Part shown: one piece after another, positions 1 to 64,000 of the stretch | Numbering within the stretch: the first letter of the stretch is position 1 | Layout of the letters: each line of letters begins with the position of its first letter | Source: Parcubacteria group bacterium | Lineage (GTDB): Bacteria; Patescibacteriota; Minisyncoccia; Minisyncoccales; UBA10102 | Length of the DNA: 64,000 nt | Direction: 5' to 3' | NCBI GenBank assembly: GCA_016203945.1 | Contig: JACQLT010000002.1 | Location: 797-64,796 of the forward strand | Made by a program: the position numbers and the translations under genes | The notes under the pieces: model-generated | What the model was told of the DNA's origin: nothing | The model's input: only the letters and a program-made list of their open reading frames with translations | The model's database searches: none

Positions 1-41
1 TGGATGCGACTTGTACTCAACCCTTACATATGGGTGATGCC

Positions 42-70
42 ATCGTAGCCGAACAGAACATGTCTGTCAA
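42..70 (-). promoter_or_regulatory. sigma-70-type promoter TTGACA-N17-TACGAT firing toward coordinate 1
   Basis: rc of 65-70 = TTGACA and rc of 42-47 = TACGAT with a 17-nt spacer. No ORF follows (ATG then TAA), so the target is probably an RNA or a long leader that leaves the window. Confidence 0.35.
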
Positions 71-106
71 CCCCGTTTTATCCCGCACAAATTTACTTTA
101 TGTATG

Positions 107-177
107 AGCCGCCTGTCAGAATCGAACTGACGTCTGTGCTTTACAAAAGCACTGCTTTACCACTAAGCTAAGGCGGC
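107..177 (-). tRNA. tRNA-Thr (anticodon UGU)
   Basis: rc reads GCCGCCT-TA-GCTT..AAGC-A-GTGCT-TTTGTAA-AGCAC-..-GTCAG-TTCGATT-CTGAC-AGGCGGC-T. Full cloverleaf, TGT in a 7-nt anticodon loop, GTTCGAtT T-loop. Confidence 0.88.
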
Positions 178-190
178 AAAGATGGACGCT

Positions 191-574
191 TTACTTCTCT
201 TCTTTCTTCTTTTTTCTTAATCGGCCCCAGTAATCTTCAGAAAAGCTCTTTGGCTTCTGGGGAACCTTTTTCCCGTTCTTCTCTTGCGTGCGGGTACGCA
301 AGCGCTCCAGCCATGTGCCCACGACGCGTTCTGAACGCAGCATGAAAATTCTGGTTTTGGAAAGGATGCGGTGCAGCAGCTTTTCTGGATGGTTGTTCTG
401 GGCAACCGAAGAACGCTGTAAAGAAACAAACCACGCTTTCATAACGTCTTTCCAGGTAACATTATCCTGGTGAGCTACGACCTCCTTCAGTTGGGGAAGC
501 TTCTTTGTCACGATGTATATGATCCCCCCAAAACTGCAGAGCCATACGACGAAGACGGTTAGAAAAAAAATCAT
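191..574 (-). CDS. hypothetical membrane-anchored protein with Lys-rich C-terminal tail
   Basis: ORF track 191..610. Start moved to ATG 574 (MIFFLTV...), 4 nt after the tsf stop. One N-terminal TM helix; no recognisable family. Confidence 0.55.
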   Translation of the reverse strand: MIFFLTVFVVWLCSFGGIIYIVTKKLPQLKEVVAHQDNVTWKDVMKAWFVSLQRSSVAQNNHPEKLLHRILSKTRIFMLRSERVVGTWLERLRTRTQEKNGKKVPQKPKSFSEDYWGRLRKKKKEEK

Positions 575-578
575 TTGA

Positions 579-1028
579 TTAGAGTTCAAATCGTATGAAT
601 CGTTCCACAACGATATTTTCTCCGAGCTTCGCTATCATCTCCTCTACAAGATTGCGTATGGTTTTGGAGGCGTCCCGCACGTATTGCTGGTCCAAAAGAG
701 AAGGAACGTCTGCAGGATCCATGGAAACAACCTGGAGCGCGAGCTCGTGGCAAAGATTCTTAAAGTCAGCTGACCTGCTCACGAAATCGGTCTCGCAGCG
801 CACCTGCACCATCGCCGCTACCTTGCCGGTGGCGTGTGCGTAGACCCCCACCAAGCCCTCTTTCGCTTCTCGCTTCTGCTTGCGCTCGGCCACTTCCTTG
901 CCCCATGCTCGAAGCAATCCCTTGGCTTTCGCCATGTCCCCCGATGCCTGTTCAAGGGCCTTTTTGCATTCGCCGACAGAGATGCCGGTTTCTTCCCTTA
1001 GTTGTTTGATAAGATCAATGGATACCAT
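579..1028 (-). CDS. tsf: translation elongation factor Ts (short form)
   Basis: N-terminal UBA-like IDLIKQLREETGISVGECKKALEQASGDMAKAKGLL and core VQVRCETDFVSRS. Start is ATG 1028 or 1037; both overlap the rpsB stop. Classic rpsB-tsf order. Confidence 0.88.
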   Translation of the reverse strand: MVSIDLIKQLREETGISVGECKKALEQASGDMAKAKGLLRAWGKEVAERKQKREAKEGLVGVYAHATGKVAAMVQVRCETDFVSRSADFKNLCHELALQVVSMDPADVPSLLDQQYVRDASKTIRNLVEEMIAKLGENIVVERFIRFEL

Positions 1029-1722
1029 AAAGAGCATCTTGAATTTTGGAAAGAATGTATCGCACGGAACTCGGGGCGTCGTTGTTCGCGGGAATCGGAT
1101 AGTCCACAAACTTGGGGTCGTTGTTGGTATCCGCTATGGCAACTACGGGAACGCTAAGCTTCTTTGCCTCGAGCACCGCAATTTCGTTCTCGTCCAGATC
1201 GCACACAAACACCGCAGCTGGAGCTCCGACAAGCTGCTTGATGCCTCCGAACTTCTCTTCAAGAGAGTTCATGCGCTTTAACAGTTCGGCCTGTTCTTTC
1301 TTGGTGTACTTCTGCCAGTCTCCCCGTTCCCTGGCAATACCCAGATCTTTCAACTCATCCAAGCGCTTTTGGGTCATGGTAAAGTTCGTGAGCGTGCCTC
1401 CGATCCACCGCTCAGCCACAAAGGGCAAGCCCAGCGCAAGAGCGGTTTCCTTCACGATTCCCCGGATAGATGTCTTCGTCCCCACCATGAGGATAATCTT
1501 GCCTTCCTCGCGAAGCTTCCTGAGAAACGCAATCGCCTCGTCAAGCTTGAGCTGCGTAAACTTCACGTCTATGATATGGATGGCGTTTCTCATCCCGGAA
1601 ATATAGGGCCGCATATTGGGATGGGTTTTTGAGGTTTTGTGACCGAAATGCAAACCCGCCCGTATCATTTCTTGCGAAACAGGATCAACAGGAGCTTGAG
1701 ATTTCATTTCTAGGGCTTCCAT
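1015..1722 (-). CDS. rpsB: 30S ribosomal protein S2
   Basis: GLHFGHKTSKTHPNMRPYISGMRNAIHIIDV and VVAIADTNNDP are S2 signatures. Full-length ORF. Confidence 0.95.
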   Translation of the reverse strand: MEALEMKSQAPVDPVSQEMIRAGLHFGHKTSKTHPNMRPYISGMRNAIHIIDVKFTQLKLDEAIAFLRKLREEGKIILMVGTKTSIRGIVKETALALGLPFVAERWIGGTLTNFTMTQKRLDELKDLGIARERGDWQKYTKKEQAELLKRMNSLEEKFGGIKQLVGAPAAVFVCDLDENEIAVLEAKKLSVPVVAIADTNNDPKFVDYPIPANNDAPSSVRYILSKIQDALYGIH

Positions 1723-1731
1723 GTCCTTCTC

Positions 1732-1760
1732 TCTGTACCATAGTTGATTTTAGAAGGCAA
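1732..1760 (-). promoter_or_regulatory. candidate rpsB promoter TTGCCT-N17-TACAGA, 9 nt from the ATG
   Basis: rc of 1755-1760 = TTGCCT and rc of 1732-1737 = TACAGA. The start codon at 1722 lies 9 nt downstream. Hexamers are weaker than the other promoters here. Confidence 0.3.
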
Positions 1761-1772
1761 GCGTGATATCAT
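1744..1772 (+). promoter_or_regulatory. candidate rpmE promoter TTGATT-N17-(TGa)TATCAT, 9 nt from the GTG start
   Basis: 1744-1749 TTGATT, 1767-1772 TATCAT preceded by TG (extended -10). Overlaps the divergent rpsB promoter back to back. Confidence 0.4.
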
Positions 1773-1781
1773 GCATCTACC

Positions 1782-1994
1782 GTGAAAAAAGAAGGGCATC
1801 CGACATACTATCCCAAAGCAAAGATCACGTGCTCCTGCGGCAACGTATTTGAGCTTGGGTCCACGCAAGAAACCCTTGAGATTGAAACGTGTTCTGCTTG
1901 CCATCCGTTCTTTACCGGACAAGAGAGGTCTGGGGAACGCGTCGGCCAGATCCAAAAGTTCAAGAAACGCCTTGCGGCAAAGCGTCCCCGGTAA
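1782..1994 (+). CDS. rpmE: 50S ribosomal protein L31 (zinc-binding type)
   Basis: [24 protein letters not shown]...[11 protein letters not shown] is the L31 signature with two Cys pairs. GTG start. Confidence 0.92.
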
Positions 1995-3022
1995 TGGACC
2001 TGAACAGTATCAGAGAAGAATATCGAGGAGTCCTCAAGGAACTCAGCAACCCTGACATCGTTTCAGATCGCCAGAAGTTTCAGGAGCTTGCCCGCAGCAA
2101 GGCCCGCTTGGAAAAGATCATCAGGAAGACGGACGAGATTGAGACCGTCGCACAACGCATTGAGGAAAACCAGCAGATCTTGGCCTCCCGCGAAGATGGA
2201 GATCTCTCGGCGCTGGCTGAGCAAGAGCTCCAGGGCCTTGTGAAGCAACATACGGAACTCCAGAAAGAACTGGAGGATTTGTCGCATGAGAAAGAAGAGC
2301 GCGGAGCCCTGATCATGGAGATACGCCCCGGTACCGGAGGCGAAGAAGCCGCATTGTTCGCGGCCAGCCTGCTCCGCATGTACACCAGGTTCTCAGAACG
2401 CAGGCACTGGAAATACAAGCAGCTGAGCATAAACGAAACGGAGCTCGGCGGCGTAAAAGAAGCGGCCCTGGAAATTGAAGGGGAAGGGGCCTTTGCTGTG
2501 CTCCGTCACGAAGCAGGGGTGCACCGCGTCCAGAGGATTCCCGCAACCGAAAAGGCAGGAAGGGTGCATACCTCGACAGCTTCGGTCGCAATACTGCCAA
2601 AACCGGAAGCAGGAGAACTGATCCTTCGTCCGGACGACTTAGAGGTTGATTTTTACCGGTCTTCGGGAGCCGGAGGCCAGAACGTGAACAAGCGCGAAAC
2701 CGCAGTGCGTCTCACGCACAAGCCAACGGGCATCGTGGTCACCTCGCAAACCGCCCGCACGCAACCGGAAAACAAGGAATACGCGCTTTCTCTACTGGCC
2801 GCCCGCGTCCTGAAAAAACAACAAGAAGAAAAAACCGGCAATATCGCCGAAGCGAGGCGAGGGCAAATCGGCAAGGCAATGAGGGCTGAAAAAATCAGAA
2901 CGTACAACTTTCCTCAGGATCGGCTCACTGACCACAGAATCAAAAAAACCTGGCACAATCTGGAACAGATCATGGCAGGCGACCTCGACCCAATCTTCGA
3001 ATCCTTTTCTTCTTCATCATAA
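1994..3022 (+). CDS. prfA: peptide chain release factor 1
   Basis: RF1 tripeptide PAT ([14 protein letters not shown]) and GGQ ([15 protein letters not shown]). ATG 1994 overlaps the rpmE TAA (TAATG). The upstream extension in the ORF track is rejected. Confidence 0.95.
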
Positions 3023-3046
3023 TTATAAGAGGGCGAGCGCTTTCTT

Positions 3047-4417
3047 CTATTGTAGGGCGAGATCTTTACCAGCTCCTGCGGCAAGAGCTTTGATATCGTC
3101 TTCGTATCCTTTGGCAATCGCCATCACCGAGTCGCCGTAAAAACGGTACCGCGTATTCGTGCTGCCCGAGAAATAGATCATGGCGGCCCGCCACTCAGCC
3201 GTATACGTCTGTTTCGCGGCGCCAGAATCAACCAGTAACACGGCAGCTGCCATGAAGGCGTCTTTAATATTCCAAGGGTCTCCCGGGCGCCCGAGGATAT
3301 CTTTCAATTTCTTTTCATATAACGCCCATGTTGAAGGGATGAACTGGGCAGGACCCATAGCTCCCCCATATCCTCCGACCGACGGAATCGGGCAGGAAAC
3401 TGGGGTCTTAGAAGCATCCCTTCCCAGTTCTCCTGTGATGCGCAAGAAGGGTTGCACATCACGCGAGGGCTTCATGACGTTCCGTATTGCAGCTCCCGTG
3501 CGGATGCTTATTCCCCCGCCAGTCGCTGCATCTGTCATGTAGCACTGACCCACATTCTTTCCCAAATTAGATTCCTGGGTGAGGACGGCTAGCAAGAGAG
3601 CAGCCCTGATCCCGGTTCTCGCAGAAACCTCCTGGGCAATGGCCAGCGCCTCTCCGAACGTGGGGGCATCTGGCACACCGACAATATCAAAAATCCGGTT
3701 TCTGATTTCCTGCGCACGCAGCCGAGTGTTTGCAAGCTGCTTTTGATATTCAGCCTCCTTTCCCTGTGTCTGTTGGAGCAGACGCTCCTGCTCTGCCTTT
3801 GCCGCCTGGGTCTGCTGGCGCTGCAGGATCTGGATCTTCACGAAGTTCTCTTCTTCTTGCTTGTCCGTCTCTAATGAAACCTTCTGGTCCTGGAGATAGA
3901 CGTTCAAGTCCTGAATATCTAAGAGCAACGCCCGGTTTCTTGCGTTGAGAGAATCAAGCGCCACGAGATTCTCAAAGAATTCCGAAAGGTCGGATCCCGT
4001 AAGGAGAATTTCCAGCGCGGTTTTCTGATCTTCTTCGTAGATGCGCTGAAGAATATCTCCCAGCTGAGCTTTCTTGTCTTCAATATCCCGCCCGGTCTTA
4101 TCTATAGAGGACGAGGTGTCCGCAATCTGCACCTTCAGATCTGAAATGAGTCTGTTCGACTGGGTAATCTGCAGGTTGAGCTTTGCGATCTGGTTTTTGA
4201 CAATAGTAATCTGATTCTGCAAAGTCTTTTTTTCCTGCTGGGTCTTCGTAATATCCTGCTCGTATTGCTGAATCTGCTGCTCCAATTGCTGAAGCTCCAG
4301 CTCCAACTGGCTCCGTTCTTCCTGGGGGGTGAGAGCAAACACGCCGCCAAGCGGCAAAAGAAAAACAAGCATCAAGGTCGTTGCCGCGGCTTTTTTCGGA
4401 AACCTCAAAATGCTCAT
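3047..4417 (-). CDS. secreted coiled-coil protein with C-terminal MltB-like lytic transglycosylase domain
   Basis: Signal/TM (LMLVFLLPLGGVFA), then ~220 aa of Q/E/K-rich heptad-like sequence. C-terminal AVLTQESNLG (catalytic Glu context) and GGAMGPAQFIPSTW resemble the SLT_2/MltB family. Confidence 0.7.
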   Translation of the reverse strand: MSILRFPKKAAATTLMLVFLLPLGGVFALTPQEERSQLELELQQLEQQIQQYEQDITKTQQEKKTLQNQITIVKNQIAKLNLQITQSNRLISDLKVQIADTSSSIDKTGRDIEDKKAQLGDILQRIYEEDQKTALEILLTGSDLSEFFENLVALDSLNARNRALLLDIQDLNVYLQDQKVSLETDKQEEENFVKIQILQRQQTQAAKAEQERLLQQTQGKEAEYQKQLANTRLRAQEIRNRIFDIVGVPDAPTFGEALAIAQEVSARTGIRAALLLAVLTQESNLGKNVGQCYMTDAATGGGISIRTGAAIRNVMKPSRDVQPFLRITGELGRDASKTPVSCPIPSVGGYGGAMGPAQFIPSTWALYEKKLKDILGRPGDPWNIKDAFMAAAVLLVDSGAAKQTYTAEWRAAMIYFSGSTNTRYRFYGDSVMAIAKGYEDDIKALAAGAGKDLALQ

Positions 4418-5082
4418 TCCTGAGTTGGCGTTGATTCGGCTGACTCTTCTTCTGGTTCCTCTTTCTTTTCTTTCTCTATCTTTGCCACCTCTTCCACGCG
4501 TTCCTCCACCGGAGTGGCTAACTCTTTCTCAACATCGGTCACGGGAACCACCTGAGCCACGACGTCTTCAAGGGTATGCTCTATGGTCACGCCCTCTGGT
4601 ATTCGTATGTCTTTTACGAAAATGCGGTCTTCAAAGGTAGCCAAACTCTCCACGTTGCAGATAAGCTCATGGGGAAGATTCTGGGGAAGCGCGGAAACCG
4701 AAATCTCCTGGATATGCCTAATAAGCGTGCCGCCCAGTTCCTTTACCGCAGGAGCTTCTCCTTGGACCGTGATGGGCAGATCAACCTTCACCTTCTTGTC
4801 CAACGGAGGCTCGTAGAAATCAATATGAATGACGGTACCCTGCAAAGGATCACGCTGCACGTCGTGGATGAGCACAGGCACCTTCCGATCCCCAACCTCC
4901 AGGCTCAACAGCGTGCTCTCCCCTGCTTCCTTGAAGGCTTTCTCAAACTCCCTCTGTTCCACGGAAATCATCTGGCTCTTGCTTTTGGGTCCATACAAAA
5001 CAGCAGGGATCTTTCCTGCTCCCCGTAATGCGTTCGTTTTTCTGCCTTGTTCCTGGCGTAGACTCGCCTGAATGCTGGTCAT
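4414..5082 (-). CDS. rplY: 50S ribosomal protein L25 / general stress protein Ctc form
   Basis: RGAGKIPAVLYGPKSKSQMISV N-terminus, two-domain length, acidic C-terminal tail. Confidence 0.9.
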   Translation of the reverse strand: MTSIQASLRQEQGRKTNALRGAGKIPAVLYGPKSKSQMISVEQREFEKAFKEAGESTLLSLEVGDRKVPVLIHDVQRDPLQGTVIHIDFYEPPLDKKVKVDLPITVQGEAPAVKELGGTLIRHIQEISVSALPQNLPHELICNVESLATFEDRIFVKDIRIPEGVTIEHTLEDVVAQVVPVTDVEKELATPVEERVEEVAKIEKEKKEEPEEESAESTPTQE

Positions 5083-5088
5083 ACCTTC

Positions 5089-5117
5089 ACCCTATCAGAG
5101 GCTCCGAACAAAATCAA
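5089..5117 (-). promoter_or_regulatory. candidate rplY promoter TTGATT-N17-TAGGGT, 6 nt from the ATG
   Basis: rc of 5112-5117 = TTGATT and rc of 5089-5094 = TAGGGT. ATG at 5082. Confidence 0.35.
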
Positions 5118-5151
5118 CCCCGTAATTCACTACGGAGTCAATCCCTATACA

Positions 5152-5625
5152 TCATTTTTGAGATGAACGCACGAGTTTGTCTGCTTCTTTCGCAGACCGG
5201 AATTCTTTTACCTTCACCCATTTGTTGGGCTCCAAGCGCTTGTATATCTCAAAAAACTCTTTGATTTCTTTCCTCATAAAGTCCGGAAGGTCGCTCACCT
5301 CTTTTATGTGCTGCCACCTGGGATCAAGCTTTGCCTGAGGAACCGCCACCACCTTGTGATCCACGCCGGATTCGTCCTCCATCTCAAGATAGCCGATGAC
5401 CTCGGCCTCAACAATGCATCCCGAAAACGTAGGAAATGAGACGAGGAGCACGGCATCCAGAGGATCCCCGTCTTCCCCTTTTGTGCCTTCAATGAACCCG
5501 TATTCAAAGGGAAAAGCAACGGGCCCGTGCAGCGCCCGGTCCAGCTTTATTTGGCCTGTGCTTTCGTCCCGCTCGTACTTATTATGAGATCCTTTGGGAA
5601 TCTCGACAAAAATCTTGACCGTCAT
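5152..5625 (-). CDS. ppa: inorganic pyrophosphatase (family I)
   Basis: VEIPKGSHNKYE, YGFIEGTKGEDGDPLDAVLL, DHKVVAV. Start ATG 5625 overlaps the gap TGA (ATGA). Confidence 0.92.
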   Translation of the reverse strand: MTVKIFVEIPKGSHNKYERDESTGQIKLDRALHGPVAFPFEYGFIEGTKGEDGDPLDAVLLVSFPTFSGCIVEAEVIGYLEMEDESGVDHKVVAVPQAKLDPRWQHIKEVSDLPDFMRKEIKEFFEIYKRLEPNKWVKVKEFRSAKEADKLVRSSQK

Positions 5626-6653
5626 ATGGTAGCTGCCATTTGCTGCACGTGCTTCACGAGCGTCGCAACGTACCCCCATTCGTTATCGTACCATGAAAGC
5701 ACTTTCACAAGATCTCCGCCAACGACCCTGGTGCTCTCCAGGTCAACGATTGCCCCATACGGCTCTCCGACAATGTCAGAAGAGACAAGCGGATCGTTCG
5801 TTACCTTTAGAATACCCTGCCACCTGGGTTCTTGCGAGGCTTGGGTCAGTGTGTCGTTGATTTCTTCTGGCGATGTCTTCCGTTTTGCCAGAAACGTGAT
5901 GTCTGCGATGGAACCCGTGAGCGTAGGGACGCGAAGGGCTATGCCGTCAAACTTTCCCGCAAGCTGAGGAATGGCCCGGATGACGGAAATCGCGGCTCCC
6001 GTGGACGAAGGAACGATATTAAATGCTCCGGCCCTCCCCCGTCTGAAATCCTTGCCGCGCGTGGGGCCGTCCACCAAGTTCTGCGTTGCGGTATACCCGT
6101 GCACCGTGTTCAAGGATGCCTTCAGAATGCCCGGATTTTCACTTAATATTTGCACGACAGGGGCTGCAGCGTTTGTCGTACAAGAACCGTTGGAGGAAAT
6201 GAGACAGGTCTTGAGATGCTCCTCGTTCACTCCCATGAGAATGGTTTTGAATTCGTCTCGATCCTCATCTTTTGCAGGAGCCGTAATGACAACGCGCCTT
6301 GCCCCTGCCTTCAGGTGTACTTGAGCTTTCTCATACGACTCAAATACGCCGGTCGCTTCCACGACAATATCAATACTCATCTTCTTCCAGGGCAGGGCCG
6401 AGGAGTCTTTGACCTGCGAAAACGCAATGCGCTTGCCCTCGCAAACAAGCACGCCTCCGTCTGCCGTCTTTTCTACAACCTCTACGTTTGCCGCCAGCTT
6501 TCCGTATACAGAATCATACCTGAGCAGATAGGCAAGGTTCTCAATGTCGCCCAGGTCATTGATGGCAACCACCTGAATATCCTTTGCCTTGATTGCCTGC
6601 CTAAAAAATAGGCGCCCTATCCTCCCGAACCCGTTGATTGCGACTGTCTTCAT
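5622..6653 (-). CDS. gap: glyceraldehyde-3-phosphate dehydrogenase
   Basis: INGFGRIGR, catalytic SCTTNAAAP, WYDNEWGY. Confidence 0.96.
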   Translation of the reverse strand: MKTVAINGFGRIGRLFFRQAIKAKDIQVVAINDLGDIENLAYLLRYDSVYGKLAANVEVVEKTADGGVLVCEGKRIAFSQVKDSSALPWKKMSIDIVVEATGVFESYEKAQVHLKAGARRVVITAPAKDEDRDEFKTILMGVNEEHLKTCLISSNGSCTTNAAAPVVQILSENPGILKASLNTVHGYTATQNLVDGPTRGKDFRRGRAGAFNIVPSSTGAAISVIRAIPQLAGKFDGIALRVPTLTGSIADITFLAKRKTSPEEINDTLTQASQEPRWQGILKVTNDPLVSSDIVGEPYGAIVDLESTRVVGGDLVKVLSWYDNEWGYVATLVKHVQQMAATI

Positions 6654-6656
6654 GAA

Positions 6657-7520
6657 TTATCCAATCACCTCGGAAATCGCATCAATGACATCCATTGCGG
6701 TAAGAGATTCCTTGAGTTTAGCTCCCGCGAGCTCCCCTGCTTTTCCGTTGATGTAGGCTCCGGCAGCTGCGGCCAGCATCGGGGAGATTTCGCGGGAAAG
6801 CAAAGCTCCTATGATCCCGCTCAGCGTGTCTCCCAAGCCGCCTCCCGACATATACGGAGAACCCGTTTCGTTGGTGATGACTTCCTTGCCGTCTGAGGCG
6901 ATATCTATGGCGGCCTTTAAAAGAATGGTTGTCTGCAGCCGGGCCGCTTCCTGCTGCACCACCTTTATGCGTTCCTCGTGAGGAAGCTCGCGCACCTCTT
7001 TTCCGGTCAGCAAAGCGAATTCAAATGTGTTTGGGGTGACGACAAAAGGCTTTCCTGCCAACACCCCAGGGTTTTTTGCCAAGGCGTGAATGCCGTCGGC
7101 ATCAATGACAGCAGGAATATCCGTTGCCGCGAGATAGTCTGCAATCGTCTGAAGCGTCTCTTCGGTCCTTCCCATGCCGCCTCCAATAAGAACCGCGACA
7201 TTTCCGCGAGCTACCGCTTTGGCGCTAGCCGTCATTTCAAGCAAGAGAGGCAAATCTTGTTTTGAAACACGGGTGTTTGCAATGGGGTATGCCGCGAGCA
7301 GCGGAGAAAAGGAAGCGATGATGTCAGCCGCTCGCTTGGGAGCGATGAGACGCGCCATGTCCAGACCCGCCCGATGTGCGGCGAGCGCAGAGAGCGCAGG
7401 AGATCCGGAGTAAAAGTCGGATCCTCCAATGATGATCAACAGGCCGTAGTCGTACTTCCGGACCTCGGAAGGACGGGGGGGATACACATTCTGAATGATG
7501 TCCTTGGTTGTCTTGATCAT
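6657..7520 (-). CDS. nnrD: ADP-dependent NAD(P)H-hydrate dehydratase (YjeF C-terminal / carbohydrate-kinase fold)
   Basis: IGGSDFYSGSPALSALAA, LIGGGMGRTEET, GGGLGDTLSGIIGALL. Confidence 0.8.
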   Translation of the reverse strand: MIKTTKDIIQNVYPPRPSEVRKYDYGLLIIIGGSDFYSGSPALSALAAHRAGLDMARLIAPKRAADIIASFSPLLAAYPIANTRVSKQDLPLLLEMTASAKAVARGNVAVLIGGGMGRTEETLQTIADYLAATDIPAVIDADGIHALAKNPGVLAGKPFVVTPNTFEFALLTGKEVRELPHEERIKVVQQEAARLQTTILLKAAIDIASDGKEVITNETGSPYMSGGGLGDTLSGIIGALLSREISPMLAAAAGAYINGKAGELAGAKLKESLTAMDVIDAISEVIG

Positions 7521-8392
7521 ACAAGTTTTTCCTCTTTAAGAAATGTGGTCATCGCTGTTCCAAACTCGGGATGCTTGAGAGAAAGATAGAGGTTGGAACG
7601 AAGCCACCCTATCTTGTCTCCGCATTCCAGCCATCTTCCCTCTACTTCGTATCCATATACTATCTTACCATCTCTCAGCATCTGAGACAAAGCTTTGGCC
7701 AGCATGATCTCCCCCTTTTTGTTGGGGCTCGCTTTCTTCAGATACGAAAATACCTCCGGCGTGAGAACGGCTCTTCCCAGAAATACGAGGTTGGAAGGGG
7801 CGGAGCCGGGAGTTGGTTTCTCCACGAATTCTTTGAGCTTGTAGAACCGTTTGGCTATCTTTTCCACCTTAGCTACCCCATACGCAGATACCCGGTCCTC
7901 AGGAAGCTCATAGAGCGCGAGAACGGGTTTCTGGGCGGTCTTAAATACTCCCAGCAGCTGCTGGGCGCAAGGAACCCTTGCATCAACCACGTCGTCTGGA
8001 AACATGATAAGGCAGGGCTCTTCTCCCACAAGCTTTTTTGCCTGAAGAATCGCATGGCCATCCCCCAGAGCATGATCTGACACGAATGAGAATGTCATCC
8101 CCTCGCAAAGTTCCTCAATGCGCTTGAGAAGCTTAAGCAAATGTTCTTGCTTGCGCTCTTCCAGGGTTTTTTCCAGTTTTAGAGATCTCTTGAAATAGTC
8201 CTCAATGAATTTCCTGTTTGAGTTGACGACAAAAATGATCTCCGTAATACCCGAGGCCTTTGCCTCTTCCACCGCATATTGGATAAGGGGTTTATCCACG
8301 AGCGGCAGGAGCTCCTTGGGAATGACTTTGGAAATGGGCAAGTATCTGGTACCAAGGCCCGCAATGGGCACGATTGCTTTTGCTACCTCCAT
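7517..8392 (-). CDS. galU: UTP--glucose-1-phosphate uridylyltransferase
   Basis: AIVPIAGLGTRYLPISKVIPKELLPLVDKPLIQY, plus a VEKP motif region. Confidence 0.92.
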   Translation of the reverse strand: MEVAKAIVPIAGLGTRYLPISKVIPKELLPLVDKPLIQYAVEEAKASGITEIIFVVNSNRKFIEDYFKRSLKLEKTLEERKQEHLLKLLKRIEELCEGMTFSFVSDHALGDGHAILQAKKLVGEEPCLIMFPDDVVDARVPCAQQLLGVFKTAQKPVLALYELPEDRVSAYGVAKVEKIAKRFYKLKEFVEKPTPGSAPSNLVFLGRAVLTPEVFSYLKKASPNKKGEIMLAKALSQMLRDGKIVYGYEVEGRWLECGDKIGWLRSNLYLSLKHPEFGTAMTTFLKEEKLV

Positions 8393-8402
8393 CTTTCTTC
8401 GG

Positions 8403-9833
8403 TTACCGTTTAACTTTCACCCGCAAAAAAGCGGGGACATCCCATTTCTTCTCCTCTTCCTGGATCTCCTGAAGCTTCCCGTCCAGCTCCTGCTTGAGAT
8501 CTAGGGCGTTCTTTCTGGTTCTCTCTATTATTTCTTCCGTTTTCTCCTGTTGCCCGGCCAGGAGAATCTTTTTCACGCGCCTTGTTTTCTTTTGGACCAT
8601 ACGCGGTTTTTTCCGGGGCTCTACCGACTGCCTGCCGGCCCGCTTCGCCGAAACTTTAGCGAGGCGAGTAGGCATGGTTTTTTTCTCAGGTTCTCGGCTT
8701 ACTCTGAGTTTGTCGAAGGGCTGTTTTCCTGCCTTGCCGGCAGGCAGGCCTTCCACGCACCCCACGGCAAACAGCATAATCCTTAACTTGTCCCTGAACT
8801 CGGGGCGGAGTGTAATGCCCAGAATGATGCGGGCTTTTGGATTCAGGGAGAAAATTCCCCTGCTCACGTCAGCCACCTCATGCATCTTGACGTTCTTATC
8901 TGCTACCAGGTGAAAGAGAATACGGTCCGCTCCCTCCACCCCGTACTCGTGAAGAGAGTTCGCGAACAGTGCGTTCAGCGCCCCCTTTGCGCGCTCGGGT
9001 CCTGCAGAAACCGCAGCCGCAGCATACGCAAGGCGGCCCCTTCCCTCAAGGACCGACCGCACGTCTGCAAAATCAATATTGATAAGACCAGGACTATGCA
9101 GGGCGTCAATGAGCCCCCCCAAAGAATCGGCAAGGTTCCTGTTGAGCTGCGAAAGGGCTTGCGGAAACGGAGTGACCTTCTCTATGGTCTTAAAAATCTG
9201 CTCGTTCGGGATAACGGTGTAGGCGTTCACGAGCGGGCGGAGCTTCTCTAGCGACAAATTCGCGATGTCTTTGCGCTTCTTTCCCTCGAACTCAAAGGGT
9301 AGGGTAAAAATGCCAAGCACCAGGTTTTTCGCTTCCCGGGCTGCTTCTGCGAACACGGGAACCGCCCCGGATCCCGTTCCTCCTCCCAGAGAAGCTATGA
9401 GAATGGAGATGTCCTGCCCTTCAAAAAGTTTCTTGATGCGGTCTTTCTCAGATCGCGCCGCCTGCTCTCCAAGACCCGCATCCATGCCGCAGCCCAGGCC
9501 TCGCGTGAGCTTCTGGCCGAAAGGAAATACGCGGACTTTCCCGGAAACTTTCTTTAAGTCCTGCATGTCGGTGTTGGCCGCGAAAAAATCAGCCCTCGGG
9601 ACGCGAGACGCGATCTCCTCGACGATATTGCTTCCGCCTCCTCCGACGCCAACCACCCGGATTTTGGTCCGAGGGATATCAAACGAAGCGTCTGATTTTT
9701 TCTGCGTCCGCTTTGCCGAAGCTCCAGCGAGGCGAGCCGATTTTCTGGTCTTCTTTGCAGATCTGCGCTTTGCCTGCCTCGCCGTAGCTCGGCGAAAGCG
9801 GGTGGCCTTCTTGTTCCTACGGGCCTTTGACAT
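8403..9833 (-). CDS. ftsZ: cell division GTPase FtsZ with long basic N- and C-terminal extensions
   Basis: VVGVGGGGSNIV and GGGTGSGAVPV tubulin signatures; terminal WDVPAFLR matches the conserved FtsZ C-terminal peptide. ATG 9833 is preferred over TTG 9842 because of the promoter geometry. Confidence 0.9.
   Translation of the reverse strand: MSKARRNKKATRFRRATARQAKRRSAKKTRKSARLAGASAKRTQKKSDASFDIPRTKIRVVGVGGGGSNIVEEIASRVPRADFFAANTDMQDLKKVSGKVRVFPFGQKLTRGLGCGMDAGLGEQAARSEKDRIKKLFEGQDISILIASLGGGTGSGAVPVFAEAAREAKNLVLGIFTLPFEFEGKKRKDIANLSLEKLRPLVNAYTVIPNEQIFKTIEKVTPFPQALSQLNRNLADSLGGLIDALHSPGLINIDFADVRSVLEGRGRLAYAAAAVSAGPERAKGALNALFANSLHEYGVEGADRILFHLVADKNVKMHEVADVSRGIFSLNPKARIILGITLRPEFRDKLRIMLFAVGCVEGLPAGKAGKQPFDKLRVSREPEKKTMPTRLAKVSAKRAGRQSVEPRKKPRMVQKKTRRVKKILLAGQQEKTEEIIERTRKNALDLKQELDGKLQEIQEEEKKWDVPAFLRVKVKR
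8643..8668. repeat. GC-rich repeat copy (core CCGAAaCTTTAGCGAGG) in frame in the ftsZ C-terminal linker
   Basis: cttcgccgaaactttagcgaggcgag is 22/26 identical to 9711-9736. Translated as RLAKVSAKR. Confidence 0.7.
9711..9736. repeat. GC-rich repeat copy (core CCGAAGCTCCAGCGAGG) in frame in the ftsZ N-terminal extension
   Basis: ctttgccgaagctccagcgaggcgag, translated as ARLAGASAKR. Confidence 0.7.
9774..9798. repeat. diverged inverted copy of the same repeat in the ftsZ N-terminal extension
   Basis: rc = ctttcgccgagctacggcgaggcag, which resembles ctttgccgaagctccagcgaggcgag. Forms an inverted pair with 9711-9736. Confidence 0.5.
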
Positions 9834-9841
9834 ATTCTTCA

Positions 9842-9870
9842 AGTGTAGGGACCGGGTTGTTCTTTGTCAA
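9842..9870 (-). promoter_or_regulatory. ftsZ promoter TTGACA-N17-TACACT, 8 nt from ATG 9833
   Basis: rc of 9865-9870 = TTGACA and rc of 9842-9847 = TACACT. Only TGAAGAAT separates the -10 from the ATG. Confidence 0.55.
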
Positions 9871-10041
9871 ACCTCGTAGTAGAAATTTGATAATGCCCCA
9901 GATGATTTCTGGATCTGTTCTATGTAAACACGTTGTTCTCTTGCATTGACGCTTGTTTATCATATTGATCCGTACGGACATTAGATAGAAATTATTTTCA
10001 AATTTTCACTACGGGGTTGTACCCCCAGGCGCGTTTCCACG

Positions 10042-10074
10042 CAAAACAAAACCCCGCACGCAAGGCGTACGGGG
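10042..10074 (-). terminator. rho-independent terminator after the zinc-ribbon micro-ORF
   Basis: Minus strand: CCCCGTACGC-CTT-GCGTGCGGGG followed by TTTTGTTTTG. Confidence 0.7.
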
Positions 10075-10102
10075 AATTGGATGCTACCTATCTTAAGAGA
10101 TC

Positions 10103-10228
10103 TCAGCGAGCCGGACGCTTTGACTTGTAGCACTCTTTGCAGAATATCGGGCGACCTTCGGCTGGCTGAAAAGGCAACTCGGTAATTTTTGTCCCGCACT
10201 CAGAGCACTGCCAGTCTCCCTGGATCAT
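10103..10228 (-). CDS. stand-alone CxxC-x18-CxxC zinc-ribbon micro-protein (41 aa; 52 aa if GTG 10261)
   Basis: Below the 60-aa cut-off of the ORF track. Hand translation: MIQGDWQCSECGTKITELPFQPAEGRPIFCKECYKSKRPAR. GAGG lies upstream of the ATG. Own promoter and terminator. Confidence 0.65.
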   Translation of the reverse strand: MIQGDWQCSECGTKITELPFQPAEGRPIFCKECYKSKRPAR

Positions 10229-10316
10229 CGGCCTCGCAAAGGGTTTGTTGTTTTCTTCCACTGAATTGAAAAGTCAAATGGATATGTGATGTACCTCGAC
10301 GCGTACAGACAATCAT

Positions 10317-10345
10317 AGTATGGTATCCGTCTGCGCGAATGTCAA
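10317..10345 (-). promoter_or_regulatory. promoter TTGACA-N17-CATACT for the zinc-ribbon micro-ORF
   Basis: rc of 10340-10345 = TTGACA and rc of 10317-10322 = CATACT. Confidence 0.45.
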
Positions 10346-10354
10346 GTAAAGAGC

Positions 10355-10831
10355 TTATTGCACCCAGAGCAGTTCCACTTCAAACACGAGCGTTGAATTG
10401 GCGGGGATGCTGCCCACTGCGCGATCTCCGTAGGCTAATGCGGGAGAAATAGTGAGCTTTCGCTTCCCTCCCACTTTCATTCCCGGTATCCCCTGCTCCC
10501 ATCCTTCAATGACGCTCCTCTGCCCGATGGTGAAAGAGAAGGGCTCTCCGCGGTCGAGCGAACTGTCAAACTTCTTCCCGTCCGCCAAGGTTCCCGTGTA
10601 ATGCACGGATACCGTGCTCCCGGTTTTTGCTTCCGTTCCCGTCCCCACTACGATTTCCTCAATCCTCAATCCGTTTGGCTGTTCCATAGTTGGTGGTATA
10701 AATTGATCTTCTTGTGTCTGGAGGTTCAACAACCCCTTATTCTCCGAAGAGAAGCTGTCCGAGAACACGAAGTAGAGAATCCCTCCCGCGATGATAACGA
10801 CTCCGATACTCAACAAATGAGATAGTTTCAT
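10355..10831 (-). CDS. membrane-anchored FKBP-type peptidyl-prolyl cis-trans isomerase
   Basis: N-terminal TM, then VSVHYTGTLADGKKFDSS and GWEQGIPGMKVGGKRKLTISPALAYG. Confidence 0.92.
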   Translation of the reverse strand: MKLSHLLSIGVVIIAGGILYFVFSDSFSSENKGLLNLQTQEDQFIPPTMEQPNGLRIEEIVVGTGTEAKTGSTVSVHYTGTLADGKKFDSSLDRGEPFSFTIGQRSVIEGWEQGIPGMKVGGKRKLTISPALAYGDRAVGSIPANSTLVFEVELLWVQ

Positions 10832-10835
10832 ATTG

Positions 10836-12077
10836 CTATCTATACGAACGATGGCTTCTATCCTGATAGCCGCTTCTTCTTCGGCTCCACGGCCGCTGCT
10901 GAGACCTATACTGCGGCCTGGGAGCTACAAACTGGACCCGCGGAAGCTCGGGAAGCCTAGATATTGGCAGAGGTTTTCGGATGAGGCGCTCAATCGCACG
11001 CACCTCGTGCTGTTCCTGGGGCATGGCAAAGGTAATGGCATGGCCCTGTGCTCCTGCGCGCGCAGTCCTGCCGATGCGATGGACGTAGTCGTCTGACGTG
11101 GAAGGCAAGTCATAGTTAATCACCAGTTCAATGCCCACAACGTCAATGCCGCGGGAAGCGATGTCTGTTGCGACGAGCACGCGGTATCTTCCCGACTTGA
11201 ATCCTTCAAGGGCCTGCCTGCGCTGGCCCAGTGTCCTGTTTGAATGGATCTCTGCTGCCGCAACGCCGAGATTCTTAATGTGCCGCAAGATCTTGGTGGC
11301 CCCGTGTTTCGTCCTTGAGAACACCAGGGTCGGACCTTGATATGTCTCAAGCAGCTTTCCCAAAAGCGCTATCTTTTGTTCCCTGGGAACGATGAAAAGC
11401 TCTTGAGTGACGCCTTCTACGGTGGTGCCGCTGGGAGCCATTTCCACCCGCACCGGAAGCTTCATGGAAGCCGCGGCTATCTTCATGATCTCAGGCGGCA
11501 TGGTGGCTGAAAACAGCATGGTCTGGCGCTCTTTGGGAAGGCGCTCTAAAATCTTCCTGATCTGGGGAAGGAATCCCATGTCAAGCATGCGGTCGGCCTC
11601 GTCCAGCACGACGATACCCACTTCGTCCAGGCGAATGGTCCGCTGTTCTAAATGATCGATGAGTCTGCCCGGGGTCGCAATGATGATATGGGGCCTTTTG
11701 GAAAGGGCATGGATCTGGGGGCCTATGGAAAGCCCGCCTATAAGGACGGCGGTCCTCAATCCCAACACGCGGCTCATCTTCTGTATCTCTTCGTCAACCT
11801 GAAGGGCAAGTTCTCTGGTGGGGACGACGATAAGACCGCGCTTGCGTATCTGCTCCAAGCGCTGAAGCATGGGGATGCCAAAGGCAAGGGTCTTGCCGGT
11901 TCCCGTCTGCGCGATGCCCACCATGTCTTTCCCCTGAATTGCAATGGGAATTGCCTGGGATTGAATAGGCGTGGGTTCTGTAAACTTAAGACGCCGGAGT
12001 ATTTCTAAAATAGCCGGGGCAATGCCCAAGCCGTAAAAACTTGAGTTCGCCGCATGATATTGAACGCGGTTTTGCAT
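10836..12077 (-). CDS. DEAD-box ATP-dependent RNA helicase
   Basis: AQTGTGKT, VVLDEADRM, FSATMP, HRIGRTARAG; basic C-terminal tail. Confidence 0.93.
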   Translation of the reverse strand: MQNRVQYHAANSSFYGLGIAPAILEILRRLKFTEPTPIQSQAIPIAIQGKDMVGIAQTGTGKTLAFGIPMLQRLEQIRKRGLIVVPTRELALQVDEEIQKMSRVLGLRTAVLIGGLSIGPQIHALSKRPHIIIATPGRLIDHLEQRTIRLDEVGIVVLDEADRMLDMGFLPQIRKILERLPKERQTMLFSATMPPEIMKIAAASMKLPVRVEMAPSGTTVEGVTQELFIVPREQKIALLGKLLETYQGPTLVFSRTKHGATKILRHIKNLGVAAAEIHSNRTLGQRRQALEGFKSGRYRVLVATDIASRGIDVVGIELVINYDLPSTSDDYVHRIGRTARAGAQGHAITFAMPQEQHEVRAIERLIRKPLPISRLPELPRVQFVAPRPQYRSQQRPWSRRRSGYQDRSHRSYR

Positions 12078-12085
12078 GCGCCTGC

Positions 12086-12114
12086 AATATATCGCAAAAC
12101 AGAGAAACTATCAA
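12086..12114 (-). promoter_or_regulatory. promoter TTGATA-N17-TATATT, 8 nt from the helicase ATG
   Basis: rc of 12109-12114 = TTGATA and rc of 12086-12091 = TATATT. GCAGGCGC, then ATG at 12077. Confidence 0.5.
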
Positions 12115-12142
12115 GCTCGATAAATTTTATCCGGAAATAGAA

Positions 12143-12481
12143 TTATAACCCGGAGAGGTCGCTTTCTATCGCTTCGAGTTCGGCATCAAGTCCCGAAAGA
12201 TCGGTTTCGTTGAGATCGGCCTTAATGGCATCAAGCTCGTCGGAAGTTCGCACGCTTTGCAAATCTTTTGCGGTTGCGTCTTCCCCAGAAGGAATGGCGA
12301 GTCCTTCGGCTTGAAGCGCCTGCTGTTCTTCTTGAGTCAACTCAATCGGAGTTAAATCCTGCTCAATCGTAATGGACTCCTTCTGATACGAAGGGCCACG
12401 GTTCAAGAAAAATAATATTCCTCCCGCAACAACAACGAGGATAATGATTACACTGATAAGTTTGTTTTTGCTTATGGTCAT
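12143..12481 (-). CDS. hypothetical TM-anchored acidic protein
   Basis: N-terminal TM (LISVIIILVVVAGGILFF) and a D/E-rich ectodomain. ATG follows the upstream stop by 2 nt. Confidence 0.5.
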   Translation of the reverse strand: MTISKNKLISVIIILVVVAGGILFFLNRGPSYQKESITIEQDLTPIELTQEEQQALQAEGLAIPSGEDATAKDLQSVRTSDELDAIKADLNETDLSGLDAELEAIESDLSGL

Positions 12482-12483
12482 GA

Positions 12484-13899
12484 TTATATACTGGTATTTG
12501 ATCTGGAACTGTTGTAATCGTCGGCTGCTTGTGCATGCACCTCAATAATTATGGCGCGGAGGTTTTCTATGTCTGTTTTAAGCTCCGCGGCTATGGCGCG
12601 GGCTTCTTCCGCAACTCCTCCTACATTTTCGCCCAAAAGCAGCGATTCATATTTCGCCTTAAGCTCTTCCATCTTTGCCTCGTTTTCAACGCTCATACTT
12701 TTAGCTTTCTCAATAAGCGGGGCTGTTGATGATGTATCAATCCCTTGCGCTTCAAGTTTTAGAATCCGCAATTCCAGCCGGCCTAAAATATGGTCAAACC
12801 GGGCCATTGCCGAGCGGTAACGATTGAGCATGCGCAATCCTTTGCCGTGGGCAACGGCAATGCGCGCCGTTTTTCCGTGATCCACATGGCCTATTGTTGT
12901 TTCAACATTTTCTCGGAAATTATCGCGAAGCGCTTTTGCGGCTTCATGAACTGCGGGCTCACGAACCTTCTGTACGGCCGGCAGTAATAAAGCGGATCGT
13001 TGTAGATCTGATAGCGCCGAATCGGTCTGATGTAAGAGCGCCCGCTCCAGTCCCAACACATCCGCAATCAAACCCTTGTCTTCCACAGCCGCAAGCAACT
13101 CAATGTCGCCCTCAACAATCTTTTTTACGGTCAGAAGCGACTGGATTGCCTCTTCTTTTCTGCCGTCTTTGATCGCCTTCTCTGCCTCAGTCGTCACGTC
13201 CGCCCTGCTCTTTGCATGGTCCCCAACCGTTATGCATACCTTTGTATCACAACCCTTGAGCCGTTCCTGTATCTTCCCAATGGTATTCTGCATCAACTCA
13301 ATCTTTTTACCAGGGATTCCTTGAATTTTAATATATGATTTAGATTGCGGGGTATCTCCTGCGCTAGGAGCAGAAACTTTACGTTGGTTTCCATCTGTAT
13401 CCTCAATCTGTGTTTCTCCTGCAGGTGCCGATTTAGTGTTGGATTTGGACTCGTTGTAGTTCTTTCCCGCGGCTGGAGCAGGAACCGCCCCTGAAGTAAA
13501 TTCTTTTTCGGGAGAATCAGCTCTGCGATCGGGAAAGCCGTGTGCGTTACCGTCTCCTGCAGATTCTTTTGTAGCAGAATCAGCTCCGGCGCCAAGCTCA
13601 TCAAGTTTTGTTAAAACTTCCTGGATGCCAGGGTCGCTTACACCAAATCTAACTAGCATCGCCCTGAGGTCAACCGTGCTAATGCCTCGAGCAAGAGCAT
13701 CCGTCACCTCATTGATCTCCGCGCCGCCAATGCCGTAGCGCAAAAGAATATCTCCAACGTGTTTGTTTGCTATTGGTATGTTTACTACTGATATTGAGGT
13801 ATTTGACCTCGAGCTGTTGTAATCGTCGGCAGAAAATACAGCCGCAGCAGAGAGTACCGCTGCCCCCACGATGAATATTGTGATTATTTTTATACGCAT
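12484..13899 (-). CDS. hypothetical secreted protein with identical 13-aa terminal peptides
   Basis: Signal peptide MRIKIITIFIVGAAVLSAAAVFS. ADDYNSSRSNTSI follows it directly and recurs as the last 13 residues. Helical C-terminal half; no family recognised. Confidence 0.6.
   Translation of the reverse strand: MRIKIITIFIVGAAVLSAAAVFSADDYNSSRSNTSISVVNIPIANKHVGDILLRYGIGGAEINEVTDALARGISTVDLRAMLVRFGVSDPGIQEVLTKLDELGAGADSATKESAGDGNAHGFPDRRADSPEKEFTSGAVPAPAAGKNYNESKSNTKSAPAGETQIEDTDGNQRKVSAPSAGDTPQSKSYIKIQGIPGKKIELMQNTIGKIQERLKGCDTKVCITVGDHAKSRADVTTEAEKAIKDGRKEEAIQSLLTVKKIVEGDIELLAAVEDKGLIADVLGLERALLHQTDSALSDLQRSALLLPAVQKVREPAVHEAAKALRDNFRENVETTIGHVDHGKTARIAVAHGKGLRMLNRYRSAMARFDHILGRLELRILKLEAQGIDTSSTAPLIEKAKSMSVENEAKMEELKAKYESLLLGENVGGVAEEARAIAAELKTDIENLRAIIIEVHAQAADDYNSSRSNTSI
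12487..12525 (-). repeat. C-terminal ADDYNSSRSNTSI coding copy
   Basis: GCC GAC GAT TAC AAC AGT TCC AGA TCA AAT ACC AGT ATA. Confidence 0.85.
13792..13830 (-). repeat. N-terminal (post-signal) ADDYNSSRSNTSI coding copy
   Basis: GCC GAC GAT TAC AAC AGC TCG AGG TCA AAT ACC TCA ATA. Same peptide; differs from 12487-12525 only at synonymous sites. Confidence 0.85.
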
Positions 13900-13921
13900 A
13901 AATTTGTATGCTGATATTTCA

Positions 13922-13949
13922 ACTTTACCTTATCTGGTGATAGCGTCAA
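13922..13949 (-). promoter_or_regulatory. candidate promoter TTGACG-N16-TAAAGT upstream of the 471-aa gene
   Basis: rc of 13944-13949 = TTGACG and rc of 13922-13927 = TAAAGT. 22-nt leader without an obvious SD. Confidence 0.35.
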
Positions 13950-13996
13950 GAGGAAAAAAACGGCTGTGCGTGTCTGACTTGCACAGCTATGCAGGG

Positions 13997-14029
13997 GTCT
14001 CGGTCACCTGACTTAGCATATGACGGCTG
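13997..14029. repeat. 33-bp direct repeat, distal copy
   Basis: gtctcggtcacctgacttagcatatgacggctg, identical to 15049-15081. Confidence 0.9.
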
Positions 14030-14121
14030 TGTACCTTGGCCTAGAACCAAGGGGTTAAGAGGGATTTCATGGATTTCTAGGGATGTCTCATTGACCCGTC
14101 TCGGTCACACGATCAAATGGA

Positions 14122-14283
14122 CTAAGTAAATAAAAGTTTGAATATCTCAAATATGATCCAGGTAGTAATAAAGCCAATGCCGTACAAAAGCAAAAAACTT
14201 AGAAACGAACGTTTTTTATTGATACCAAAACTAACAACAAGTACTTCTACAGCAGCAAGTATTGCAATAAAATCGAAATTCAT
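14122..14283 (-). CDS. hypothetical 53-aa two-TM micro-protein
   Basis: Not in the ORF track (<60 aa). MNFDFIAILAAVEVLVVSFGINKKRSFLSFLLLYGIGFITTWIIFEIFKLLFT. ATG lies 1 nt after the upstream TAA. Confidence 0.35.
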   Translation of the reverse strand: MNFDFIAILAAVEVLVVSFGINKKRSFLSFLLLYGIGFITTWIIFEIFKLLFT

Positions 14284-14284
14284 A

Positions 14285-14458
14285 TTATTTTTCTAATCCT
14301 TTTTCGTGTAAACAATTCTCATGGAGAACTCCAGCGAATTCTTTTTTAGCACACTCTTTTCTGATTTGCGTCGGCCGCCACTCATACCAATAAAAAACAA
14401 ACTCTAAAACTATAAGCAGTATTAAGACGATGTATTTATATTGTTTTATTTTTCCCAC
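14285..14458 (-). CDS. possible 57-aa single-TM micro-protein (GTG start)
   Basis: VGKIKQYKYIVLILLIVLEFVFYWYEWRPTQIRKECAKKEFAGVLHENCLHEKGLEK. The only possible start is a GTG, with no SD. Confidence 0.2.
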   Translation of the reverse strand: MGKIKQYKYIVLILLIVLEFVFYWYEWRPTQIRKECAKKEFAGVLHENCLHEKGLEK

Positions 14459-14530
14459 ATACTTAGTTGAAGTCTATTTTAATGCAAGAGTATCTTAATC
14501 TATTCGTCTCGGTCGAGATTCTATCCAAAA

Positions 14531-15043
14531 TTATGGTGTTAATCGAAGCACTTTCTCAATAATGGGAAAAGCGAGAAAAAGAACCCATAATGATAAAATA
14601 ATATTTCCAGCCAGATATGCCGGTCCAGCTAAATGCGAGTTGAAATATGGGATAAAAGGAATAGCAATTAGCGCCAAAGCCACATTAGATAAGCAAACAA
14701 CTGCGAACGTCTTTAAATCAATTGTAAGTTCTCGCATGGAAGCTTCTATTTTTGTTATATCTTCGGCAATAACCCCTATAGGGACACTCATCCTATCTCG
14801 CTTCGTCTGATCTCGTTGCAATTTGAATACGGCAAGCATCCCCAAGAAAGCTACCAACGCAACAAATCCTTGGACTATGGTGCTGAACGAATAGTAGTAA
14901 ACATACGAACCTCCTTGTCCAAAGAGAGCCGTAAGGTCAAAAAGACCCTTCAGCAAATACGTAACTAGCCCACTCAAAAGAAACGGCATTATAATATGAC
15001 CGACTCTATATTTCCGCATAATTTTCTTTAATTTATTAGTCAT
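14531..15043 (-). CDS. hypothetical 4-TM membrane protein
   Basis: 170-aa ORF in the AT-rich islet with four hydrophobic helices. No family recognised. Confidence 0.55.
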   Translation of the reverse strand: MTNKLKKIMRKYRVGHIIMPFLLSGLVTYLLKGLFDLTALFGQGGSYVYYYSFSTIVQGFVALVAFLGMLAVFKLQRDQTKRDRMSVPIGVIAEDITKIEASMRELTIDLKTFAVVCLSNVALALIAIPFIPYFNSHLAGPAYLAGNIILSLWVLFLAFPIIEKVLRLTP

Positions 15044-15048
15044 AACGC

Positions 15049-15081
15049 GTCTCGGTCACCTGACTTAGCATATGACGGCTG
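15049..15081. repeat. 33-bp direct repeat, tRNA-proximal copy
   Basis: Identical to 13997-14029. Its last 3 nt are the 3' end of tRNA-Gln. Confidence 0.9.
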
Positions 15082-15149
15082 CGGGACCAGGATTCGAACC
15101 TAGATTAACGGATTCAGAGTCCGCTGTCCTACCATTAGACGATCCCGCA
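15079..15149 (-). tRNA. tRNA-Gln (anticodon CUG)
   Basis: rc: TGCGGGA-TC-GTCT..GGAC-A-GCGGA-CTCTGAA-TCCGT-TAAT-CTAGG-TTCGAAT-CCTGG-TCCCGCA-G. The U1-A72 pair is typical of bacterial tRNA-Gln. Confidence 0.88.
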
Positions 15150-15389
15150 ATGTTTCATTTTCGCTTTTAATGCGCGCTTCCCTTTTGCTGTTTTATAAAA
15201 TCGCTCGATTCTAAATGCCTCATATTTATCTTCGTATTGTTCAGAATAGATTAATTTTATTGGCAACCTATTCTTTGTAGAACGAACTCTTCCTGACTGA
15301 TGAATTGCGATTCGCTTGTTTAAATCTTCGGTGCATCCGATGTACAGATTACCATCTCTCTCGCTTCTCAAAATATACACCGTATGCAT
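15135..15389 (-). CDS. GIY-YIG (URI-domain) nuclease, 84 aa
   Basis: VYILRSERDGNLYIGCTEDLNKRIAIH..., with downstream R and E residues of the GIY-YIG fold. The last five codons plus stop (TGC GGG ATC GTC TAA) are nt 1-15 of tRNA-Gln. Confidence 0.85.
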   Translation of the reverse strand: MHTVYILRSERDGNLYIGCTEDLNKRIAIHQSGRVRSTKNRLPIKLIYSEQYEDKYEAFRIERFYKTAKGKRALKAKMKHCGIV

Positions 15390-15396
15390 ACTATAT

Positions 15397-15461
15397 GTCC
15401 TACCATTAGCCTCGCCCGTAGGCCAGTAGCCTTCGGGCTACGGCCGAGGGACGATCCCGCA
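15397..15461 (-). pseudogene. orphan tRNA-Gln 5' fragment interrupted by a 41-nt GC-rich hairpin
   Basis: TGCGGGATCGT + CCCTCGGCCGTAGCCCGAAGGCTACTGGCCTACGGGCGAGG + CTAATGGTAGGAC. No anticodon or T arm follows. Confidence 0.6.
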
Positions 15462-15482
15462 AAGTAGTGGACTGCGGTGCGA

Positions 15483-16394
15483 TTATACCTCCAAATACCG
15501 CCTCATTGCAATGGCGGCAGACAAGACGCCAAGGCCAATGCCGAGCACAAGCTGGAGGAGGAGGATGAGGAAGATGTTGGATAGGAAATAGCCTGCCAGG
15601 TTGAATCCCGGAAGCAGACGTTCCACGAATCCGCTGATGAGGAATACCGGAACCATGAACAGCAGGGTGGTGACAATGCTTGCGATGACGCCTATCATGG
15701 CTCCCTGCATGAAGAAGGGCCCCCGGATGAAGGCGTTTGAAGCTCCCACCAGGCGCATCACCTCAATCTCTTTTCTCGCGTGGTATATGGCAAGGCGGGT
15801 AGTATTGAATGCCACGAGCACTACCGCAATGCCGAACAGGAGCACCACGAGGAATCCGATCGTCTGAATGCCCGTTGTCAGGGCCCCTATCTTTTCAATC
15901 GTGGGCCGGCGGTCCTGATAGTCAATCTTCTCAATGATGGAAGCGGAATCCCCTCTCTGCAGCGCGTCCACCACCTTCGCGTAGTCCCCCTGCTCCCAGG
16001 TGCGGATGTTCAAAGAAGCAAGCAAAGGGTTCCTTCCCACTTCCTGGAGAGAAGACAGAATGACGGGATCGTTCTGATTCGCTTCGGTGAACTTCTTGAG
16101 CGCGTCCTCCTGGGAGACGTACTTTACGTCCCTAATCTCTGGAAGCTGGAGGAGCTGGGTCTGCACATCCAGAATGTTTTGCTCTGGAGTTTCCTTGAGA
16201 AAGTACGCGCTCACGTCAACGCGGCTCTCTAAAGCAAGCACCAGGAATGACGTGGCTCCCCGCACCAGGAACAGCGTTGTCGCCCCGGAAAGCGTGAGCA
16301 CCATAATGAACAGCAGGGCCATGGAAGAGCCCTTGTCCCTCAAAAAGCTCTGGTATCCGTACCTGGCGATGCGTTTTAATGAGACGAAAAACAT
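15483..16394 (-). CDS. ftsX: cell division permease FtsX
   Basis: TM1, extracellular domain, then three C-terminal TM helices. ATG 16394 (MFFVSLKRIARYGYQ) lies 4 nt after the ftsE stop. Confidence 0.85.
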   Translation of the reverse strand: MFFVSLKRIARYGYQSFLRDKGSSMALLFIMVLTLSGATTLFLVRGATSFLVLALESRVDVSAYFLKETPEQNILDVQTQLLQLPEIRDVKYVSQEDALKKFTEANQNDPVILSSLQEVGRNPLLASLNIRTWEQGDYAKVVDALQRGDSASIIEKIDYQDRRPTIEKIGALTTGIQTIGFLVVLLFGIAVVLVAFNTTRLAIYHARKEIEVMRLVGASNAFIRGPFFMQGAMIGVIASIVTTLLFMVPVFLISGFVERLLPGFNLAGYFLSNIFLILLLQLVLGIGLGVLSAAIAMRRYLEV

Positions 16395-16398
16395 ATGA

Positions 16399-17082
16399 TT
16401 AGATGACGAATCTTCCTTTTTGCTCGTCTCGTATGAGACGGCCCTGATCAAGCGTGAGTACGCGTTTTCCCAGACGGTTAATCACTTCTTTGTTGTGGGT
16501 GGCAAGAATGATAGTGGTTCCGAGCTCGTTAATCTTCAGCAGCAGATGAATGATGTCTCTCGTATGGTACGGGTCCAAGTTGCCGGTGGGCTCGTCTGCG
16601 ACGATAACGCCGGGGCGGTGAATAAGGGCACGCGCTATGGCGACGCGCTGTTTCTCTCCTCCGGAAAGCTGGTCCGGGAAATGGTCGGATCTGTCGCTCA
16701 GTCCCACGATGCGTAGCACCTCGGTAACGTCTCTCGCAATCTCCTCTTCTTCAGCTCCCATAACCTCCATGACGTAAGCGATGTTCTCGTAGGCGGTCTT
16801 GTGGGGCAGCAGGCGGTAATCCTGGAACACCATACCGATCTTCCTTCTGAAATCAGGTAGGCGGGAAGGGCGTATTCCTCCTATATTCCCTCCATCCACG
16901 AGGACGCGCCCCGAGCTTGGCTTCTCTTCCGCAAGCAGGAGCTTGAGCAAGGTCGTCTTTCCCGCTCCCGATTTTCCGACGACGGAGACGAACTCTCCTT
17001 GATCAATGGAAAAGGAGATATCTTCCAGCGCGACTGATCCTGGCGGATACACCTTGCTGACTCGTTCAAAAACAATGTTCAT
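16399..17082 (-). CDS. ftsE: cell division ATP-binding protein FtsE
   Basis: GKSGAGKTT, LSGGEKQRVAIARAL, VIVADEPTGNLD. Confidence 0.92.
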   Translation of the reverse strand: MNIVFERVSKVYPPGSVALEDISFSIDQGEFVSVVGKSGAGKTTLLKLLLAEEKPSSGRVLVDGGNIGGIRPSRLPDFRRKIGMVFQDYRLLPHKTAYENIAYVMEVMGAEEEEIARDVTEVLRIVGLSDRSDHFPDQLSGGEKQRVAIARALIHRPGVIVADEPTGNLDPYHTRDIIHLLLKINELGTTIILATHNKEVINRLGKRVLTLDQGRLIRDEQKGRFVI

Positions 17083-17087
17083 CGGTT

Positions 17088-18180
17088 CTAGTATAGCAGA
17101 CGGAGCTCGGCTTCGATAAACTCGTCCAGGTCGCCATCCAGCACAGCTTGCGTGTCTGAAGTTTCAATGCCGGTCCTCATGTCTTTTATCATCTGATAGG
17201 GATGCAGTACGTATGACCTGATCTGGCTCCCCCATTCAATGCTGGATTTCTGGCCCCTGAGCTTTGCCAGTTCCCCCTGTCGCTCCTGCTCTTTGAGCGC
17301 ATACAGCTTTCCCATAAGCTGCTCCATCGCTTTCTGCCGGTTCTCCTGCTGGGTTCTTTGCGTTTGAGAGCCCACAATAATGCCGGTTGCAAGATGCGTA
17401 ATACGTATTGCGGTTTCCCGCTTGTTTACGTTCTGGCCTCCGGGGCCAGAGGCCCGGAACACATCCACACGGATTTCTTCTGGCTTAACCCGAATTTCTT
17501 CTTCTGCGGATTCTGTAATGCGCGGAATCACTTCTACTGCGGCAAACGAAGTGTGGCGGAGTTGTTGGGCCGAAAACGGAGATATGCGCACCAACCGGTG
17601 CACTCCGCTCTCGCGCTTCAGTTGCCCAAACACATACTGCCCTTTGATTTCAAGCGAAACCTGCTTGGTGCCGATCCTGCCTTCTGGTCCCGGATCTCCA
17701 AATGATTGGCTCAGGATCTGCGTATTCCATCGTTTTTTCTGGCAGTAGCGCTCGTACATGCGCAACATCATGGTTGCCCAGTCTTGAGCCTCCTGTCCTC
17801 CGGCTCCCGCGGTAATGGTGAGAATTGCGTCGTTCCGATCATATGTTCCCGACAAGAATATTTTGCGTTCTTCTTGCGCGATACTTTGCTCAAGCGGTGC
17901 AAGCTGACCGGCCATCTCGCCGTCTCCCGCAAGCTCCAAGAACTCACGGATTTCCTGAACCTGTTTCTTGAGCCGCTCTATGCTTTGACTGGCTTCTCTG
18001 AGCTGATCGAGCTCTTTGCTCAGCTGCACCGCGCGCTCTTTGTCCTGCCAGAAATTCGGAGACTCAACAAGCGTTTCCAATTCTTTAATCCGCTTCTCCT
18101 TCTTTCCAACGTCAAAGACGGTCCGCCAGCTGGCGGATCTTATCTTCCAACTCGTTCAAATGCTCCAACGTTCCTTTCAT
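17088..18180 (-). CDS. prfB: peptide chain release factor 2 (requires a programmed +1 frameshift at 18111-18117)
   Basis: SPF (RISPFSAQ) and GGQ (SGPGGQNVNK). Frame 0 reads MKGTLEHLNELEDKIRQLADRL then TGA. The +1 frame continues DVGKKEKRIKELETLVES..., joining the 330-aa ORF. Confidence 0.92.
18111..18117 (-). promoter_or_regulatory. RF2 autoregulatory +1 frameshift site CTT TGA C
   Basis: rc of 18111-18117 = CTTTGAC, the canonical prfB shift heptamer. Confidence 0.85.
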
Positions 18181-18203
18181 GCGTCCATCATACCCGAATA
18201 GTG

Positions 18204-18247
18204 AAAAAAATCAATAAAAAGAGAGCCAGCAATGGCATTGCCGGCTC
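18204..18247 (-). terminator. rho-independent terminator after the 64-aa ORF
   Basis: GAGCCGGCAATG-C-CATTGCTGGCTC followed by TCTTTTTATTGATTTTTTT. Confidence 0.7.
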
Positions 18248-18255
18248 ATGTGCGA

Positions 18256-18450
18256 TCAGAAAGAACGAGGTTGTTCCTCCATCCCTCGAACCCCTAGGGG
18301 GAGAAGGCGATTCCCCATATCCCGAAAATCCGTCCCTGGAGCTGTTTCCACTAATTTTGGCGAGGGAAGGTATATATGCTTATGTGTCCTCCCCGGCCAA
18401 TCTGAACAGTTACATCTCCTCTCCACTCTGATGGGCTTTTCTTTTGGCAT
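18256..18450 (-). CDS. hypothetical 64-aa basic protein
   Basis: MPKEKPIRVERRCNCSDWPGRTHKHIYLPSPKLVE... Strong SD GGGGAGGAG 5 nt upstream of ATG 18450. Own promoter and terminator. Confidence 0.55.
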   Translation of the reverse strand: MPKEKPIRVERRCNCSDWPGRTHKHIYLPSPKLVETAPGTDFRDMGNRLLPLGVRGMEEQPRSF

Positions 18451-18495
18451 CGAGCTCCTCCCCTTTGTATGCTGTGCCAAGACCTACCTTACAAT

Positions 18496-18524
18496 AATTT
18501 ATACGCTCAAGAAATATATGTCAA
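18496..18524 (-). promoter_or_regulatory. promoter TTGACA-N17-TAAATT for the 64-aa ORF
   Basis: rc of 18519-18524 = TTGACA and rc of 18496-18501 = TAAATT. Confidence 0.5.
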
Positions 18525-18549
18525 GCCGATTCCATTTTTATCCCATTAG

Positions 18550-18621
18550 AGCCGATGGTCGGATTCGAACCGACGACCTACTCTTTACGAAAGAGTTGCT
18601 CTACCACTGAGCTACATCGGC
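18550..18621 (-). tRNA. tRNA-Thr (anticodon CGU)
   Basis: GCCGATG-TA-GCTC-AGTGGTA-GAGC-A-ACTCT-TTCGTAA-AGAGT-AGGTC-GTCGG-TTCGAAT-CCGAC-CATCGGC-T. Confidence 0.9.
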
Positions 18622-18627
18622 ATCATG

Positions 18628-18698
18628 AGCGAGAGACGGGAATCGAACCCGCGTATCTTGCTTGGGAAGCAAGCGTACTGCCATTGTACTACTCTCGC
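18628..18698 (-). tRNA. tRNA-Gly (anticodon CCC)
   Basis: GCGAGAG-TA-GTAC-AATGGCA-GTAC-G-CTTGC-TTCCCAA-GCAAG-ATAC-GCGGG-TTCGATT-CCCGT-CTCTCGC-T. Confidence 0.9.
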
Positions 18699-19084
18699 GA
18701 GAACCACGTCCTGGGATCCCACCACACCTTAGAGGGCTTGCCTTGCGCTTCCGGCTTTGGCTCTTCTGGCACCACGGTGATGACCTGCTCTCCCGGCTTC
18801 TGGTACAATCCTTTTTCCCGAAGAATCTTCTCTTGATATTCCGGCTGCTGCCCTTGTGTAATATTCGTCTCAAGTTCCGCTTTCTGCGCCTCTAGAGCTT
18901 CTTTCTGCGATCTCAGCTCCTCTGTCTTTGACCGCAACTCCTGCGTCTTCCGGTAGAGCTGTATGTTGTTCACCAGCAGTACCCCTCCTATTCCAGCTAC
19001 CAAGAACAAGAATAGCCCCGCAAGAAAGAGATTCTGGAATCTTGAAGAGCGCGGATGGAACGATTGTTTCCGCTTGGCTTTCAC
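18689..19084 (-). CDS. septum formation initiator (FtsB/DivIC-like)
   Basis: Basic N-terminus, one TM, a coiled coil, and EKILREKGLYQKPGEQVI resembling the DivIC/FtsB C-terminal motif. The 3' end overlaps tRNA-Gly by 10 nt. Confidence 0.65.
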   Translation of the reverse strand: MKAKRKQSFHPRSSRFQNLFLAGLFLFLVAGIGGVLLVNNIQLYRKTQELRSKTEELRSQKEALEAQKAELETNITQGQQPEYQEKILREKGLYQKPGEQVITVVPEEPKPEAQGKPSKVWWDPRTWFSRE

Positions 19085-19096
19085 CAGGCCATCCTA

Positions 19097-20917
19097 CTAC
19101 TCATTTCTGAAAATTTCAAGAAACACTCGGGCGGGAATCCGGATGCGGGCCTTTCCCGCAAGCTCCTTCTTCCCTTCCTTTTGGCGTTCCAAAAGTTTCC
19201 GTTTTCTTGTCACGTCTCCCCCATATAGGGGGGCGGTCACGTCCCGACGCTGAGCTCCAATGGTTTCGCGGGCGATGATCTTTCCGCCCAGGGCTGCTTG
19301 CAAGGGCACTACGAACAGCTGCTTTGGCAAAAGCTTCTTGAGCTTTGCGACCAATACTTTCCCTTCCTGGTACGCCCTGCCCACGGGAACTATCTGGCTG
19401 AGCTCTTCTCGCTTGACCCCTGCCACCAGCACGTCAAGCTTTACGAGATCAGCCGGCTGCATGCCTATAATCTCATACTCTAAGGAAGCCAAGCCCGAAC
19501 TCGCGCTCTTGAGACGGTCGTGCAGGTTCTGGATCAATTCCCTCAAGGGAAACTCATACACCAGAACCGTGGTCTGGTCTCCAAGATATCTCATCTCTAC
19601 CTGTTTCCCTTCTGCGGCTTCCAGCACCTGAAGCGTGCCGGAAAAAGCAGCAGGAGGAGCCAATACCTCAACCCTCGCCCAGGGTTCTTTGATCTGCTGT
19701 ATCTGGCTGGGATCTAACCAATCGCCAGCAGACTTTACCAGGAGCTCCCTGCCCCTGGTGTCCGTAATCTGGTACTCAACTGAAGGGCGGGAAAGCACGA
19801 GCTCTAATCCGAACTCGCGTTTCAAGCGCTCAGCTATGATCTCAGAATGGAGGACTCCGAGAAATCCGCAGCGGAATCCCCTGCCCAAGGCATCTCGGAA
19901 CTCCTGCTCAAAGGTAAACGAGGGATCTTGCAAATGGAGCTTGCGGAATCCTTCGCGCAAGACGTCAAAATCGTTGGGGTCTTCGGGATAGAAGCTCACG
20001 AATACCACGGGTTTTGGAATTTTGAATCCCGGAAGCGCTTGCGCATAACTTTGAGTTTTTGCATGTGAGCCTTCTGTTATGGTGTCTCCGATACGTACCT
20101 TGTCCGATTCTTTCACGCCAGTTGCGATATATCCAATTTCTCCCGTATGCAGAACGGGGATGGGTTCCCGGCCCGGGATGAAATATCCGACTTCTTTGGC
20201 GAATGCCGGAGTTTTAGAGCCCAGTAAAAACAGCTTATCTGTCTGCTTCACCTCTCCCTCCATCACCCGCACGTGCGCCACGACTCCCAGGTGCGCGTCG
20301 TGGAGCGAGTCAAAGATGAGCGCCCGCAAAGGAACCTCAGCACTGCCTTGCGGAGAAGGAACCCGCTCCACCACCGCTCCCAGTAACTCCTCCACGTTCA
20401 GGCCCTGTTTGGCTGAGATTCTGAAGATCTCCTCCTTCTGAATCTGAAGCATCTCTGCTAGCTCTTGCGCAACTTCCTCGGTCCGTGCCGAAGGCAGGTC
20501 TATTTTATTCACCGCGGGAATGATTGCCAAACCCTGCTGCTTTGCCAATCTCAGGTTGGCCAATGTCTGCGCCTGCACCCCTTTGGCCGCGTCCACCAGA
20601 AGTATGGCTCCTTCCACGGCAGCCAGGGACCTAGAAACTTCATATGAGAAATCTACGTGGCCAGGAGTATCAATGAGGTTGAGTATATACTCAACTGATT
20701 TATGCCGATAAAGCATCCTTACGGGCTGCATCTTGATGGTAATCCCCTTTTCGCGCTCCAAAGGCATCAAATCCAAAAACTGCTCTTGCATCTTGCGCTT
20801 TTCTATGGTGCCGGTGATGTCCAGCAGCCGGTCAGCTAACGTGGATTTTCCATGGTCTACATGGGCAATGATGACAAAATTGCGAATGTGCTCTTGTCTT
20901 AAAGATCTTTCAGACAT
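19097..20917 (-). CDS. lepA: translation elongation factor 4 (LepA)
   Basis: IIAHVDHGKSTLADRL, DTPGHVDF, NKID, and the LepA C-terminal domain. ATG 20917 lies just after the murJ stop. Confidence 0.95.
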   Translation of the reverse strand: MSERSLRQEHIRNFVIIAHVDHGKSTLADRLLDITGTIEKRKMQEQFLDLMPLEREKGITIKMQPVRMLYRHKSVEYILNLIDTPGHVDFSYEVSRSLAAVEGAILLVDAAKGVQAQTLANLRLAKQQGLAIIPAVNKIDLPSARTEEVAQELAEMLQIQKEEIFRISAKQGLNVEELLGAVVERVPSPQGSAEVPLRALIFDSLHDAHLGVVAHVRVMEGEVKQTDKLFLLGSKTPAFAKEVGYFIPGREPIPVLHTGEIGYIATGVKESDKVRIGDTITEGSHAKTQSYAQALPGFKIPKPVVFVSFYPEDPNDFDVLREGFRKLHLQDPSFTFEQEFRDALGRGFRCGFLGVLHSEIIAERLKREFGLELVLSRPSVEYQITDTRGRELLVKSAGDWLDPSQIQQIKEPWARVEVLAPPAAFSGTLQVLEAAEGKQVEMRYLGDQTTVLVYEFPLRELIQNLHDRLKSASSGLASLEYEIIGMQPADLVKLDVLVAGVKREELSQIVPVGRAYQEGKVLVAKLKKLLPKQLFVVPLQAALGGKIIARETIGAQRRDVTAPLYGGDVTRKRKLLERQKEGKKELAGKARIRIPARVFLEIFRNE

Positions 20918-20921
20918 GGAG

Positions 20922-22313
20922 TTATGGCTGCAGCGCAGCAAGCTTCTTTCTCAAGAACAATGCGAGCGTGCCGCACTGAAAGAGGCCTGAAAGGAACAGC
21001 GCGAATGGAAACGCGAGCACCCGCGCGTCAGCGCCCTGTTCAAGCGAAAGAAAAGAACTCATCTGAGAAGGAATTCCGGAAGTTTGAATGATTGAAATCA
21101 AAGAAACCGCAAAGAATATGTTGAGCGCGACTGAAGACAAACCGATGATGGTTGGGGTCTTGGTGTCCTGCATGGCAAAAAACGCTCTCGCCAAAAGCGG
21201 AATGAGAGCTTGGAATACGACGCCCAGCGCAAACACGCCGAGGAGAGCCGCGGTAAGATTGACTTCTGTCTCGCCGAAGTTTCCCATGCTGTAGGCGAAC
21301 CGCACGGCCTCTTTACGAAACAAGAACAGCATACCCGCCAAAGGAAGAACCAAATATACCACATGCTTGAATGCGGAAATAAACGCTCGGCTCATCTCCT
21401 GAGTTTTTTTCTCCGCGAAGGCTCGCGACAACGCGGGAAACGCAGCTATGGCAAAAGGCACGCCGATGAGATTTACCGGAAATGACTGAAGATCATTCGC
21501 AAAAGTAAACACCGTGATGCTTCCTGCGGAAAGCAGGGAGGCCAGCGCGGTCATTGCAATGACGTTGAACTGGTATCCCATGGCTCCCGGGATGCGGGGA
21601 AGCGCAAGGCGCAGGACGCGGGCGATCGCAGGGTCTTTGGGCCGGAACCTGAATTTCCAGACGAATCCGGAGGCAAAAAAAGAAGGGAGTTGGATGAGAA
21701 GATAGAGCGTAGCTCCCGCCACCACGCCAATGCCAACTCCCAGCACTCCGATGGAAGGGGCTAAGAACAGGATGCCGGCAATAATGCCCAAGTTATACAG
21801 CACGGGAGCCAAGGCGTATGCGATAAAGCGGTTGTGATACTGCAGTACTCCAGAAAGCAAAGATGAAATTCCAAACAGCACCGGGCTCAAGAACAGCAGG
21901 CGCGTTAAGGTAATTGCAGATGCCTTTTGTTCGGGGCTGAATCCAGGAGCAATGAGTTCCATGAGCAAGGGGGCCATAATCGCAAGAAGAACACAGGCGG
22001 CTCCCAACACGACAAGCAGTACGTGGAGCAGATTGTTCACAAACTCCCATGCTTCTTCTTTTCTTCGCGCGGCATACTCTGCAAAAAGCGGCAGGAATGC
22101 CACGGTGATTCCTCCCATAATGACGATGCCGTAGATGAAGTCCGGAATCCGGAATGCTGCCAGATACACGTCGGTTTCCCCTCCTGCTCCGAACTGGCTT
22201 CCGAGCAAACGGTTGCGCACGAGCCCGAGAAACGCGCTTATCAATGAAGAAGCCGTCAGCACAAAGGCCGAAGTCCGCACATCCAGCGTTTTCAGATTCA
22301 AGAGATTTATCAT
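20922..22313 (-). CDS. murJ: lipid II flippase MurJ (MviN family)
   Basis: About 14 predicted TM helices, LGLVRNRLLGSQFGAGGETDVYLAAFRIPDF. Start moved to ATG 22313 because the longer ORF runs into the rnpB terminator. Confidence 0.85.
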   Translation of the reverse strand: MINLLNLKTLDVRTSAFVLTASSLISAFLGLVRNRLLGSQFGAGGETDVYLAAFRIPDFIYGIVIMGGITVAFLPLFAEYAARRKEEAWEFVNNLLHVLLVVLGAACVLLAIMAPLLMELIAPGFSPEQKASAITLTRLLFLSPVLFGISSLLSGVLQYHNRFIAYALAPVLYNLGIIAGILFLAPSIGVLGVGIGVVAGATLYLLIQLPSFFASGFVWKFRFRPKDPAIARVLRLALPRIPGAMGYQFNVIAMTALASLLSAGSITVFTFANDLQSFPVNLIGVPFAIAAFPALSRAFAEKKTQEMSRAFISAFKHVVYLVLPLAGMLFLFRKEAVRFAYSMGNFGETEVNLTAALLGVFALGVVFQALIPLLARAFFAMQDTKTPTIIGLSSVALNIFFAVSLISIIQTSGIPSQMSSFLSLEQGADARVLAFPFALFLSGLFQCGTLALFLRKKLAALQP

Positions 22314-22344
22314 CTTTCTCACTATATCATAAAGAGGAAACGAA

Positions 22345-22370
22345 CCCCCCACCATTATTTTGGTGGGGGG
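22345..22370 (-). terminator. hairpin terminator after rnpB
   Basis: CCCCCCACC-AAAATAAT-GGTGGGGGG followed by TTCGTTTCCTCTTT. Confidence 0.55.
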
Positions 22371-22371
22371 A

Positions 22372-22760
22372 ACGACGAGTTGCCAGTAAGCCGAATTCTG
22401 TTCCGCCAACTGGCGGATGGCAATCATCTATCTGGGCCGACTGTTGCCAGCGGGCTCAAGCAAGCTACCTTTGCACAGAAGCTCTACAGGTAAGCAAAAC
22501 TTCTGGTTTGCTCTTGCACTCAGGTAAGGATTTAGCCGTTTCACTCCCAAAATTGCTTTTGGGACTCGCCCCGTCATGCTTGCCCCGTCGAATGACGGAG
22601 CGACGGGGCGGTCTTCAGCTTTCGCTTCAGACCGTCTCTGCTCGCACCTCTCGGATTGCTCCGGACGGGCGTTACCCGCTACCTGTGATCTCGTAAAGAG
22701 AACTGAGTGTTCGGACTTTCCTCCCCGCAGAATCTGCGGAGTGATTGCCTCGGCAACTCG
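22372..22760 (-). ncRNA. rnpB: RNase P RNA (bacterial type A)
   Basis: rc contains GGGGAGGAAAGTCCGAACAC (CR-I), GGTAACGCCCG, GGGAGTGAAACGG, GCTTGCTTGAGCC, CAGATAGATGATTGCC and ACAGAATTCGGCTTAC (CR-V). P1 pairs CGAGTTGCC with GGCAACTCG. Confidence 0.9.
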
Positions 22761-22764
22761 TGAT

Positions 22765-23223
22765 TCAGAGCATAGTACGCAAACCTTTGTTTGTCAAGGC
22801 CTCATCCAATGCCTCGTTGACCATAGCGTCAGCCACCTTGTTCTGTTCTCTGGGCACCGCTTCAAAAGAGACGCTCTTGAAGTCCAGTTTGAGATTCCAG
22901 AGCTGAAGAAAAAACTGCTGCGTGGTTGGATGCTCCACCTTATACCTCCCCGTCATCTGTTTGACCATGAGTTCTGAGTCAGCGCGCACGAGCACATCCG
23001 CCTTCTTTGTTTTTCCTTTTCCAATGAGAGCTTTCAGTTTCTTGAGGGCTGAGATTGCCGCTCTGTACTCTGCTTCGTTATTCGTCGTTGTTCCCAAAAA
23101 CTCTCCTTGCTTCTTTATCAGGCGCCCTTGCGTATCATAGATGGCAAATCCCAAGGCAGCCGGGCCCGGGTTTCCCCGCGCTCCCCCGTCCGTATACAGG
23201 ACAAACGAATTATATTCGGACAT
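22765..23223 (-). CDS. rnhA: ribonuclease HI
   Basis: LYTDGGARGNPGPAALG, TNNEAEYRA, D/E catalytic pattern. Confidence 0.88.
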   Translation of the reverse strand: MSEYNSFVLYTDGGARGNPGPAALGFAIYDTQGRLIKKQGEFLGTTTNNEAEYRAAISALKKLKALIGKGKTKKADVLVRADSELMVKQMTGRYKVEHPTTQQFFLQLWNLKLDFKSVSFEAVPREQNKVADAMVNEALDEALTNKGLRTML

Positions 23224-24370
23224 GGGTTTTAAAATAGTCGGCTAAACACGCGTTAAATTTTTCCAGGTTCTCGTTTTTCAGCCTAAAGCCCGATGCCGGA
23301 GAATGCCCTCCGTACCGCTCCAGCAAATCTTTGCATTGCTCCATGGCCTGCACCGTGTTGAATCCGGAAGAGGCCCGTGCGCTTCCCAGACTCCCTTCTT
23401 TACGCTTCTTGAACAGGAATACGGGTTTTGCTTCTTGGTTTGTAATAATAGAAGCAACGCTCCCCAGCAATTCGTAGTCAAACGATTCGTCTCCTTCAAA
23501 TACGAGAGGTTCCTCTTTTTTTAAGGCGATGCGTTTTCTCACCTCCTGGGCCAATTGGCGCACGCGTTCTCTTCTGATCTTGGTCTTCTGCGAAAAATCC
23601 TCCACCATCGCTCGCGCCTCGTCCATGGATTGCGTCGTGAGCAGGCGGAACCCGCCAGGATATCCATCTGCCATGTCGCGAACGTTCAGCAGACCTACCA
23701 TCTGCTCCATGGCAACCTGCCTACTTTCCCGCACCAGTTCCTCTTCACGTTCTAGGAACGCCCGAATGCCGGGTCTCCAGGATTCAAAGAAGGCATCCAT
23801 GCCCTGCTCTATGATCAAAAGATTGTCCTGCTGCCGGGGCATCATGTCAGCTACCGTACCCAATGCGGCGAGTTCAAGAAAACTCCTTTCAAGAGCGGGA
23901 GATAGTTTAGACCCGAGCATTGCTTTTGCGGTCAGGAACGCGAGTCCGCACGCGGCAAACCCTTTGAAGGGATACTCGTCTCCCGGCTGCTTGGGGTCCA
24001 CGACGATATCAGCTACAGGCACCCTTCCCAAGATCTCGTGATGATCAATGATGATCACTTCAAAGCCGAGCTTTTTTGCCTCTTTTACTTCTTCAAAGTT
24101 TCCGATGCCAAGATCTGCAACAATCAAGAGGGCGGGAGCCAAGTGCTTGAGCTCGGCTAATGCTTTCGGGGTAAGACCGTATCCATCGTGTTCCCGGTTG
24201 GGAAACGTCGTAGCGGCAACCGTTCCTCCGAGACTCTTGATCGCCTCTCCGAGAATAATGAGCGAAGAGATGCCGTCTAAGTCAGCGTCCCCGTACAGGA
24301 TGATGCGCTCTAATCTGACTGCCGCCTGCCTTATTCTTGCTGCAGCTTTTGTGAGATTCTTAATTTCCAT
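23210..24370 (-). CDS. DHH/DHHA1 phosphoesterase (RecJ-core / NrnA-like)
   Basis: GDADLDGISS, IIIDHH, GGHSPASGF. ATG 24370 (MEIKNLTK) is preferred over the longer ORF. Confidence 0.75.
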   Translation of the reverse strand: MEIKNLTKAAARIRQAAVRLERIILYGDADLDGISSLIILGEAIKSLGGTVAATTFPNREHDGYGLTPKALAELKHLAPALLIVADLGIGNFEEVKEAKKLGFEVIIIDHHEILGRVPVADIVVDPKQPGDEYPFKGFAACGLAFLTAKAMLGSKLSPALERSFLELAALGTVADMMPRQQDNLLIIEQGMDAFFESWRPGIRAFLEREEELVRESRQVAMEQMVGLLNVRDMADGYPGGFRLLTTQSMDEARAMVEDFSQKTKIRRERVRQLAQEVRKRIALKKEEPLVFEGDESFDYELLGSVASIITNQEAKPVFLFKKRKEGSLGSARASSGFNTVQAMEQCKDLLERYGGHSPASGFRLKNENLEKFNACLADYFKTHVRI

Positions 24371-25424
24371 CGTAATATCCCAATGCCGCCAATCCCGGAA
24401 GCCGATCTCCCGCAAGAAACGCGAGCAACGCCCCCCCTCCGGTTGAGACATGACTGAACTTATCCTGCAATCCCTGCTTTCGCAAAAACGCGTTTAGATT
24501 TCCTCCGCCGGCAACCGAATACGCATGGCTCGCAATGACGGCCTGAGCCAGGGCGAGAGATCCTTTCTTATATTCCTCCTCTTCCACCCTCCCCACGGGA
24601 CCCGACCAAAATACGGTTTTTGCGTCCTTTAGCATCTCGCAAAACAGCGCGATGGTGCCAGGTCCGATATCAAAATTCAGTCCGTTGCCCGGATTCCCGT
24701 CAACTGGTTTCACAACCTTCTGCATATTCTTAAACCGTATGTTCTTTAACTCAAGCTCTCTGGCGATGAGATTGCTCACCAGAAGCGCGTCCGCGGCCTC
24801 GGAAATCGTATCCAGAAAATCCGCCTTGGTCTCCACCTTTGTGCCCCCGACGATGACGACCATGGGCTTTGCGGGGTTCTTGAGCAAGGGTTCTAGGGCC
24901 CGTACCTCTTCAAGAAGCGCCAGCCCAGCGAACGAAGGAATCAAAGAGGGCAGCTGGTCTATTGATGCATGGGCCCGATGGCTCGCGGAAAACGCTTCGT
25001 TGACGTATTGGTCTCCCAGACGAGCCAACTGTTTGGCGAACTCGGGGCTGTTCTTTTCTTCTCCTTCATGGAAACGCAGGTTTTCAAGCAAGAGCACGTC
25101 TCCCGGCTTTATCGCCAGGATTGCGTTCTCCACATCCTTGCCGACGCAGTCATCCGCCTTGTTCACAGGGATGCCGAGAAGCGAAGCCAGCTGAGAGCGT
25201 ACCGAGTTGAGCCGAAATCGCTCCACTACCTTGCCTGCGGGCCTATCCAAATGGCTTATGAGAATGACCTTTGCCCCCTCTTGCACCAGGTATCGTATGG
25301 TTCTGAGCGCGGAAACAATGCGCAAATCGTCCAGAATATTGCCCTGCTCATCTAAAGGAACGTTGAAGTCGCATCGAACAAGCACCCGTGTATTAAGGAC
25401 CTGGGCCTGCTGGATGCTCTTCAT
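24360..25424 (-). CDS. pgk: phosphoglycerate kinase (short form)
   Basis: RCDFNVPLDEQG, ISHLDRP, VVIVGGTKVETK, STGGGALLAFL. Confidence 0.92.
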   Translation of the reverse strand: MKSIQQAQVLNTRVLVRCDFNVPLDEQGNILDDLRIVSALRTIRYLVQEGAKVILISHLDRPAGKVVERFRLNSVRSQLASLLGIPVNKADDCVGKDVENAILAIKPGDVLLLENLRFHEGEEKNSPEFAKQLARLGDQYVNEAFSASHRAHASIDQLPSLIPSFAGLALLEEVRALEPLLKNPAKPMVVIVGGTKVETKADFLDTISEAADALLVSNLIARELELKNIRFKNMQKVVKPVDGNPGNGLNFDIGPGTIALFCEMLKDAKTVFWSGPVGRVEEEEYKKGSLALAQAVIASHAYSVAGGGNLNAFLRKQGLQDKFSHVSTGGGALLAFLAGDRLPGLAALGYYDGN

Positions 25425-27091
25425 TGAGAATCAAATGAAACGGTCTGTCCGGGCTCCAGGTTCCCCTGTTCGCCCCCCCCGGAAGGAGCTTTCTGTTCAA
25501 GGGCAGAAAACAGGGCTTTTCGCACTGCGTCCCGGTCTATATCTTTATGAGGCCTGTTCGTTTCCCGGTTTTGCCTTGAAGGATGAAACAAGACGGGCTC
25601 GATAGAATGCGCCTGATTGAAAGAAGGGGGGCGCCGCTGCTGTAGTTTTTTCCGGCAGGACTTGCAGTAGGTCGGGCGCTTGCCGTCCGGCTGGAACACA
25701 ACTTTCGTGTCCCTGCCGCAGATGCTGCACCTGGCGTCATATAAAGCCTGAGGCTGTTCTTGGGGCGCAAAAGGAGCAGTGCGCAGCTGAGAAGAAGGGG
25801 CTGTTGATTGAATCCCCACCCAGTCTGCGATGCTTTCCTCCACTCTGGCTACCTGAGTGCCGTACGTTTGTCTGGAAGCTGCGATGATTTCTTGTTCGTG
25901 CGAATCTGCGGGGCGCGCCTGGGGAGCGAGCGTACTCGCCGAAAAAGGCTTTCCCGCGATGCCGTCTATCATGAGTTTTACGTACGCGTGATATTTCGTA
26001 AGATTCACAAAATCCTGCAGGAGAAAGTCCGGGGAGAACTCTTTTTCAAGCACTTCCGCGTCCTCGGCTCCCACGCGGAATGTCACGATGGTTCCCATGT
26101 TTCCGAATACGGCGTCGCGCACCTGCGCCTGGTCCCCCGTTCCCAGCTGGGCTATATACTGATGACTCAGGATAAGGGCCAAGCGGTATTTTCTGGCCTC
26201 TGAAAGAATGTTTACGAAGCTCTCTGTGGCGAAGTTCTGAAACTCGTCAATGTACAAGAAGAAATCTTTGCGACTCTGTTCTGGAATATCCACGCGAGAC
26301 ATGGCAGCCAGCTGGAGCTTGGTGATGAGCAGGGCTCCCAAGAGTCTGGAGTTATCCTCCCCGATCCTCCCTTTCGCGAGATTCGCGATAAGAATTTTCT
26401 GCCCGTCCATGATTTCGCGCATGTTGATGGTGGAGTGGGTCTGACCAATGATGTTGCGCACAAGCGGGTTGGCGATGAACTGACCAACCTTGTTTTGAAT
26501 TGCGGCCGTTGCCTCTACCTCATAGCGCTGCGTGTACCTTGCGTATTCCTGCGTCCAAAACGCCTTTACCACGGGGTCCCCGATGTTGTTCACCACCCGT
26601 TTTCGGTATTCAACGTCAGCCAGCATGCGGTTTACTCCCAACAGCGTGGAACCCGGAGATTCCAGAAGCGCCAAAATCGCGTTGTTGAGAATATACTCCA
26701 TGCGGGCAGACCACACGTCAGGCCAGATCTTCTTGAACACAGACATGAGGCCGGAAGCCACCAAGTGCCGGAACTCGGGGCCCACGTCTTCCATGACGTT
26801 AAAGGCAATGGGATACGCCATGTCGGCCGGATTAAAATACACTACGTCCTGCACGCGCTCTTTCGGCACGAAATGAAGAATCTCTTCTGCGGCCTCTCCG
26901 TGCGGGTCAACGAATCCGACTCCCTCGCTCCCCACGATGTCCTGAATGATCATCTGCTCTAACATAGAGGTCTTGCCCATGCCGGTCTTGCCAAGCACAT
27001 AGAAATGGCGGCGCCTGTCGTCGCGCTTGATGCCGAATTTCTGCCGCCGATTGCGAAAAGTTGTCTCTCCGAAAAAATTAATGTCTATCAT
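25421..27091 (-). CDS. FtsK/HerA-superfamily, VirD4/TraD-like P-loop ATPase with C-terminal CxxC-x17-CxxC zinc ribbon
   Basis: YVLGKTGMGKTS (Walker A), FFLYIDEFQNF (Walker B), ARKYRLALILSHQ, then CSICGRDTKVVFQPDGKRPTYCKSC at 25655-25729. Confidence 0.75.
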   Translation of the reverse strand: MIDINFFGETTFRNRRQKFGIKRDDRRRHFYVLGKTGMGKTSMLEQMIIQDIVGSEGVGFVDPHGEAAEEILHFVPKERVQDVVYFNPADMAYPIAFNVMEDVGPEFRHLVASGLMSVFKKIWPDVWSARMEYILNNAILALLESPGSTLLGVNRMLADVEYRKRVVNNIGDPVVKAFWTQEYARYTQRYEVEATAAIQNKVGQFIANPLVRNIIGQTHSTINMREIMDGQKILIANLAKGRIGEDNSRLLGALLITKLQLAAMSRVDIPEQSRKDFFLYIDEFQNFATESFVNILSEARKYRLALILSHQYIAQLGTGDQAQVRDAVFGNMGTIVTFRVGAEDAEVLEKEFSPDFLLQDFVNLTKYHAYVKLMIDGIAGKPFSASTLAPQARPADSHEQEIIAASRQTYGTQVARVEESIADWVGIQSTAPSSQLRTAPFAPQEQPQALYDARCSICGRDTKVVFQPDGKRPTYCKSCRKKLQQRRPPSFNQAHSIEPVLFHPSRQNRETNRPHKDIDRDAVRKALFSALEQKAPSGGGEQGNLEPGQTVSFDSQ

Positions 27092-27101
27092 ATATATGAA
27101 C

Positions 27102-28373
27102 CTACTCTTGGGGAATGTTTGGGACGGCCTGCCCCTTCTTGGTTTCCACCCGCTGCACAGCTTGGGTGGTGACGGTCATCTCCGACGGGATATGGAAAAT
27201 CGTAGCCATCTCTTCGGTATTGAGCAAATACATGCCGCGTACGGCATCCGGGAAAAACGGAGGGAGGCGCTTCGTAAAGTTTCGAAAAAGGCGGCGTTTG
27301 CGCGTAAACACCCGTCTCCTATCCAAAAACCAAAGAGGAATGGTGTGTACCTTGGTTATGGTGTCCCGCAATGGACGCATATTGTTCAGGTTCCACGTGC
27401 TCAGCTGGCTGAAAAAGCTCATCACGACGGCTTTTGCCGGACTGAAGTAGTTCTCGCGCTTTGCTACGTACATAAAACGCATGGATGTCAAAAACCCGTA
27501 CTTGCCGATCTTCTCTTCAATGGCGGTGACAATGACCTTCTCCCCTGGCGTCAGCTTCATTTCCGGAGGAATGATTTCCTGGGCTTTCGGGGCTTCCGGC
27601 AGCTGGCCGGTGATCAAAAGATTGCTAGACGACTGAAGCTGACCCCTCAGAGAGGTGTCGGCTGCCTTGGGCCTGCGCACGAGCACGTCTACGATCTTTT
27701 TCCCGACCCCGTTATACTGATACTCAACTTGCGTAATCGGACGAAGCAAGAACTGAAGCCACAGCTGCTCTCCGGGTCCCAACGTCGTCAATCCTTCCAA
27801 GAGCAGAGCCAAAGGGTCCATGCGTTTCTCCTCTGGCGTCATCATGCTTTCTTCAAAAAATTTGGCGTAGGTCTTGATGGGATACACGTCTGGCTTCTCT
27901 AACATGTAATTCGTGCCCCAAAGATCCCAATCCTTGTTTGGGATATCCTGGGGAACGTTTTTCGTATAGTCCTCAACTTCGCTGAGCTCCGCATCCTGGT
28001 ATTGCGAGTAAATGGCAGACTCAATGAGCTTGCGGGAAGCCCGGGGAAAACGCATATAGAAATGGATTGATCCTTCAATGGAAACGATTTCCAGAGAAAT
28101 CCTGAGAAGATATTTTCCTTCAAACCACTTCTCCCTTGGATTGGCGGGGTCATACATCTGCCAAAATCCCATGAATACGTTCTCCATGGTTTGAATGGGC
28201 CGGAGCACTTGCCGAGGAAACATCAGCTCCAACATCATGTACGGGTTGTACGTGTCAAACACCTCCATGCGCCACCACAGCCACAAGAAGCGTGCCGGGG
28301 GAAACAGGACAAAAGGAAAAAAGAGCCACCACCAGGCGTCTAGAAATTCCCAGAGTAAGTTAAGCAAAGACAT
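27102..28373 (-). CDS. hypothetical membrane-anchored protein (partner of the ATPase)
   Basis: ATG 28373 (MSLLNLLWEFLDAWWWLFFPFVLFPP...) lies 5 nt after the upstream stop. N-terminal Trp/Phe-rich hairpin and a large soluble domain with no family recognised. Confidence 0.6.
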   Translation of the reverse strand: MSLLNLLWEFLDAWWWLFFPFVLFPPARFLWLWWRMEVFDTYNPYMMLELMFPRQVLRPIQTMENVFMGFWQMYDPANPREKWFEGKYLLRISLEIVSIEGSIHFYMRFPRASRKLIESAIYSQYQDAELSEVEDYTKNVPQDIPNKDWDLWGTNYMLEKPDVYPIKTYAKFFEESMMTPEEKRMDPLALLLEGLTTLGPGEQLWLQFLLRPITQVEYQYNGVGKKIVDVLVRRPKAADTSLRGQLQSSSNLLITGQLPEAPKAQEIIPPEMKLTPGEKVIVTAIEEKIGKYGFLTSMRFMYVAKRENYFSPAKAVVMSFFSQLSTWNLNNMRPLRDTITKVHTIPLWFLDRRRVFTRKRRLFRNFTKRLPPFFPDAVRGMYLLNTEEMATIFHIPSEMTVTTQAVQRVETKKGQAVPNIPQE

Positions 28374-28378
28374 ATATG

Positions 28379-29395
28379 CTATCTGCGATAGGAATATCTT
28401 TCCTGCTCGTCTTTGGCAAAGAGAGAGCGGTCCTGAAGGTTCAAGAGCACCGTGCTCGTCTTCACCTGGCGCAAGCGAAGCACCTCTTGTATGATAGCAT
28501 CTTTTTTCATTGGCTGCTGCTTCTCCTTGAGTATGCCCACGATAACATCCTTGACGGTGCCCGGCGCAACCCCCCACTCTGCGAGTGCGTATGTTCCCCT
28601 TCCGACGAGCACAAATCTCTTATCTTTAATGAGCTCGTTGTGCACGGTCTGCACGAGCGTGGAAACCTGTCTCTTCTGAAGTCCGAGCGCGTCAATGAGC
28701 TGGGCGACTTCGCGGAAATGGAGGGGATGACGCTTGTGCTTGAGAACGATATATGCGCGATCTCTCACTCCCCGGGGTTTTACCTCGGGCCATTCCACAA
28801 GTCCCCATTTTCCTTCAAAGGTCTGCTCAATATCTTTGGCAACTTCCAAATGCGACGCCAATATGCGATCCTCCAGGGAACGCGCAAGCTCGTTGAACTG
28901 AATGGGTTTCCCCTGCGACTCCAACCGCTGTCTGAGCTTTTGGAGAATCCCAGGAAGGATTTTGCCCAGGTCTCTTCTCTTGGTCCAGAACGAATAGAAA
29001 TTGTCGCTCTCCTTCTCTCGCACGAGATCCTGGGCGAAGGTCAAAAGAAAAGCAACTGAATTCTCAAGAGACGAGACCCGATCGGTCAGTTCCTGCAGCA
29101 GCAGGTCTTCCCGCCTGAATCCTCCTGCCTTTGCCAGCAAGGATGAGGTGAGCTCAAAGAGCTTTGAGGTCGCATGCTCTTTTTTCTCTTGATTCAAGAG
29201 TTCCTGGATTTGCTTCAATCCCCCGGCCTCAATCTGGCGGATCCGTTCGCGCGTGACGCCAAAGCTCTGTCCTATCGCTTCAAGGGTTTGCGGCCCCTCT
29301 TCCTGAAGCCCAAACCTCCGAGACAGCACATCCCTGGTTCTTTCTTCTACAGAAGCTAGAAGTGCTAATGAAAGCTTTTGATAGTCGATTGCCAT
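28379..29395 (-). CDS. DNA-binding protein: sigma-70 region-4-like HTH plus HARE-HTH-like winged helices
   Basis: RDVLSRRFGLQEEGPQTLEAIGQSFGVTRERIRQIE (region 4.2-like) and HNELIKDKRFVLVGRGTYALAEWG (HARE-HTH-like). Confidence 0.7.
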   Translation of the reverse strand: MAIDYQKLSLALLASVEERTRDVLSRRFGLQEEGPQTLEAIGQSFGVTRERIRQIEAGGLKQIQELLNQEKKEHATSKLFELTSSLLAKAGGFRREDLLLQELTDRVSSLENSVAFLLTFAQDLVREKESDNFYSFWTKRRDLGKILPGILQKLRQRLESQGKPIQFNELARSLEDRILASHLEVAKDIEQTFEGKWGLVEWPEVKPRGVRDRAYIVLKHKRHPLHFREVAQLIDALGLQKRQVSTLVQTVHNELIKDKRFVLVGRGTYALAEWGVAPGTVKDVIVGILKEKQQPMKKDAIIQEVLRLRQVKTSTVLLNLQDRSLFAKDEQERYSYRR

Positions 29396-29402
29396 ATCTT
29401 CT

Positions 29403-29431
29403 ATTGAACCAGATATTTGACATTAGGTCAA
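29403..29431 (-). promoter_or_regulatory. promoter TTGACC-N17-TTCAAT, 7 nt from ATG 29395
   Basis: rc of 29426-29431 = TTGACC and rc of 29403-29408 = TTCAAT. Overlaps the secF stop codon. Confidence 0.4.
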
Positions 29432-30312
29432 GTCCTGTTTCTCTTATGCCAGAACAAGAGCAAGGGAGGAGCAAGGAGAATGGAAGAGTACGTGCCAGCG
29501 ATAACCCCCGCAATGAGCACGAGCGCAAAGGGCTTGAGCGTTGCTCCTCCCCAGACATACAGCGCGACGAGCACTAAGAGCACTGTGAACGAAGTACTCA
29601 GAGACCTGCCGAAGGTCTGCCGGACAGAGATACCAATGGTATCTTCCAGCGTGGCTCCCGTACGCTTTCTCAGGTTTTCCCTGACCCTGTCAAACACCAC
29701 GATGGTATCGTTGATGGAGTATCCGAGGACGGTCAAGAGCCCGACTATCACGGGAATCCCAACCTGCAGATCCTGAAATCTGCCAAGCACAGCGAACACT
29801 CCCAGGGGCACCACCAGGTCATGCATCGTCACGATCAGCGCAGCCAAGCTGTATTCCCAGGAATGCACCTTTCCCCCATGCTGGCGAAACGCCAAGGCGA
29901 TGTAGAGAACGATGATGAATGAGGAGAGCGCTGCCATGAACAGCGTGCTTTCTCTCAGCTCCTTTCCCACCACAGGTCCTATGGATTCAAAACGCAGTTC
30001 TTTGACATCAGCTCCCAGGAGCGATAGGACGAGCTGATGCTGATGCTCTGGAATATCCTTCATTTTTATGATGAGGTTCCGTTCTCCAGCTGGCTGCAAA
30101 GACTCAAGGCCGATATCAAGACCAGAAAGCCTCTGCATGACTTCTTCGTTGGAAGGACGCATCCCCTGATATTCCACTTCCATGATGCTCCCTCCCGCAA
30201 AATCAATGCCGGGACGCAATCCAAATACCAGCAAGACGCCCAAGCTCGCTAAAACCATAAGCAGACAGAAGATGAGAAAGAATGGGGCTAATCTGGAAAA
30301 CGTCATATTCAT
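29428..30312 (-). CDS. secF: protein translocase subunit SecF
   Basis: 6-TM SecF topology, GIDFAGGS, INDTIVVFDRVREN. Confidence 0.9.
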   Translation of the reverse strand: MNMTFSRLAPFFLIFCLLMVLASLGVLLVFGLRPGIDFAGGSIMEVEYQGMRPSNEEVMQRLSGLDIGLESLQPAGERNLIIKMKDIPEHQHQLVLSLLGADVKELRFESIGPVVGKELRESTLFMAALSSFIIVLYIALAFRQHGGKVHSWEYSLAALIVTMHDLVVPLGVFAVLGRFQDLQVGIPVIVGLLTVLGYSINDTIVVFDRVRENLRKRTGATLEDTIGISVRQTFGRSLSTSFTVLLVLVALYVWGGATLKPFALVLIAGVIAGTYSSILLAPPLLLFWHKRNRT

Positions 30313-31562
30313 ATCTTTGCAATTCGTTCAAGCTTCGTGCCAGCCATAAGGCGCAGCAATACCCGGGTCACCATCATGGCTGAAATCATGCTCACGATAA
30401 TACCTATGGACAGAGCCACGGCAAATCCCTTCACAAAAGAAGAGCCGAATTGGAAAAGAATAAAGGCAACGAGCAGCGTGGTGCCGTTTCCGTCCCGAAT
30501 AGACGGCCACGCCCGAGAAAACCCTTCTTCCAGAGCAATAATGAAGCTCTTCTGGGACTTTAACTCTTCTCGCATGCGGGCGAATACCAGAATGTTTGCG
30601 TCAACCGCCATGCCAATGGAAAGGATGAATCCCCCGATGCCAGCCAAGGTAAGGGTAATGGGGATGAGCTTGAACACCGCAAGTACGAGAGCCACGTACC
30701 ACAGCAGAGCCAGAACCGAGGCGAGCCCGGGGAGTCGATAGAAGACAAGCATAAAAAGAATCACGAGTCCAAATCCTGCGATGCCCGCGCGCATCGACCG
30801 CTCCAGAGAAACCGCCCCCAATGTGGGACCCACTGACTGCTGGGAAATGAGAGATATGGGAACCGGCAGAGCCCCCGCATTCAATTCACGCACGAGCTGC
30901 CTTGCTTCCTGGGGGGTGAATGATCCTGAAATCTGCGCGTTGCCGCTGGAGATTGTTTCTTGCACTATTGGAGCCTGAAGTATCTGGTAATCCAGGAAAA
31001 TCGCGAGGGGCTTCCCTACGTTCCTGCTGGTGACCTGTTCAAAAAGCTTCGCTCCCTCATCATTGAACTCCAACTGAATGAGAGGGGTATTCGTGATCGA
31101 GTCAAAACCGACTTGCGCCTTCTTGAGATACTTGCCGGTGAGCTGGGTGTCTTGGAAGGGATCTTCGTTCTGTTCCGCCAACTGTTGATAGTTCTCTTTA
31201 GTCTCACGAAACTGAAGAAACGGCGTTTGGCCGATAATCTGGATGGCCTGGTTGGGGTCCTGGATGCCCGCGAGTTCCACAAGAAGGCGGCCCGCTTCTC
31301 CTCTTCCTTCGGTCTGCACAATTGGTTCTGTCACCCCGAACAGATTCACCCTGCGCTCAATCACATCCCTGAGGCCAGCCATGACCTCGTCATAATCCTG
31401 GGAAGGAATCTTAGAAAGATCCGCTTGGTATACAAGAGAAACCCCTCCCTGAAGGTCAAGGCCGAAGCGGAACGGAAATTGTGAGCTCCAATCTACGAAA
31501 ACAGCTACTCCTCCGACGAAAAGAATGACGAGAAGCGCGATAAAAATGCGAGTTCTTCCCAT
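30309..31562 (-). CDS. secD: protein translocase subunit SecD
   Basis: GLDLQGGVSLVYQ, periplasmic domain, LAGIGGFILSIGMAVDANILVFARMREE. 4-nt overlap with secF. Confidence 0.9.
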   Translation of the reverse strand: MGRTRIFIALLVILFVGGVAVFVDWSSQFPFRFGLDLQGGVSLVYQADLSKIPSQDYDEVMAGLRDVIERRVNLFGVTEPIVQTEGRGEAGRLLVELAGIQDPNQAIQIIGQTPFLQFRETKENYQQLAEQNEDPFQDTQLTGKYLKKAQVGFDSITNTPLIQLEFNDEGAKLFEQVTSRNVGKPLAIFLDYQILQAPIVQETISSGNAQISGSFTPQEARQLVRELNAGALPVPISLISQQSVGPTLGAVSLERSMRAGIAGFGLVILFMLVFYRLPGLASVLALLWYVALVLAVFKLIPITLTLAGIGGFILSIGMAVDANILVFARMREELKSQKSFIIALEEGFSRAWPSIRDGNGTTLLVAFILFQFGSSFVKGFAVALSIGIIVSMISAMMVTRVLLRLMAGTKLERIAKI

Positions 31563-31576
31563 AGAAAATTATCCTA

Positions 31577-32050
31577 TCACCATTTCTTCGCTTTTTGCAA
31601 GCTCGCCTTGCTACGAGACAGGTAGCTGCGCAGCAGCCAAGAGCTGGACTGGATCTTTCCACCCCTCCCTATGCCAAATACCATAGCGCACCTAATCTCT
31701 CTGCACACCGTGACCTCGGGCACGTTGTGTTTTTTCCTATCCCCTCCGTTAGCAAAAATATCGGGACGAATCTTCCGAAGCTCCTTTGATACGCTCATGT
31801 CCTGTACGTTCTTTGTGTGAGAGGTAAGGACAACGCGATCCACCGGCCTCAGGGCTTCAATGACTTCTTTGCGTTCTTTTTCTGGCATGAATACGTACCC
31901 CTTTTTCTTGCGCAGCCAGTTGTCGTTATTCAAAATCACCACGAGTTCGTTTCCCAGAGTGCGAGCTTCCTTAAACAGACGGATGTGCCCGATGTGAACG
32001 GGATCAAACCCTCCGGATACCGCGACAACGAGTTTTCGCTTTTTTGCCAT
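31577..32050 (-). CDS. cytidylyltransferase-family nucleotidyltransferase (HxGH type)
   Basis: VVAVSGGFDPVHIGHIRLFKEA. Size and pattern match the RfaE-domain-II/TagD/RibL-like enzymes; substrate unknown. Confidence 0.65.
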   Translation of the reverse strand: MAKKRKLVVAVSGGFDPVHIGHIRLFKEARTLGNELVVILNNDNWLRKKKGYVFMPEKERKEVIEALRPVDRVVLTSHTKNVQDMSVSKELRKIRPDIFANGGDRKKHNVPEVTVCREIRCAMVFGIGRGGKIQSSSWLLRSYLSRSKASLQKAKKW

Positions 32051-32068
32051 TGAGATATTCTATCCTGC

Positions 32069-32386
32069 CTACGCTTCTTTCTCAAGCATTGCCTGGATGC
32101 GCCGCACCTCTGCCTCCACGAGCCCTCCTTCATACTCTCCACTGTGAGCCGATACCCCGCTGTAGCTTGGCTGCCGCTGGTCAATGTGCAGATTACAGGA
32201 AGCCGTGCGCTCCTGCTGCTTCATGCCGCAATACATATGGAATCTGGGGTATCGAGACCTTCCGCCCCCAAGGTAACGGGAAAATCTCCATTCTCCGGTT
32301 TTCTCGTCGGTGCCCTCCGGCGCATATCCTGCTCTCCGCATCAGCAGCGGAAAATTCTCTTTGGGAAATTTTGCCTCAAATCTCAT
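32069..32386 (-). CDS. hypothetical protein
   Basis: 105-aa ORF overlapping its upstream neighbour by 11 nt. No motif recognised. Confidence 0.45.
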   Translation of the reverse strand: MRFEAKFPKENFPLLMRRAGYAPEGTDEKTGEWRFSRYLGGGRSRYPRFHMYCGMKQQERTASCNLHIDQRQPSYSGVSAHSGEYEGGLVEAEVRRIQAMLEKEA

Positions 32387-32603
32387 GTTTTTTCATCCGG
32401 TAACCGTCTTTCTTCACGCGTATCCGTATCCAAATTGATTGAACTATCATTTTCGCGATTGCCTCCAACCCTCCGATTTGAAGAGACAACTTAATATCCC
32501 CTGAAACGATATATACCACGAGAACGGTGATGAATGTGGCGATTATGCGCCATTCTGCGGCAAGAAAAAAATCTTCGGCAAACTTTTTGAATATCGAGCG
32601 CAT
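32376..32603 (-). CDS. small 2-TM membrane protein (DUF2061-like)
   Basis: EWRIIATFITVLVVYIVSGDIKLSLQIGGLEAIAKMIVQSIW resembles the DUF2061 pattern. Confidence 0.5.
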   Translation of the reverse strand: MRSIFKKFAEDFFLAAEWRIIATFITVLVVYIVSGDIKLSLQIGGLEAIAKMIVQSIWIRIRVKKDGYRMKKHEI

Positions 32604-32623
32604 CGTATTGTAAAAAAATACGT

Positions 32624-33091
32624 TTATTGTATATGTTCGACTTCTTTTAATTGATGCTCAAGGATCGTATCTGAACCATCAAACACGAATATCCCATGAA
32701 ACTTCTTGCCTTGCAAGAACAACGGAAACCAGTGTTCGTCATCCGGCCACATATCTTGAAAAGGAATTTCGTTTACCGAAAACCATTGCGGCTTCATCTC
32801 CTCCGTTTCCTGCGGTTCTCCGGTAAAACGAATTACTCTGAATATGTGCACCTCAAGAATTTCAGGATTTCCCTGAAATTCAAATTCAAGAATCCCCTGT
32901 TTTTCCATCTCTTCTGCGACAACACCCGCTTCTTCCCGGAGCTCTCGCATTGCGGCCGTTTCCATGCTCTCTCCCTCTTGAATTTTTCCTCCAAATCCAT
33001 TCCATCTCCCCTGCCCGAATCCCCTCTTCTTCATCCCCAAAAGCACGCTCCCGTCTTTCTGAATCATGCACAGCGTCAGCACTTTTTTCAT
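32624..33091 (-). CDS. NUDIX hydrolase (MutT-like)
   Basis: Nudix box GGKIQEGESMETAAMRELREEAGV. Confidence 0.88.
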   Translation of the reverse strand: MKKVLTLCMIQKDGSVLLGMKKRGFGQGRWNGFGGKIQEGESMETAAMRELREEAGVVAEEMEKQGILEFEFQGNPEILEVHIFRVIRFTGEPQETEEMKPQWFSVNEIPFQDMWPDDEHWFPLFLQGKKFHGIFVFDGSDTILEHQLKEVEHIQ

Positions 33092-33109
33092 TCTCTTACC
33101 CTATCACGC

Positions 33110-33142
33110 AAGAGAAGAAAAGAAAAAGAGCTTTGAAGCTCT
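33110..33142 (-). terminator. rho-independent terminator after the GNAT gene
   Basis: AGAGCT-TCAA-AGCTCT followed by TTTTTCTTTTCTTCTCTT. Confidence 0.55.
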
Positions 33143-33143
33143 C

Positions 33144-33629
33144 TCAATTCAGTTTTAGCTGCATATAGAGATCAGTCTCGTATGACAAAGAAAGATGGGT
33201 GATGGGAACAAAGCCATGCTTTTTAAATATCCGGTGGGCTTCGATTGATTCACGCTTCGTACTCAGCCAAACGGTTTCGAACGAATGAGTTTTTGCATAC
33301 CCCAATGCAGTCTTGAGCAGTTTTGAACCAATACCCATGCCGCGCTTCTCTGGTGAAATATACCAGCGCCGCAGAAGGACGCGCTTTCTATCGAGCACCT
33401 GAATTCCTACGGTTCCAACAATGACTTCTCCCTCTCGTGCCAACCAAAACTCTCCGCCGTTTTGCTGATACGTCCTGCTGATAGAAAAAATATCTACTCC
33501 TGCGCCGTCGCGCCGGAGCGGTCTGCCGAGATCTGTCCAAACCGTCTCAATAAATTCGGCGGTCTGCTTTTGCAGCTCCGGACGAAATGCCTCTATATGA
33601 AATGTTCTTTTCTGCGCAATAGAGCTCAC
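33144..33629 (-). CDS. GNAT-family N-acetyltransferase
   Basis: ISPEKRGMGIGSKLLKTAL (acetyl-CoA binding R/Q-x-x-G-x-G). Confidence 0.8.
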   Translation of the reverse strand: MSSIAQKRTFHIEAFRPELQKQTAEFIETVWTDLGRPLRRDGAGVDIFSISRTYQQNGGEFWLAREGEVIVGTVGIQVLDRKRVLLRRWYISPEKRGMGIGSKLLKTALGYAKTHSFETVWLSTKRESIEAHRIFKKHGFVPITHLSLSYETDLYMQLKLN

Positions 33630-33635
33630 GGTAGA

Positions 33636-34883
33636 TCAAACGACTGCCGGAACAAGCAGAGGTTCAGGAACTTTTACTTCAACCAGAGGAAGAGGCTCTT
33701 TGTTTATGTGCACGACTTTAGGCGGACGGAATCCGTTGAAATAGGTTGCGGAAGCAAATGTATACGCCCCGATATTTTCCGTGTAGAGAAGATCGTCCAG
33801 CTCCAAATCCTCGGGCAACTCATCCATTAATGAAATGGTGTCAAAGGCGTCGCATGTGGGGCCGAAGGTAGAAACAATTTTTTTCTCTCCCTCTTTAAAG
33901 GCGTGGAGCGGATAGCGCTGATGATCGTACACCTGCCCGGAAAACGTGTGGTACACGCCGTCATCCAAGTAGTAGCATGTTTTTTCGTCGCGCACGGATT
34001 TGCCGATGATCTTGACTACCAATATGCAGGAGGTGGCCACTAAGAATCGGCCGGGTTCTGCGATGACTTTTACATTATCTGAGCCGAACAAACGCTTGAT
34101 CTCAGAATTTAGCTTTCTGGCCAAGAAAGTAAACGATTTCACTTCGGAGGTATACCTCACCGGAAATCCCCCTCCTATATCCAAAATCTTCAGCTTGCTT
34201 CCGTCTTTCTGGTTAAATCCAATATCCAGACCGCGCAACTTTGCTTCTTTGAACACCGCAGAAGTAAGATTGAGCGCCTGCACGTAGTTCTCAAAATTAT
34301 TGCATTGGCTGCCCACGTGAAAGCTGATTCCTCCCACCTCAAGGCCCATGTTGACTGCTTCTGCCATGAGGTCTACGGCTTCTGCGGAATCTGCGCCAAA
34401 TTTGGAAGAAAGCTCCACCATAGAACCGGTATTGGGCACCCGAAGCCGCAAGATCAAACCCATCTTGGGAGCAAATTTCTTTATCTTTTTCAATTCTTCA
34501 ATATTGTCAAACGTGGTCATTATTCTGCTCAGCTTGGCCAGGTCTGGAGCCGGCTTGATGGTATTGGCGTAGATCATTTTATCCCAAATAAACTCCTGCC
34601 TTTTCTTTTCGGACAAATGCTTGATATTCTTATGGACCATTCTGAATTCCTGGATAGAGGCGACGTCAAAACCAGACCCCATGTCGTATAGAGTTTTTAG
34701 AATTTCGGGGTGCGAGTTGGATTTAATGGCGAAATACGCCTGCACGTCAGGCAATTTTTCAGTGAATTCACGGTAGTTCTGCCTGATGGCTTCGTGGTCA
34801 ATAACAAACAGAGGCGTGCCGTGCTTGGCTGCAATTTTTTGCAAAGCCTCTTTTTGCTCTCTTTTCACTGTAGTGTCTTGCAA
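33636..34883 (-). CDS. PLP-dependent ornithine/lysine/arginine decarboxylase (group IV, alanine-racemase fold)
   Basis: YFAIKSNSHPEILKTL (PLP-Lys), ILDIGGGFPV, FGPTCDAFD. Confidence 0.85.
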   Translation of the reverse strand: MQDTTVKREQKEALQKIAAKHGTPLFVIDHEAIRQNYREFTEKLPDVQAYFAIKSNSHPEILKTLYDMGSGFDVASIQEFRMVHKNIKHLSEKKRQEFIWDKMIYANTIKPAPDLAKLSRIMTTFDNIEELKKIKKFAPKMGLILRLRVPNTGSMVELSSKFGADSAEAVDLMAEAVNMGLEVGGISFHVGSQCNNFENYVQALNLTSAVFKEAKLRGLDIGFNQKDGSKLKILDIGGGFPVRYTSEVKSFTFLARKLNSEIKRLFGSDNVKVIAEPGRFLVATSCILVVKIIGKSVRDEKTCYYLDDGVYHTFSGQVYDHQRYPLHAFKEGEKKIVSTFGPTCDAFDTISLMDELPEDLELDDLLYTENIGAYTFASATYFNGFRPPKVVHINKEPLPLVEVKVPEPLLVPAVV

Positions 34884-34893
34884 ATAATAATAC

Positions 34894-36342
34894 TCAGGGC
34901 AGGAACACGAAATTATGAAACTGCCATGGATCGGAATCCGAAACGCTTGCCGGATTGCCTTGAAAATATGTGGTGCGATTTTTTAATGGAGTCCAGTCGG
35001 AAGGAGTAGAGATGAATTCGCCCAGATATGGTTTGGCGATATCCAGCACAAAGTCATGCGGCAGGTCATCTGGCAAATTGATGCCTTTGTTCGGATTCTC
35101 AAGCATCCAAAGCACCGCGGCAATGACTCCGGCCGCCACTTGAAGCGTAGTGGCATTTTGGTTCGGGATCAGACGCCTGGTCTCTTCAATAGAGAGATTG
35201 CTTCCGGTCCACCACGAGCCATATGCATGCCCCATAAGAAGGGCTCCCAGGATATCGGCTCCCGTAGTGATCTCGTTCGACATGATGCGCTGCTTTGCAG
35301 GCAACACGTAGTTCAGACCGCGCAATTCGTGCAACGAAGAAAGTGTCTCGTGGCACGGCATATAGGCATAGTGCACGGTCGGACGATGAACTACTTGGCC
35401 GTTTTCCCAAACAGTAAGCCGATCAGAAATACCGAATGCCTCTCCGTGCCGAATCACCATGCCGACGATTTCCTCGTCTGGAATCCACGACCTCACCCAG
35501 GTATTCATCCCCATCTGGTTCAGGAAAATCTGATTTTTCGGGCCATATTCGGGAACAACCGCATGCGCGGGAATTTTCTTTTCGTGCGTGCCCCAGCCCA
35601 TTTCAGAGGGCGCACTTCCCTCTTCACGCAATCCCTCAATGCTCCACGTGCCGACAAATTCGTTGACCTCTTTGGGCTGGTTTGTGATCTGCGTGTCGCG
35701 CTCTGAGCAATGAATCACCTTGACTCCAAGCTTTTGGGCGAGCTTCGCAAAGTTGCGGTCTTTCACGTACCGATTAATTTCTTCCTGGTCTGCTTGCGAA
35801 ACTTTTTTGTCTGCAATAAGCCTGTTGCCAATATCCACCAAGCCCTGCTTGGTAAAGTGAGAAATGAGCCCCGGATTTGCCCCGTGGTCCACGACAGCGG
35901 TAGTCGAGTTTTTCCAATCCTTGCCAAGCTCAGCCAATTGCATCTGCAGGAAATACAGTGATTTTTGAAGCGGAGTTTCCGTCTGAATCCCGGTGTAGGG
36001 ATCCCATGTCTCCACCGAAGTGTTGACATACAATACATTGTGGTTATGACACCACGTCAGAATGTCCACACAGCCGATATTCCAAGCCAAATCAATGATC
36101 AACCCTCCATCATCCACATTCTCAGAGAGAATTTTGTCAAGGTTCTCTTTGACGATCTTTTTCTTTACATATTTCACTCCCAGGTCCGTATATTTTTTCA
36201 ACGCTTCGGATTTGTCGTCAAAATCAATGACGGTCACGTTTGAAAACGGCGCATCTATCTTTTCAAACAAAAGCGGAATCGTACACTGAGAGACGGACCC
36301 GTATCCGATAACAAGAATTTTATGGCCAAATTTCTTTTTCAC
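34894..36342 (-). CDS. hss: homospermidine synthase
   Basis: ILVIGYGSVSQCTIPLL, HGANPGLISHF, FVGTWSIEG, SIEETRRLIPNQNATTLQVAAG and DPWQFHNF parallel the bacterial HSS sequence as I recall it (from memory, no alignment run). GTG start. Confidence 0.88.
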   Translation of the reverse strand: MKKKFGHKILVIGYGSVSQCTIPLLFEKIDAPFSNVTVIDFDDKSEALKKYTDLGVKYVKKKIVKENLDKILSENVDDGGLIIDLAWNIGCVDILTWCHNHNVLYVNTSVETWDPYTGIQTETPLQKSLYFLQMQLAELGKDWKNSTTAVVDHGANPGLISHFTKQGLVDIGNRLIADKKVSQADQEEINRYVKDRNFAKLAQKLGVKVIHCSERDTQITNQPKEVNEFVGTWSIEGLREEGSAPSEMGWGTHEKKIPAHAVVPEYGPKNQIFLNQMGMNTWVRSWIPDEEIVGMVIRHGEAFGISDRLTVWENGQVVHRPTVHYAYMPCHETLSSLHELRGLNYVLPAKQRIMSNEITTGADILGALLMGHAYGSWWTGSNLSIEETRRLIPNQNATTLQVAAGVIAAVLWMLENPNKGINLPDDLPHDFVLDIAKPYLGEFISTPSDWTPLKNRTTYFQGNPASVSDSDPWQFHNFVFLP

Positions 36343-36395
36343 TTTTTGTATTATCTTTTCGAAGATTTTTTTATGAAAAATTCTTCGATTACATC

Positions 36396-36423
36396 ATCGT
36401 ACAACAGCCAAGAGTGTTGTCAA
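36396..36423 (-). promoter_or_regulatory. promoter TTGACA-N16-TACGAT upstream of hss
   Basis: rc of 36418-36423 = TTGACA and rc of 36396-36401 = TACGAT. The 53-nt leader contains an AT-rich imperfect palindrome (36361-36388). Confidence 0.45.
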
Positions 36424-36433
36424 GAGTTTTTTG

Positions 36434-36466
36434 GCAAAAAATAAAAAACGGGCAGCTTGGTGCCCG
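36434..36466 (-). terminator. rho-independent terminator after the secA/DUF3850 unit
   Basis: CGGGCACC-AA-GCTGCCCG followed by TTTTTTATTTTTTG. Confidence 0.7.
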
Positions 36467-36497
36467 ATATCTTTTGAAAATTTTGCTCTCGCAGTGA

Positions 36498-36764
36498 TTA
36501 TTCCAGAGAAATAATCTGGATTCCCTTTTCTTTTATTTCACTTTCTGGCCAAAATAGCTTATCAATTTTAAATTTCGCAACATAGTTTACTTTCTTCTCA
36601 GTCTTTCTGCCTGTATATGCTTTCGTCTTCTGGTCCCACTCTTCCAATACGAGCATATCGCCTTCTGCAACGTCAAAATCATCCAGCCGCAGCTCAAACT
36701 TCTTTTTCCCGGAAGCAACTGCTTCAAAATACTCCGGCCAGATTTTCTTCTTGATGATTGCCAT
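36498..36764 (-). CDS. ASCH/DUF3850-like small protein
   Basis: MAIIKKKIWPEYFEAVASGKKKFELRLDDFDVAEGDMLVLEE. ATG 36764 lies just after the secA stop. Confidence 0.6.
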   Translation of the reverse strand: MAIIKKKIWPEYFEAVASGKKKFELRLDDFDVAEGDMLVLEEWDQKTKAYTGRKTEKKVNYVAKFKIDKLFWPESEIKEKGIQIISLE

Positions 36765-36765
36765 G

Positions 36766-39234
36766 CTATTGTCCGTGGCAACGTTTATATTTTTTGCCAG
36801 AACCACAGGGACACGGATCATTCCTTCCCACTTTTGGCATAGACTGTACGGGCTTGCCCTCCGAAGCCCCGAGCGAAGTCGAGGGGACAGAGGTGGAAGC
36901 CAACTTCATATTCATGATGGTTTCTGCGATCAAAGCGTCTATGATCTGCAAAAGACCCTGAAACATCTTGTGCCCCTCGTTCTTGTATTCCACCAAAGGG
37001 TCCTGCTGGCCGTACGCGCGCAATCGCACAGAATCCCGCAGCTGCTCCATGTTCTCCAAGTGTTCCACCCACGAGGAATCAATGACGCGCAGAGGAATGA
37101 TCCTCTCTGCCTGGCGCATGTTCTCCTCACCAACCTCCTGTTCTTTCTTCTCATACTCTTCTTGCGTGTGTCCTGCCTTTTGCGTAATAGCCATGATCTT
37201 GGACCTCAGCTGCGCGGGGTCCTGCTGCTCCAGCATCTCGTTCCTCTTGCGATACATTGTCTCTCGATGCCGGTTCAGTACGTCGTCATACTCAAGCAAA
37301 TGCTTCCTGGCGTCAAAGTTGAATCCTTCCACCTTGCCCTGGGCAGACTCAATGGCCTTGGAAACCATAGCGTGCTGAATGGGCTCGCCTTCCGGCAAGT
37401 GGAATTTTTCCATGATGCCTTTTAGCTTGTCCCCTCCGAATATTCTCATGAGGTCGTCCTCCAGGGATACAAAAAACTGGGAAGAGCCCGGATCTCCCTG
37501 CCTTCCAGACCTGCCGCGCAGCTGGTTGTCAATACGGCGGGCCTCGTGGCGTTCGGTACCGATAACATAAAGACCGCCCAGGCTTCGACACTGCTCAGCC
37601 TCTTTAAGAACCTGCGGGTTCCCTCCGAGAACGATATCCACGCCCCGGCCCGCCATGTTGGTCGCTATGGTCACGGCCCCCTTTCTTCCTGCCTGCGCGA
37701 TGATGGCTCCCTCTCGCTCGTGGTTCTTCGCGTTCAGCACCTCGTGGGGAACGCCGTCCCGCGACAGCAGCTGCGAAAGACGCTCGTTCCTCTGGATGGA
37801 AGCCGTGCCAACGAGCATGGGCTGCCCTTTGAGGTGTCGTTCTTTCACTTCCCGCACAACGGCATTGAACTTTTCTTCTTCTGTTTTATACACCAGGTCC
37901 CGAAGATCCTGGCGGACTAAAGGCTTGTTCGTTGGAATCGAAAGCACGTCAATGTTATATACCTTGTGAAACTCCTCAGCTGAAGTGAGAGCCGTGCCGG
38001 TCATGCCGGCCAACTTCTTATACATGCGGAAATAGTTCTGGAACGTGATAGAGGCCAGCGTCAAGGATTCCGGCTGCACGAATACATTCTCTTTTGCCTC
38101 AAGCGCCTGGTGCAAGCCTCCTGAATATCTGCGGCCCGGAAGCAAACGGCCCGTGAACTCGTCCACGATGACGAGCTGCCCGTCTTTCACCACGTAGTCG
38201 CGGTCCCGCTGAAACATCGCCTCTGCTCGCAGGGCTTGCTCTAAATGATGCAGATACTTGATCCCTTTTTCCTGATAGATATCTCCTGCTCCGATGAGTT
38301 CTTGAACATGGTCAATCCCGTGTTCGGTCAGCGTGACCGCTTTTCTTTTTTCGTCTATTTCATAATCGGTTTCGGCTTTGAGTTTTGGAATCAATCTCGC
38401 AAAATCTTTGTACCAGGAAGAGCTTTGCGTATCGGGGGCTGAAATAATAAGCGGGGTACGCGCTTCGTCAATAAGAATAGAGTCGACTTCGTCTACGATG
38501 GCAAAGTTATGCCCCCGCTGCACCATATGCGCCAAGTCGTAGACCATGTTGTCTTTGAGATAATCGAATCCGAATTCATTGTTTGTGCCATATGTAATAT
38601 CCGCAGCGTATGCGTCTTTTCGTGAAACCGGCCTTAAAAACTTTTCCACTATCTTGAATCCTCCCACGGCATCCCTCTCCTTATCGATAGGCTCGCCCTC
38701 CGAAGCTTTAGCGAAGGAGGGGTCATATATATATGAGGTGTCGTGCACGATACATCCCACCGACAGCCCCAGCGCGTGGTAGATCTGACCCATCCAGGCG
38801 GCGTCCCGGCGCGCAAGATAGTCGTTCACCGTCACCACGTGCACTCCCTTGCCCTCCAGTGCATTCAGGGCAGTTGCCAGGGTTGCGACAAGCGTCTTTC
38901 CTTCTCCGGTCTTCATTTCCGCGATCTTTCCCCGATGCAAAGCAATGCCGCCCATAAGCTGCACGTCAAAATGGCGCTGACTCAAAGTGCGCAAGGCAGC
39001 TTCTCTCACAAGCGCAAAGCACTCCGGCAGCACGTCGTTGAGCGTTTCACCTGCCTCGCCGGTAGGCGGGCCCTTTTGGACCCGCTCGCGCAGCTGGCTG
39101 AAACGTTCTGCGAGCTGTGCCAAGGAAAGATCCTTGAGCGCAGTTTCCTCTCCATTAATCTCCTCGACCAAAGGACGCATGCTCGCAACAACGCGCTCAT
39201 CCGCATCTCCTAAGATTTTGCCGAGTATGCTCAT
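36766..39234 (-). CDS. secA: preprotein translocase ATPase SecA
   Basis: [42 protein letters not shown]-terminal zinc finger [14 protein letters not shown]. Confidence 0.96.
36853..36886. repeat. GC-rich repeat copy in frame near the secA C-terminus
   Basis: cttgccctccgaagccccgagcgaagtcgagggg, translated as [22 protein letters not shown] arms flank the CCGAAGC..AGCGAAG core. Confidence 0.65.
38692..38722. repeat. GC-rich repeat copy in frame inside secA
   Basis: ctcgccctccgaagctttagcgaaggagggg, translated as [11 protein letters not shown]. Confidence 0.65.
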
Positions 39235-39279
39235 CTCGTTATAAAGCCTCTCTATTATTCATTACTTTCGTTATTTTGT

Positions 39280-39313
39280 AAATGAAAAGGGGCGAGAACT
39301 GTGTCCTCACCCC
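39280..39313 (-). terminator. rho-independent terminator after the GNAT gene
   Basis: GGGGTGAG-GACACAGTT-CTCGCCCC followed by TTTTCATTT. Confidence 0.6.
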
Positions 39314-39333
39314 TTGGTGTCCGCCAAAGCGGC

Positions 39334-39855
39334 TTATTCCCCGAGAACGGTTTCCGGCCGAGCCCAGAACCATGCCTGGTCCTTCTCCTCTCCATCGTAC
39401 TCCCAGACGTCCGGGATGACGACGGTCTTGAATGGCTTAAAGACCTTCTCGTAGAAGCCCTTGCTGCCGGCCGAGCTGACGACGAAGACCGTCGCAATCT
39501 CGAACCCCTCAAAGATGACATCTCCTTCCACGAACTGCCGCAGAGTCTCTCTGACGAGGCGCCTGCCGATGCCGCTCTGCTGCAGGTCCTCGCGGACTGC
39601 GATGAAGTCGAGCTCCAGGCTGACGCGTTCGTCGGAGGCGTCAGAGACGCCCCAGACGATCGCCCCGACCAGTTTCCTGCCGTGGAAGGCGGCAAACACC
39701 TGGCACCAGGGATGATCCTGGAGATAGTCGTTCATCCACCGATGGTGGACGCCCCGCCGATTTTCCTCTTCGTAGATCTCCGCAGCCAGAAGGTGCGAGA
39801 CCTTTCTGATCAGCCGTTGATCTTGCGGATTGATCCGTCGAATCTGGACTTCCAC
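39334..39855 (-). CDS. GNAT-family acetyltransferase
   Basis: FIAVREDLQQSGIGRRLVRETL. GTG start with AGAAGGA SD 9 nt upstream. Higher GC than its neighbours. Confidence 0.7.
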   Translation of the reverse strand: MEVQIRRINPQDQRLIRKVSHLLAAEIYEEENRRGVHHRWMNDYLQDHPWCQVFAAFHGRKLVGAIVWGVSDASDERVSLELDFIAVREDLQQSGIGRRLVRETLRQFVEGDVIFEGFEIATVFVVSSAGSKGFYEKVFKPFKTVVIPDVWEYDGEEKDQAWFWARPETVLGE

Positions 39856-39989
39856 CTGAAATTTCCTTCTTTCACTAAATTGCCGTGTGTACCAAAAAAG
39901 ATAGTAGCATGTTATAAAAAGTCAAGTTGTGAATAACTTGGCTCGGCCAAGGATAGGTCGAGGATAAAGCGAAAAGAAAATGCCCCGCG

Positions 39990-40460
39990 TCAGGCGACGG
40001 GGGCGGGTTCGAAAACGGGCTCAAGGAAGGGCGGCGTAGCCTCTTCCCTAAGCCGGAATGTCTCAGAGTTGTTGTTTGCGTGCGTTGTGTACAAGCGAAC
40101 AAACAACCCGTGGACTTTCTCCAGCTCGACCGAGCAGAAAGCCTCACACACCGGGCATTCGAACTGCAGAGGCAAACACCTCTCCGGAATCTCGGACCCG
40201 TGTTTGATGAGAATCTCCGAGCAGCACCGCTTCAGAACCGGGGGCGTTGTTGATCCCTCAGGCTTGAGGAACGGGTAGCCCTTCAGGGAATCGACCGTCC
40301 AAACGATGGATGAGGCAAGGTTAGTGTACCTGTTCCGCTTTTCCTTGCGCCACGGATGACTGTTGGGAAGACACACGAACTCCTTTCCGTCTTCGTAGAA
40401 TTTTCCCCATTGGAGAATCCAATTCTCGCAACAGTTAAGAAGAATCGTTCTGCCAATCAT
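39990..40460 (-). CDS. hypothetical Cys-rich protein
   Basis: 156 aa with 11 Cys, including CPVCEAFC. Canonical promoter and AAAGGAG SD 8 nt from the ATG. No family recognised. Confidence 0.6.
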   Translation of the reverse strand: MIGRTILLNCCENWILQWGKFYEDGKEFVCLPNSHPWRKEKRNRYTNLASSIVWTVDSLKGYPFLKPEGSTTPPVLKRCCSEILIKHGSEIPERCLPLQFECPVCEAFCSVELEKVHGLFVRLYTTHANNNSETFRLREEATPPFLEPVFEPAPVA

Positions 40461-40499
40461 GTCGAAACTCCTTTCGAAACTTCCGAAATGGCTATTGAC

Positions 40500-40528
40500 A
40501 TCCTAATCTATGCACATATGCTTGTCAA
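40500..40528 (-). promoter_or_regulatory. promoter TTGACA-N17-TAGGAT for the Cys-rich ORF
   Basis: rc of 40523-40528 = TTGACA and rc of 40500-40505 = TAGGAT. Confidence 0.5.
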
Positions 40529-40546
40529 TAAAAAGGACCGAGAGAA

Positions 40547-41503
40547 TTATCGCACGAATTGGATTTCTTCCTCTAGCCGCGCGCCGAATTTCTTTTTTGC
40601 TTGCTTTTTTACTTTTTCAGCAAGTTTTTTTACATCTTCTGCTTTTCCGTTTCCCAAATTCACCATGTAATTCGGGTGTTTTGTTGAAACTTGAATGTCC
40701 CCCACGCGCAGGCCCTTCAATCCGGCCTCTGCAATGATAGCTGCCGTAGGGATGACGGGAAAGGGATCGATCTTGATGACGCTGGCGAAGTGCTTCTGCC
40801 AACGAGTCGACATTTTTTTGACATCGCAGTTCTTAAACACGCTTCCCGCATTAGGATACTCAAGAGGGTGACGCTCTCTGCGATATCTCATATGGCTCTT
40901 CGCAATCCTGGAAAGCTCTTTTGCGTTCCCCTTTTTCAGACGGAGGCGAGCCGCAAACACGACGTACTTCTTTTCCTTGAATAGCGAGGATCGATAGGAA
41001 AACTTGCACTGCGCCTTTGAAAACGTGCGCACACGACCCTTCTCGTTAATCGCTTTGACGGAGACGACCGCATCTTTGATTTCTCCTCCGAAAGCTCCAG
41101 CGTTCCCTCGTACGGCTCCTCCCAGGGTACCTGGAAGTCCTCCCGCCCATTCCAATCCTGCCAACCCGCGCTTTGCGGTTTCTCTCACAAGTAAATCCAT
41201 AGAAACTCCGGCGCCTGCAACAACGCGCGTGCCTGTAATTGTATAGTTCTTTATATTTATAAAAATGACGAGGCCTTTGAACCCCTTGTCTGCTATCACC
41301 ACGTTGCTGCCTCCTGCCAAAACGAAAAATGGAGTTCTGCGGGACTTCGCCGCCCGCAGCGCACGGATGACGGCAGACGGGGTACGCGCAATAAAAAAAT
41401 ATCTCGCGAGGCCTCCTATGCGAAATGTCGTATACGGTGCTAACAATACTCCTTCCCGAGCTTGAGGAAGGAGCTGCTGTATCGATTTCTTCGATGTATT
41501 CAT
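40547..41503 (-). CDS. murB: UDP-N-acetylenolpyruvoylglucosamine reductase
   Basis: LAPYTTFRIGG, VLAGGSNVV, GAGVSMDLL, NAGSVFKN. ATG 41503 (MNTSKKS) is preferred. Confidence 0.9.
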   Translation of the reverse strand: MNTSKKSIQQLLPQAREGVLLAPYTTFRIGGLARYFFIARTPSAVIRALRAAKSRRTPFFVLAGGSNVVIADKGFKGLVIFINIKNYTITGTRVVAGAGVSMDLLVRETAKRGLAGLEWAGGLPGTLGGAVRGNAGAFGGEIKDAVVSVKAINEKGRVRTFSKAQCKFSYRSSLFKEKKYVVFAARLRLKKGNAKELSRIAKSHMRYRRERHPLEYPNAGSVFKNCDVKKMSTRWQKHFASVIKIDPFPVIPTAAIIAEAGLKGLRVGDIQVSTKHPNYMVNLGNGKAEDVKKLAEKVKKQAKKKFGARLEEEIQFVR

Positions 41504-41607
41504 AATATCCGCTATGGGCCGGAGGAGTAAACTCCAATACAAAGTCTTTTGTGAGTGCTGCCTCCGACCCGGCTTTATTTTTACACGGGGGCATAAAAAA
41601 AGCAAAA

Positions 41608-41742
41608 GGCCTCGCTGGAGGTTGAAGCAAACTGCTTTGCTTCAACGGGCGTTTTAGCGAAGCTTTAGCGAGCGTTAAAAAACGCCCAGTGCCCCCGAGA
41701 GCGGGTGTCTTAAAAAGTAACAGATCCCGCTCGAGGGGGATC
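41608..41742 (-). repeat. cluster of three strong hairpins containing two more copies of the GC-rich repeat core
   Basis: 41621-41646 has an 11-bp perfect stem. 41647-41687 is GGGCGTTTT...AAAACGCCC enclosing agcgaagctttagcgagcg. 41723-41742 is GATCCC..GGGATC. 41608-41621 has rc CCTCCAGCGAGGCC. Confidence 0.6.
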
Positions 41743-41805
41743 TATCACCGACTTTGTGGAAGCTCCCTTGCGGGAACACTCACGTCCTTATCTTATCATG
41801 TCGCC

Positions 41806-43524
41806 CTATTTTGTCAACCCCGAAAGCTGATTAAGTTTCGCTCTCGTGGCGGGCCCCACGTACCCGGTCCCCTGCGTAAGACCGAGGGGGGCGAGCACTT
41901 CTGTGCGGTGTTTCTCCTGGAAGCGGACAACCGCCGCCAAGGTGAGCTGGCCGAAGTTTCCGGTAATAAAGCCTTCGGGGTATACGTCGTCCTGTTTAAG
42001 CTGCTGCTGCAGGCAACGCACCTCGTCGCTGTTTCGCATGCCAAAGAAGAGGTTGCTCTGCAACGCCTGGCAGGAAACCTGTGCCGATCCGGATTGCAGG
42101 GTAGCTAACTGGCTTCGCAAACGGGCAATCTGGCTAAGCAGCGCCTCAATCTGCGCGCTAATCCCGGCGCCGGAATCCTGGGATGCTCCCGAGGTTATCG
42201 AGATTCTCCAGGAAAAGAAATATGAAGAAGCGCTTGAACCAAAACCGGCATTCCTCCCCTCTATGAAGGGCATGAGGATGAGAGCTGTGACGTCGTCTCC
42301 GAACCGCGGGATACTGATACTGCCGTGCTGAGCCGAGTCAATCGCCATAATCCTCAGCTCATATCCTCCGGATGCTTTTTCTAAAAGATACGGGACCCTG
42401 AAACGGACCTGCCCGTTGCCGTCAAACACGAACTCCATCTGCCCTTTCGGACCTCCGCTCACCTTATACCAATTCCCGGCCCATTCTTTTGTCTGACTGC
42501 TGAACGAAAGCTCGCTTGTCCCGAATGCGGGAAGAAAACTCGTATAGGGAGCCACGCGCAGTTGCCGCAGGGCTTGGGCCGTCAAACAAAACTGTTTTCC
42601 GTACGAACAATCATTCAAAAACAGCGCAACCACCCAGTTCTGAAAAACATCGGCAAACGTATCCTTGAATCCGTTCTTTACAAGCGCTTCGTTAAAGGCG
42701 TCAACGCCTTTCTTGTTGGAAAACACTATGTCTTGAGGGACTTTTATACCGTATTGTTCGCGCACATACTCAAAGAACATGCTAACGACCCCGTAGTCAA
42801 CGGAAGTGTTGCGCCATTCCACGAGAGAATCTCTTGGGTTCGTTATAAAGTCGCGCACCCGTTTTGCAAGGTATTCTTGCTCTTCTTCGTCTCTGTTTTT
42901 TGTCATCAAGGGGGCAAGCTCTGCAAACGCTTCCTGTATCCATACGTCGTCATCCACGCCTCTCAGAATGTCTTTCTGATTCAGATAAATGAGATGCATG
43001 TACTCGTGGGCGAGATAGCTTACGGCAAAGGATGAGGTGACGTATGTCCCGTTCAGGTATACCATCTCCCGCTCGTTTGACCTTGGGGCTTGCAGACGGG
43101 AAAATCCGTCTGCGGTATTCACATATCCCCGCACGTCTTCTCGCATCGGATGTATGAGCACGGTAATGTGGACGTCCCGGTCAATGCCAGGCGTATTCTC
43201 ATATCCAAACAGCCCAGTCAGGGAAGGGTACACGTCCCGCTCAAAGACCACGGCAATCTGAGACAAAGATGCCAGCACGGCATTCGCTTCCTGCGCTCCG
43301 AGCCCGTTCCACCAGTCATTCTCAATGTAGAAGTAGAGCTGCGGACTCATCTTCCTCAGAGTAGCTGTAACCTCGCTTCTCTTTGAAACGTCGTACGTGG
43401 TGTCAACGGAAAACACGCGCTGCTGATCTACCACGTCGGCTGAAACCAAAAGAGGCTGCCCGATAACAAAAATTACAGAGATAAAAAAGATTATGCGAAA
43501 AACCAGCCTCATCGTTTCTTCCAT
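41806..43524 (-). CDS. secreted putative zinc metalloprotease with C-terminal peptidoglycan-binding domain
   Basis: Signal peptide, HExxH (YLAHEYMHLIY), and a C-terminal PG_binding_1-like region VRCLQQQLKQDDVYPEGFITGNFGQLTLAAVVRFQ. Confidence 0.6.
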   Translation of the reverse strand: MEETMRLVFRIIFFISVIFVIGQPLLVSADVVDQQRVFSVDTTYDVSKRSEVTATLRKMSPQLYFYIENDWWNGLGAQEANAVLASLSQIAVVFERDVYPSLTGLFGYENTPGIDRDVHITVLIHPMREDVRGYVNTADGFSRLQAPRSNEREMVYLNGTYVTSSFAVSYLAHEYMHLIYLNQKDILRGVDDDVWIQEAFAELAPLMTKNRDEEEQEYLAKRVRDFITNPRDSLVEWRNTSVDYGVVSMFFEYVREQYGIKVPQDIVFSNKKGVDAFNEALVKNGFKDTFADVFQNWVVALFLNDCSYGKQFCLTAQALRQLRVAPYTSFLPAFGTSELSFSSQTKEWAGNWYKVSGGPKGQMEFVFDGNGQVRFRVPYLLEKASGGYELRIMAIDSAQHGSISIPRFGDDVTALILMPFIEGRNAGFGSSASSYFFSWRISITSGASQDSGAGISAQIEALLSQIARLRSQLATLQSGSAQVSCQALQSNLFFGMRNSDEVRCLQQQLKQDDVYPEGFITGNFGQLTLAAVVRFQEKHRTEVLAPLGLTQGTGYVGPATRAKLNQLSGLTK

Positions 43525-43551
43525 CGTACCAAAAGAAAGCCGAAACGCAAC

Positions 43552-45381
43552 TTACCTGTATGAAGGAACAAGGCGGTGCAGCGTATCAACTAAAGATTGC
43601 GATTCAGCTCCTGCCAGGCCTTCTTGCAGATGCCCTAGCCCCTTTTCCAGCAACGCGGCATCCAGGGGCGGAAGCTTCGCTATGAAAATCTTCTGATGCT
43701 GGGTTGCGCTCGTCCCCTCTTCCGCGCTCAGCATTTCTTCAAAAAGCTTTTCTCCGGGTCTCATGCCGGTAAATATGAACTGAATGTCGCGATCCGCTTC
43801 CAAACCCGAAAGACGAACCATTTCCCGGGCTAAATCCACAATCTTCACGGGGCTGCCCATATCAAGCACGAATATCTCTCCCCCTTTTCCCATGGCTGAA
43901 GCCTGCATCACGAGCAGACAGGCTTCGGGATTGGTCATGAAATAGCGTTTCATTTCAGGATCGGTAATCTTTACAGGCCCTCCTCTTTTAATCTGTTCCC
44001 GGAAAAGCGCCACAACATTCCCCCTGCTGTCCAATACGTTCCCAAAACGCACCGCAACAAAACGGGTGCCGCCCTTTCCGGAAAGCTCCTGACAAATCAT
44101 CTCTCCCACGCGCTTGGTAGCGCCCATGACCGAAGTCGGGTTAACCGCCTTATCGGTGGAAATATATACGAAACATTCAGTCCCGAGTCTTCCGGCAATT
44201 TCTGCAACGATTCTCGTACCTAATATATTCGTTCGCACGGCTTCTGCGGGATCGGCCTCCATTAATGGTACATGCTTGTAGGCCGCGGCATGAAACACAA
44301 TATGTGGCTGCCATTGCTTGAATACGCGCTCTATTTTCTGCTCATCGGTAATATTGCCCACGCATGAAATAATGCGTACGTGAGAAAACCGCTCATTGAG
44401 CTCTTGGGCGAGCATGAATATCCCGCTTTCATCTTGATCAAGGAGCACAATGACTGAGGGCGCGAATGTTGAAACCTGACGGGCAAGTTCAGAACCAATA
44501 GAGCCTGCGGCTCCGGTAATGAGTACAATTTTTTCACGGAGAAACCGGGAAAGCGCGTCTGTATCCAAAGATACCACTTCTCTTCCGAGAAGATCCTGTA
44601 CCTGCACGTCCCGCACGTCTGCAAAAGAGACCTTTCCGTCAAGGATCTCTCCCAGAGAAGGCAACACTTTCATGGTCTCAATCTGGGCTTGGCGTCCAAG
44701 CTCCACCGCTCGCTTTATGGCAGAGGAAGGGGCCGAGGGCATCGCAATGATCATCTCCTGGATTCCGTACTGTTTTGCGACAGCAGGGATATCAGGTACC
44801 GTTCCCGCAACGCGTACGCCGTGGATGCTCAACCCTTGTTTTCTCTTGTCGTCATCCACAAAACACGAAGGTGTGTATTTTTTCTGGCCGGTCTGCATGC
44901 TTCGCAGCAGCTGTTCTCCCGCATCGCCTGCTCCGACGATAAGGACACGGACACCTCCTGCGTTTTGCAGGGAGATATGCTGGGCAATGCGTTTTGCCAT
45001 GCGTATGGCTCCCGTGAAAAAGAACGTCAGTACGTATCCGACGAGCAATGTAGACCTGGGAAGTTCTGCAAACGCCCTCACGCCCTGGACGCTCACGACA
45101 ATGGTGGTGATCAACAGGAACCCGCCGGTCACGGCATACCAAAGCACAAGCACATCTCTCGTGCTCACGTGACGCCAGGAGAAAGAATACAGGCGGGCCC
45201 AAAGGAAAACAGGGAGAATCGCGGCCCAACCCAGCACGATCATGACGGGCAATGTTAGATAAAGATGTACAGCCGGAATCATTCCGTCAAAACGCAGAAA
45301 GAACGCAAGGAAAAATGCGAGCGCTATAAACAGCGCATCACCGAATAGAAACAACAGGGTTCTTGAAATCCTCTGAGTCAT
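43552..45381 (-). CDS. membrane-anchored polysaccharide biosynthesis protein (CapD/WbpM/PglF-type UDP-HexNAc 4,6-dehydratase)
   Basis: Four N-terminal TM helices, VLIVGAGDAGEQL and VLITGAAGSIGSEL Rossmann motifs. Confidence 0.85.
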   Translation of the reverse strand: MTQRISRTLLFLFGDALFIALAFFLAFFLRFDGMIPAVHLYLTLPVMIVLGWAAILPVFLWARLYSFSWRHVSTRDVLVLWYAVTGGFLLITTIVVSVQGVRAFAELPRSTLLVGYVLTFFFTGAIRMAKRIAQHISLQNAGGVRVLIVGAGDAGEQLLRSMQTGQKKYTPSCFVDDDKRKQGLSIHGVRVAGTVPDIPAVAKQYGIQEMIIAMPSAPSSAIKRAVELGRQAQIETMKVLPSLGEILDGKVSFADVRDVQVQDLLGREVVSLDTDALSRFLREKIVLITGAAGSIGSELARQVSTFAPSVIVLLDQDESGIFMLAQELNERFSHVRIISCVGNITDEQKIERVFKQWQPHIVFHAAAYKHVPLMEADPAEAVRTNILGTRIVAEIAGRLGTECFVYISTDKAVNPTSVMGATKRVGEMICQELSGKGGTRFVAVRFGNVLDSRGNVVALFREQIKRGGPVKITDPEMKRYFMTNPEACLLVMQASAMGKGGEIFVLDMGSPVKIVDLAREMVRLSGLEADRDIQFIFTGMRPGEKLFEEMLSAEEGTSATQHQKIFIAKLPPLDAALLEKGLGHLQEGLAGAESQSLVDTLHRLVPSYR

Positions 45382-46511
45382 GACAGTAGATCCATGCTCT
45401 CTTGAAGAGCTTTGATTACCCTATGTTGCTGCTGGGGCTGAAGCACCGAAGAAAACGGCAACGCAATCGTCCTGTCGCCAACCCACTCCGTATGCGGGAA
45501 CTTTCCGAGCTTGGACCCGAATGCCTGACGATAGAACGGCTGCAGATGAATGGGCTCAAAGTATGTGCTGCACTGCACCCCTCTTTTTGCCATGAGTTTC
45601 ACAATCCTATCCCGATGAGATTTCGTAAAAGGAGGGGTGAGCATGAGCACGTATACGAACCAGCTTCGTTTCGCGCCGGGCCTGGAAACCGGAAGGATGA
45701 CCCGCTTCTCTTGCGAGAGCAGACGAGAGTACAACGAGGCGGCTCTTGCTCGTTTTTGCAACATCCCTGGCAGGCGCTTGAGCTGCGCCAACCCCAGGGC
45801 GGCCTGCATCTCTGTCATCCGGTAGTTGTATCCCAATCTCACGTGCCCCAGCCAAGTATTCTTTCCCTGCTTTCTTCCTTGATTCGTCATGCTCCGACAG
45901 AGATCCGCAATCCTCTTATCGTCAGTCAGCACCATCCCTCCTTCTCCGGTGGTCATCTGCTTGTTCGGATAGAAAGAGAATATGGCGGCATCTCCAAATC
46001 CTCCGCACTTCTTGCCTTTGTATATGGCCCCAATGGCTTCTGCAGAATCCTCAATAACCTTCAACCGGTATTTCCTTGCGATGCGCAAAATCTCATCCCA
46101 CGCGGCTGGTTCGCCGAACACGTCTACCGCCAAAATCGCTTTCGTCCGCCCTGGGCGAATCACCTTCTCTATCTTTGCAGGATCAATATTAAATATGTCT
46201 TTTTCAATGTCCACGAATACGGGCGATGCCCCCACGTACAGGATACAGTTGGAAGAAGCGATGAAAGAAAACGAGGGCACGATCACCTCGTCCCCTTTGC
46301 CGATCCCCAATGCAGACAAGGCAAGATGCAGCGCCGAGGTTCCGGAGTTCACGGCAACGGCATACTTCCTGCCAGCCAGCCGCGCCATGCCCTTTTCAAA
46401 TGTCGATATCTGGGGACCCGAACCCATGGAAGTCAGAATGGGCGTTTTCAATACATTCTGCACCGCCGTGCGTTCGGCTTCTGTAATGTCTGGGGAAGAA
46501 AGGGGAATCAT
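45378..46511 (-). CDS. DegT/DnrJ/EryC1/StrS-family sugar aminotransferase (PglE-like)
   Basis: AVNSGTSALHLAL and SFYPNKQMTTGEGG (PLP-Lys region). 4-nt overlap with the dehydratase gene. Confidence 0.88.
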   Translation of the reverse strand: MIPLSSPDITEAERTAVQNVLKTPILTSMGSGPQISTFEKGMARLAGRKYAVAVNSGTSALHLALSALGIGKGDEVIVPSFSFIASSNCILYVGASPVFVDIEKDIFNIDPAKIEKVIRPGRTKAILAVDVFGEPAAWDEILRIARKYRLKVIEDSAEAIGAIYKGKKCGGFGDAAIFSFYPNKQMTTGEGGMVLTDDKRIADLCRSMTNQGRKQGKNTWLGHVRLGYNYRMTEMQAALGLAQLKRLPGMLQKRARAASLYSRLLSQEKRVILPVSRPGAKRSWFVYVLMLTPPFTKSHRDRIVKLMAKRGVQCSTYFEPIHLQPFYRQAFGSKLGKFPHTEWVGDRTIALPFSSVLQPQQQHRVIKALQESMDLLS

Positions 46512-46528
46512 GAATGGCTTGTAGCTTC

Positions 46529-46930
46529 TTAGCTTTTTAGCTTTTTGATGACTCGAGCGGGAATTCCAAATGCGACCGCGTTGGCAGGAATATCCTTATT
46601 GACAAAACTGAATGCTCCCACAATGGCTCCTTTGCCTATCGTAACTCCTGGCATGATGAGCGAATGAGATCCGATGCTGCAGTTTTTTTTCAGCACCACT
46701 TTTCCTTCTTTTTGGTCAATCGTAGATACGGAATAAATGGAACAATGGGATCCTATTTGGGCCTCGTCCTCAATAACCACCCCGTATTTTGCATTGATAT
46801 AGGTAAAGGCACCGATATCGGTTTTCTTCCCAAGCTTCAAGTTCTTGGCGTGCTGGACCAGCCAGTGATATTTTGTCGGTCTTCCCTCCCGTATGGTCGG
46901 ATATTTCCAGCGAACAAATCGGTCATTCAT
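46529..46930 (-). CDS. hexapeptide-repeat acetyltransferase (PglD/WbbJ-like)
   Basis: Left-handed beta-helix repeats IGSHCSIYSV / IGSHSLIMPGVTIGKGAIVGAFSFV. Confidence 0.8.
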   Translation of the reverse strand: MNDRFVRWKYPTIREGRPTKYHWLVQHAKNLKLGKKTDIGAFTYINAKYGVVIEDEAQIGSHCSIYSVSTIDQKEGKVVLKKNCSIGSHSLIMPGVTIGKGAIVGAFSFVNKDIPANAVAFGIPARVIKKLKS

Positions 46931-46935
46931 GGCGT

Positions 46936-47550
46936 TTATTTATAGTCTTCAACAACCCCTTTCGCCCCGTATTGGCCTTTTCCCAATAGCACGATTATAG
47001 CCGTATAGAAGAGAATTTTCAAGTCAAGAAAAATGGACCAGTGCTCAATGTACCATACGTCCCACCGAATGCGCTCTTTCCAGGAAAGCGTGTTCCATCC
47101 TTTCAGCATCGCCATATTCGCTATTCCGGGTTTTACCAAAAGACGCTTTCGTTCTGATGCGGAATATTGGGCCGCCTGATGCGGAAGGGCGGGCCGCGGC
47201 CCGACAAATGACATCTCCCCTTTCAAAATATGGAAGAGTTGAGGAAGCTCGTCAATGCCGAATCTCCGGAGTATCCGCCCGACCCAGGTGATGCGAAAAT
47301 CATTTTGCTCCACCTCAATCCCCCTTCCCATATTCACCGCGTTCTCTACCATCGTCCGGAACTTCAGCATTCTAAACACCTTCCCGTCTTTCCCCACCCG
47401 TTCTTGGATGAAAAATATAGGGCCTCTGGAGTCTATCCTGATGAGAATTGCGATAATAAAAAAAGGGATCGCAAGCACGACGAATATCGCTAATGCCGCG
47501 AGAAGATCAAATACTCTCTTGAGAAATCTCTGAAATCCCATCATATGCAT
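46936..47550 (-). CDS. polyprenyl-phosphate sugar-1-phosphate transferase (bacterial sugar transferase, PglC/WbaP-C type)
   Basis: FFIQERVGKDGKVFRMLKFRTM and GIDELPQLFHILKGEMSFVGPRP. Confidence 0.88.
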   Translation of the reverse strand: MHMMGFQRFLKRVFDLLAALAIFVVLAIPFFIIAILIRIDSRGPIFFIQERVGKDGKVFRMLKFRTMVENAVNMGRGIEVEQNDFRITWVGRILRRFGIDELPQLFHILKGEMSFVGPRPALPHQAAQYSASERKRLLVKPGIANMAMLKGWNTLSWKERIRWDVWYIEHWSIFLDLKILFYTAIIVLLGKGQYGAKGVVEDYK

Positions 47551-47556
47551 ATCCTA

Positions 47557-49584
47557 TCACGGATTCTGCCCGAGAGAAGATATGCGAAGTTTCGCTTTCA
47601 GAAGCTGCTCGTACTCTTTCCGAAGTAGTTCGAATACCGCATCCTGATCATATTCCCGCTCCACCTTTTTTCTCCCCTCCTCCCCCATTACTTTGGCTTC
47701 TTCCGGATGAGAAAGAATATGCTCAATCGCCTCCGCCAGCTTTGCTGGATTACTGGAAGGAACCAGGAATCCCGTCTTTTTGTCATCCACCCCCTCCCTG
47801 CATCCTCGAATATCAGAAGCCACAACAGGTCTCTTCATCGCAGAGGCCTCTAAAATGGAGAGCCCCAGTCCTTCCCTGTACGAAGGCAGGACGAAGACAT
47901 CCATAACGGAATACAGCTCGATGACGTCTATGCGCTCTCCAAGAAACAGCACCTTGTCCCGGATGCCGTATGTATCAACAATGTTTTTATCCAGCGCATC
48001 TCTTTTTTCTGGCTCCTCCGGTCCTATGATAAGCAGTACTGTATTCGGAAATCGTTTTAGGATTTGGACAAACGCGGCAAAAAGAGGAATAAATCCCTTT
48101 TCTCTCACCAAGCGAGCCACAATTCCAACAACCTTCGTATTGAGAGGAACGCCTATTTCCCGCTTCTTTTGCGCGATGAACTCTTTTGAAAATCGACTCG
48201 GATCAAATTTTCGAAGGTTAATGCCTCCTCCGACATATATTACTTTTCCAGAGGGGTAAATCCCATGACCAGTTAAAAATGCGACATCTTCCTTGTTTAC
48301 CGAAAATGCCTTATGGACGATTTTTGCGATAATCCTCTCTATGGGAATAAAGATGAATTTCTTTTGCCAGGAAGAATCTTTCTGAAAATAGAGCCCGTGA
48401 ATGGTCGTGATGCGAACTGGAACTCTTGCGAAGAATGCCGCGAGCTGTCCCAAGAAACTTGCCTTGGGCGTATGAGTGTGCACAATATCAAATCGCTCTT
48501 TTTTGAAAAACCAATAAAGTCTAAATAATGCCGCAAGGTCTGCAATTGGGGTAAAGAGCCGCCTTGTAATCATAGTGGTCTGCACCTTTATTCCGGTATT
48601 TCTGATTTCTGGCACCCATTTCCCATCCGAAGATGCCGCATGCACCTCGTATTTCTCTTTCTGAAGGTAGCGCATAAAATCCAGGAGAAGAAACCGCAGA
48701 GAAATATCTGCGGACGCCACCTGGCATATTTTAAACATACGATCCTGTTCTTTGTGGGAACGAGCTCCCCTTAATTGATACCCCATCCCTTTTATCCCTC
48801 GCCTCAAAGAAGCAGGGACAAGATAGCTCACATATCCTCTTGCAATGCCAAGAGAGGCCCGCAAGCTCTTTGGGTAAAACCCCTCTCTAAGAGCTTTCTG
48901 TCTTGCCTTGAGCGCAAAGAGCGCCTGTTCTCTGTTTCTGGTCCGCGTGATGGAATCAGGGGCAAATCGGTAGGTGGTCAAATATGCAGAGAGATTCGCA
49001 GTGTCGTAGAATTTTGCAATGCGGAAATAAAGCTCGTAATCTTGAGTGTATTTCCAGCGCTCATCGTACCAGCCAACCTTGTCGAGGGCCTCTTTTCTCA
49101 TCATGATGGCCGAGTGTACGAATGGGTTAGTGAAAATAAGCGCTCTTTTGAGGGCGGCGCTATCTGTGGGAAGTTTCTTTTTGTTCGCTATGGTTCCCTC
49201 CTTGTCCATCTCATACGCCCAGGTGCCCAGAAGGGCGCAGGAAGGATTGGCTTCAAGAAACTCCACTTGAAGCTGAATCCTTTCCTTGTGTGCGATGGCT
49301 TTGTCGTCTACACGAGCAATATACTTTCCCTTCGCTTCCCTCAAGGCCTTGTTGAGAGATTTGGTAAGGCCAAGGTTTGTTTGATTGCTCAGGAGCCGGA
49401 TCCTTGCGTCTCGAACGGCGTATTCTTTGAGTATGTGAGAAGTTTCATCCGAAGAAGCATCATCTACGATAAGAAGTTCCAGATTTTTGTAGCTTTGAGA
49501 AAGAATGCTTTCTACGGACTCTTTGAGAAGCGAAGCGCGGTTGCGAGTAGCCATGACTACGGAAACAAGAGGTCTGTTTTTCAT
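47557..49584 (-). CDS. bifunctional glycosyltransferase, GT2 (N-terminal) + GT4 (C-terminal)
   Basis: VSVVMATRNRASLL..LELLIVDDASSDET (GT2). REGLGLSILEASAMKRPVVASDIRGCREGV (GT4 E-x7-E region). Confidence 0.85.
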   Translation of the reverse strand: MKNRPLVSVVMATRNRASLLKESVESILSQSYKNLELLIVDDASSDETSHILKEYAVRDARIRLLSNQTNLGLTKSLNKALREAKGKYIARVDDKAIAHKERIQLQVEFLEANPSCALLGTWAYEMDKEGTIANKKKLPTDSAALKRALIFTNPFVHSAIMMRKEALDKVGWYDERWKYTQDYELYFRIAKFYDTANLSAYLTTYRFAPDSITRTRNREQALFALKARQKALREGFYPKSLRASLGIARGYVSYLVPASLRRGIKGMGYQLRGARSHKEQDRMFKICQVASADISLRFLLLDFMRYLQKEKYEVHAASSDGKWVPEIRNTGIKVQTTMITRRLFTPIADLAALFRLYWFFKKERFDIVHTHTPKASFLGQLAAFFARVPVRITTIHGLYFQKDSSWQKKFIFIPIERIIAKIVHKAFSVNKEDVAFLTGHGIYPSGKVIYVGGGINLRKFDPSRFSKEFIAQKKREIGVPLNTKVVGIVARLVREKGFIPLFAAFVQILKRFPNTVLLIIGPEEPEKRDALDKNIVDTYGIRDKVLFLGERIDVIELYSVMDVFVLPSYREGLGLSILEASAMKRPVVASDIRGCREGVDDKKTGFLVPSSNPAKLAEAIEHILSHPEEAKVMGEEGRKKVEREYDQDAVFELLRKEYEQLLKAKLRISSLGQNP

Positions 49585-50327
49585 ATGCGCTTTCTGAGAA
49601 AAAACTTACGAAAAAAAAATTTAATGTCGTACCAGAGAAAAAAGGGGATCAAGGCAAGCCCTTTGATCTTTGCTTTTTGTTTTGCTTTCTTCAGATCTTC
49701 TCCGCCAAGCACCAGGGAAAGCGCTTTTGCAAGTTGCGCAGGGGCTGGTTGAAGTTCCAAAAATGCGATGAGTTTTCTCATGGTGCCTTGGGTATTCTCG
49801 AGCATTTCTTCATAGGAAATTTCAAGCGTCCGGAGATCAGGGTTTCTTTCAAAAAATTCTTTAATGCGCTCTTCGTACACACGAGTAATTCGTAAGGCTT
49901 CATCTCTCCGCATCCCTGACCTCTTCTGTAAGGACTCGGCAATCTGGTTGGGATTTCTCTTGCAATGAATAAAATAAGGATTTCTCAAGAAGGGAAAGTA
50001 GAGAGATATGGTGAGGCTCGTACGAGGATCTTTCCAGCCCCAAAGATCTCGCTCTGATCTTGCAATAAGATTTTTTATTCTTGGAGCAAAACGATCTCTA
50101 ATCGCTTCAAGCTCGGAAAGAGAAGGGGGGTGAGCCGCGTCTCCATTCGCTGCGAGCAGGAGGGTATCATTCAGCTCTACAAATTCCGCATTCTCAAAAT
50201 GGCCGAGGGGATTTGAGGATGTCGCTCCAATCAGCTTCTTTCCCAGATGCACCCCCAAGACATTCAAGATGCTTGCTGTCAAAGAGGTGCCGGATCGATG
50301 CATGCCAATCACGACTATGGTTTTCAT
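49581..50327 (-). CDS. PAPS-dependent sulfotransferase family protein
   Basis: VVIGMHRSGTSLTASIL matches the 5'-phosphosulfate-binding loop of sulfotransferases. 4-nt overlap with the GT gene. Confidence 0.7.
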   Translation of the reverse strand: MKTIVVIGMHRSGTSLTASILNVLGVHLGKKLIGATSSNPLGHFENAEFVELNDTLLLAANGDAAHPPSLSELEAIRDRFAPRIKNLIARSERDLWGWKDPRTSLTISLYFPFLRNPYFIHCKRNPNQIAESLQKRSGMRRDEALRITRVYEERIKEFFERNPDLRTLEISYEEMLENTQGTMRKLIAFLELQPAPAQLAKALSLVLGGEDLKKAKQKAKIKGLALIPFFLWYDIKFFFRKFFLRKRI

Positions 50328-50339
50328 GAATGAGAAGAA

Positions 50340-50873
50340 TCACCGAATATATCCATGTCCTTTCAGATAATCAAGAATCTTTTGCTTGTTTTCTTCGATG
50401 CTCGCAGTATCCGTATGAAGTTCTATGTTCGGGTTTTCTGGAAATTCGTATGGATCGGAAACTCCGGTAAAATTGGGGATCTCTCCTCTCTCTGCTTTTT
50501 TATACAACCCTTTTTTATCTCTCTGTTTACAAACCTCCAAAGAGCAACTGCAGAATACTTCAATAAAGTTTTGAACCTCCTTCCGCACCCCTTCCCTCTG
50601 CGCCCGATACGGAGAGATAAAAGAAGCTATCACTCCGACACCATTTCGACTCAGCAACGCGGCAAGAAATCCAACCCGTCTGATATGTTCGTCGCGATCC
50701 TCCTTTGTAAAACCGAGGTCTTTCCAGAGGTGCTTGCGCACAAGGTCTCCGTCCAAGCGTTCTGCAAGATACCCTCTTTGCTTGAGCTCTTCCTCTACTC
50801 GGTCTCCCAGAGTTGTTTTTCCAGAACCTGAGAGGCCGGTAAGCCAAAGTACAAATCCTTTTTGCATGTGCAT
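50340..50873 (-). CDS. cysC: adenylyl-sulfate (APS) kinase
   Basis: WLTGLSGSGKTTLG, LDGDLVRKHL, VIASFISPY. ATG 50873 lies just after the upstream stop. Confidence 0.9.
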   Translation of the reverse strand: MHMQKGFVLWLTGLSGSGKTTLGDRVEEELKQRGYLAERLDGDLVRKHLWKDLGFTKEDRDEHIRRVGFLAALLSRNGVGVIASFISPYRAQREGVRKEVQNFIEVFCSCSLEVCKQRDKKGLYKKAERGEIPNFTGVSDPYEFPENPNIELHTDTASIEENKQKILDYLKGHGYIR

Positions 50874-50877
50874 GTTC

Positions 50878-51714
50878 TTACTCTTCTCTCGTGGAAAGTT
50901 TTTCTGGATCTTCAATGCCCTGAAGTTTCATCAACTCTGCGTTCAGGGATTCTCCGGCTTCGTGTAATCTGAGCTCTAAACCTTTTTCTCTTGCAAAATG
51001 AATGAAAGCCCGCATATCTTTTGGAAAACATTTCCCTCCGTAGCCCCGATATCCGCTATGGCGCACATCAAGATGACTCTGCCCAATGCGAGGATCAGCT
51101 CCTGCACATTCTCTGACCGCTTCATAGTCAATGCCGAGCTGCTCGCAGAGGTCTGAAAGTTGGTTTGCAAAAATCACTTTGAGGGCCAAAAATGTATTGC
51201 CAAAATATTTCACCATTTCTGCTTCCTCTGCCTTGATTATTCTTGCAAGTGGCGCGCGAGGAAGCATCTCTAAAATCTGCTGGGCCGCTCCTTGGCTTTT
51301 CTCTGTATATCCAACAATCTGTCGCAACGGATGCAGCATATCTTCCAGCGCTCTACTCTCTTGGAGGAACTCGGGGTTGTAGAGAAACGTATGGTGAGGA
51401 TATGCCTCTTGCAGCCTGGCGGTGGTGCCAGGCAGCATAGTTGATTTGAGTACGACCACTTTTTGCCCTCCTATGTTGCGGCATGCCTCCTCTACAAAAG
51501 ATAGGTCTACTTTTCCTTCTTTGGTGGAAGGGGTGGGCACACAGACAAACATTACGTCTGCCTTGTTTAGTTCTTCAAGAGAACCCATTCGCTTTGGGGG
51601 ATCATACAGCAAAGGAGTCATGCCCTCCCCTTGAAAATAGTCGGCAAGCGCCCTTCCCACGGTTCCCACGCCAATAATTCCTATGCTCACACCGTTGTTT
51701 TTCTTATGGGGCAT
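50878..51714 (-). CDS. UDP-glucose/GDP-mannose dehydrogenase-family protein lacking the C-terminal domain
   Basis: IGIIGVGTVGRAL, NPEFLQESRALEDMLHP, catalytic-Cys context GYGGKCFPKD. Only 278 aa. Confidence 0.7.
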   Translation of the reverse strand: MPHKKNNGVSIGIIGVGTVGRALADYFQGEGMTPLLYDPPKRMGSLEELNKADVMFVCVPTPSTKEGKVDLSFVEEACRNIGGQKVVVLKSTMLPGTTARLQEAYPHHTFLYNPEFLQESRALEDMLHPLRQIVGYTEKSQGAAQQILEMLPRAPLARIIKAEEAEMVKYFGNTFLALKVIFANQLSDLCEQLGIDYEAVRECAGADPRIGQSHLDVRHSGYRGYGGKCFPKDMRAFIHFAREKGLELRLHEAGESLNAELMKLQGIEDPEKLSTREE

Positions 51715-52624
51715 AGTGCTTCAAAAACCATTTTTTTGTTCTCTCCACCCCCTCTGCAAAAGAAACTTTCGGCTCCCATGCGAGATACGCTTTTGCGAGT
51801 TTCAAATCCGCCCTCGTGTGTTCTACGTCTCCTGCTCTTTTGGGCAGATACATCTTGGGGCCTCCCAGCAAATTCACGAGCTCATTCACAGAATGAGAAT
51901 CGGCCGCGCCGACATTCACTATCTCCCCTCCCTTCAAGGTCTTCGCTGTCATTGCTTTGATGGTTGCCTCTACAACATCATCCACATAGCAAAAAGCCCT
52001 CGTCTGTGTCCCGTCTCCGAAAACGCTAAGAGGCTTTCCTTCCCTGCGCATCCTGAGAAATTTTCCAATCACCAAGCTGTAGTCAGAATCAAAATCAATG
52101 CGGGGGCCGTACACGTTGAAATACCGGAGAGAAATCACCGGCAGTCCATACAGAGAAGAAAACATCTTTGCCCACTGCTCTCCTACCCATTTCTGAAGGC
52201 CGTATGGACTCACGGGATGAGGCATCATGTTTTCTCTCAGAGGAAGGGTTTTCTGGTCTCCATACACGGAAGAGGAAGAGGCAAAAACAATCCGCTTGAC
52301 TTTCGCATCAAGCGCTGCTTTGAAAACACAGAGTGTGCCTGCAATATTTACCTCAGAAGTGCCGATGGGATCCGCGACAGAAAGCGGAACCCGAGGAAGA
52401 GCGGCTAGATGAAAGATACCTGATGGTTTTTCCTTTCGGAACACCCGGGATACAAAAGCGAGATTTCTGATATCGCCCCGCACAAAGACCGCTTGTTTGT
52501 TGACATTTTTTTTTCTGCCGGTAGAGAGATTATCCAGAACCACCACCCGGTGCTTCTTTTGAATAAGGCGGTCGGTCAAATGAGAGCCGATAAATCCTGC
52601 TCCGCCCGTCACAAGTACTTTCAT
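51704..52624 (-). CDS. NAD-dependent sugar epimerase/dehydratase (SDR)
   Basis: VLVTGGAGFIGSHL, SPYGLQK (YxxxK). Confidence 0.88.
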   Translation of the reverse strand: MKVLVTGGAGFIGSHLTDRLIQKKHRVVVLDNLSTGRKKNVNKQAVFVRGDIRNLAFVSRVFRKEKPSGIFHLAALPRVPLSVADPIGTSEVNIAGTLCVFKAALDAKVKRIVFASSSSVYGDQKTLPLRENMMPHPVSPYGLQKWVGEQWAKMFSSLYGLPVISLRYFNVYGPRIDFDSDYSLVIGKFLRMRREGKPLSVFGDGTQTRAFCYVDDVVEATIKAMTAKTLKGGEIVNVGAADSHSVNELVNLLGGPKMYLPKRAGDVEHTRADLKLAKAYLAWEPKVSFAEGVERTKKWFLKHYAP

Positions 52625-52632
52625 ACCCGTCT

Positions 52633-52661
52633 ATAATGGAGCAGGAACGTAAAAAAGTCAA
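52633..52661 (-). promoter_or_regulatory. internal promoter TTGACT-N17-CATTAT, 8 nt from ATG 52624
   Basis: rc of 52656-52661 = TTGACT and rc of 52633-52638 = CATTAT. Confidence 0.4.
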
Positions 52662-52673
52662 CCGCTCTTTCCT

Positions 52674-54104
52674 TTAAAATGAGGTGCCAGAAGGCCAATA
52701 GCGATCTTCTAGAAAGCCAAAGTTCGTACTAAAGTACAGGTCAAAGAGGAAGCGGAAGGTGTTCACCGCGCTCCAGGATTCTGGAGGGACTTCGCTTTTT
52801 CCAGGAAGCAGGAATGCTGAAAAGTTCCTCAGTTGGAGCTTTGCACGTTCCTCGTCATTCTCCACCCACTCTTTGGGCAGATGCACCCCGTGATCTGATT
52901 GAATAACGACTATGGGAGGCGTGGAACCCGCAGCCGCAAGAATGGTATCCACCGCTTCCTTGAACTTCTTGTCGGCAAACTTGAGCTGCCCCAAGTAGAG
53001 CTCCATGTCGCGGGGAGTATCCTTCTGCCCCGGATTGTTGCCAATGTACTCTCCGTTCTCTCCGAACACATAGGGTATGTGAGGAATGAGGATGTGGACA
53101 ATGACAAACTTGGGGCCAGGGAGTTTTGTTGCTTTCTCAATGTCGGAAAATGCGTTCAGCACTTTGGTCCGGGGATTCATAAGGGGCCCCAATGCGGTCA
53201 TGCTTTGTACGATGCGATGGAAATCGCTGCTGGTGAAGCGCACGTCGGCCTCTTCTCCTGTTATTACAGAGGAGCCAGAACCTACAAATACGAATTTGTA
53301 CCCTCGCTCTTTCAAAAAACTTGCCGCCTTGTTCTGTTCGGCGAGTTGCCTTGTGTAGGAAAGGTCGCTGGAAGAGAGATACTCCATGTTGAAGGTAGAG
53401 GGTAGGGAGAATCTCGTGGAAGGATAGTTGCTCAAACTATTCTCCACAATATGGAATCCTCTGCTCTCAAGCTCTTCACGGAAAGCGCTATCGTCATATC
53501 CGAAGAACTCAGAGAGTATCTCGGAGTTCGCGCGGCCGTCAGGAATGAGGTAGTAAATGTCGGGAAGAGCTGCCTCGGCGCTCAAAGGCGCGGACGGCAG
53601 AGTTTGCGAGGAAATATCTTGACGGTAAGTAAACTCATACGCAACCAGGTTCCCGATCGGAAGAAGCAAGAGCAGAATAAGCGCAAACGAAAGAGGTTTT
53701 GAAATAGGGCGCAAGGTAGCTCGCCATTTCAAGGAAACAAGAAGCAAAACTCCCCACAAGAACGCCCAGAGAACTATAAGGGTTCTATTTCGCGAAAACT
53801 CTCGCAAAAATGCGCCCTCCTTGGCAAACAAGCCAAAAAGAGATTCATAAAAAAATCCATAGTACCAAAAAGCGCATATAAACAAAGAGGCAAGAAGAGA
53901 GGCGCTACATATCTCTCTTTTCAATATATGCGCAAAAAAGAAAAATGCGATAAGCGCGCTTGCGCCGGCAGCAAGCAGAGGAAACCAAAGCTCTCCGTAC
54001 AAAAGTTCCTGGCGATTGTGGCTAAAAAGAAAGAGGACCGGAAAAAGGGCCAGAGCAAGTGGCGGAAAGAGCGCTGAGAGGATAGAACGGAACTTTATAT
54101 TCAT
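52674..54104 (-). CDS. polytopic membrane protein with C-terminal alkaline-phosphatase-superfamily (sulfatase/LtaS-like) domain
   Basis: Multi-TM N-terminal half. C-terminal PDIYYLIPDG..., FVIVHILIPHIPY, VVIQSDHG. Confidence 0.7.
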   Translation of the reverse strand: MNIKFRSILSALFPPLALALFPVLFLFSHNRQELLYGELWFPLLAAGASALIAFFFFAHILKREICSASLLASLFICAFWYYGFFYESLFGLFAKEGAFLREFSRNRTLIVLWAFLWGVLLLVSLKWRATLRPISKPLSFALILLLLLPIGNLVAYEFTYRQDISSQTLPSAPLSAEAALPDIYYLIPDGRANSEILSEFFGYDDSAFREELESRGFHIVENSLSNYPSTRFSLPSTFNMEYLSSSDLSYTRQLAEQNKAASFLKERGYKFVFVGSGSSVITGEEADVRFTSSDFHRIVQSMTALGPLMNPRTKVLNAFSDIEKATKLPGPKFVIVHILIPHIPYVFGENGEYIGNNPGQKDTPRDMELYLGQLKFADKKFKEAVDTILAAAGSTPPIVVIQSDHGVHLPKEWVENDEERAKLQLRNFSAFLLPGKSEVPPESWSAVNTFRFLFDLYFSTNFGFLEDRYWPSGTSF

Positions 54105-55480
54105 ATTTTTTTCATAAGATAGAGGATGCGGTGGGAATCAATAACCTGCTCTTGGCGAATGATGCGAAAGAATTGTGAAAATGCTTCTTCAAAATGCTCC
54201 TTGGTATAAGAAGGAAAGATATCATCCCTTGAGCGAAGCAGGAACTGCGCGTTTGAATCTTCCTTTGGCACAAACTCAATGACCAAGGCGGAACAAATGC
54301 GAGAGAGAAACTTTGCAATTTCCCCAAAGGGAACATTGTTGGAAATGGCAAGATGGTGCAAAAGGGCCAAGGCAAACACCATATCGGCAGGGCCGCGCTC
54401 TGCCAAAGACATCCGTTCTTCTCCTGCCCAGCCCAGAGACGAGCTTGGGTTGGTAAAATCCATAAGCAGAGGCAAAAGATTCGTCTCTTTGCGCATTTTC
54501 ACCTCATGCCAATTCTTCTCAACGGTTTCGTGGTCAATATCAAAGGCAACGGTGGAGACCCCGTTTCCAGACGCAATTCTGCTGAACACCCCGGTATTTG
54601 CCCCCAGATCCCAGACCGTCTTTGGAGAAATTTCCTCCACTACCGCTTTTATAAAGTCCTTCTTTGCCTGAAATGCCTGACTAGAATAGTTTGTTTCTCC
54701 GTAGTATTCCCCCCATTCGCTCCTTTTGCTGCTCAACTTCAAGCCCTCCACTGCGTCTTTCAAGCTTTCTAAAAACGCGGCGAGCTGAGCTTTGGAAAGC
54801 CGAGGAGTTTTTTTCTTCTCTGCTCCCTTTTCGTATCGTTTTTGAAAAGCGGCATGAATGCGAAGATGCGAAAGAAGAGAGGGTTTAAAATTGCTGGAAA
54901 ACGGCAAAAGGGAACTGGCCAGGTCCAAGGGAATGCCGTCAATAAAAACTCTCATGAGCTGACTTAATCTCACGTCTCTCTCGCTCATCAGGGCCAAGGG
55001 GGCCAAAAAATGACGGCAGAACTGGCCGTAGGCAACCCACGGTGTTCCCTCCTTATGGAAGTCAAAGGAAAGGGTGTCTATGAACATCGCCTTTCCCTTG
55101 AAAAACTGAATGTTGTAGCAGCTCGCGTCTTTGAGCGTCATGCCAAACCGCAATGCAATCTTCTGCACGGCCAGCGTGGCAAGGGCAGCTGCCTTGAGCT
55201 GGCTGAAACACCATTCGTAAGGATACGAGATGAACGGAATAACCCGCGGCTTGAGAATCTTATACGCTCCTTGCATGCGTTGCAGCGCTTCTCTCAATTC
55301 TTCATGGGGCAAGAGAAGGTTTTTTCCGACCAGAGCCTCGTACAAACCAGAGCTCATAAGATGATCGTACTGCGCTTTATAGGCAGGAGCTACCATGCGA
55401 TAGGGCTCTCCCTTTTCATAAAAAAGAAAGCCGCTGGGATCTCGAAAGCTTCCTTTATCTCTCGAGTTGATCGTTGTCAT
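54101..55480 (-). CDS. two-domain class I SAM-dependent methyltransferase
   Basis: C-terminal VWDLGANTGVFSRIAS (motif I) and LALLHHL. The N-terminal ~270 aa belong to an unassigned domain (GSFRDPSGFLF). ATG 55480 is preferred. Confidence 0.7.
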   Translation of the reverse strand: MTTINSRDKGSFRDPSGFLFYEKGEPYRMVAPAYKAQYDHLMSSGLYEALVGKNLLLPHEELREALQRMQGAYKILKPRVIPFISYPYEWCFSQLKAAALATLAVQKIALRFGMTLKDASCYNIQFFKGKAMFIDTLSFDFHKEGTPWVAYGQFCRHFLAPLALMSERDVRLSQLMRVFIDGIPLDLASSLLPFSSNFKPSLLSHLRIHAAFQKRYEKGAEKKKTPRLSKAQLAAFLESLKDAVEGLKLSSKRSEWGEYYGETNYSSQAFQAKKDFIKAVVEEISPKTVWDLGANTGVFSRIASGNGVSTVAFDIDHETVEKNWHEVKMRKETNLLPLLMDFTNPSSSLGWAGEERMSLAERGPADMVFALALLHHLAISNNVPFGEIAKFLSRICSALVIEFVPKEDSNAQFLLRSRDDIFPSYTKEHFEEAFSQFFRIIRQEQVIDSHRILYLMKKI

Positions 55481-55706
55481 CGCGCTTTCTCCTAAACATT
55501 CCGAAAATCTTTCTCCAATAGATTTTGAGCATATAGAGAGCGCCCGCAAACGTCGCTATGACAACCTGCACCACCATGCTCCCCGTCCCAGGATCAAGAT
55601 ATGCCTCGGCCCAGGCAGGCAAAAGGATGAGGGTGAGGAGGAACGAAAGGAAAGAAAATATACGCATAGAATACATCATAGTATCACTCTTTTGAAATAG
55701 GGGCAA
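55455..55706 (-). CDS. small membrane protein with YLDPGTGS motif
   Basis: Two hydrophobic helices and a basic tail. Start uncertain (several Met in the first 14 codons). Confidence 0.45.
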   Translation of the reverse strand: MPLFQKSDTMMYSMRIFSFLSFLLTLILLPAWAEAYLDPGTGSMVVQVVIATFAGALYMLKIYWRKIFGMFRRKRDDNDQLER

Positions 55707-55709
55707 CTG

Positions 55710-57097
55710 TTATTGGGTGGACAATTGATCTTCAAGAAAAGGATAGCACTGATCTTCAAGAAATCCAAAGTTGGTGTCAAAGTAGAGGTCAAAGAGAAAA
55801 CGGAAGGTGTTCACCGCGCTCATGTCAGAGGGAAGAGCAGCATCTTTTCCGGGAAGATAGTATGCCCCAAAGTTTCGTAATTTTCTCCGTGCGCAACCTT
55901 CCCGGATCTTGAACCCTTCCACATACGTTGTTCCATGATCTGACTGGATAATCACCACCGGGGGTGCTGAACCTGAGGCCGCAAATATTTTTTCTACCGC
56001 CTCCATGAGCTTTTTATTCGTAAACTTGAGTTGCTCAAGATATGACGAATCAATAGCTTCTCCGTTCTCGCCAAAAATAAATGGCGCGTGAGGAACTAAA
56101 ATATGCGCCATCACGAACTTTGGACCCTCAATCTTTGCCGCCTTTTCTATGTCGGAAAACGCACCCAGTATTCTGCCCCGGTGATCAATAACATGGCCAA
56201 GTACGGTTATGCTCTGCACGATGCGGTAGAAATCATTATTCGTGAAGTTAATGTCTGCCTCCTCTCCTGTCATCATACTGGAACCCGACCCTATAAATAT
56301 GAACTTGTACCCTTGTTCTTTGAGAAACCTTATAACCTTGTTATTTTCGGCAAGCTCTCTCGTATTTTCAAAATCGCTGGAAGAAAGATACTCCATGTTG
56401 AGAGTAGAAGACAAGGAAAGGTGTGTAGCGGTGTAGTTGCTCCTACTGTTTGTAACCACTTGAAAGCCGCGAGAACGCAGATACCCAAGAAATTCCGCGT
56501 TGTCATATTCAAGAAATCGCTTGAGAGCTTCGGAATTTGCATAAGCATCGGGAACGATGTAGTAAATGTCGGGCAGCGCCCCCCCTCAGAGGACGAGGAG
56601 AGAAGCGTATGTTCCGGAGATATCCGGCGGTGAGTAAGTTCATACGCCGCTAAGTTTCCAATCTGCAGAAGTAAAAGAACTCCAAGGGTGAAAGATAGGG
56701 GTTTTAGAATTTTATGCCAATGGGTTTTTAATCTGACAGCGACAAGAAATATAGCTCCCCATACAAAACCCCAGACCAATAGAGATGTTCTTTGACGCGG
56801 AAAATCCCGCCAGAAAACTCCTTCGACGTCAAATAACCCGGAAAGTCTTACGTAAAAAAATCCATAGTACCAAAAAGCGCACATGAGGAGAGAGGCAACA
56901 AGAGATGCGAAAAACACATCTCTGGTAAAAATCCTCGCCAGGAAAAATACGGCAAGGGCGCCAGCTGCACTCAAAAAGAGGGGAAGCCAGAGCTCTTGGC
57001 GCAAAAGCTCCTGGCGATTGTGGCTGAAAAGAAAAAGAACTGGGAATACGGATATGGCAAGACAGGGGAAGAAAGCTATAAGCGTCTGTTTCTTCAT
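55710..57097 (-). pseudogene. frameshifted paralogue of the 52674-54104 membrane transferase
   Basis: ORFs 56330..57097 and 55710..56459 align to the N- and C-terminal halves of the 476-aa protein. The frames meet at a G7 run (C7 on plus, 56579-56585). Confidence 0.8.
56579..56585 (-). repeat. homopolymeric G7 tract at the frameshift point
   Basis: TCT GAG GGG GGG CGC as sequenced. G8 (or G5) would read ...SEGGALPDIYYIVPD, matching ...AEAALPDIYYLIPD of the paralogue. Confidence 0.85.
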
Positions 57098-58419
57098 GTT
57101 TTTCCTATGGTATCGCGAACCCTCAGCGCGAGTAAAGAAAGAAGCGCAAGGAACGCGGGGATGCGAATACGCATATACACTCCAAAATTGCTTACGATGA
57201 ACAACGAAAGAAGCCCGAGGAGGCCGATCCCGAAGAGCACCACCGGAAGCATCATTCTCCAGCGCTTATGAGAAACAACAACGCCCTTGGCAATGAAGAA
57301 AAAGAGGGCATACCACCACATCGTTTCTCCAAGAGTCAGCCAATGACGAGGATACTGGAACTGCCACGGGAAGGGCCCGAAGGAAACAACAAGAAACGAG
57401 CGTATGGAGTTGAAAAGAAAGCTCAAGGGATTTTCGGTCCCGGCTTGTACCACCACCGTAGAACCGCGACCCCTGGGCAGCTCCTGGGGCTGGGAAGGGG
57501 GCCGTTCAGGCTCTGAAGAGCCTTCAGGCTCGATGAGTTGAGGCTGTTGAGGTTGAGATATACTTGGCGCATAGGCTACCTCCCGATACAAGCGAATGAC
57601 GCTGGGCCTGAGGAAGTGAGCAGCGGTGGAAAGTCCGTAGTACCCATGCCCGGACAATTGGGGCAAAAATCCCAGCAAGGGCACAATGACAAGGGCGCAT
57701 ACTGCCTTGCGCTTCCTTGGCATGCGCAGAAGAAAGGCAAATGAAATGAGAAAGACCAAGAGCGCGACAAATCCGATATAAAAGCGAAAGTGAATAAGGA
57801 GGGCCAACACGCCGTACAGCGCAAAAAATGTCTTCCAAGAGAAACGTCCAAGAAATCGCAGGGTGAGCCAGAGGGAAAAAAGCGCAAGAAACGCAACAAG
57901 GCTCTCCCGCAAGAGCAAGCTTCCAAAATACAGCAGGCTGGGATAGAGCGCCGCAGCAACCCCTGCCCCCATTGCGAGAGTAGGAGAAGCTCCCAACTCC
58001 TTTGCGATGAGATATACAAGGATCACCGCGAGAACGGCAAACCATACGCTAAGCATAATACCAATAAGTTCTTCTCCTATCGTGAGCGCATAGGCAGCTC
58101 CCAGTACTGCGGGATACCAATGAGGAGCGCCTGTCTGCTTCACATGCCCTTGTATGGCAGAGAAAGAAAAGTTCCCTTCCCGAAAATCCTGTGCGATCGC
58201 AACGGCTGTATCGTGATAAATAGGGCTGTCTCCTCTTCCTCCTCCGAAGGGATAGAACTGGGTATAGAAAATCACAAAGGCTGCTGCAGCATGCAGGGTT
58301 AAAGCAAAGAAAAAGAGAAGGAGAACCTGTTTGGACGCAATCTTTGTTCTTTTGAGTACGAGCAGGGTGCCTGCCGTCAGAAGCGCAAGAAAAGCGATGC
58401 TCACCAAAAATGTCGCCAT
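57094..58419 (-). CDS. polytopic membrane protein, GT-C-like glycosyltransferase or glycan polymerase candidate
   Basis: At least 10 TM helices, GGRGDSPIYHDTA in the first loop, and a P/Q/E-rich loop (SQPQQPQLIEPEGSSEPERPPSQPQ). Family not firmly recognised. Confidence 0.55.
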   Translation of the reverse strand: MATFLVSIAFLALLTAGTLLVLKRTKIASKQVLLLFFFALTLHAAAAFVIFYTQFYPFGGGRGDSPIYHDTAVAIAQDFREGNFSFSAIQGHVKQTGAPHWYPAVLGAAYALTIGEELIGIMLSVWFAVLAVILVYLIAKELGASPTLAMGAGVAAALYPSLLYFGSLLLRESLVAFLALFSLWLTLRFLGRFSWKTFFALYGVLALLIHFRFYIGFVALLVFLISFAFLLRMPRKRKAVCALVIVPLLGFLPQLSGHGYYGLSTAAHFLRPSVIRLYREVAYAPSISQPQQPQLIEPEGSSEPERPPSQPQELPRGRGSTVVVQAGTENPLSFLFNSIRSFLVVSFGPFPWQFQYPRHWLTLGETMWWYALFFFIAKGVVVSHKRWRMMLPVVLFGIGLLGLLSLFIVSNFGVYMRIRIPAFLALLSLLALRVRDTIGKT

Positions 58420-58429
58420 AAAGATGCTG

Positions 58430-59428
58430 TTATTTGCTGATCACTTCTTGAATAACCGCCTGCCACTCACGCTGCAACTTCCCTAAAGAAAACTGGCGGA
58501 CAAACTTGTATCCTCTTTCCCCCTGCGCTTTCTTTGCTTCGGGATGAGAAAGAAGATATTCAACCTTTTGCTTCAATGCTCCGAAATCGTCGCATATCGT
58601 CTGGCCCGAGCTCTCAAGGAGCTCCTGCATTGCGGCAATAGACGTGCCGATCACCGGCGTCTTAAATAACATCGCCTCGCAAGCCGTCATATCCCAGCCC
58701 GTGCGAAAGCGGGTCATGAATACCGCAACATCCGTTGCCTTGAGAAGGCAGAGAAAATTTCTTCTTGTGAGATTCAAATTGCGGGCCGGGATCTTTACTA
58801 ATTCTTCCCCTGAAGTAACGAGGTAGACATCCAAATCTTTCAAGGCCTCGTACGCCTCCACCACTCCTTTCTCCCGCTCGCAGTTGCCCAGGTACACAAT
58901 GGGCTTCCCTTCCAGCTGGAACTCTTTTTTGAATCTCTCCACTTCTTCATCAGATACGCGGTATTCTTCTACGGGAAAGCAGTTGTAAATCTTATATACC
59001 CTGGCAAAACCCCGCTCCCGAAAATGCCGTTCCCAATACCGAGAAATGACCACGACCGCATCTGCTCCGCGGAGATTAGAGTAGATATATCCTTCCAGCA
59101 AACGGTACATTGTGCGCGCCCACCACGGCCATACCGAAGGATCAATATGATGGATGAGAAAAATATTTTTCTTTCTCGTCCACAAGGGAACAATGCCTGC
59201 CATGATAAAGTCGCGAATCCACACATCTCTTGGTTTCTTGAACCAAAGAGAAATCAATCCCAGAGCCCATAAGACGGGCTTGAGAGCCTTTACATCAATG
59301 CTGTGAAAGGAGACGTCTTGCAATTCCACCTCAAAAAAGGGGGAGAGTTTCTCTCTGACCCACGCTCCGTATTGAAATCCTCCTGAACGCTTGCGAGAAA
59401 GCGTTATCCAGGCAAGGCGCGGCTTCAT
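58430..59428 (-). CDS. glycosyltransferase (GT-B fold, GT4-like)
   Basis: C-terminal TACEAMLFKTPVIGTSIAAMQELL. Weak N-terminal similarity. Confidence 0.6.
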   Translation of the reverse strand: MKPRLAWITLSRKRSGGFQYGAWVREKLSPFFEVELQDVSFHSIDVKALKPVLWALGLISLWFKKPRDVWIRDFIMAGIVPLWTRKKNIFLIHHIDPSVWPWWARTMYRLLEGYIYSNLRGADAVVVISRYWERHFRERGFARVYKIYNCFPVEEYRVSDEEVERFKKEFQLEGKPIVYLGNCEREKGVVEAYEALKDLDVYLVTSGEELVKIPARNLNLTRRNFLCLLKATDVAVFMTRFRTGWDMTACEAMLFKTPVIGTSIAAMQELLESSGQTICDDFGALKQKVEYLLSHPEAKKAQGERGYKFVRQFSLGKLQREWQAVIQEVISK

Positions 59429-60384
59429 TGGAGTAAATAATCAACTACTTTTTTTATCCCCTCTTCTAAGGAAACTTTTGCCTGATAGTGCTCTTTCATT
59501 CTTGTAATGTCCGCAAAACGGGATTTCACTCCTTCGGGTTTGTCTTCAAGATTCTTGATTGCAGGACTATATCCCGCGTATCTTGCAGCAAGTTCTGCCA
59601 CGTCTCTGAATGTGTTGGAAACACCCCTTCCCAAGTTCATCGTCTCGTATCCCCGCAATTTCGGAAGGTAGGAAATAATGGCTTCCACGATATCGTCAAC
59701 ATAGATAAAATCGCGCGTCTGTTTTCCGCTTCCCCATATAACCAGAGGGTCTTCTTTGTTCGCCGCGCGAGCACAAATGGCAGGCACAGGATAGCTTGGG
59801 TCCTGATCTTCCCCGTATCCCGAGAAGGGACGAGGGCAGAATACGTTCAAATCGTAGTGCTTCGCAAAGGTAGAGGCGAGAAATTCACCGCTCAATTTAC
59901 TCCAGCCGTATACGAGATCTGGCATTCCGAATCTGGAGCAAAGAGCTTGAAGATCGACAAGGTCCTCTTTCAAGGCAATACCCTTTTCTTCGCCGTCTTG
60001 AAGATCAATGGGATATATGGCGGGAGAACTCATATAGACAATTTGCTTTGGCTTGTGCTGGGTAGCCCATCTGAAAAACAAAGCGTCTAATTCCAAAGAG
60101 TGGGCGTTCAGCGCCGGTTTCCCTTCCATTACCGCCCTTCCTCCCACTACTGCCGCAAGATGTATGACAAGATCATACTGCTGCTTCTCATTTTTTAGAT
60201 AATCTCTTATGTCTGCCTGCACAAAATGAACGGGGGCTTTCAGGTGCAAAGGCCACTGGTCGGGATGCAGCCCTGTGCTCAGGTCGTCCACCAAGACAAT
60301 ATCGCAGCTGCGTTCTGCAAGATATCGCGCAAAGTGCCTGCCCAAAAATCCGCATCCGCCCGTAATAAGCACTCGCTGTTTCAT
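59425..60384 (-). CDS. NAD-dependent sugar epimerase/dehydratase (SDR)
   Basis: VLITGGCGFLGRHFARYL, YGWSKLSGE (YxxxK). ATG 60384 is preferred. Confidence 0.85.
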   Translation of the reverse strand: MKQRVLITGGCGFLGRHFARYLAERSCDIVLVDDLSTGLHPDQWPLHLKAPVHFVQADIRDYLKNEKQQYDLVIHLAAVVGGRAVMEGKPALNAHSLELDALFFRWATQHKPKQIVYMSSPAIYPIDLQDGEEKGIALKEDLVDLQALCSRFGMPDLVYGWSKLSGEFLASTFAKHYDLNVFCPRPFSGYGEDQDPSYPVPAICARAANKEDPLVIWGSGKQTRDFIYVDDIVEAIISYLPKLRGYETMNLGRGVSNTFRDVAELAARYAGYSPAIKNLEDKPEGVKSRFADITRMKEHYQAKVSLEEGIKKVVDYLLQ

Positions 60385-60398
60385 AGAGATGTATTTTA

Positions 60399-61535
60399 CT
60401 ATAGGAAGTCCCACTGAGCAAGAACTTTTTTAATATCAAAATCAAAAGCCCTTTGCCGCGCTTTTCTTGAAAGCTCTGCCAATTGGACCGAATCCGTCAA
60501 AAGGTCAGCAATGGCTTTTGCAAGCAGCTCTTCATCTGTCGCTTGAACCAGCAAACCATATTCTCCCGCCTCAATTCCTGTTGCCTGTTTTGTTATCGGA
60601 GTGGAGGGGGCCAAGATCTCACGTGGTCCCGATTTGCAGTCAAACGAGACGATAGGAAGTCCACACGCCAAGGCCTCAAGAAGGACGTCGGGCAGGCCCT
60701 CCCAAAGAGACGAGAGCGCAAACACCTTTGCCCGTGCAAGAAATCGAAATGGATTCTCTTGCCATCCGAGAAAGTGAACCGAATCCTGTATACCCAACTC
60801 GTGCGAAAGCTCCTGCAAAGAATCCTTCAGAGAACCTTCTCCCAGAAGCACCAACTGAGCTTGCGGAATCTTTTTTTTCACTTGTGTAAAAGCTCTCAGA
60901 AGTTTTCCGTGTGCTTTCTGCTTTTCCAAGCGGCCCATGGCAATAATCACGGGGGAGGCAAAGAGCGATTCGTATTCCGGGCCAAGGGGCTCTTGCGCTA
61001 AGGCCTGGAGTTTTGCCACGTTCACCGGATTGTAAATCACTCTGATCTTTTCTGCAGGAATGCGGAAGTTCTTCTCAAGATCCAGCGCAATGGCTTTAGA
61101 AACCGCTACAAGGAGGTGCGCCTTTTTGAAAAAGAAACGCACAAAGAGTTTGAATGGAAGTTGTCTCCATCCTTTCCTGCTTCCTGAAATGTGCATGTCC
61201 ACGCGAACTACCGAACGAGGGTGCGCGAGAATGCTTATGGCATTTGCCGAAGCTCCCGCCGACACCACGCAATCCGGCTTCTCTTGAGCAAGCACCTTGA
61301 GGAATCTCAGCCAGCGCACAAAAAACCGAAAGAAGCGCGAGAAGAGGTTTTTGGAGATCGGAGAATCCAAGCTGATAAGCTTCCCTCGATAGGGATAGGA
61401 TATCTTTTTCTCAAACACCACAATGACAGGTTCCATAGACTCCGGGAGCGCGAGCGAAACCTCGGAAATAACGCGTTCGGCTCCCCCCCGAAAGAGCGTG
61501 GGGATCAAAAAAAGGATTTTTTTCTTTTGCGGCAT
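60399..61535 (-). CDS. glycosyltransferase family 4
   Basis: LIPTLFRGGAERV, WEGLPDVLLEALACGLPIVSFD. Confidence 0.88.
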   Translation of the reverse strand: MPQKKKILFLIPTLFRGGAERVISEVSLALPESMEPVIVVFEKKISYPYRGKLISLDSPISKNLFSRFFRFFVRWLRFLKVLAQEKPDCVVSAGASANAISILAHPRSVVRVDMHISGSRKGWRQLPFKLFVRFFFKKAHLLVAVSKAIALDLEKNFRIPAEKIRVIYNPVNVAKLQALAQEPLGPEYESLFASPVIIAMGRLEKQKAHGKLLRAFTQVKKKIPQAQLVLLGEGSLKDSLQELSHELGIQDSVHFLGWQENPFRFLARAKVFALSSLWEGLPDVLLEALACGLPIVSFDCKSGPREILAPSTPITKQATGIEAGEYGLLVQATDEELLAKAIADLLTDSVQLAELSRKARQRAFDFDIKKVLAQWDFL

Positions 61536-62794
61536 AGGTCTTTCAACGTAGAGAAGGTGCGTTCCGAACTCTTCCCGTCTTGATAGGTATACGTAAGCTC
61601 TCGCACCTTTTTTCGAAAAAGAGCATACTCGTCTTTTCCCTCCCGGATATCCTTGAGCGCGTCAAGAAGCTCTGGAAGGGTTTTTGCTTTGGGACCCGGA
61701 GTAATTTCCTCGTAGGGAAAATACAACTCTCGATCTTTCGTCACATACTTTTCATAGTCAAATGGAAAGAATATGATGGGGCGATCAAGTAAAAGAAATT
61801 CAAAATAAATGCCAGAGTAATCAGTCACCAATATATCTATGGAAGAAAGCAGGGGGTCCGCGTCAGATTCCGGATTCACGAATATGATATTTTTGTATTC
61901 TCTACCCCCCCTGGCATTGACCGTGGCCTGTGCCTGCGCCAAAGGATGAAGTTTTAAAAAGAAAAAAAGATTCTCTTGTGCAAGAAATTCGTCCAAGCGA
62001 AGTAGGACATCTGGCTTTTCAAAGAATGAATCCCCTCCCGTATCCCGCCACGTGGGAGCGTACAAAATCGTCCTTGGCAAAGATGATTCTTTTTTGAGTT
62101 GTTGCAGCTTAACAAGAACTTCTGGATCTGCCCCCACATCAGCTCCCGGAATATCCTTAAAATAAATATCGTTCTTTGGAAATCCCGTCACAAACACCCT
62201 TTCCTTGGTAATGCCAAAAGCGCTTGTAAAAATTTTTTGGAAGACCGGCGAGGTTGCCACCATGTAATCTGGCTTGCGGAATCTCCAGGGAAGAAGAACA
62301 TGGTAGAGAACACTGGACAGGCCGCGGGAACGCCAGAGTTTCATTTCTGCAGAATTGCCCTTAGTTACGTCCTGCTCAATTTTTTTTAATGGAATGCCGT
62401 GCCACAAGAGTATTTCTTTAGCTCCTCCAGAAAGCCAAAAAGAAACGGTTTCAATTGAGGCGTCCACTATGAAGTATCCCGCTCGAAGACAACTCCAAAC
62501 GCCGCGAAAAGACCAAAAAAAGACAGTGGGGTATCCTTTTGCTTGAAGCTCCCGCATAAGTGTTCTGTCTCTCGAAATCCAGAGAGGCTGTACTTCTTTC
62601 AAGTTTTTATTTCCAAGACAGAGAAAAAGATACTTACTGCTCCACGTGAACTTTCTTGGAATGCCAAAAACCCATAAGGTGCTTTTTCGCGGAAAGAAAT
62701 GAGAGAGGCCATACACCAAAAACAAAAAGGGGTGTGTCAACAAATGCGCTCCGTATCTTTTGATTTTCGTGAAGTAAACCGTATTCATGCGCAA
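61505..62794 (-). CDS. CDP-alditol (glycerol/ribitol) phosphotransferase, TagB/TagF family
   Basis: ILYAPTWRDTGG, FFLKLHPL, ILVTDYSGIYFEFLLLDRPIIFFPFDYEKY. Confidence 0.8.
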   Translation of the reverse strand: MRMNTVYFTKIKRYGAHLLTHPFLFLVYGLSHFFPRKSTLWVFGIPRKFTWSSKYLFLCLGNKNLKEVQPLWISRDRTLMRELQAKGYPTVFFWSFRGVWSCLRAGYFIVDASIETVSFWLSGGAKEILLWHGIPLKKIEQDVTKGNSAEMKLWRSRGLSSVLYHVLLPWRFRKPDYMVATSPVFQKIFTSAFGITKERVFVTGFPKNDIYFKDIPGADVGADPEVLVKLQQLKKESSLPRTILYAPTWRDTGGDSFFEKPDVLLRLDEFLAQENLFFFLKLHPLAQAQATVNARGGREYKNIIFVNPESDADPLLSSIDILVTDYSGIYFEFLLLDRPIIFFPFDYEKYVTKDRELYFPYEEITPGPKAKTLPELLDALKDIREGKDEYALFRKKVRELTYTYQDGKSSERTFSTLKDLCRKRKKSFF

Positions 62795-62803
62795 TATCCT
62801 GCA

Positions 62804-63523
62804 TTATAGGGCTTTCCTCCTGAGAATTTCAGCTCCTTTTTGCAGATCGTCAAAATCGTCTACCTCCATACAAAGCTCGTTCTTCTGGAAGTACACGGGG
62901 GACAGAGGGAATTGCGGAGACATCTCGTTGAATGCATGCTCTGCGTATTCCTTGGTCCTCCCCTCTTTCACAAACTGGCCAATCGCCTCCATCCACGATA
63001 CAAAGTCTTCCTGTCGCAGTTTATAAAGAGGAGCCAAAAAACGGAGGCCATCTCCTGTAAGCCTCACATCAATCTCTGTAATGAGCCCGTCTTTGATCCT
63101 CGCGTTGAAGTCCTTTGCAGAAACCTCGGTCTTGTGCACAAGAACCCCAGAGACCTTCTGGTCTAACAACCTTCCAAGCAGATGGGGCTCAAAAAGCACA
63201 TCGCTGTGGAACAGAAGAATATCGTCTCCCGCCATAGCATCCCTGGCAAGCCACATTGAGTAAATATAGTTTGTATTTTCATAGTCAGGGTTCCTCACAT
63301 ACGCCGGGGATAGAGAAGGGTAGTTGGCGGCCATAAACTTCTTCAACATATCTTCCAGGTGTCCTGTAGTGAATACAATATCTGTAATGTGATATTCCAA
63401 GAGCGTATCCACGATGCGACTCAAAAGCTCCTTTCCGCATACCCGAACAAGGGTCTTGGGGTTCTCATCGGTAAAGGGACGGAGACGACTTCCAACGCCA
63501 GAAGCAAGGATCACTGCTTTCAT
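62804..63523 (-). CDS. sugar/alcohol-phosphate nucleotidyltransferase (LicC/GlmU-N-like)
   Basis: MKAVILASGVGSRLRPFTDENPKTLV (G-x-G-x-R-x-x-P signature). Confidence 0.8.
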   Translation of the reverse strand: MKAVILASGVGSRLRPFTDENPKTLVRVCGKELLSRIVDTLLEYHITDIVFTTGHLEDMLKKFMAANYPSLSPAYVRNPDYENTNYIYSMWLARDAMAGDDILLFHSDVLFEPHLLGRLLDQKVSGVLVHKTEVSAKDFNARIKDGLITEIDVRLTGDGLRFLAPLYKLRQEDFVSWMEAIGQFVKEGRTKEYAEHAFNEMSPQFPLSPVYFQKNELCMEVDDFDDLQKGAEILRRKAL

Positions 63524-64000
63524 GTGATTTCCTTCAGAATGAGGCGGAGGGCTTCTATGGTAAGGATGCGGGGATTGTTTTTTACACGCTCGGGGTTGAA
63601 CCCGTTCTCCACAATGAGATTTACGTCTTCTTCTGCACGAACGCCGAGCCGAGAGAGTCGGCGTTCTAAATGAATCTCGTCCATAAGCTGCTCAAGTTTC
63701 TCCTTCGCTTCCCTGCCATCCCTTGCGCCAAACAAGTTCACTAATTCAGCCATGGCTTTCTTAACATATACCACTCCCCTGCTGTCGTTGAGGCTTTGTT
63801 CATCAGCCTCGCTGTTGAAAAGAATCATGCTCGGCAATGTAAGAGCGACTGCGTGCCCGTGCGGAACTCCAAAATACGAAGTAAGGGGATACGAAATCGC
63901 ATGGCACGCCGTGGTAAAAGAGATGTTGATTGCTTTGCCGGCCAAGTGCGCGCCTTTGCTCATTGCACCTCGTGCTTCAGGGGTCGGGGTATTCACCGCA
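63520..64000 (-). CDS. iron-containing (group III) alcohol dehydrogenase family protein, 3' part only
   Basis: FTTACHAISYPLTSYFGVPHGHAVALTLP is the metal-binding His region of Fe-ADHs. The ORF continues beyond the window end. Confidence 0.7.
   Translation of the reverse strand, partial: AVNTPTPEARGAMSKGAHLAGKAINISFTTACHAISYPLTSYFGVPHGHAVALTLPSMILFNSEADEQSLNDSRGVVYVKKAMAELVNLFGARDGREAKEKLEQLMDEIHLERRLSRLGVRAEEDVNLIVENGFNPERVKNNPRILTIEALRLILKEIT

Follow-up and report, generated by a model that had tools for sequence, protein, structure and literature searches.

A cassette slot behind tRNA-Gln in a Parcubacteria group bacterium and the AT-rich islet that fills it

The islet at positions 13997-15081 of the window (the whole 64,000-nucleotide stretch of DNA analyzed here) is, by comparison with related loci, foreign cargo in a reusable slot behind tRNA-Gln. 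Its informative boundaries are copies of a 9-mer, GACCGAGAC, which divide the islet into two cassettes. An earlier note on this DNA had raised the possibility of an integrated element, decayed or non-autonomous, beside a tRNA gene. That the DNA is foreign and non-autonomous is upheld; the identities the note gave to the repeat and the hairpin at the boundaries are revised below. The best reading, held with slightly more confidence than doubt, is that non-autonomous cassettes enter at the 9-mer by site-specific recombination and spread by endonuclease-stimulated recombination.

The window comes from a metagenome-assembled genome of a Parcubacteria bacterium, a member of the candidate phyla radiation (CPR). 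CPR bacteria have tiny genomes, and their gain of accessory genes is little understood. The locus would be a compact and recurrent route for such gain, in which one tRNA gene acts as promoter, landing pad, and homology anchor for cassettes of 0.4-1 kb. A search of the literature found no description of such a tRNA-Gln cassette arrangement in CPR bacteria.

Anatomy of the islet

The islet lies between two exact copies of a 33-mer, GTCTCGGTCACCTGACTTAGCATATGACGGCTG, as originally claimed (Table 1). A third match is absent with up to three mismatches allowed, and 0 are expected. The proximal copy had been said to overlap the end of tRNA-Gln, and it does so because the gene ends inside it by both the ARAGORN and the Rfam coordinates. 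The direct repeat is exact over 33 bp, and 3-5 nt of it belong to the tRNA. Extended to 55 nt, the repeat is 82% identical; the added 22 nt match at 13 of 22 positions (59%), in a tRNA-like register. Terminal inverted repeats of the MITE or IS type flank neither the islet nor X, the element that ends it. The flanking repeat is invariably one sequence at one locus, unlike the target-site duplications of MITEs and IS elements, which form at varied targets.

Table 1. Features of the tRNA-Gln locus in window coordinates
Feature	Position	Strand	Remarks
Promoter-like site TTGCAA-18-TATAAT	15482-15511	minus	inside the ftsX 3' end; 10/12 matches; putative function
Dead copy of tRNA-Gln nt 1-25	15396-15461	minus	at native distance from the promoter
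84-aa stand-alone GIY-YIG ORF (type W)	15135-15389	minus	Pfam PF01541, E 8.9e-15
tRNA-Gln(CTG), intact	15077-15149	minus	ARAGORN; Rfam 15079-15149, 63.9 bits
Proximal 33-mer	15049-15081	minus	CAGCC from the tRNA end (5 nt), then the native trailer (28 nt) with 9-mer #1 at its end
9-mer GACCGAGAC, all copies	13997-14005, 14098-14106, 14506-14514, 15049-15057	minus
Cassette 1, 170-aa four-helix membrane protein	14531-15043	minus	ATG 5 nt past the 9-mer
Junction 9-mer #2 GACCGAGAC	14506-14514	minus	separates cassette 1 from cassette 2
Cassette 2, two small hydrophobic ORFs	14122-14458	minus	57 aa 14285-14458, 53 aa 14122-14283; putative coding
Element X, 82 nt	14025-14106	minus	from 9-mer #3 to the 28-nt stretch like the tRNA-Gln 3' end
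Distal 33-mer	13997-14029	minus	CAGCC (end of X) + second trailer copy ending in 9-mer #4
Terminator-like hairpin GCTGTGC-11 nt-GCACAGC, then CG + T7	13954-13987	minus	putative function

The 33-mer is the native tRNA-Gln trailer, together with the last five nucleotides of the tRNA, and not an att site specific to the element. It is identical in L019, a related locus in which tRNA-Gln shares only 77% identity with that of the window. A relative with FtsX DNA just 82% identical keeps the 33-mer unchanged. The earlier note had allowed that the 33-mer might prove to be a common tRNA trailer unrelated to mobility. The first half of that statement holds and the second does not, because the junction 9-mer ends the trailer and, in the related locus L018, a GIY-YIG gene is inserted inside the trailer. 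A trailer after X is absent from all relatives compared and is seen in the window alone.

The 9-mer occurs in four copies in 64 kb (0.37 expected), every one at the tRNA-Gln islet, which agrees with the number first reported. The copy formerly placed at ~14507-14515 is real and lies one base lower. Its left flank, GAATCTC, resembles the right ends of cassettes in relatives (TAATCTCC in L019, TAATCCC in L023). When the sequence after this middle 9-mer is aligned with X, the score barely exceeds that of shuffled controls, and it is the 9-mer that produces it; homology to X or the trailer around this copy is not significant. The core is built of 5-bp inverted arms and a 6-nt spacer, and 9-mer #3, at the start of X, sits in the inverted repeat TGACC-GAGACG-GGTCA (14092-14107). 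The outer arm position covaries, reading TGACC/GGTCA in the window and CGACC/GGTCG in L023, a comparison of two sequences because ~8 loci from ~5 lineages were sampled. With at most one mismatch, GACCGAGAC closes the trailer and opens X in the window, L016, L018, L019, and L021. In L023, the 9-mer is kept at the start of X only, the trailer copy being degenerate with 3 mismatches. The junction 9-mer is conserved even though the remaining trailer has split into two types.

Element X is found, using the sequence model R1, solely downstream of tRNA-Gln at the loci of this clade. Originally described as a T-arm-like hairpin beside the distal repeat, CCTTGG-TTCTAGG-CCAAGG-TACA is present at 14030-14052 (minus) and in T-arm register. 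It is not a relic private to the islet, because it forms the 3' end of the conserved X, which recurs after cassettes in relatives and beside the empty L016 slot. The 3' part of X resembles tRNA-Gln (z 2.7-6.0) and the 5' part does not. L019 carries three successive copies of X in a repeat of 110 nt, at 75-88% identity, and the start codon that follows each copy is 0-6 nt away. By alignment, X predates the split of the window and L019 lineages.

Other identities for X were considered and rejected. As an RNA gene it is unsupported, having no Rfam match and no conserved fold; the alignment folds into no more than two short hairpins, in which one pair covaries, and the single-sequence fold has a z of -1.5. 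As a whole decayed tRNA it fails, since the resemblance to tRNA-Gln is confined to the last 28 nt. As an attC site it fails as well, the DNA folds of X and of a 103-nt unit being no better than those of shuffles (z -0.9 to +0.2). The ends of X are direct repeats, GACCGAGAC ... GACCGAGG, and not inverted ones.

The AT-richness first noticed by eye is borne out by a GC content of 0.36 for the islet against 0.50 for the whole window. Windowed GC is 0.33-0.41 over 14100-15400 and ~0.53 in the flanks. The AT-rich tract runs past the islet to ~15400, which had been overlooked. All cargo is co-oriented with tRNA-Gln, with the promoter-like site upstream and the terminator-like hairpin directly after the distal repeat. 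The promoter sequence GCCATTGCAATG..GGAGGTATAA stands upstream of tRNA-Gln in all relatives. Located 9 nt past the distal 33-mer, the terminator-like hairpin was read from the sequence and is also predicted by folding; a terminator scan missed it because the loop is longer than 8 nt. No promoter-like site was found before the 170-aa gene. The tRNA-Gln promoter would drive both cassettes, and the hairpin after the distal repeat would stop transcription.

The three ORFs named in the earlier note (170, 57, and 53 aa) are all found on the minus strand. The 170-aa protein has 17 homologues at 27-59% identity and matches in 412 representative clusters at E<=1e-3. Its AlphaFold2 model is confident (pLDDT 84) and has four long helices; no fold match was found for it in PDB or BFVD. 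The cassette 2 ORFs have weak PHROG matches only, and neither has a homologue in any related locus compared. An effector, immunity, or abortive-infection role, previously suggested for the membrane proteins, is unsupported, as there is no significant PADLOC, PHROG, or Pfam match and no fold match. The reported absence of an integrase or recombinase agrees with the domain scan, which detected none in ORFs of >=90 aa within positions 1-31.5 kb of the window. None appears in the precomputed Pfam gene lists of ~8 related loci.

The leader of tRNA-Gln contains a GIY-YIG gene that the earlier note had overlooked. The match of the 84-aa ORF to PF01541 scores 55 bits (cut-off 22.6), and the protein is made up of the catalytic domain alone. 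The gene lies between a dead 5' fragment of the tRNA and the intact tRNA, and its last 15 nt are nt 1-15 of the tRNA. In the dead copy, a GC-rich hairpin of 40 nt (15410-15449) separates nt 12 from nt 13. This type-W GIY-YIG is 29-33% identical to the GIY-YIG genes located 3' of tRNA-Gln in L005 and L018, and L008 has a C-terminus of the same type directly 5' of tRNA-Gln. L024, the only gene-less comparison for type W, has the same leader and an uninterrupted tRNA-Gln 5' end.

Slot contents in relatives

The presence-or-absence comparison proposed earlier shows a variable slot at the 9-mer boundaries, where relatives that share the FtsX-tRNA-Gln backbone carry other cargo or none. The slot is empty in L016 and L017. 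It holds a DUF4145 gene in L019, a GIY-YIG and a DUF4145 gene in L018, two TM ORFs in L023, a 194-aa ORF in L021, and, in the window, two cassettes bounded by three 9-mers. A single 9-mer thus receives five or more unrelated cargoes, which argues for site-specific entry. Cargo GC is 0.29-0.43 in all loci, against 0.47-0.54 for FtsX. None of the cargo is shared by relatives with 85-92% identical FtsX.

The four-helix family of the 170-aa protein adjoins tRNA-Gln in several clades. The more distant loci with this family beside tRNA-Gln (L005-L011, L009) have neither the 9-mer nor X, and cargo there would move by another route. A metagenome search with the family returned 4 loci only, all from clades already represented, and searches of genome contigs with the family and with FtsX gave no usable relatives.

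Both islet junctions (trailer-GCGTT-ATG and X-trailer) recur in Logan assemblies of two further sequencing runs. Neither an empty site of the form tRNA-33mer-CCCTGCATAGC nor a circle junction was seen, Logan assemblies included. Viral contigs searched with the trailer, both halves of X, and the four-helix family gave nothing but one chance match. That match, L025, lies in a high-GC phage gene. In phage and plasmid collections, a BLAST search with 13997-15470 gave no match beyond the tRNA. Within the limited CPR sampling of the related loci, viral contigs, and phage and plasmid collections, no autonomous element sharing the att site was found.

Proposed entry and spread of the cassettes

In the gene-capture platform proposed for the clade, tRNA-Gln follows the promoter and is itself followed by a trailer of 19-20 nt with the core GACCGAGAC at its end, then by the slot and X. 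The islet would be the present filling of the slot, made up of two recombinase-less cassettes, each bounded by 9-mers. In a first step, a cassette would enter by site-specific recombination at TGACC-GAGACG-GGTCA, using an enzyme encoded elsewhere in the genome. The 33-bp repeats would be the trace of a second step, a recent single crossover in the trailer. This crossover, presumably with a circular intermediate, would put a 1052-bp unit (the cassettes and X) into the tRNA-trailer-terminator site. The attachment site of the unit would be X and the trailer, mimicking the tRNA 3' end and its trailer. In a third step, occupied alleles, tRNA gene included, would spread between strains by homologous recombination, stimulated by resident homing endonucleases, which are of the GIY-YIG type in the window and of either the LAGLIDADG or the GIY-YIG type in relatives.

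Several points stand against this reading. Crossovers at the 9-mer alone leave the 33-bp repeat unexplained, no relative compared has a trailer after X, and double-strand-break homing by itself makes no direct repeats. The unseen empty-site and circle junctions, the distant loci that lack both 9-mer and X, and the two-sequence basis of the arm covariation also count against it. The absence of a recombinase from window positions 1-31.5 kb and from the ~8 related loci leaves the key enzyme hypothetical.

Homing endonucleases could account for the turnover without any site-specific recombinase, an alternative that is possible though not probable. Breaks made by the endonuclease would set off homologous recombination or gene conversion once DNA had been taken up. 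The tRNA with its trailer and X would be the homology arms, the 9-mers would be part of these arms, and the cassettes would hitch-hike. The 33-bp repeat would then be the product of a single RecA-type crossover, or of repair that used a rearranged donor. The window, L016/L017, L022, L018/L020, L005-L008, and L010-L011 all have endonuclease genes at the locus, and in relatives LAGLIDADG or GIY-YIG genes occupy the tRNA-Gln leader region. L018 has a 326-nt GIY-YIG (type L) insertion in place of the trailer GTCATATG that is absent in L019. Downstream of this insertion the two loci are 100% identical over 1133 bp, and their mismatches are concentrated just upstream of the tRNA. Such clean presence or absence of an endonuclease gene with adjoining clustered mismatches counts in favor of homing, as does the lack of a detected recombinase nearby.

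The exchange of tRNA alleles also favors homing. Together with the L018/L019 difference and the shared modules described next, it speaks equally for the third step of the preferred reading. The tRNA-Gln genes of relatives are 73-94% identical, and these identities do not track FtsX relatedness, alleles having been swapped between relatives. Between the window and L018, tRNA-Gln is 77% identical, tRNA-Thr 96%, and tRNA-Gly 99%. From these comparisons, tRNA-Gln appears to be exchanged far faster than the neighboring tRNAs. In another clade, a module of GIY-YIG and the four-helix protein is 99.5-99.9% identical across genomes, within flanks that are 74-90% identical or unrelated, and the breakpoints fall at tRNA-Gln.

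Homing on its own is less able to explain the junctions. Each new cargo needs an initial entry, yet five unrelated cargoes share one 9-bp boundary. Around the internal 9-mer at 14506-14514, resemblance to X or the trailer is not significant, and RecA-type exchange needs more than 9 bp. Moreover, the GIY-YIG of the window is a catalytic domain only, located 5' of the tRNA and away from the islet. Site-specific entry at the 9-mer, followed by endonuclease-stimulated spread, is preferred.

A bolder form of the site-specific reading is doubtful. It makes tRNA-Gln the head of a previously undescribed, integron-like capture platform, in which a recombinase that is neither IntI nor local would insert promoterless cassettes at GACCGAGAC (TGACC-N6-GGTCA). 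The tRNA promoter would express the cassettes, and X, as a mimic of the tRNA 3' end abutting the next start codon, would punctuate them, acting in recombination, in RNA processing, or in both. Rival GIY-YIG and LAGLIDADG genes would drive their spread along with the tRNA allele. If the 9-mer core is a true recombination site, the locus would represent a new cassette system, either integrase-less or served by an integrase in trans, and the 9-mer and X would offer a sequence handle for mining CPR accessory genes. Otherwise, the locus would still be a clear example from nature of an essential tRNA gene whose turnover is driven by endonucleases.

Vertical descent is improbable. Here the locus would be ancestral, X and the second trailer a decayed tandem duplicate of tRNA-Gln and its trailer, and the cargo ordinary lineage-specific ORFs, AT-rich from their membrane composition, with relatives differing by gene loss. 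The tRNA-like last 28 nt of X, its age relative to the window/L019 split, and the tie of the four-helix family to tRNA-Gln in several clades would all fit. An identity of 33/33 beside 13/22 is incompatible with uniform decay, however, and soluble cargo (DUF4145, HAD, hydrolase) is AT-rich too. Gene loss is also hard to reconcile with the lack of shared cargo at 85-92% FtsX identity, the clean insertion that separates L018 from L019 within otherwise identical DNA, the 99.9% identical modules within diverged flanks, and the discordance between tRNA-Gln and FtsX relatedness.

An assembly artefact, in which a 1.05-kb segment from a free circle or another strain was threaded into the chromosome via the 33-mer, is very improbable. 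In the k=31 Logan assemblies the islet forms a contig of its own, 1072-1073 nt long, with 20-21 nt of the 33-mer common to both ends. A circle would give the same graph, but so would a repeat-induced break in the chromosomal path, and the ends of a clean circular unitig would overlap by k-1 = 30 nt. Occupied slots of the same architecture were independently assembled in L018, L019, L021, and L023, and the unit is coherently placed between promoter and terminator. The Logan contigs were also rejected as proof of a circle, since a repeat-induced break could leave such ends.

Comparison with known systems

CIMEs (cis-mobilizable elements) are decayed integrative elements that have kept attL and attR and lost the integrase, as in the Streptococcus ICESt1 family, and they are compared here together with tandem accretion at tRNA genes (PMC5704250). 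The islet likewise has the flanking att-like sites and lacks integration and transfer genes. It has no integrase and sits between direct repeats that take in the last 3-5 nt of a tRNA gene, relatives carry cargo arrays separated by att-like remnants resembling a tRNA 3' end, and a trans-acting enzyme would be needed. The units here are 0.4-1 kb and consist of single promoterless genes, whereas CIMEs are several kb. The identical core is almost wholly in the trailer and not in the tRNA, and the collections searched yielded no autonomous counterpart using this att site. Islands that target tRNA genes have a tyrosine or serine integrase gene beside the att site, and none was found in the islet ORFs or in the ORFs of >=90 aa scanned within positions 1-31.5 kb of the window.

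Integrons resemble the locus in that single-gene cassettes, apparently promoterless here, share one orientation and would be expressed from one promoter ahead of the stack. A short conserved core bounds each cassette, and a repeated 80-110-nt site lies between the L019 cassettes. Unlike in an integron, there is no intI beside the array, the upstream genes being ftsX, ftsE, and prfB, and the platform is a tRNA gene. X is not an imperfect palindrome by folding, unlike attC, and its ends are direct rather than inverted repeats.

IMEXs are integrase-less elements that use the host Xer tyrosine recombinase at dif, a short site with inverted arms and a 6-nt spacer. The core described here also has inverted arms and a 6-nt spacer, with no integrase of its own; the site is a tRNA trailer, not dif. 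The core sequence is not known to be related to any dif site. A role for Xer as the recombinase at the 9-mer is pure conjecture.

SegB of phage T4 is a free-standing GIY-YIG homing endonuclease in a tRNA gene cluster, and its gene is reported to be transferred together with flanking DNA (PMC2330249). The likeness lies in a GIY-YIG gene embedded among or beside tRNA genes and in co-transfer of flanks, which the L018/L019 insertion and its clustered mismatches suggest for this locus. The differences are that the genome is that of a cellular CPR bacterium and not a phage, and that the window protein is an 84-aa predicted catalytic domain without a DNA-binding domain. Its gene is also inside the tRNA transcription unit, where a 25-nt duplication keeps the tRNA intact. 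The 9-mer GACCGAGAC includes CCGAG, which fits the CNNNG preferred by the nuclease domain of I-TevI and offers no more than a lead.

Layout of the tRNA-Gln locus

The islet is an AT-rich tract of ~1 kb behind tRNA-Gln. Window positions 1-31.5 kb carry housekeeping genes (rpsB, prfA, gap, ftsZ, a DEAD helicase, prfB, ftsE, ftsX, lepA, murJ, secDF), and no integrase or recombinase domain was detected in the larger ORFs scanned there. Windowed GC is 0.33-0.41 over 14100-15400, compared to ~0.53 in the flanks and 0.50 in the window. The ORFs of the islet are 170, 57, and 53 aa. On each of these points, the earlier note, made from the sequence alone, is borne out, though it missed that the low-GC tract extends upstream of tRNA-Gln. 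The perfect 33-bp direct repeat it described, GTCTCGGTCACCTGACTTAGCATATGACGGCTG, is exact in two copies (n=2, chance expectation 0). From the coordinates of tRNA-Gln, the proximal copy is therefore composed of the last 3-5 tRNA nucleotides and 28 nt of trailer, the native sequence 3' of the tRNA, which agrees with its reported start in the tRNA end. Beyond the 33-mer, the repeat stays in register for 22 nt more at 59% identity, and these nucleotides correspond to the T-arm-like hairpin of the note. The 9-mer GACCGAGAC has the four minus-sense copies reported, all at this locus, where 0.37 are expected in 64 kb.

From promoter to terminator, the order is dead 5' tRNA fragment, GIY-YIG gene, tRNA-Gln, trailer, cassettes, X (a conserved element), and second trailer; this stretch is presumably one transcription unit. 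The dead fragment lies at native spacing from the promoter-like site. The GIY-YIG gene is therefore within the tRNA leader, and the 25-nt duplication preserves a whole tRNA. The duplication looks like a means for an endonuclease gene to occupy an essential tRNA unit undamaged.

Features of the window and of related loci
Feature	Locus	Position	Strand	Remarks
Terminator-like hairpin, T7 run	window	13954-13987		9 nt past distal 33-mer
33-mer	window	13997-14029; 15049-15081		distal; proximal
9-mer	window	13997-14005; 14098-14106; 14506-14514; 15049-15057	minus
T-arm-like hairpin	window	14030-14052
X	window	14025-14106	minus	82 nt
tRNA-Gln(CTG)	window	15077-15149	minus	Rfam 63.9 bits
GIY-YIG nuclease ORF	window	15135-15389		84 aa; Pfam E 8.9e-15; between dead fragment and intact tRNA
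Dead copy of tRNA-Gln nt 1-25	window	15396-15461		split by 40-nt GC-rich hairpin (15410-15449)
Promoter-like site	window	15482-15511		within ftsX end
LAGLIDADG gene	L016	6330-7037		5' of tRNA-Gln
LAGLIDADG gene	L017	1135-1719		same position
LAGLIDADG gene	L022	3432-4367		same position
GC-rich hairpin inserts	L016	7149-7174; 7215-7235
GC-rich hairpin insert	L018	5625-5700
GC-rich hairpin insert	L008	205-250
Mobile module	L005	5617-6713
Mobile module	L006	2321-3417
Mobile module	L008	255-1335
Long GC-rich inverted repeat	L003	7470-7720		just upstream of four-helix homologue
Secreted-looking protein	window	12484-13899	minus	471 aa; downstream of islet
TrwB/TraG-like coupling ATPase with zinc finger	window	25421-27091
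RNase H/RVT_3 protein	window	22765-23223
Low-GC patches	window	36001-37000; 48001-50000		GC 0.415; 0.45

The short GC-rich hairpin inserts lie in noncoding sequence, often with tetraloop-like centers (CTTCGG or CGAA). Among the sequences they interrupt are X of L016 and the window's dead tRNA fragment. Two Logan contigs of the islet (L001 and L002, window 14007-15079) end at nucleotide 23 of the distal 33-mer, where a k=31 unitig would end at nucleotide 30. This may reflect a sequence variant that branches at that point in the samples concerned. The secreted-looking protein has no Pfam match; 13 residues, ADDYNSSRSNTSI, follow its signal-like N-terminus and are repeated at the extreme C-terminus. 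The two other low-GC patches might be further islets.

One slot with alternative contents

Relatives (L016-L024) were reached via FtsX homologues at 71-92% identity, a sampling of ~5 lineages; none were found among species-representative genomes. All have ftsX and then tRNA-Gln(CTG). The slot is the space between the 9-mers of the trailer and of X. Cargo GC is 0.29-0.43 in all relatives, soluble proteins included, versus 0.47-0.54 for ftsX.

Slot contents among relatives, read in tRNA orientation
Locus	FtsX identity	Arrangement
L016/L017	90%	LAGLIDADG 5' of tRNA; type-2 trailer ending GACCGAGAC; expanded X directly after; slot empty
L019	85%	tRNA; 33-mer same as window's; DUF4145; GACCGAGAC-X; two further gene-plus-X units
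L018/L020		as L019, with a 326-nt GIY-YIG gene in place of GTCATATG within the trailer
L023	85%	degenerate type-1 trailer; two TM ORFs; GACCGAGAC-X
L021	71%	type-2 trailer; 194-aa ORF; TGCTAAAATGACCCC-GACCGAGAC
L022	91%	LAGLIDADG 5' of tRNA; contig end within trailer

The earlier note had allowed that the 33-mer could be a common tRNA trailer unrelated to mobility. It is indeed native trailer and not private to the islet, being 100% identical in L019 despite tRNA-Gln 77% and FtsX DNA 82% identical to those of the window. However, this trailer carries the junction 9-mer and, in L018, the GIY-YIG insertion. The T-arm-like hairpin is tRNA-like, as described, but is part of X rather than islet-private. 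X is 80-88% conserved; in a search with a sequence model, all of its matches lay 3' of tRNA-Gln within the clade, with a single one in the 64 kb of the window. The final 28 nt of X look like the T arm and 3' acceptor strand of tRNA-Gln (z 2.7-6.0), unlike the remainder. No convincing RNA or attC-like fold was found in X, and an Rfam search gave no match.

The recurrent boundary is the 9-mer, which flanks every cargo (the L023 trailer copy is degenerate) and is single at the empty slot. The two cassettes of the window are marked off by three 9-mers, and a fourth closes the second trailer. Where X begins, the 9-mer is part of an inverted repeat, TGACC-GAGACG-GGTCA, with the L023 counterpart CGACC...GGTCG. 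The 9-mer contains GAGAC/GTCTC, a sequence central to a number of type IIS restriction sites; it also contains CCGAG, in agreement with the I-TevI nuclease domain motif CNNNG. GAGAC is present two to three times in X.

Endonuclease genes and cassette movement

Two kinds of GIY-YIG gene, type W and type L (29-33% identity), occur at these loci. Type W lies 5' of tRNA-Gln in the window and in L008, as do the LAGLIDADG genes of L016, L017, and L022, the closest relatives. Type L is found in or after the trailer in L018, L020, L005-L008, L010, and L011. Upstream, a TCTAATGGTAG remnant of the tRNA D loop persists in both L016 and L017, and the region 5' of tRNA-Gln in L022 further includes a small DUF433-like ORF. 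Downstream of the insertion, L018 and L019 match at 100% for 1133 bp; upstream of it, they are 98.4% identical, and 19 of the differences crowd into the 66 bp immediately before the tRNA. This pattern would be expected if flanking DNA came in with the endonuclease gene.

Sequence comparison indicates that the tRNA-Gln gene itself is exchanged among relatives. Between the window and L018, tRNA-Thr (96%) and tRNA-Gly (99%), 3.5 kb away, serve as an internal control, but tRNA-Gln is only 77% identical. Among the window, L016, L018/L019, L021, L022, and L023, tRNA-Gln identity is 73-94% and does not track FtsX relatedness. L016 and L021 share 94%, though L021 is the window's most distant FtsX relative; L016 and L022 share only 73%, though both are among its closest. 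Many of these differences fall in stems.

The locus is one slot with alternative contents and a fixed 9-mer boundary. Its cargo is foreign in base composition, its endonuclease genes are polymorphic, its tRNA alleles are exchanged, and no local recombinase was found. Neither an empty-site junction nor a circle junction turned up for the species of the window. At least five unrelated cargoes share the 9-bp boundary, and the sequence surrounding the internal 9-mer has no homology, which makes entry by site-specific recombination at this core, with a putative enzyme encoded elsewhere, the simplest explanation. A recent single crossover in the trailer may have put the 1052-bp unit, with attachment site X and trailer, into the tRNA-trailer-terminator site, because the exact 33-bp repeat adjoins a tRNA-like segment only 59% identical. 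For strain-to-strain spread, homologous recombination stimulated by the endonucleases is the best explanation. The chief competing reading does without any recombinase; it accounts for spread between strains but leaves the repeated use of one 9-mer unexplained. Vertical inheritance of such a locus is unlikely, as is an assembly artifact.

The locus works like CIME and tandem-accretion arrays at tRNA genes (PMC5704250), but no cognate autonomous element was found for it. It is similar in logic to an integron but lacks an intI gene and an attC fold. By the defining tests of both, it is neither. The association of GIY-YIG and tRNA is reminiscent of T4 SegB, which also belongs to a tRNA cluster (PMC2330249). 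No description of this arrangement in candidate phyla radiation bacteria was found in the literature.

The four-helix protein family

The annotation of a Parcubacteria-group MAG includes the 170-aa protein, which has 17 homologues (27-59% identity) and 412 representative clusters at E<=1e-3. AlphaFold2 predicts four long helices (pLDDT 84). The protein has no match in Pfam, PHROG, or PADLOC and no fold match. None of the retrieved loci contains a homologue of the putative 57-aa or 53-aa ORF.

In another Parcubacteria clade (L005-L008, L010, L011), tRNA-Gln(CTG) and a GIY-YIG gene precede the homologue, and the ORFs overlap; in L009, the tRNA in front of it is tRNA-Gln(TTG). These loci lack both the 9-mer and X. 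Sequence identity shows the tRNA-Gln/GIY-YIG/four-helix module to be clearly mobile. From the first tRNA base onward, L006 and L005 agree at 99.9% for 1097 bp, versus 74-90% in upstream DNA. L008 shares 945 bp of the module at 99.5%, a match that opens 4 nt ahead of the start codon of the GIY-YIG gene. It has its own tRNA-Gln (82% identical), and an extra tRNA-Gln 3'-half fragment lies between that tRNA and the module. The flanks of these three genomes are diverged or unrelated.

No tRNA is near the homologue in L003. Relative to the window, the genes in L003 are circularly permuted. Directly before its four-helix gene is an 18-codon ORF (7956-8012) whose first residues, MNFNFIAIL, match the N-terminus encoded by the 53-aa ORF of the window.

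Follow-up and report, generated by a model that had tools for sequence, protein, structure and literature searches.

How a nuclease gene can settle inside an essential gene without harming it is the question raised by the tRNA-Gln locus beside ftsX in the window (the whole 64-kb stretch of DNA analysed here). Homing nuclease genes in essential genes are thought to persist via self-splicing introns, inteins or intergenic sites. A preliminary description had placed a second copy of the 5′ part of tRNA-Gln upstream of the tRNA gene, split by a 41-nt hairpin, and the exact repeats found here, covering tRNA nt 1–25, bore this out. Between the two copies lies, as described, an ORF coding for an 84-aa GIY-YIG protein, confirmed by the sequence and by the PF01541 profile, which takes its last five codons with the stop (TGC GGG ATC GTC TAA, identical to tRNA-Gln nt 1–15) from the tRNA; its ATG is found 7 nt past the orphan tRNA fragment, measured from C24. 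The features of the locus are listed in Table 1.

Table 1. Features of the tRNA-Gln locus, in coordinates of the window.
Feature	Position	Strand	Basis or remark
Promoter-like TTGCAA-18 nt-TATAAT	15482..15511	-	Overlaps ftsX stop codon; consensus scan 10/12
Orphan tRNA-Gln nt 1–11, TGCGGGATCGT	15451..15461	-	Exact repeat
Palindromic mini-element, 41 nt, CCCTCGGCCGTAGCCCGAAGGCTACTGGCCTACGGGCGAGG	15410..15450	-	Interrupts orphan between tRNA nt 11/12
Orphan tRNA-Gln nt 12–25, CTAATGGTAGGACA = CTAATGGTAGGAC(A)	15396..15409	-	Exact repeat
GIY-YIG nuclease ORF, 84 aa	15135..15389	-	PF01541 match
Intact tRNA-Gln(CTG)	15077..15149	-	ARAGORN; Rfam
312-nt block absent from empty alleles	15150..15461	-	Alignment with L168, L163, L167
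tRNA 3′ flank, GTCATATGCTAAGTCAGGTGACC...	15050..15076	-	Unoccupied site for second, YhbQ-like GIY-YIG cassette

The Rfam tRNA model matched the tRNA-Gln(CTG) of the window over its full length (63.9 bits, E 3e-13), and this tRNA is presumably functional. The 13-mer of the orphan was present in two copies in the window versus 0.03 expected, two or more copies being found in none of 100 shuffles; the copy number of the 11-mer by itself was not significant. A GGTAGGA motif within the orphan may act as Shine-Dalgarno sequence of the ORF, to judge from its letters and position. The GC content of the ORF was about 40%, versus about 55% in the neighbouring core genes ftsEX. A low-GC region was also seen on the opposite side of the tRNA-Gln. 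No second GIY-YIG ORF was found in the 64-kb window. A group I intron or other structured RNA was rejected, as a permissive Rfam scan of positions 14500–16000 returned the tRNA alone and the tRNA, with the ORF on its 5′ side, is uninterrupted.

Alignment of the window with the alleles of close relatives showed a 312-nt indel, which contains the orphan, the hairpin and the ORF as far as the tRNA, and whose edges have up to 25 nt of play owing to the duplicated tRNA segment. The ftsX-tRNA-Gln locus was empty in L168 (FtsX 85% identical, with equal flanks and identical tRNA nt 1–25) and in L163 (FtsX 71%), where the D-arm is a variant allele, TCTGCTAATGGTAGGCA. It is probably empty in L167 (FtsX 91%), in which the locus is cut by a contig end, and in L161 and L162 the 5′ side of the tRNA was empty. 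Empty sites in related genomes, proposed earlier as a check on the insertion, do therefore exist. The orphan occupies the place that the tRNA 5′ end has in the empty alleles, the distance from the ftsX stop being 21 nt to the orphan in the window and 21 and 19 nt to the intact tRNA in L168 and L167, respectively. The TTGCAA and TATAAT hexamers were also found 5′ of the tRNA in L168, L163, L167 and L166; judging from this conservation, which is partly that of FtsX coding sequence, they are the probable tRNA-Gln promoter, which would now drive the cassette too.

In L159, L160 and L166 (FtsX 90–91%) the equivalent slot was occupied by a LAGLIDADG_3 ORF with its own orphan fragment, and in L166 this ORF too runs into the tRNA. 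The finding of a LAGLIDADG gene in the GIY-YIG slot matches the expectation for a homing-endonuclease niche. The cassette of the window was not detected in any of its close relatives sampled by FtsX (85–92% identity), which were either empty or carried the LAGLIDADG gene instead. A different insertion, of 316 nt, was found by alignment right at the tRNA 3′ end of L161 and is absent from L162 and from the window; it matched PF01541 (E 1e-19) and represents a YhbQ-like GIY-YIG cassette.

Nuclease-in-tRNA cassettes proved to be widespread across about 60 other candidate-phyla-radiation (CPR) genomes. They are apparently undescribed: in a full-text literature search of incomplete coverage, GIY-YIG genes at the 5′ ends of CPR tRNA-Gln genes were not found. 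At 37 of the 38 genome loci found via the protein, a co-oriented tRNA-Gln or tRNA-Glu gene lies directly downstream. When 72 homologous patescibacterial ORFs were compared, 61 had their stop −43 to +12 nt from nt 1 of a co-oriented tRNA-Gln or tRNA-Glu, seven were separated from the tRNA only by additional orphan or hairpin copies, and four were cut by contig ends. The association of GIY-YIG genes with tRNA 5′ ends, anticipated in the preliminary description, thus holds family-wide with essentially no exception. The downstream tRNA was full-length in every evaluable cassette, and 51 of 89 database homologues end in a tail encoded by the tRNA, for example CGIV or LSSNG.

Orphan nt 1–11 were identified in 50 of the 55 distinct cassettes, and in 29 cassettes the orphan matched the neighbouring tRNA exactly, down to acceptor variants specific to a lineage and the D-loop specific to Glu; its length varied from about 7 nt up to full-length tRNA copies. 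In the ORF tree, Gln-CTG and Gln-TTG hosts are intermixed and the Glu clade is nested within, while sister GIY-YIG subfamilies show equal architecture at tRNA-Ser and tRNA-Thr. GIY-YIG identity correlated with FtsX identity (r = 0.79), dN/dS values of 0.05–0.25 indicated purifying selection on the ORFs, and one GIY-YIG clade, strongly constrained by purifying selection, seems to have been inherited vertically together with its hosts. Footprints consisting of orphan plus hairpin, lacking the ORF, were found in L094, L101 and L043, and remnants of the ORF start in L080 and L078. No integrase gene was present in about 55 cassettes, the ORF being the sole content between the repeats.

The window ORF matched PF01541 over residues 1–71 with 55.2 bits (cut-off 22.6) and an E-value of 8.9e-15. 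Among 86 homologues Y16, G18, R26, H30 and E62 were invariant and Y5 was conserved in at least 90%; the conserved Tyr, Arg, His and Glu are assigned catalytic roles by analogy with I-TevI and UvrC. A profile search of the PDB gave as best matches 1zg2 (E 2.9e-11) and 1ywl (E 4.6e-10), both UPF0213 proteins, followed by SLX1 chains. In agreement with the Slx1/UPF0213 (COG2827) branch, the protein is a stand-alone domain of 78–84 aa with no auxiliary module, and no Asn was found among the invariant or near-invariant columns of the 86 homologues, that is, the conserved C-terminal Asn is lacking. The linker and C-terminal DNA-binding domain of I-TevI/Seg-type enzymes were not found, and TIGR01453 (group I intron endonuclease) scored 18.8 bits, below its cut-off of 56. 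What the ORF encodes is a bare Slx1/UPF0213-type catalytic domain, as distinct from an I-TevI-type homing enzyme. The closest database homologue of the window ORF was 74% identical, and no recent donor is therefore evident. A phage or anti-phage defence origin was rejected, since PHROGs gave no match, the best PADLOC hit had an E-value of 0.005 (13.9 bits) and a scan of viral contigs returned no relative.

Prokaryotic Slx1-like/UPF0213 (YhbQ-type) proteins resemble the cassette protein in fold and branch (E 3e-11), and likewise are stand-alone catalytic domains without the invariant C-terminal Asn (PMC1564403; 1zg2, 1ywl). That family is regarded as vertically inherited, of repair type and of unknown function (PMC1564403), and the literature searched contained no description of a tRNA-linked architecture or of mobility for it.

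The second component of the cassette is the hairpin, with arms CCTCGGCCGTAG / CTACGGGCGAGG, a G.G mismatch and an inner stem GTAGCC-CGAA-GGCTAC. An equal hairpin was found in the orphan of 53 of the 55 distinct cassettes, and its arms as an exact 12-mer at 31 of 38 ORF-ascertained loci; it is missing from the tRNA-Thr cassette L057, from the tRNA-Gln cassettes L035 and L147 and from the LAGLIDADG cassettes. Within cassettes it occupies four different positions and points either way; some cassettes have it on each side of the ORF and some in tandem arrays of 3–4 copies, and sister cassettes differ in its position and orientation. The arms are invariant although the synonymous sites of the ORFs are saturated. 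Hairpins of this family are dispersed over at least 120 metagenome loci, about half of them outside cassettes among the loci listed, and copies lie in frame within genes such as dnaG, ftsK, uvrA and argS; in one DnaG the hairpin adds 9 aa that 119 of 120 homologues lack, a homologue with 88% identity among them. Copies within ORFs measure 27, 39 or 54 nt and those in orphans mostly 40 or 41 nt. A C is found on each side of the hairpin, and any duplicated target is at most one C. No cognate transposase was identified. From its dispersed copies and their presence or absence in homologues, the hairpin is a separate mobile mini-palindrome family, and its link to the GIY-YIG gene is only statistical. 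The palindrome was not found described in the same literature search, of incomplete full-text coverage.

Several other accounts of the hairpin were rejected. As an ordinary stable RNA fold it is unremarkable, orphan plus hairpin giving z = −2.1 only, and as a genome-wide repeat it fails in the window, where no further copy was found within the 64 kb. A spliced mini-intron is contradicted by the copies in ORFs, which stay in frame, by those in orphans, mostly not multiples of three, and by the degenerate state of the full-length tRNA copies bearing it (L010, L036). Sequence-targeted insertion was discarded because solo copies have just the flanking C in common, and decay of the orphan because the hairpin is conserved in nearly all cassettes, in both orientations, and dispersed elsewhere, including in protein genes. 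Rickettsia palindromic elements (RPEs), of 100–150 nt, are short dispersed palindromes found in frame in housekeeping genes. Compared with these, with REP/RAYT and with other miniature palindromes, the hairpin is likewise short, conserved and dispersed; it differs from RPEs in its size (27, 39–41 or 54 nt), in the near absence of target duplication (one C at most), in having no known transposase and in its strong enrichment in orphan tRNA fragments beside one nuclease family.

The explanation that we consider probable, on the comparison of these loci, is that the cassette is a selfish, free-standing, homing-endonuclease-like gene within the 5′ region of tRNA-Gln. The order is tRNA promoter region, orphan nt 1–25, short spacer, minimal GIY-YIG ORF and, directly adjoining the ORF, the intact tRNA. 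With two copies of the 5′ segment, D-arm included in full, a complete tRNA remains downstream and the insertion does no harm. The traits of a homing gene were found in the presence or absence at one locus, in a host gene kept intact, here through duplication and not splicing, and in a cycle of invasion and decay, with degenerate copies and replacement by LAGLIDADG. Of the homing-type element proposed in the preliminary description, the mobile cassette tied to a tRNA 5′ part is retained, with duplication as the means by which the tRNA stays whole; insertion into the D-arm with a replacement 5′ segment would leave the same trace as insertion 5′ of the tRNA with nuclease-driven duplication, the orphans ranging from about 7 nt to the full tRNA.

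The ORF has no room for a promoter or terminator of its own and would be transcribed as part of the tRNA precursor, forming its 5′ leader. Transcription would start from the tRNA-Gln promoter at the ftsX end, and RNase P, cutting at nt 1 of the tRNA, would then release the tRNA from the mRNA, which in the window locus would lose its stop codon. The nuclease is predicted to nick or cut tRNA-Gln or tRNA-Glu genes with the common D-arm ATCGTCTAAYGGT(T)AGGAC, and the break would be repaired by recombination with the cassette-bearing copy. With the orphan as left and the tRNA as right homology arm, the cassette could enter cognate tRNA genes regardless of their flanks. The duplication may have arisen as a side effect of recombination set off by the nuclease, as for SegB (see below). 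The hairpin would have repeatedly landed, or been retained, in the dispensable orphan, where it would disrupt both the surplus copy of the supposed target and the 25-nt direct repeat through which the cassette could otherwise be deleted.

Several points count against this homing reading, among them the correlation with FtsX identity and the mere 74% identity of the nearest homologue. The intact tRNA keeps any target lying within it, which raises the problem of self-immunity, and the protein, of the Slx1/UPF0213 branch, consists of the catalytic domain only and lacks a DNA-binding module. We know of no member of that branch acting as a homing enzyme. Homology arms of 11–25 nt also barely reach, or fall short of, the length usually needed for RecA-type recombination.

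A more ambitious proposal, in our opinion unlikely, joins both components in one system: an Slx1-like nuclease of about 80 aa, expressed as a tRNA precursor leader, would read DNA structure (the tRNA D-arm or cloverleaf and the 27–54-nt palindrome), propagate itself by 5′ duplication and mobilise palindromes in trans, which would go in frame into essential genes too. Were this true, ‘target duplication’ would be a third general route to harmlessness beside introns and inteins, used by at least three nuclease lineages in CPR bacteria.

The correlation with FtsX, the vertical-looking clade and the purifying selection are also what a host-beneficial gene would show, and this selection, with the partial co-inheritance with the host, leaves room for a host function, which we rate as distinctly unlikely. 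The small protein would then be a domesticated or native factor acting together with tRNA-Gln/Glu, for instance in the processing or repair of RNA or the upkeep of the tRNA locus, co-expressed through its leader position, and the orphan and hairpin would be regulatory leader elements. The strict co-orientation and abutment of ORF and tRNA and the invariance of the hairpin arms over saturated synonymous sites agree with such a role, as does a published fusion of GIY-YIG with TrmH, the tRNA Gm18 methylase, from which the authors proposed an RNA role for Slx1-like proteins of prokaryotes (PMC1564403). It is at odds with the empty sites or LAGLIDADG genes of close relatives (FtsX 85–92%), the ORF-decay footprints and atypical GC, the use of equal architecture by an unrelated nuclease family, and a hairpin whose position and orientation vary between sister cassettes, a misfit for a fixed regulatory element.

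Still less credible appears a two-part mobile system in which the Slx1-like nuclease recognises hairpin DNA and mobilises copies in trans in the manner of MITEs, the ORF-bearing tRNA copy being autonomous. The frequency of the hairpin in GIY-YIG cassettes (53/55), though solo copies prefer only a C, speaks for it, together with the lack of the hairpin beside LAGLIDADG genes, its varied positions and orientations, its tandem arrays, its occasional presence on both sides of one ORF, its arms kept invariant against saturated ORF sites, and the structure-specific SLX1 nucleases as nearest solved relatives. Opposed to this are the window itself, with a nuclease and no solo hairpin in 64 kb, and the hairpin-free cassettes L057, L035 and L147. 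GIY-YIG enzymes, moreover, cut DNA and do not join it.

As tRNA genes are classic integration sites at which integration leaves a partial tRNA duplicate, the repeat could also be an att-type duplication made by a recombinase, with the GIY-YIG gene as leftover cargo of a larger element. The low-GC region across the tRNA would fit such a scar, which is nevertheless very improbable: about 55 independent cassettes have the ORF alone between the repeats and none has an integrase, the duplicated end is the 5′ and not the 3′ one, and the junction of the ORF with tRNA nt 1 is fixed within a few nt. A chance repeat or assembly artefact, for which only the non-significant 11-mer could be cited, is negligible in view of the significant 13-mer and the recurrence of the architecture in over 50 assemblies made independently in different projects.

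Among known systems, SegB, a GIY-YIG enzyme of T4-like phages, cuts inside tRNA genes and is statistically associated with tRNA genes across phages, with its own gene located in the tRNA gene cluster (PMC2330249; PMC13096335), and was shown experimentally to drive recombination-dependent segmental or local duplications (PMC13096335). The cassette shares with it a GIY-YIG gene without intron, located beside tRNA genes and present or absent between related genomes. However, SegB, of the I-TevI/UvrC branch, exceeds 200 aa and includes DNA-binding modules, whereas the protein described here is a bare 78–84-aa Slx1/UPF0213-type domain; SegB is phage-borne and lies between whole tRNA genes, whereas the cassette is chromosomal in Patescibacteria, has no viral matches, and sits within a 5′-segment duplication of one tRNA, abutting nt 1 and often with its stop in the D-loop. 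As in tRNA-integrating islands and prophages, a tRNA gene is targeted and a duplicate segment restores it, leaving an orphan at the other end; those elements, however, integrate by tyrosine or serine recombinases, leave a duplicate of the 3′ end and extend over kilobases, in contrast to a cassette of about 270–310 nt that duplicates the 5′ end and has no recombinase. Group I introns with homing endonuclease genes are known in bacterial tRNA genes, including those of Patescibacteria (PMC13011429), a report that does not mention tRNA-Gln, GIY-YIG or D-arm sites. Both are nuclease-associated mobile insertions in tRNA genes of the same phylum and persist through neutrality to the tRNA, which introns, located in the anticodon loop, achieve by self-splicing and the cassette, having no ribozyme, by duplication.

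The cassettes suggest a further solution for a nuclease gene in an essential gene, namely to duplicate the first 25 nt of the tRNA gene and place the nuclease gene in the tRNA leader, where the tRNA promoter probably serves it too and the tRNA is not damaged. This arrangement is shared by two lineages of GIY-YIG genes and one of LAGLIDADG genes, at the genes for tRNA-Gln, tRNA-Glu, tRNA-Ser and tRNA-Thr in Patescibacteria. A testable hypothesis is thereby offered for the long-unknown function of bacterial Slx1/UPF0213-type proteins, and annotation artefacts are explained, such as proteins ending in CGIV or LSSNG or extended at the N terminus by PSAVAR-type sequence. The in-frame entry of a tiny palindrome into genes such as dnaG, ftsK, uvrA and argS takes place in genomes known as streamlined. 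Databases contain thousands of related minimal GIY-YIG clusters.

The preliminary description reported a duplicated tRNA-Gln 5' segment whose orphan copy is split by a 41-nt palindrome, and this was confirmed in the window, both orphan halves being exact (nt 1–11 and 12–25). The ORF of 84 aa claimed between the two tRNA copies was indeed a GIY-YIG gene (PF01541 match, E 9e-15), and its last five codons and stop (TGC GGG ATC GTC TAA) are supplied by nt 1–15 of tRNA-Gln(CTG), as also described. The orphan 13-mer is significant alone, with two occurrences in the window versus 0.03 expected. Neither a second GIY-YIG ORF nor a further palindrome copy was found within the 64-kb window. A 100%-identical database protein assigns the organism to the Parcubacteria group (Patescibacteria/CPR). 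This nuclease-in-duplicated-tRNA arrangement is a real feature.

Coordinates of tRNA-nested nuclease cassettes and palindromes in the window and in compared genome or metagenome loci (L numbers)
Feature	Position	Strand	Locus	Remark
ftsX end	15483	minus	window	sequence
Orphan tRNA-Gln nt 1–11, TGCGGGATCGT	15461–15451	minus	window	exact copy; 21 nt past ftsX stop
GC-rich palindrome, 41 nt	15450–15410	minus	window	sequence
Orphan tRNA-Gln nt 12–25, CTAATGGTAGGACA	15409–15396	minus	window	exact copy
ORF start ATG	15389	minus	window	6–7 nt past orphan
tRNA-Gln(CTG)	15149–15077	minus	window	ARAGORN; Rfam 63.9 bits
LAGLIDADG_3 nuclease gene	3411–4257 (L159); 3118–4123 (L166)		L159; L160; L166	5' slot of tRNA-Gln
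Hairpin, forward	between tRNA nt 11 and 12		window and majority of cassettes	
Hairpin, reversed	near tRNA nt 6/7			
Hairpin, reversed	tRNA nt 21/22		L034	
Hairpin	T-loop of extra tRNA copies		L036	
Hairpin	nt 9–10 of tRNA-Ser orphans			
Palindrome-broken extra tRNA-Gln copies	2733–2880 (L036); 2848–2950 (L010); 1565–1720 (L147)		L036; L010; L147; L133	
Dispersed palindromes, 27, 39–41 or 54 nt			CPR metagenomes	arms CCTCGGCCGTAG / CTAYGGGCGAGG, one flanking C
Housekeeping-gene palindromes	~2992–3017 (L046)		L046; L052; L134; L154; L067; L072; L131	

The ftsX–tRNA-Gln locus of relatives was sampled by anchoring on FtsX, a design chosen to avoid bias, and showed three states: empty, occupied by a different nuclease, or decayed. 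Empty sites, proposed as a check in related genomes, were found in L168 (85% FtsX identity), where the ftsX stop is followed by 21 nt and an intact tRNA-Gln, and in L163 (71%); in L167 (91%) the tRNA 5' end is unbroken at its native position up to the contig end. The spacer opens with tcgcaccgc in both L168 and the window, tRNA nt 1–25 are identical and the 3' flank is shared. Alignment A3 places in the window a 312-nt block missing from all three relatives. In the closest relatives, L159/L160 and L166 (FtsX 90–91%), the slot holds instead a LAGLIDADG_3 ORF (Pfam E 1e-10 and 1e-8). Ahead of this ORF lies a degenerate orphan from the 5' region of the tRNA (GTCTAATGGTAG in L159, TTGCTGGGTCGCCTAAGTGGTA in L166), and the intact tRNA follows directly; the L166 ORF extends into this tRNA up to a TGA stop made by the anticodon. 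These LAGLIDADG cassettes are without the hairpin (n = 2 lineages). Decayed copies consist of orphan, hairpin, short spacer and tRNA (L094, L101, L043), and in L080/L157 and L078 the first ORF codons persist.

The linkage to tRNA genes extends across the family. Homologues are often exactly 84 aa long and end in CGIV, CGVV, WGIV, SGIV or LSSNG; such tRNA-type tails, present in 51 of 89 homologues, are the translated 5' ends of tRNA-Gln (D-loop TAA stop) and tRNA-Glu (D-loop TAG stop). Anchoring on the protein and scanning one genome per species gave 38 loci, all in Patescibacteria MAGs. In 37 of them the next feature downstream is a co-oriented tRNA (34 Gln with CTG or TTG, 3 Glu(CTC)); the other locus is interrupted by the contig end. 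With metagenome loci included, the subfamily comprised 72 ORFs, and the proposed association of these genes with tRNA 5' ends held almost without exception: the stop lies −43 to +12 nt from tRNA nt 1 in 61 (32 Gln-CTG, 21 Gln-TTG, 4 Glu-CTC, 4 Glu-TTC), only extra orphan or hairpin copies intervene in 7, and 4 reach a contig end. An orphan of nt 1–11 of the local tRNA precedes the ORF in 50 of 55 distinct cassettes and is identical to that tRNA in 29, down to the Glu-type D-loop and to acceptor-stem variants peculiar to a lineage. The layout recurs in sister GIY-YIG subfamilies at tRNA-Ser (L141, L108) and tRNA-Thr(CGT) (L057, orphan nt 1–24), and perhaps at tRNA-Met (L074). In L057 a 95-aa GIY-YIG gene and an orphan tRNA-Thr 5' fragment lie between tRNA-Gly(CCC) and tRNA-Thr(CGT); since the same pair is separated by only 5 nt at 18549–18698, the window carries the empty state of this site.

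The arms of the 41-nt insert, CCTCGGCCGTAG / CTACGGGCGAGG, pair into a 12-bp stem in which a G.G mismatch is conserved; the inner stem-loop is variable. The exact arm 12-mer occurred in 31 of the 38 protein-anchored loci, only beside the cassette, and the hairpin was present in 53 of 55 cassettes. Sister cassettes are unlike in hairpin site, hairpin orientation and orphan length, and tandem arrays of 3–4 identical 40-nt hairpin units occupy the orphan in L045 (4245–4403) and L114 (1115–1233). The varied sites, orientations and arrays therefore reflect repeated insertions rather than a single ancient event. The complete orphan–hairpin–spacer unit is duplicated in tandem in L043 (11640–11950), which together with the arrays suggests local amplification still under way. 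Extra full-length tRNA-Gln copies, missed by tRNA finders, carry 1–3 palindromes in the D-stem and T-loop and are degenerate in the acceptor or T-loop.

The hairpin is probably a mobile element separate from the cassette. A metagenome scan with its arms gave at least 120 loci, about half of them cassettes; the others were solo copies, mostly of 27, 39 or 54 nt (shared C included), with flanks unrelated save for a C on each side. Of 41 minimal copies, 24 are in frame within long ORFs, including, as read by eye from the translations, DnaG, FtsK, UvrA, a UvrD-like helicase, ArgS and a PurL-like protein. The 9-aa DnaG insertion LGRSSMGEA is missing from 119 of 120 homologues, and in one DnaG that lacks it, 88% identical, another hairpin-like insertion lies 6 residues away. 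As solo copies show no sequence targeting, the near-saturation of the 25-nt orphans reflects a nuclease-linked mechanism or selection. A selective gain is possible if the hairpin destroys a redundant target copy or breaks a direct repeat that could delete the cassette.

A profile of 86 homologues matched the UPF0213 structures BH0048 (1zg2, E 3e-11) and EF2693 (1ywl), then eukaryotic SLX1. The ORF product is a member of the minimal Slx1-like branch of the GIY-YIG superfamily defined by Dunin-Horkawicz et al. (PMC1564403); Y5, Y16, G18, R26, H30 and E62 are fully or almost fully conserved in the homologue alignment. Membership of the I-TevI/Seg branch was rejected, the TIGR01453 score being far under the cut-off. 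By analogy with SLX1, the 80-aa domain could possibly find its target via DNA structure. The wider family comprises 4,674 clusters at 50% identity (E ≤ 1e-10). Among database homologues, the called ORFs P0049, P0055 and P0214, and likewise P0210, P0211, P0259 and P0296, are overextended, either via the hairpin (N-terminal PSAVAR... peptides) or via an upstream tRNA (T-loop RFES / WFES), so many entries have artefactual ends; extensions that translate a T-loop place the genes of some relatives directly 3' of tRNAs. A clean 316-nt block with a second, YhbQ-like GIY-YIG gene (98 aa, PF01541 E 1e-19) lies directly 3' of tRNA-Gln in L161 (3656–3971); neither L162, whose FtsX protein is the same, nor window 15050–15076 carries it. 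Comparable 3'-side GIY-YIG genes occur in L001, L007, L053, L084, L123, L124 and L133.

The element TTGCAA-18-TATAAT, a likely tRNA promoter, overlaps the ftsX stop and directly precedes the tRNA in empty alleles. The cassette sits between the two, so it is expected to be transcribed as a tRNA leader. In overlapping variants, RNase P processing would sever the mRNA ahead of its stop codon, a possible brake on nuclease output. The nuclease may nick or cut cognate tRNA genes, and the break could be repaired with orphan and tRNA acting as portable homology arms. Orphans range from about 7 nt up to full-length tRNA copies (L036, L010, L147, L001), which suggests that the nuclease may first induce a tandem duplication, with erosion following later. 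A parallel would be phage T6, where SegB drives the amplification of tRNA-plus-segB segments in a recombination-dependent manner (PMC13096335). The insertion point may be the D-arm, as originally envisaged, the anticodon region or position −1.

The layout and its generality were observed directly, as were presence and absence, stages of decay, the sharing of the niche and selection acting on the ORF, and we consider it fairly probable that the cassette is a mobile, selfish homing-endonuclease-like element. The ORF has 40% GC against about 55% for ftsE, ftsX and prfB. In a neighbour-joining tree the ORFs of Gln-CTG and Gln-TTG hosts are mixed and Glu-hosted ORFs form a nested clade, which argues for switching between tRNA genes with the common D-arm sequence ATCGTCTAAYGGT(T)AGGAC. 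No integrase, ribozyme, phage or defence signature was found for the cassette. Pairwise dN/dS among ORFs is 0.05–0.25 with dS near 1, indicating that the protein is kept functional. That it serves a host function is improbable in our estimate; in its favour, GIY-YIG identity tracks FtsX identity (r = 0.79) and one clade, under purifying selection, seems to have been co-inherited vertically. Maintenance over the long term belongs to the picture, through recurrent homing among relatives, addiction or host benefit.

Free-standing homing-type nuclease genes near tRNAs are a known class, and a recent survey of Patescibacteria tRNA introns covers solely group I introns in anticodon loops (PMC13011429). 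A full-text literature search returned nothing on the tRNA-nested nuclease architecture or the palindrome. Survival through 5'-segment duplication within the tRNA transcription unit, the reliance of such a cassette on a minimal Slx1-like enzyme, several nuclease lineages in one tRNA niche and the coupling of a mini-palindrome to the cassette appear to be new.

Just 3' of tRNA-Gln, window 14000–15076 has 30–42% GC versus about 55% in neighbouring core genes and its only ORFs are small, hypothetical and membrane-like (170, 57 and 53 aa; no Pfam match for the first); the region is possibly an islet of foreign DNA next to the tRNA. The 12-residue peptide DDYNSSRSNTSI occurs twice in a 471-aa ORF (12484–13899, minus strand), once close to the N-terminus and once at the extreme C-terminus. 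Some tens of nt 3' of tRNA-Gln, an AGG(T/C)GAC(C)GAGAC motif is present in the window (~15040–15065), L159, L163, L168 and L001; it could represent the ribosome-binding region of the gene that follows.
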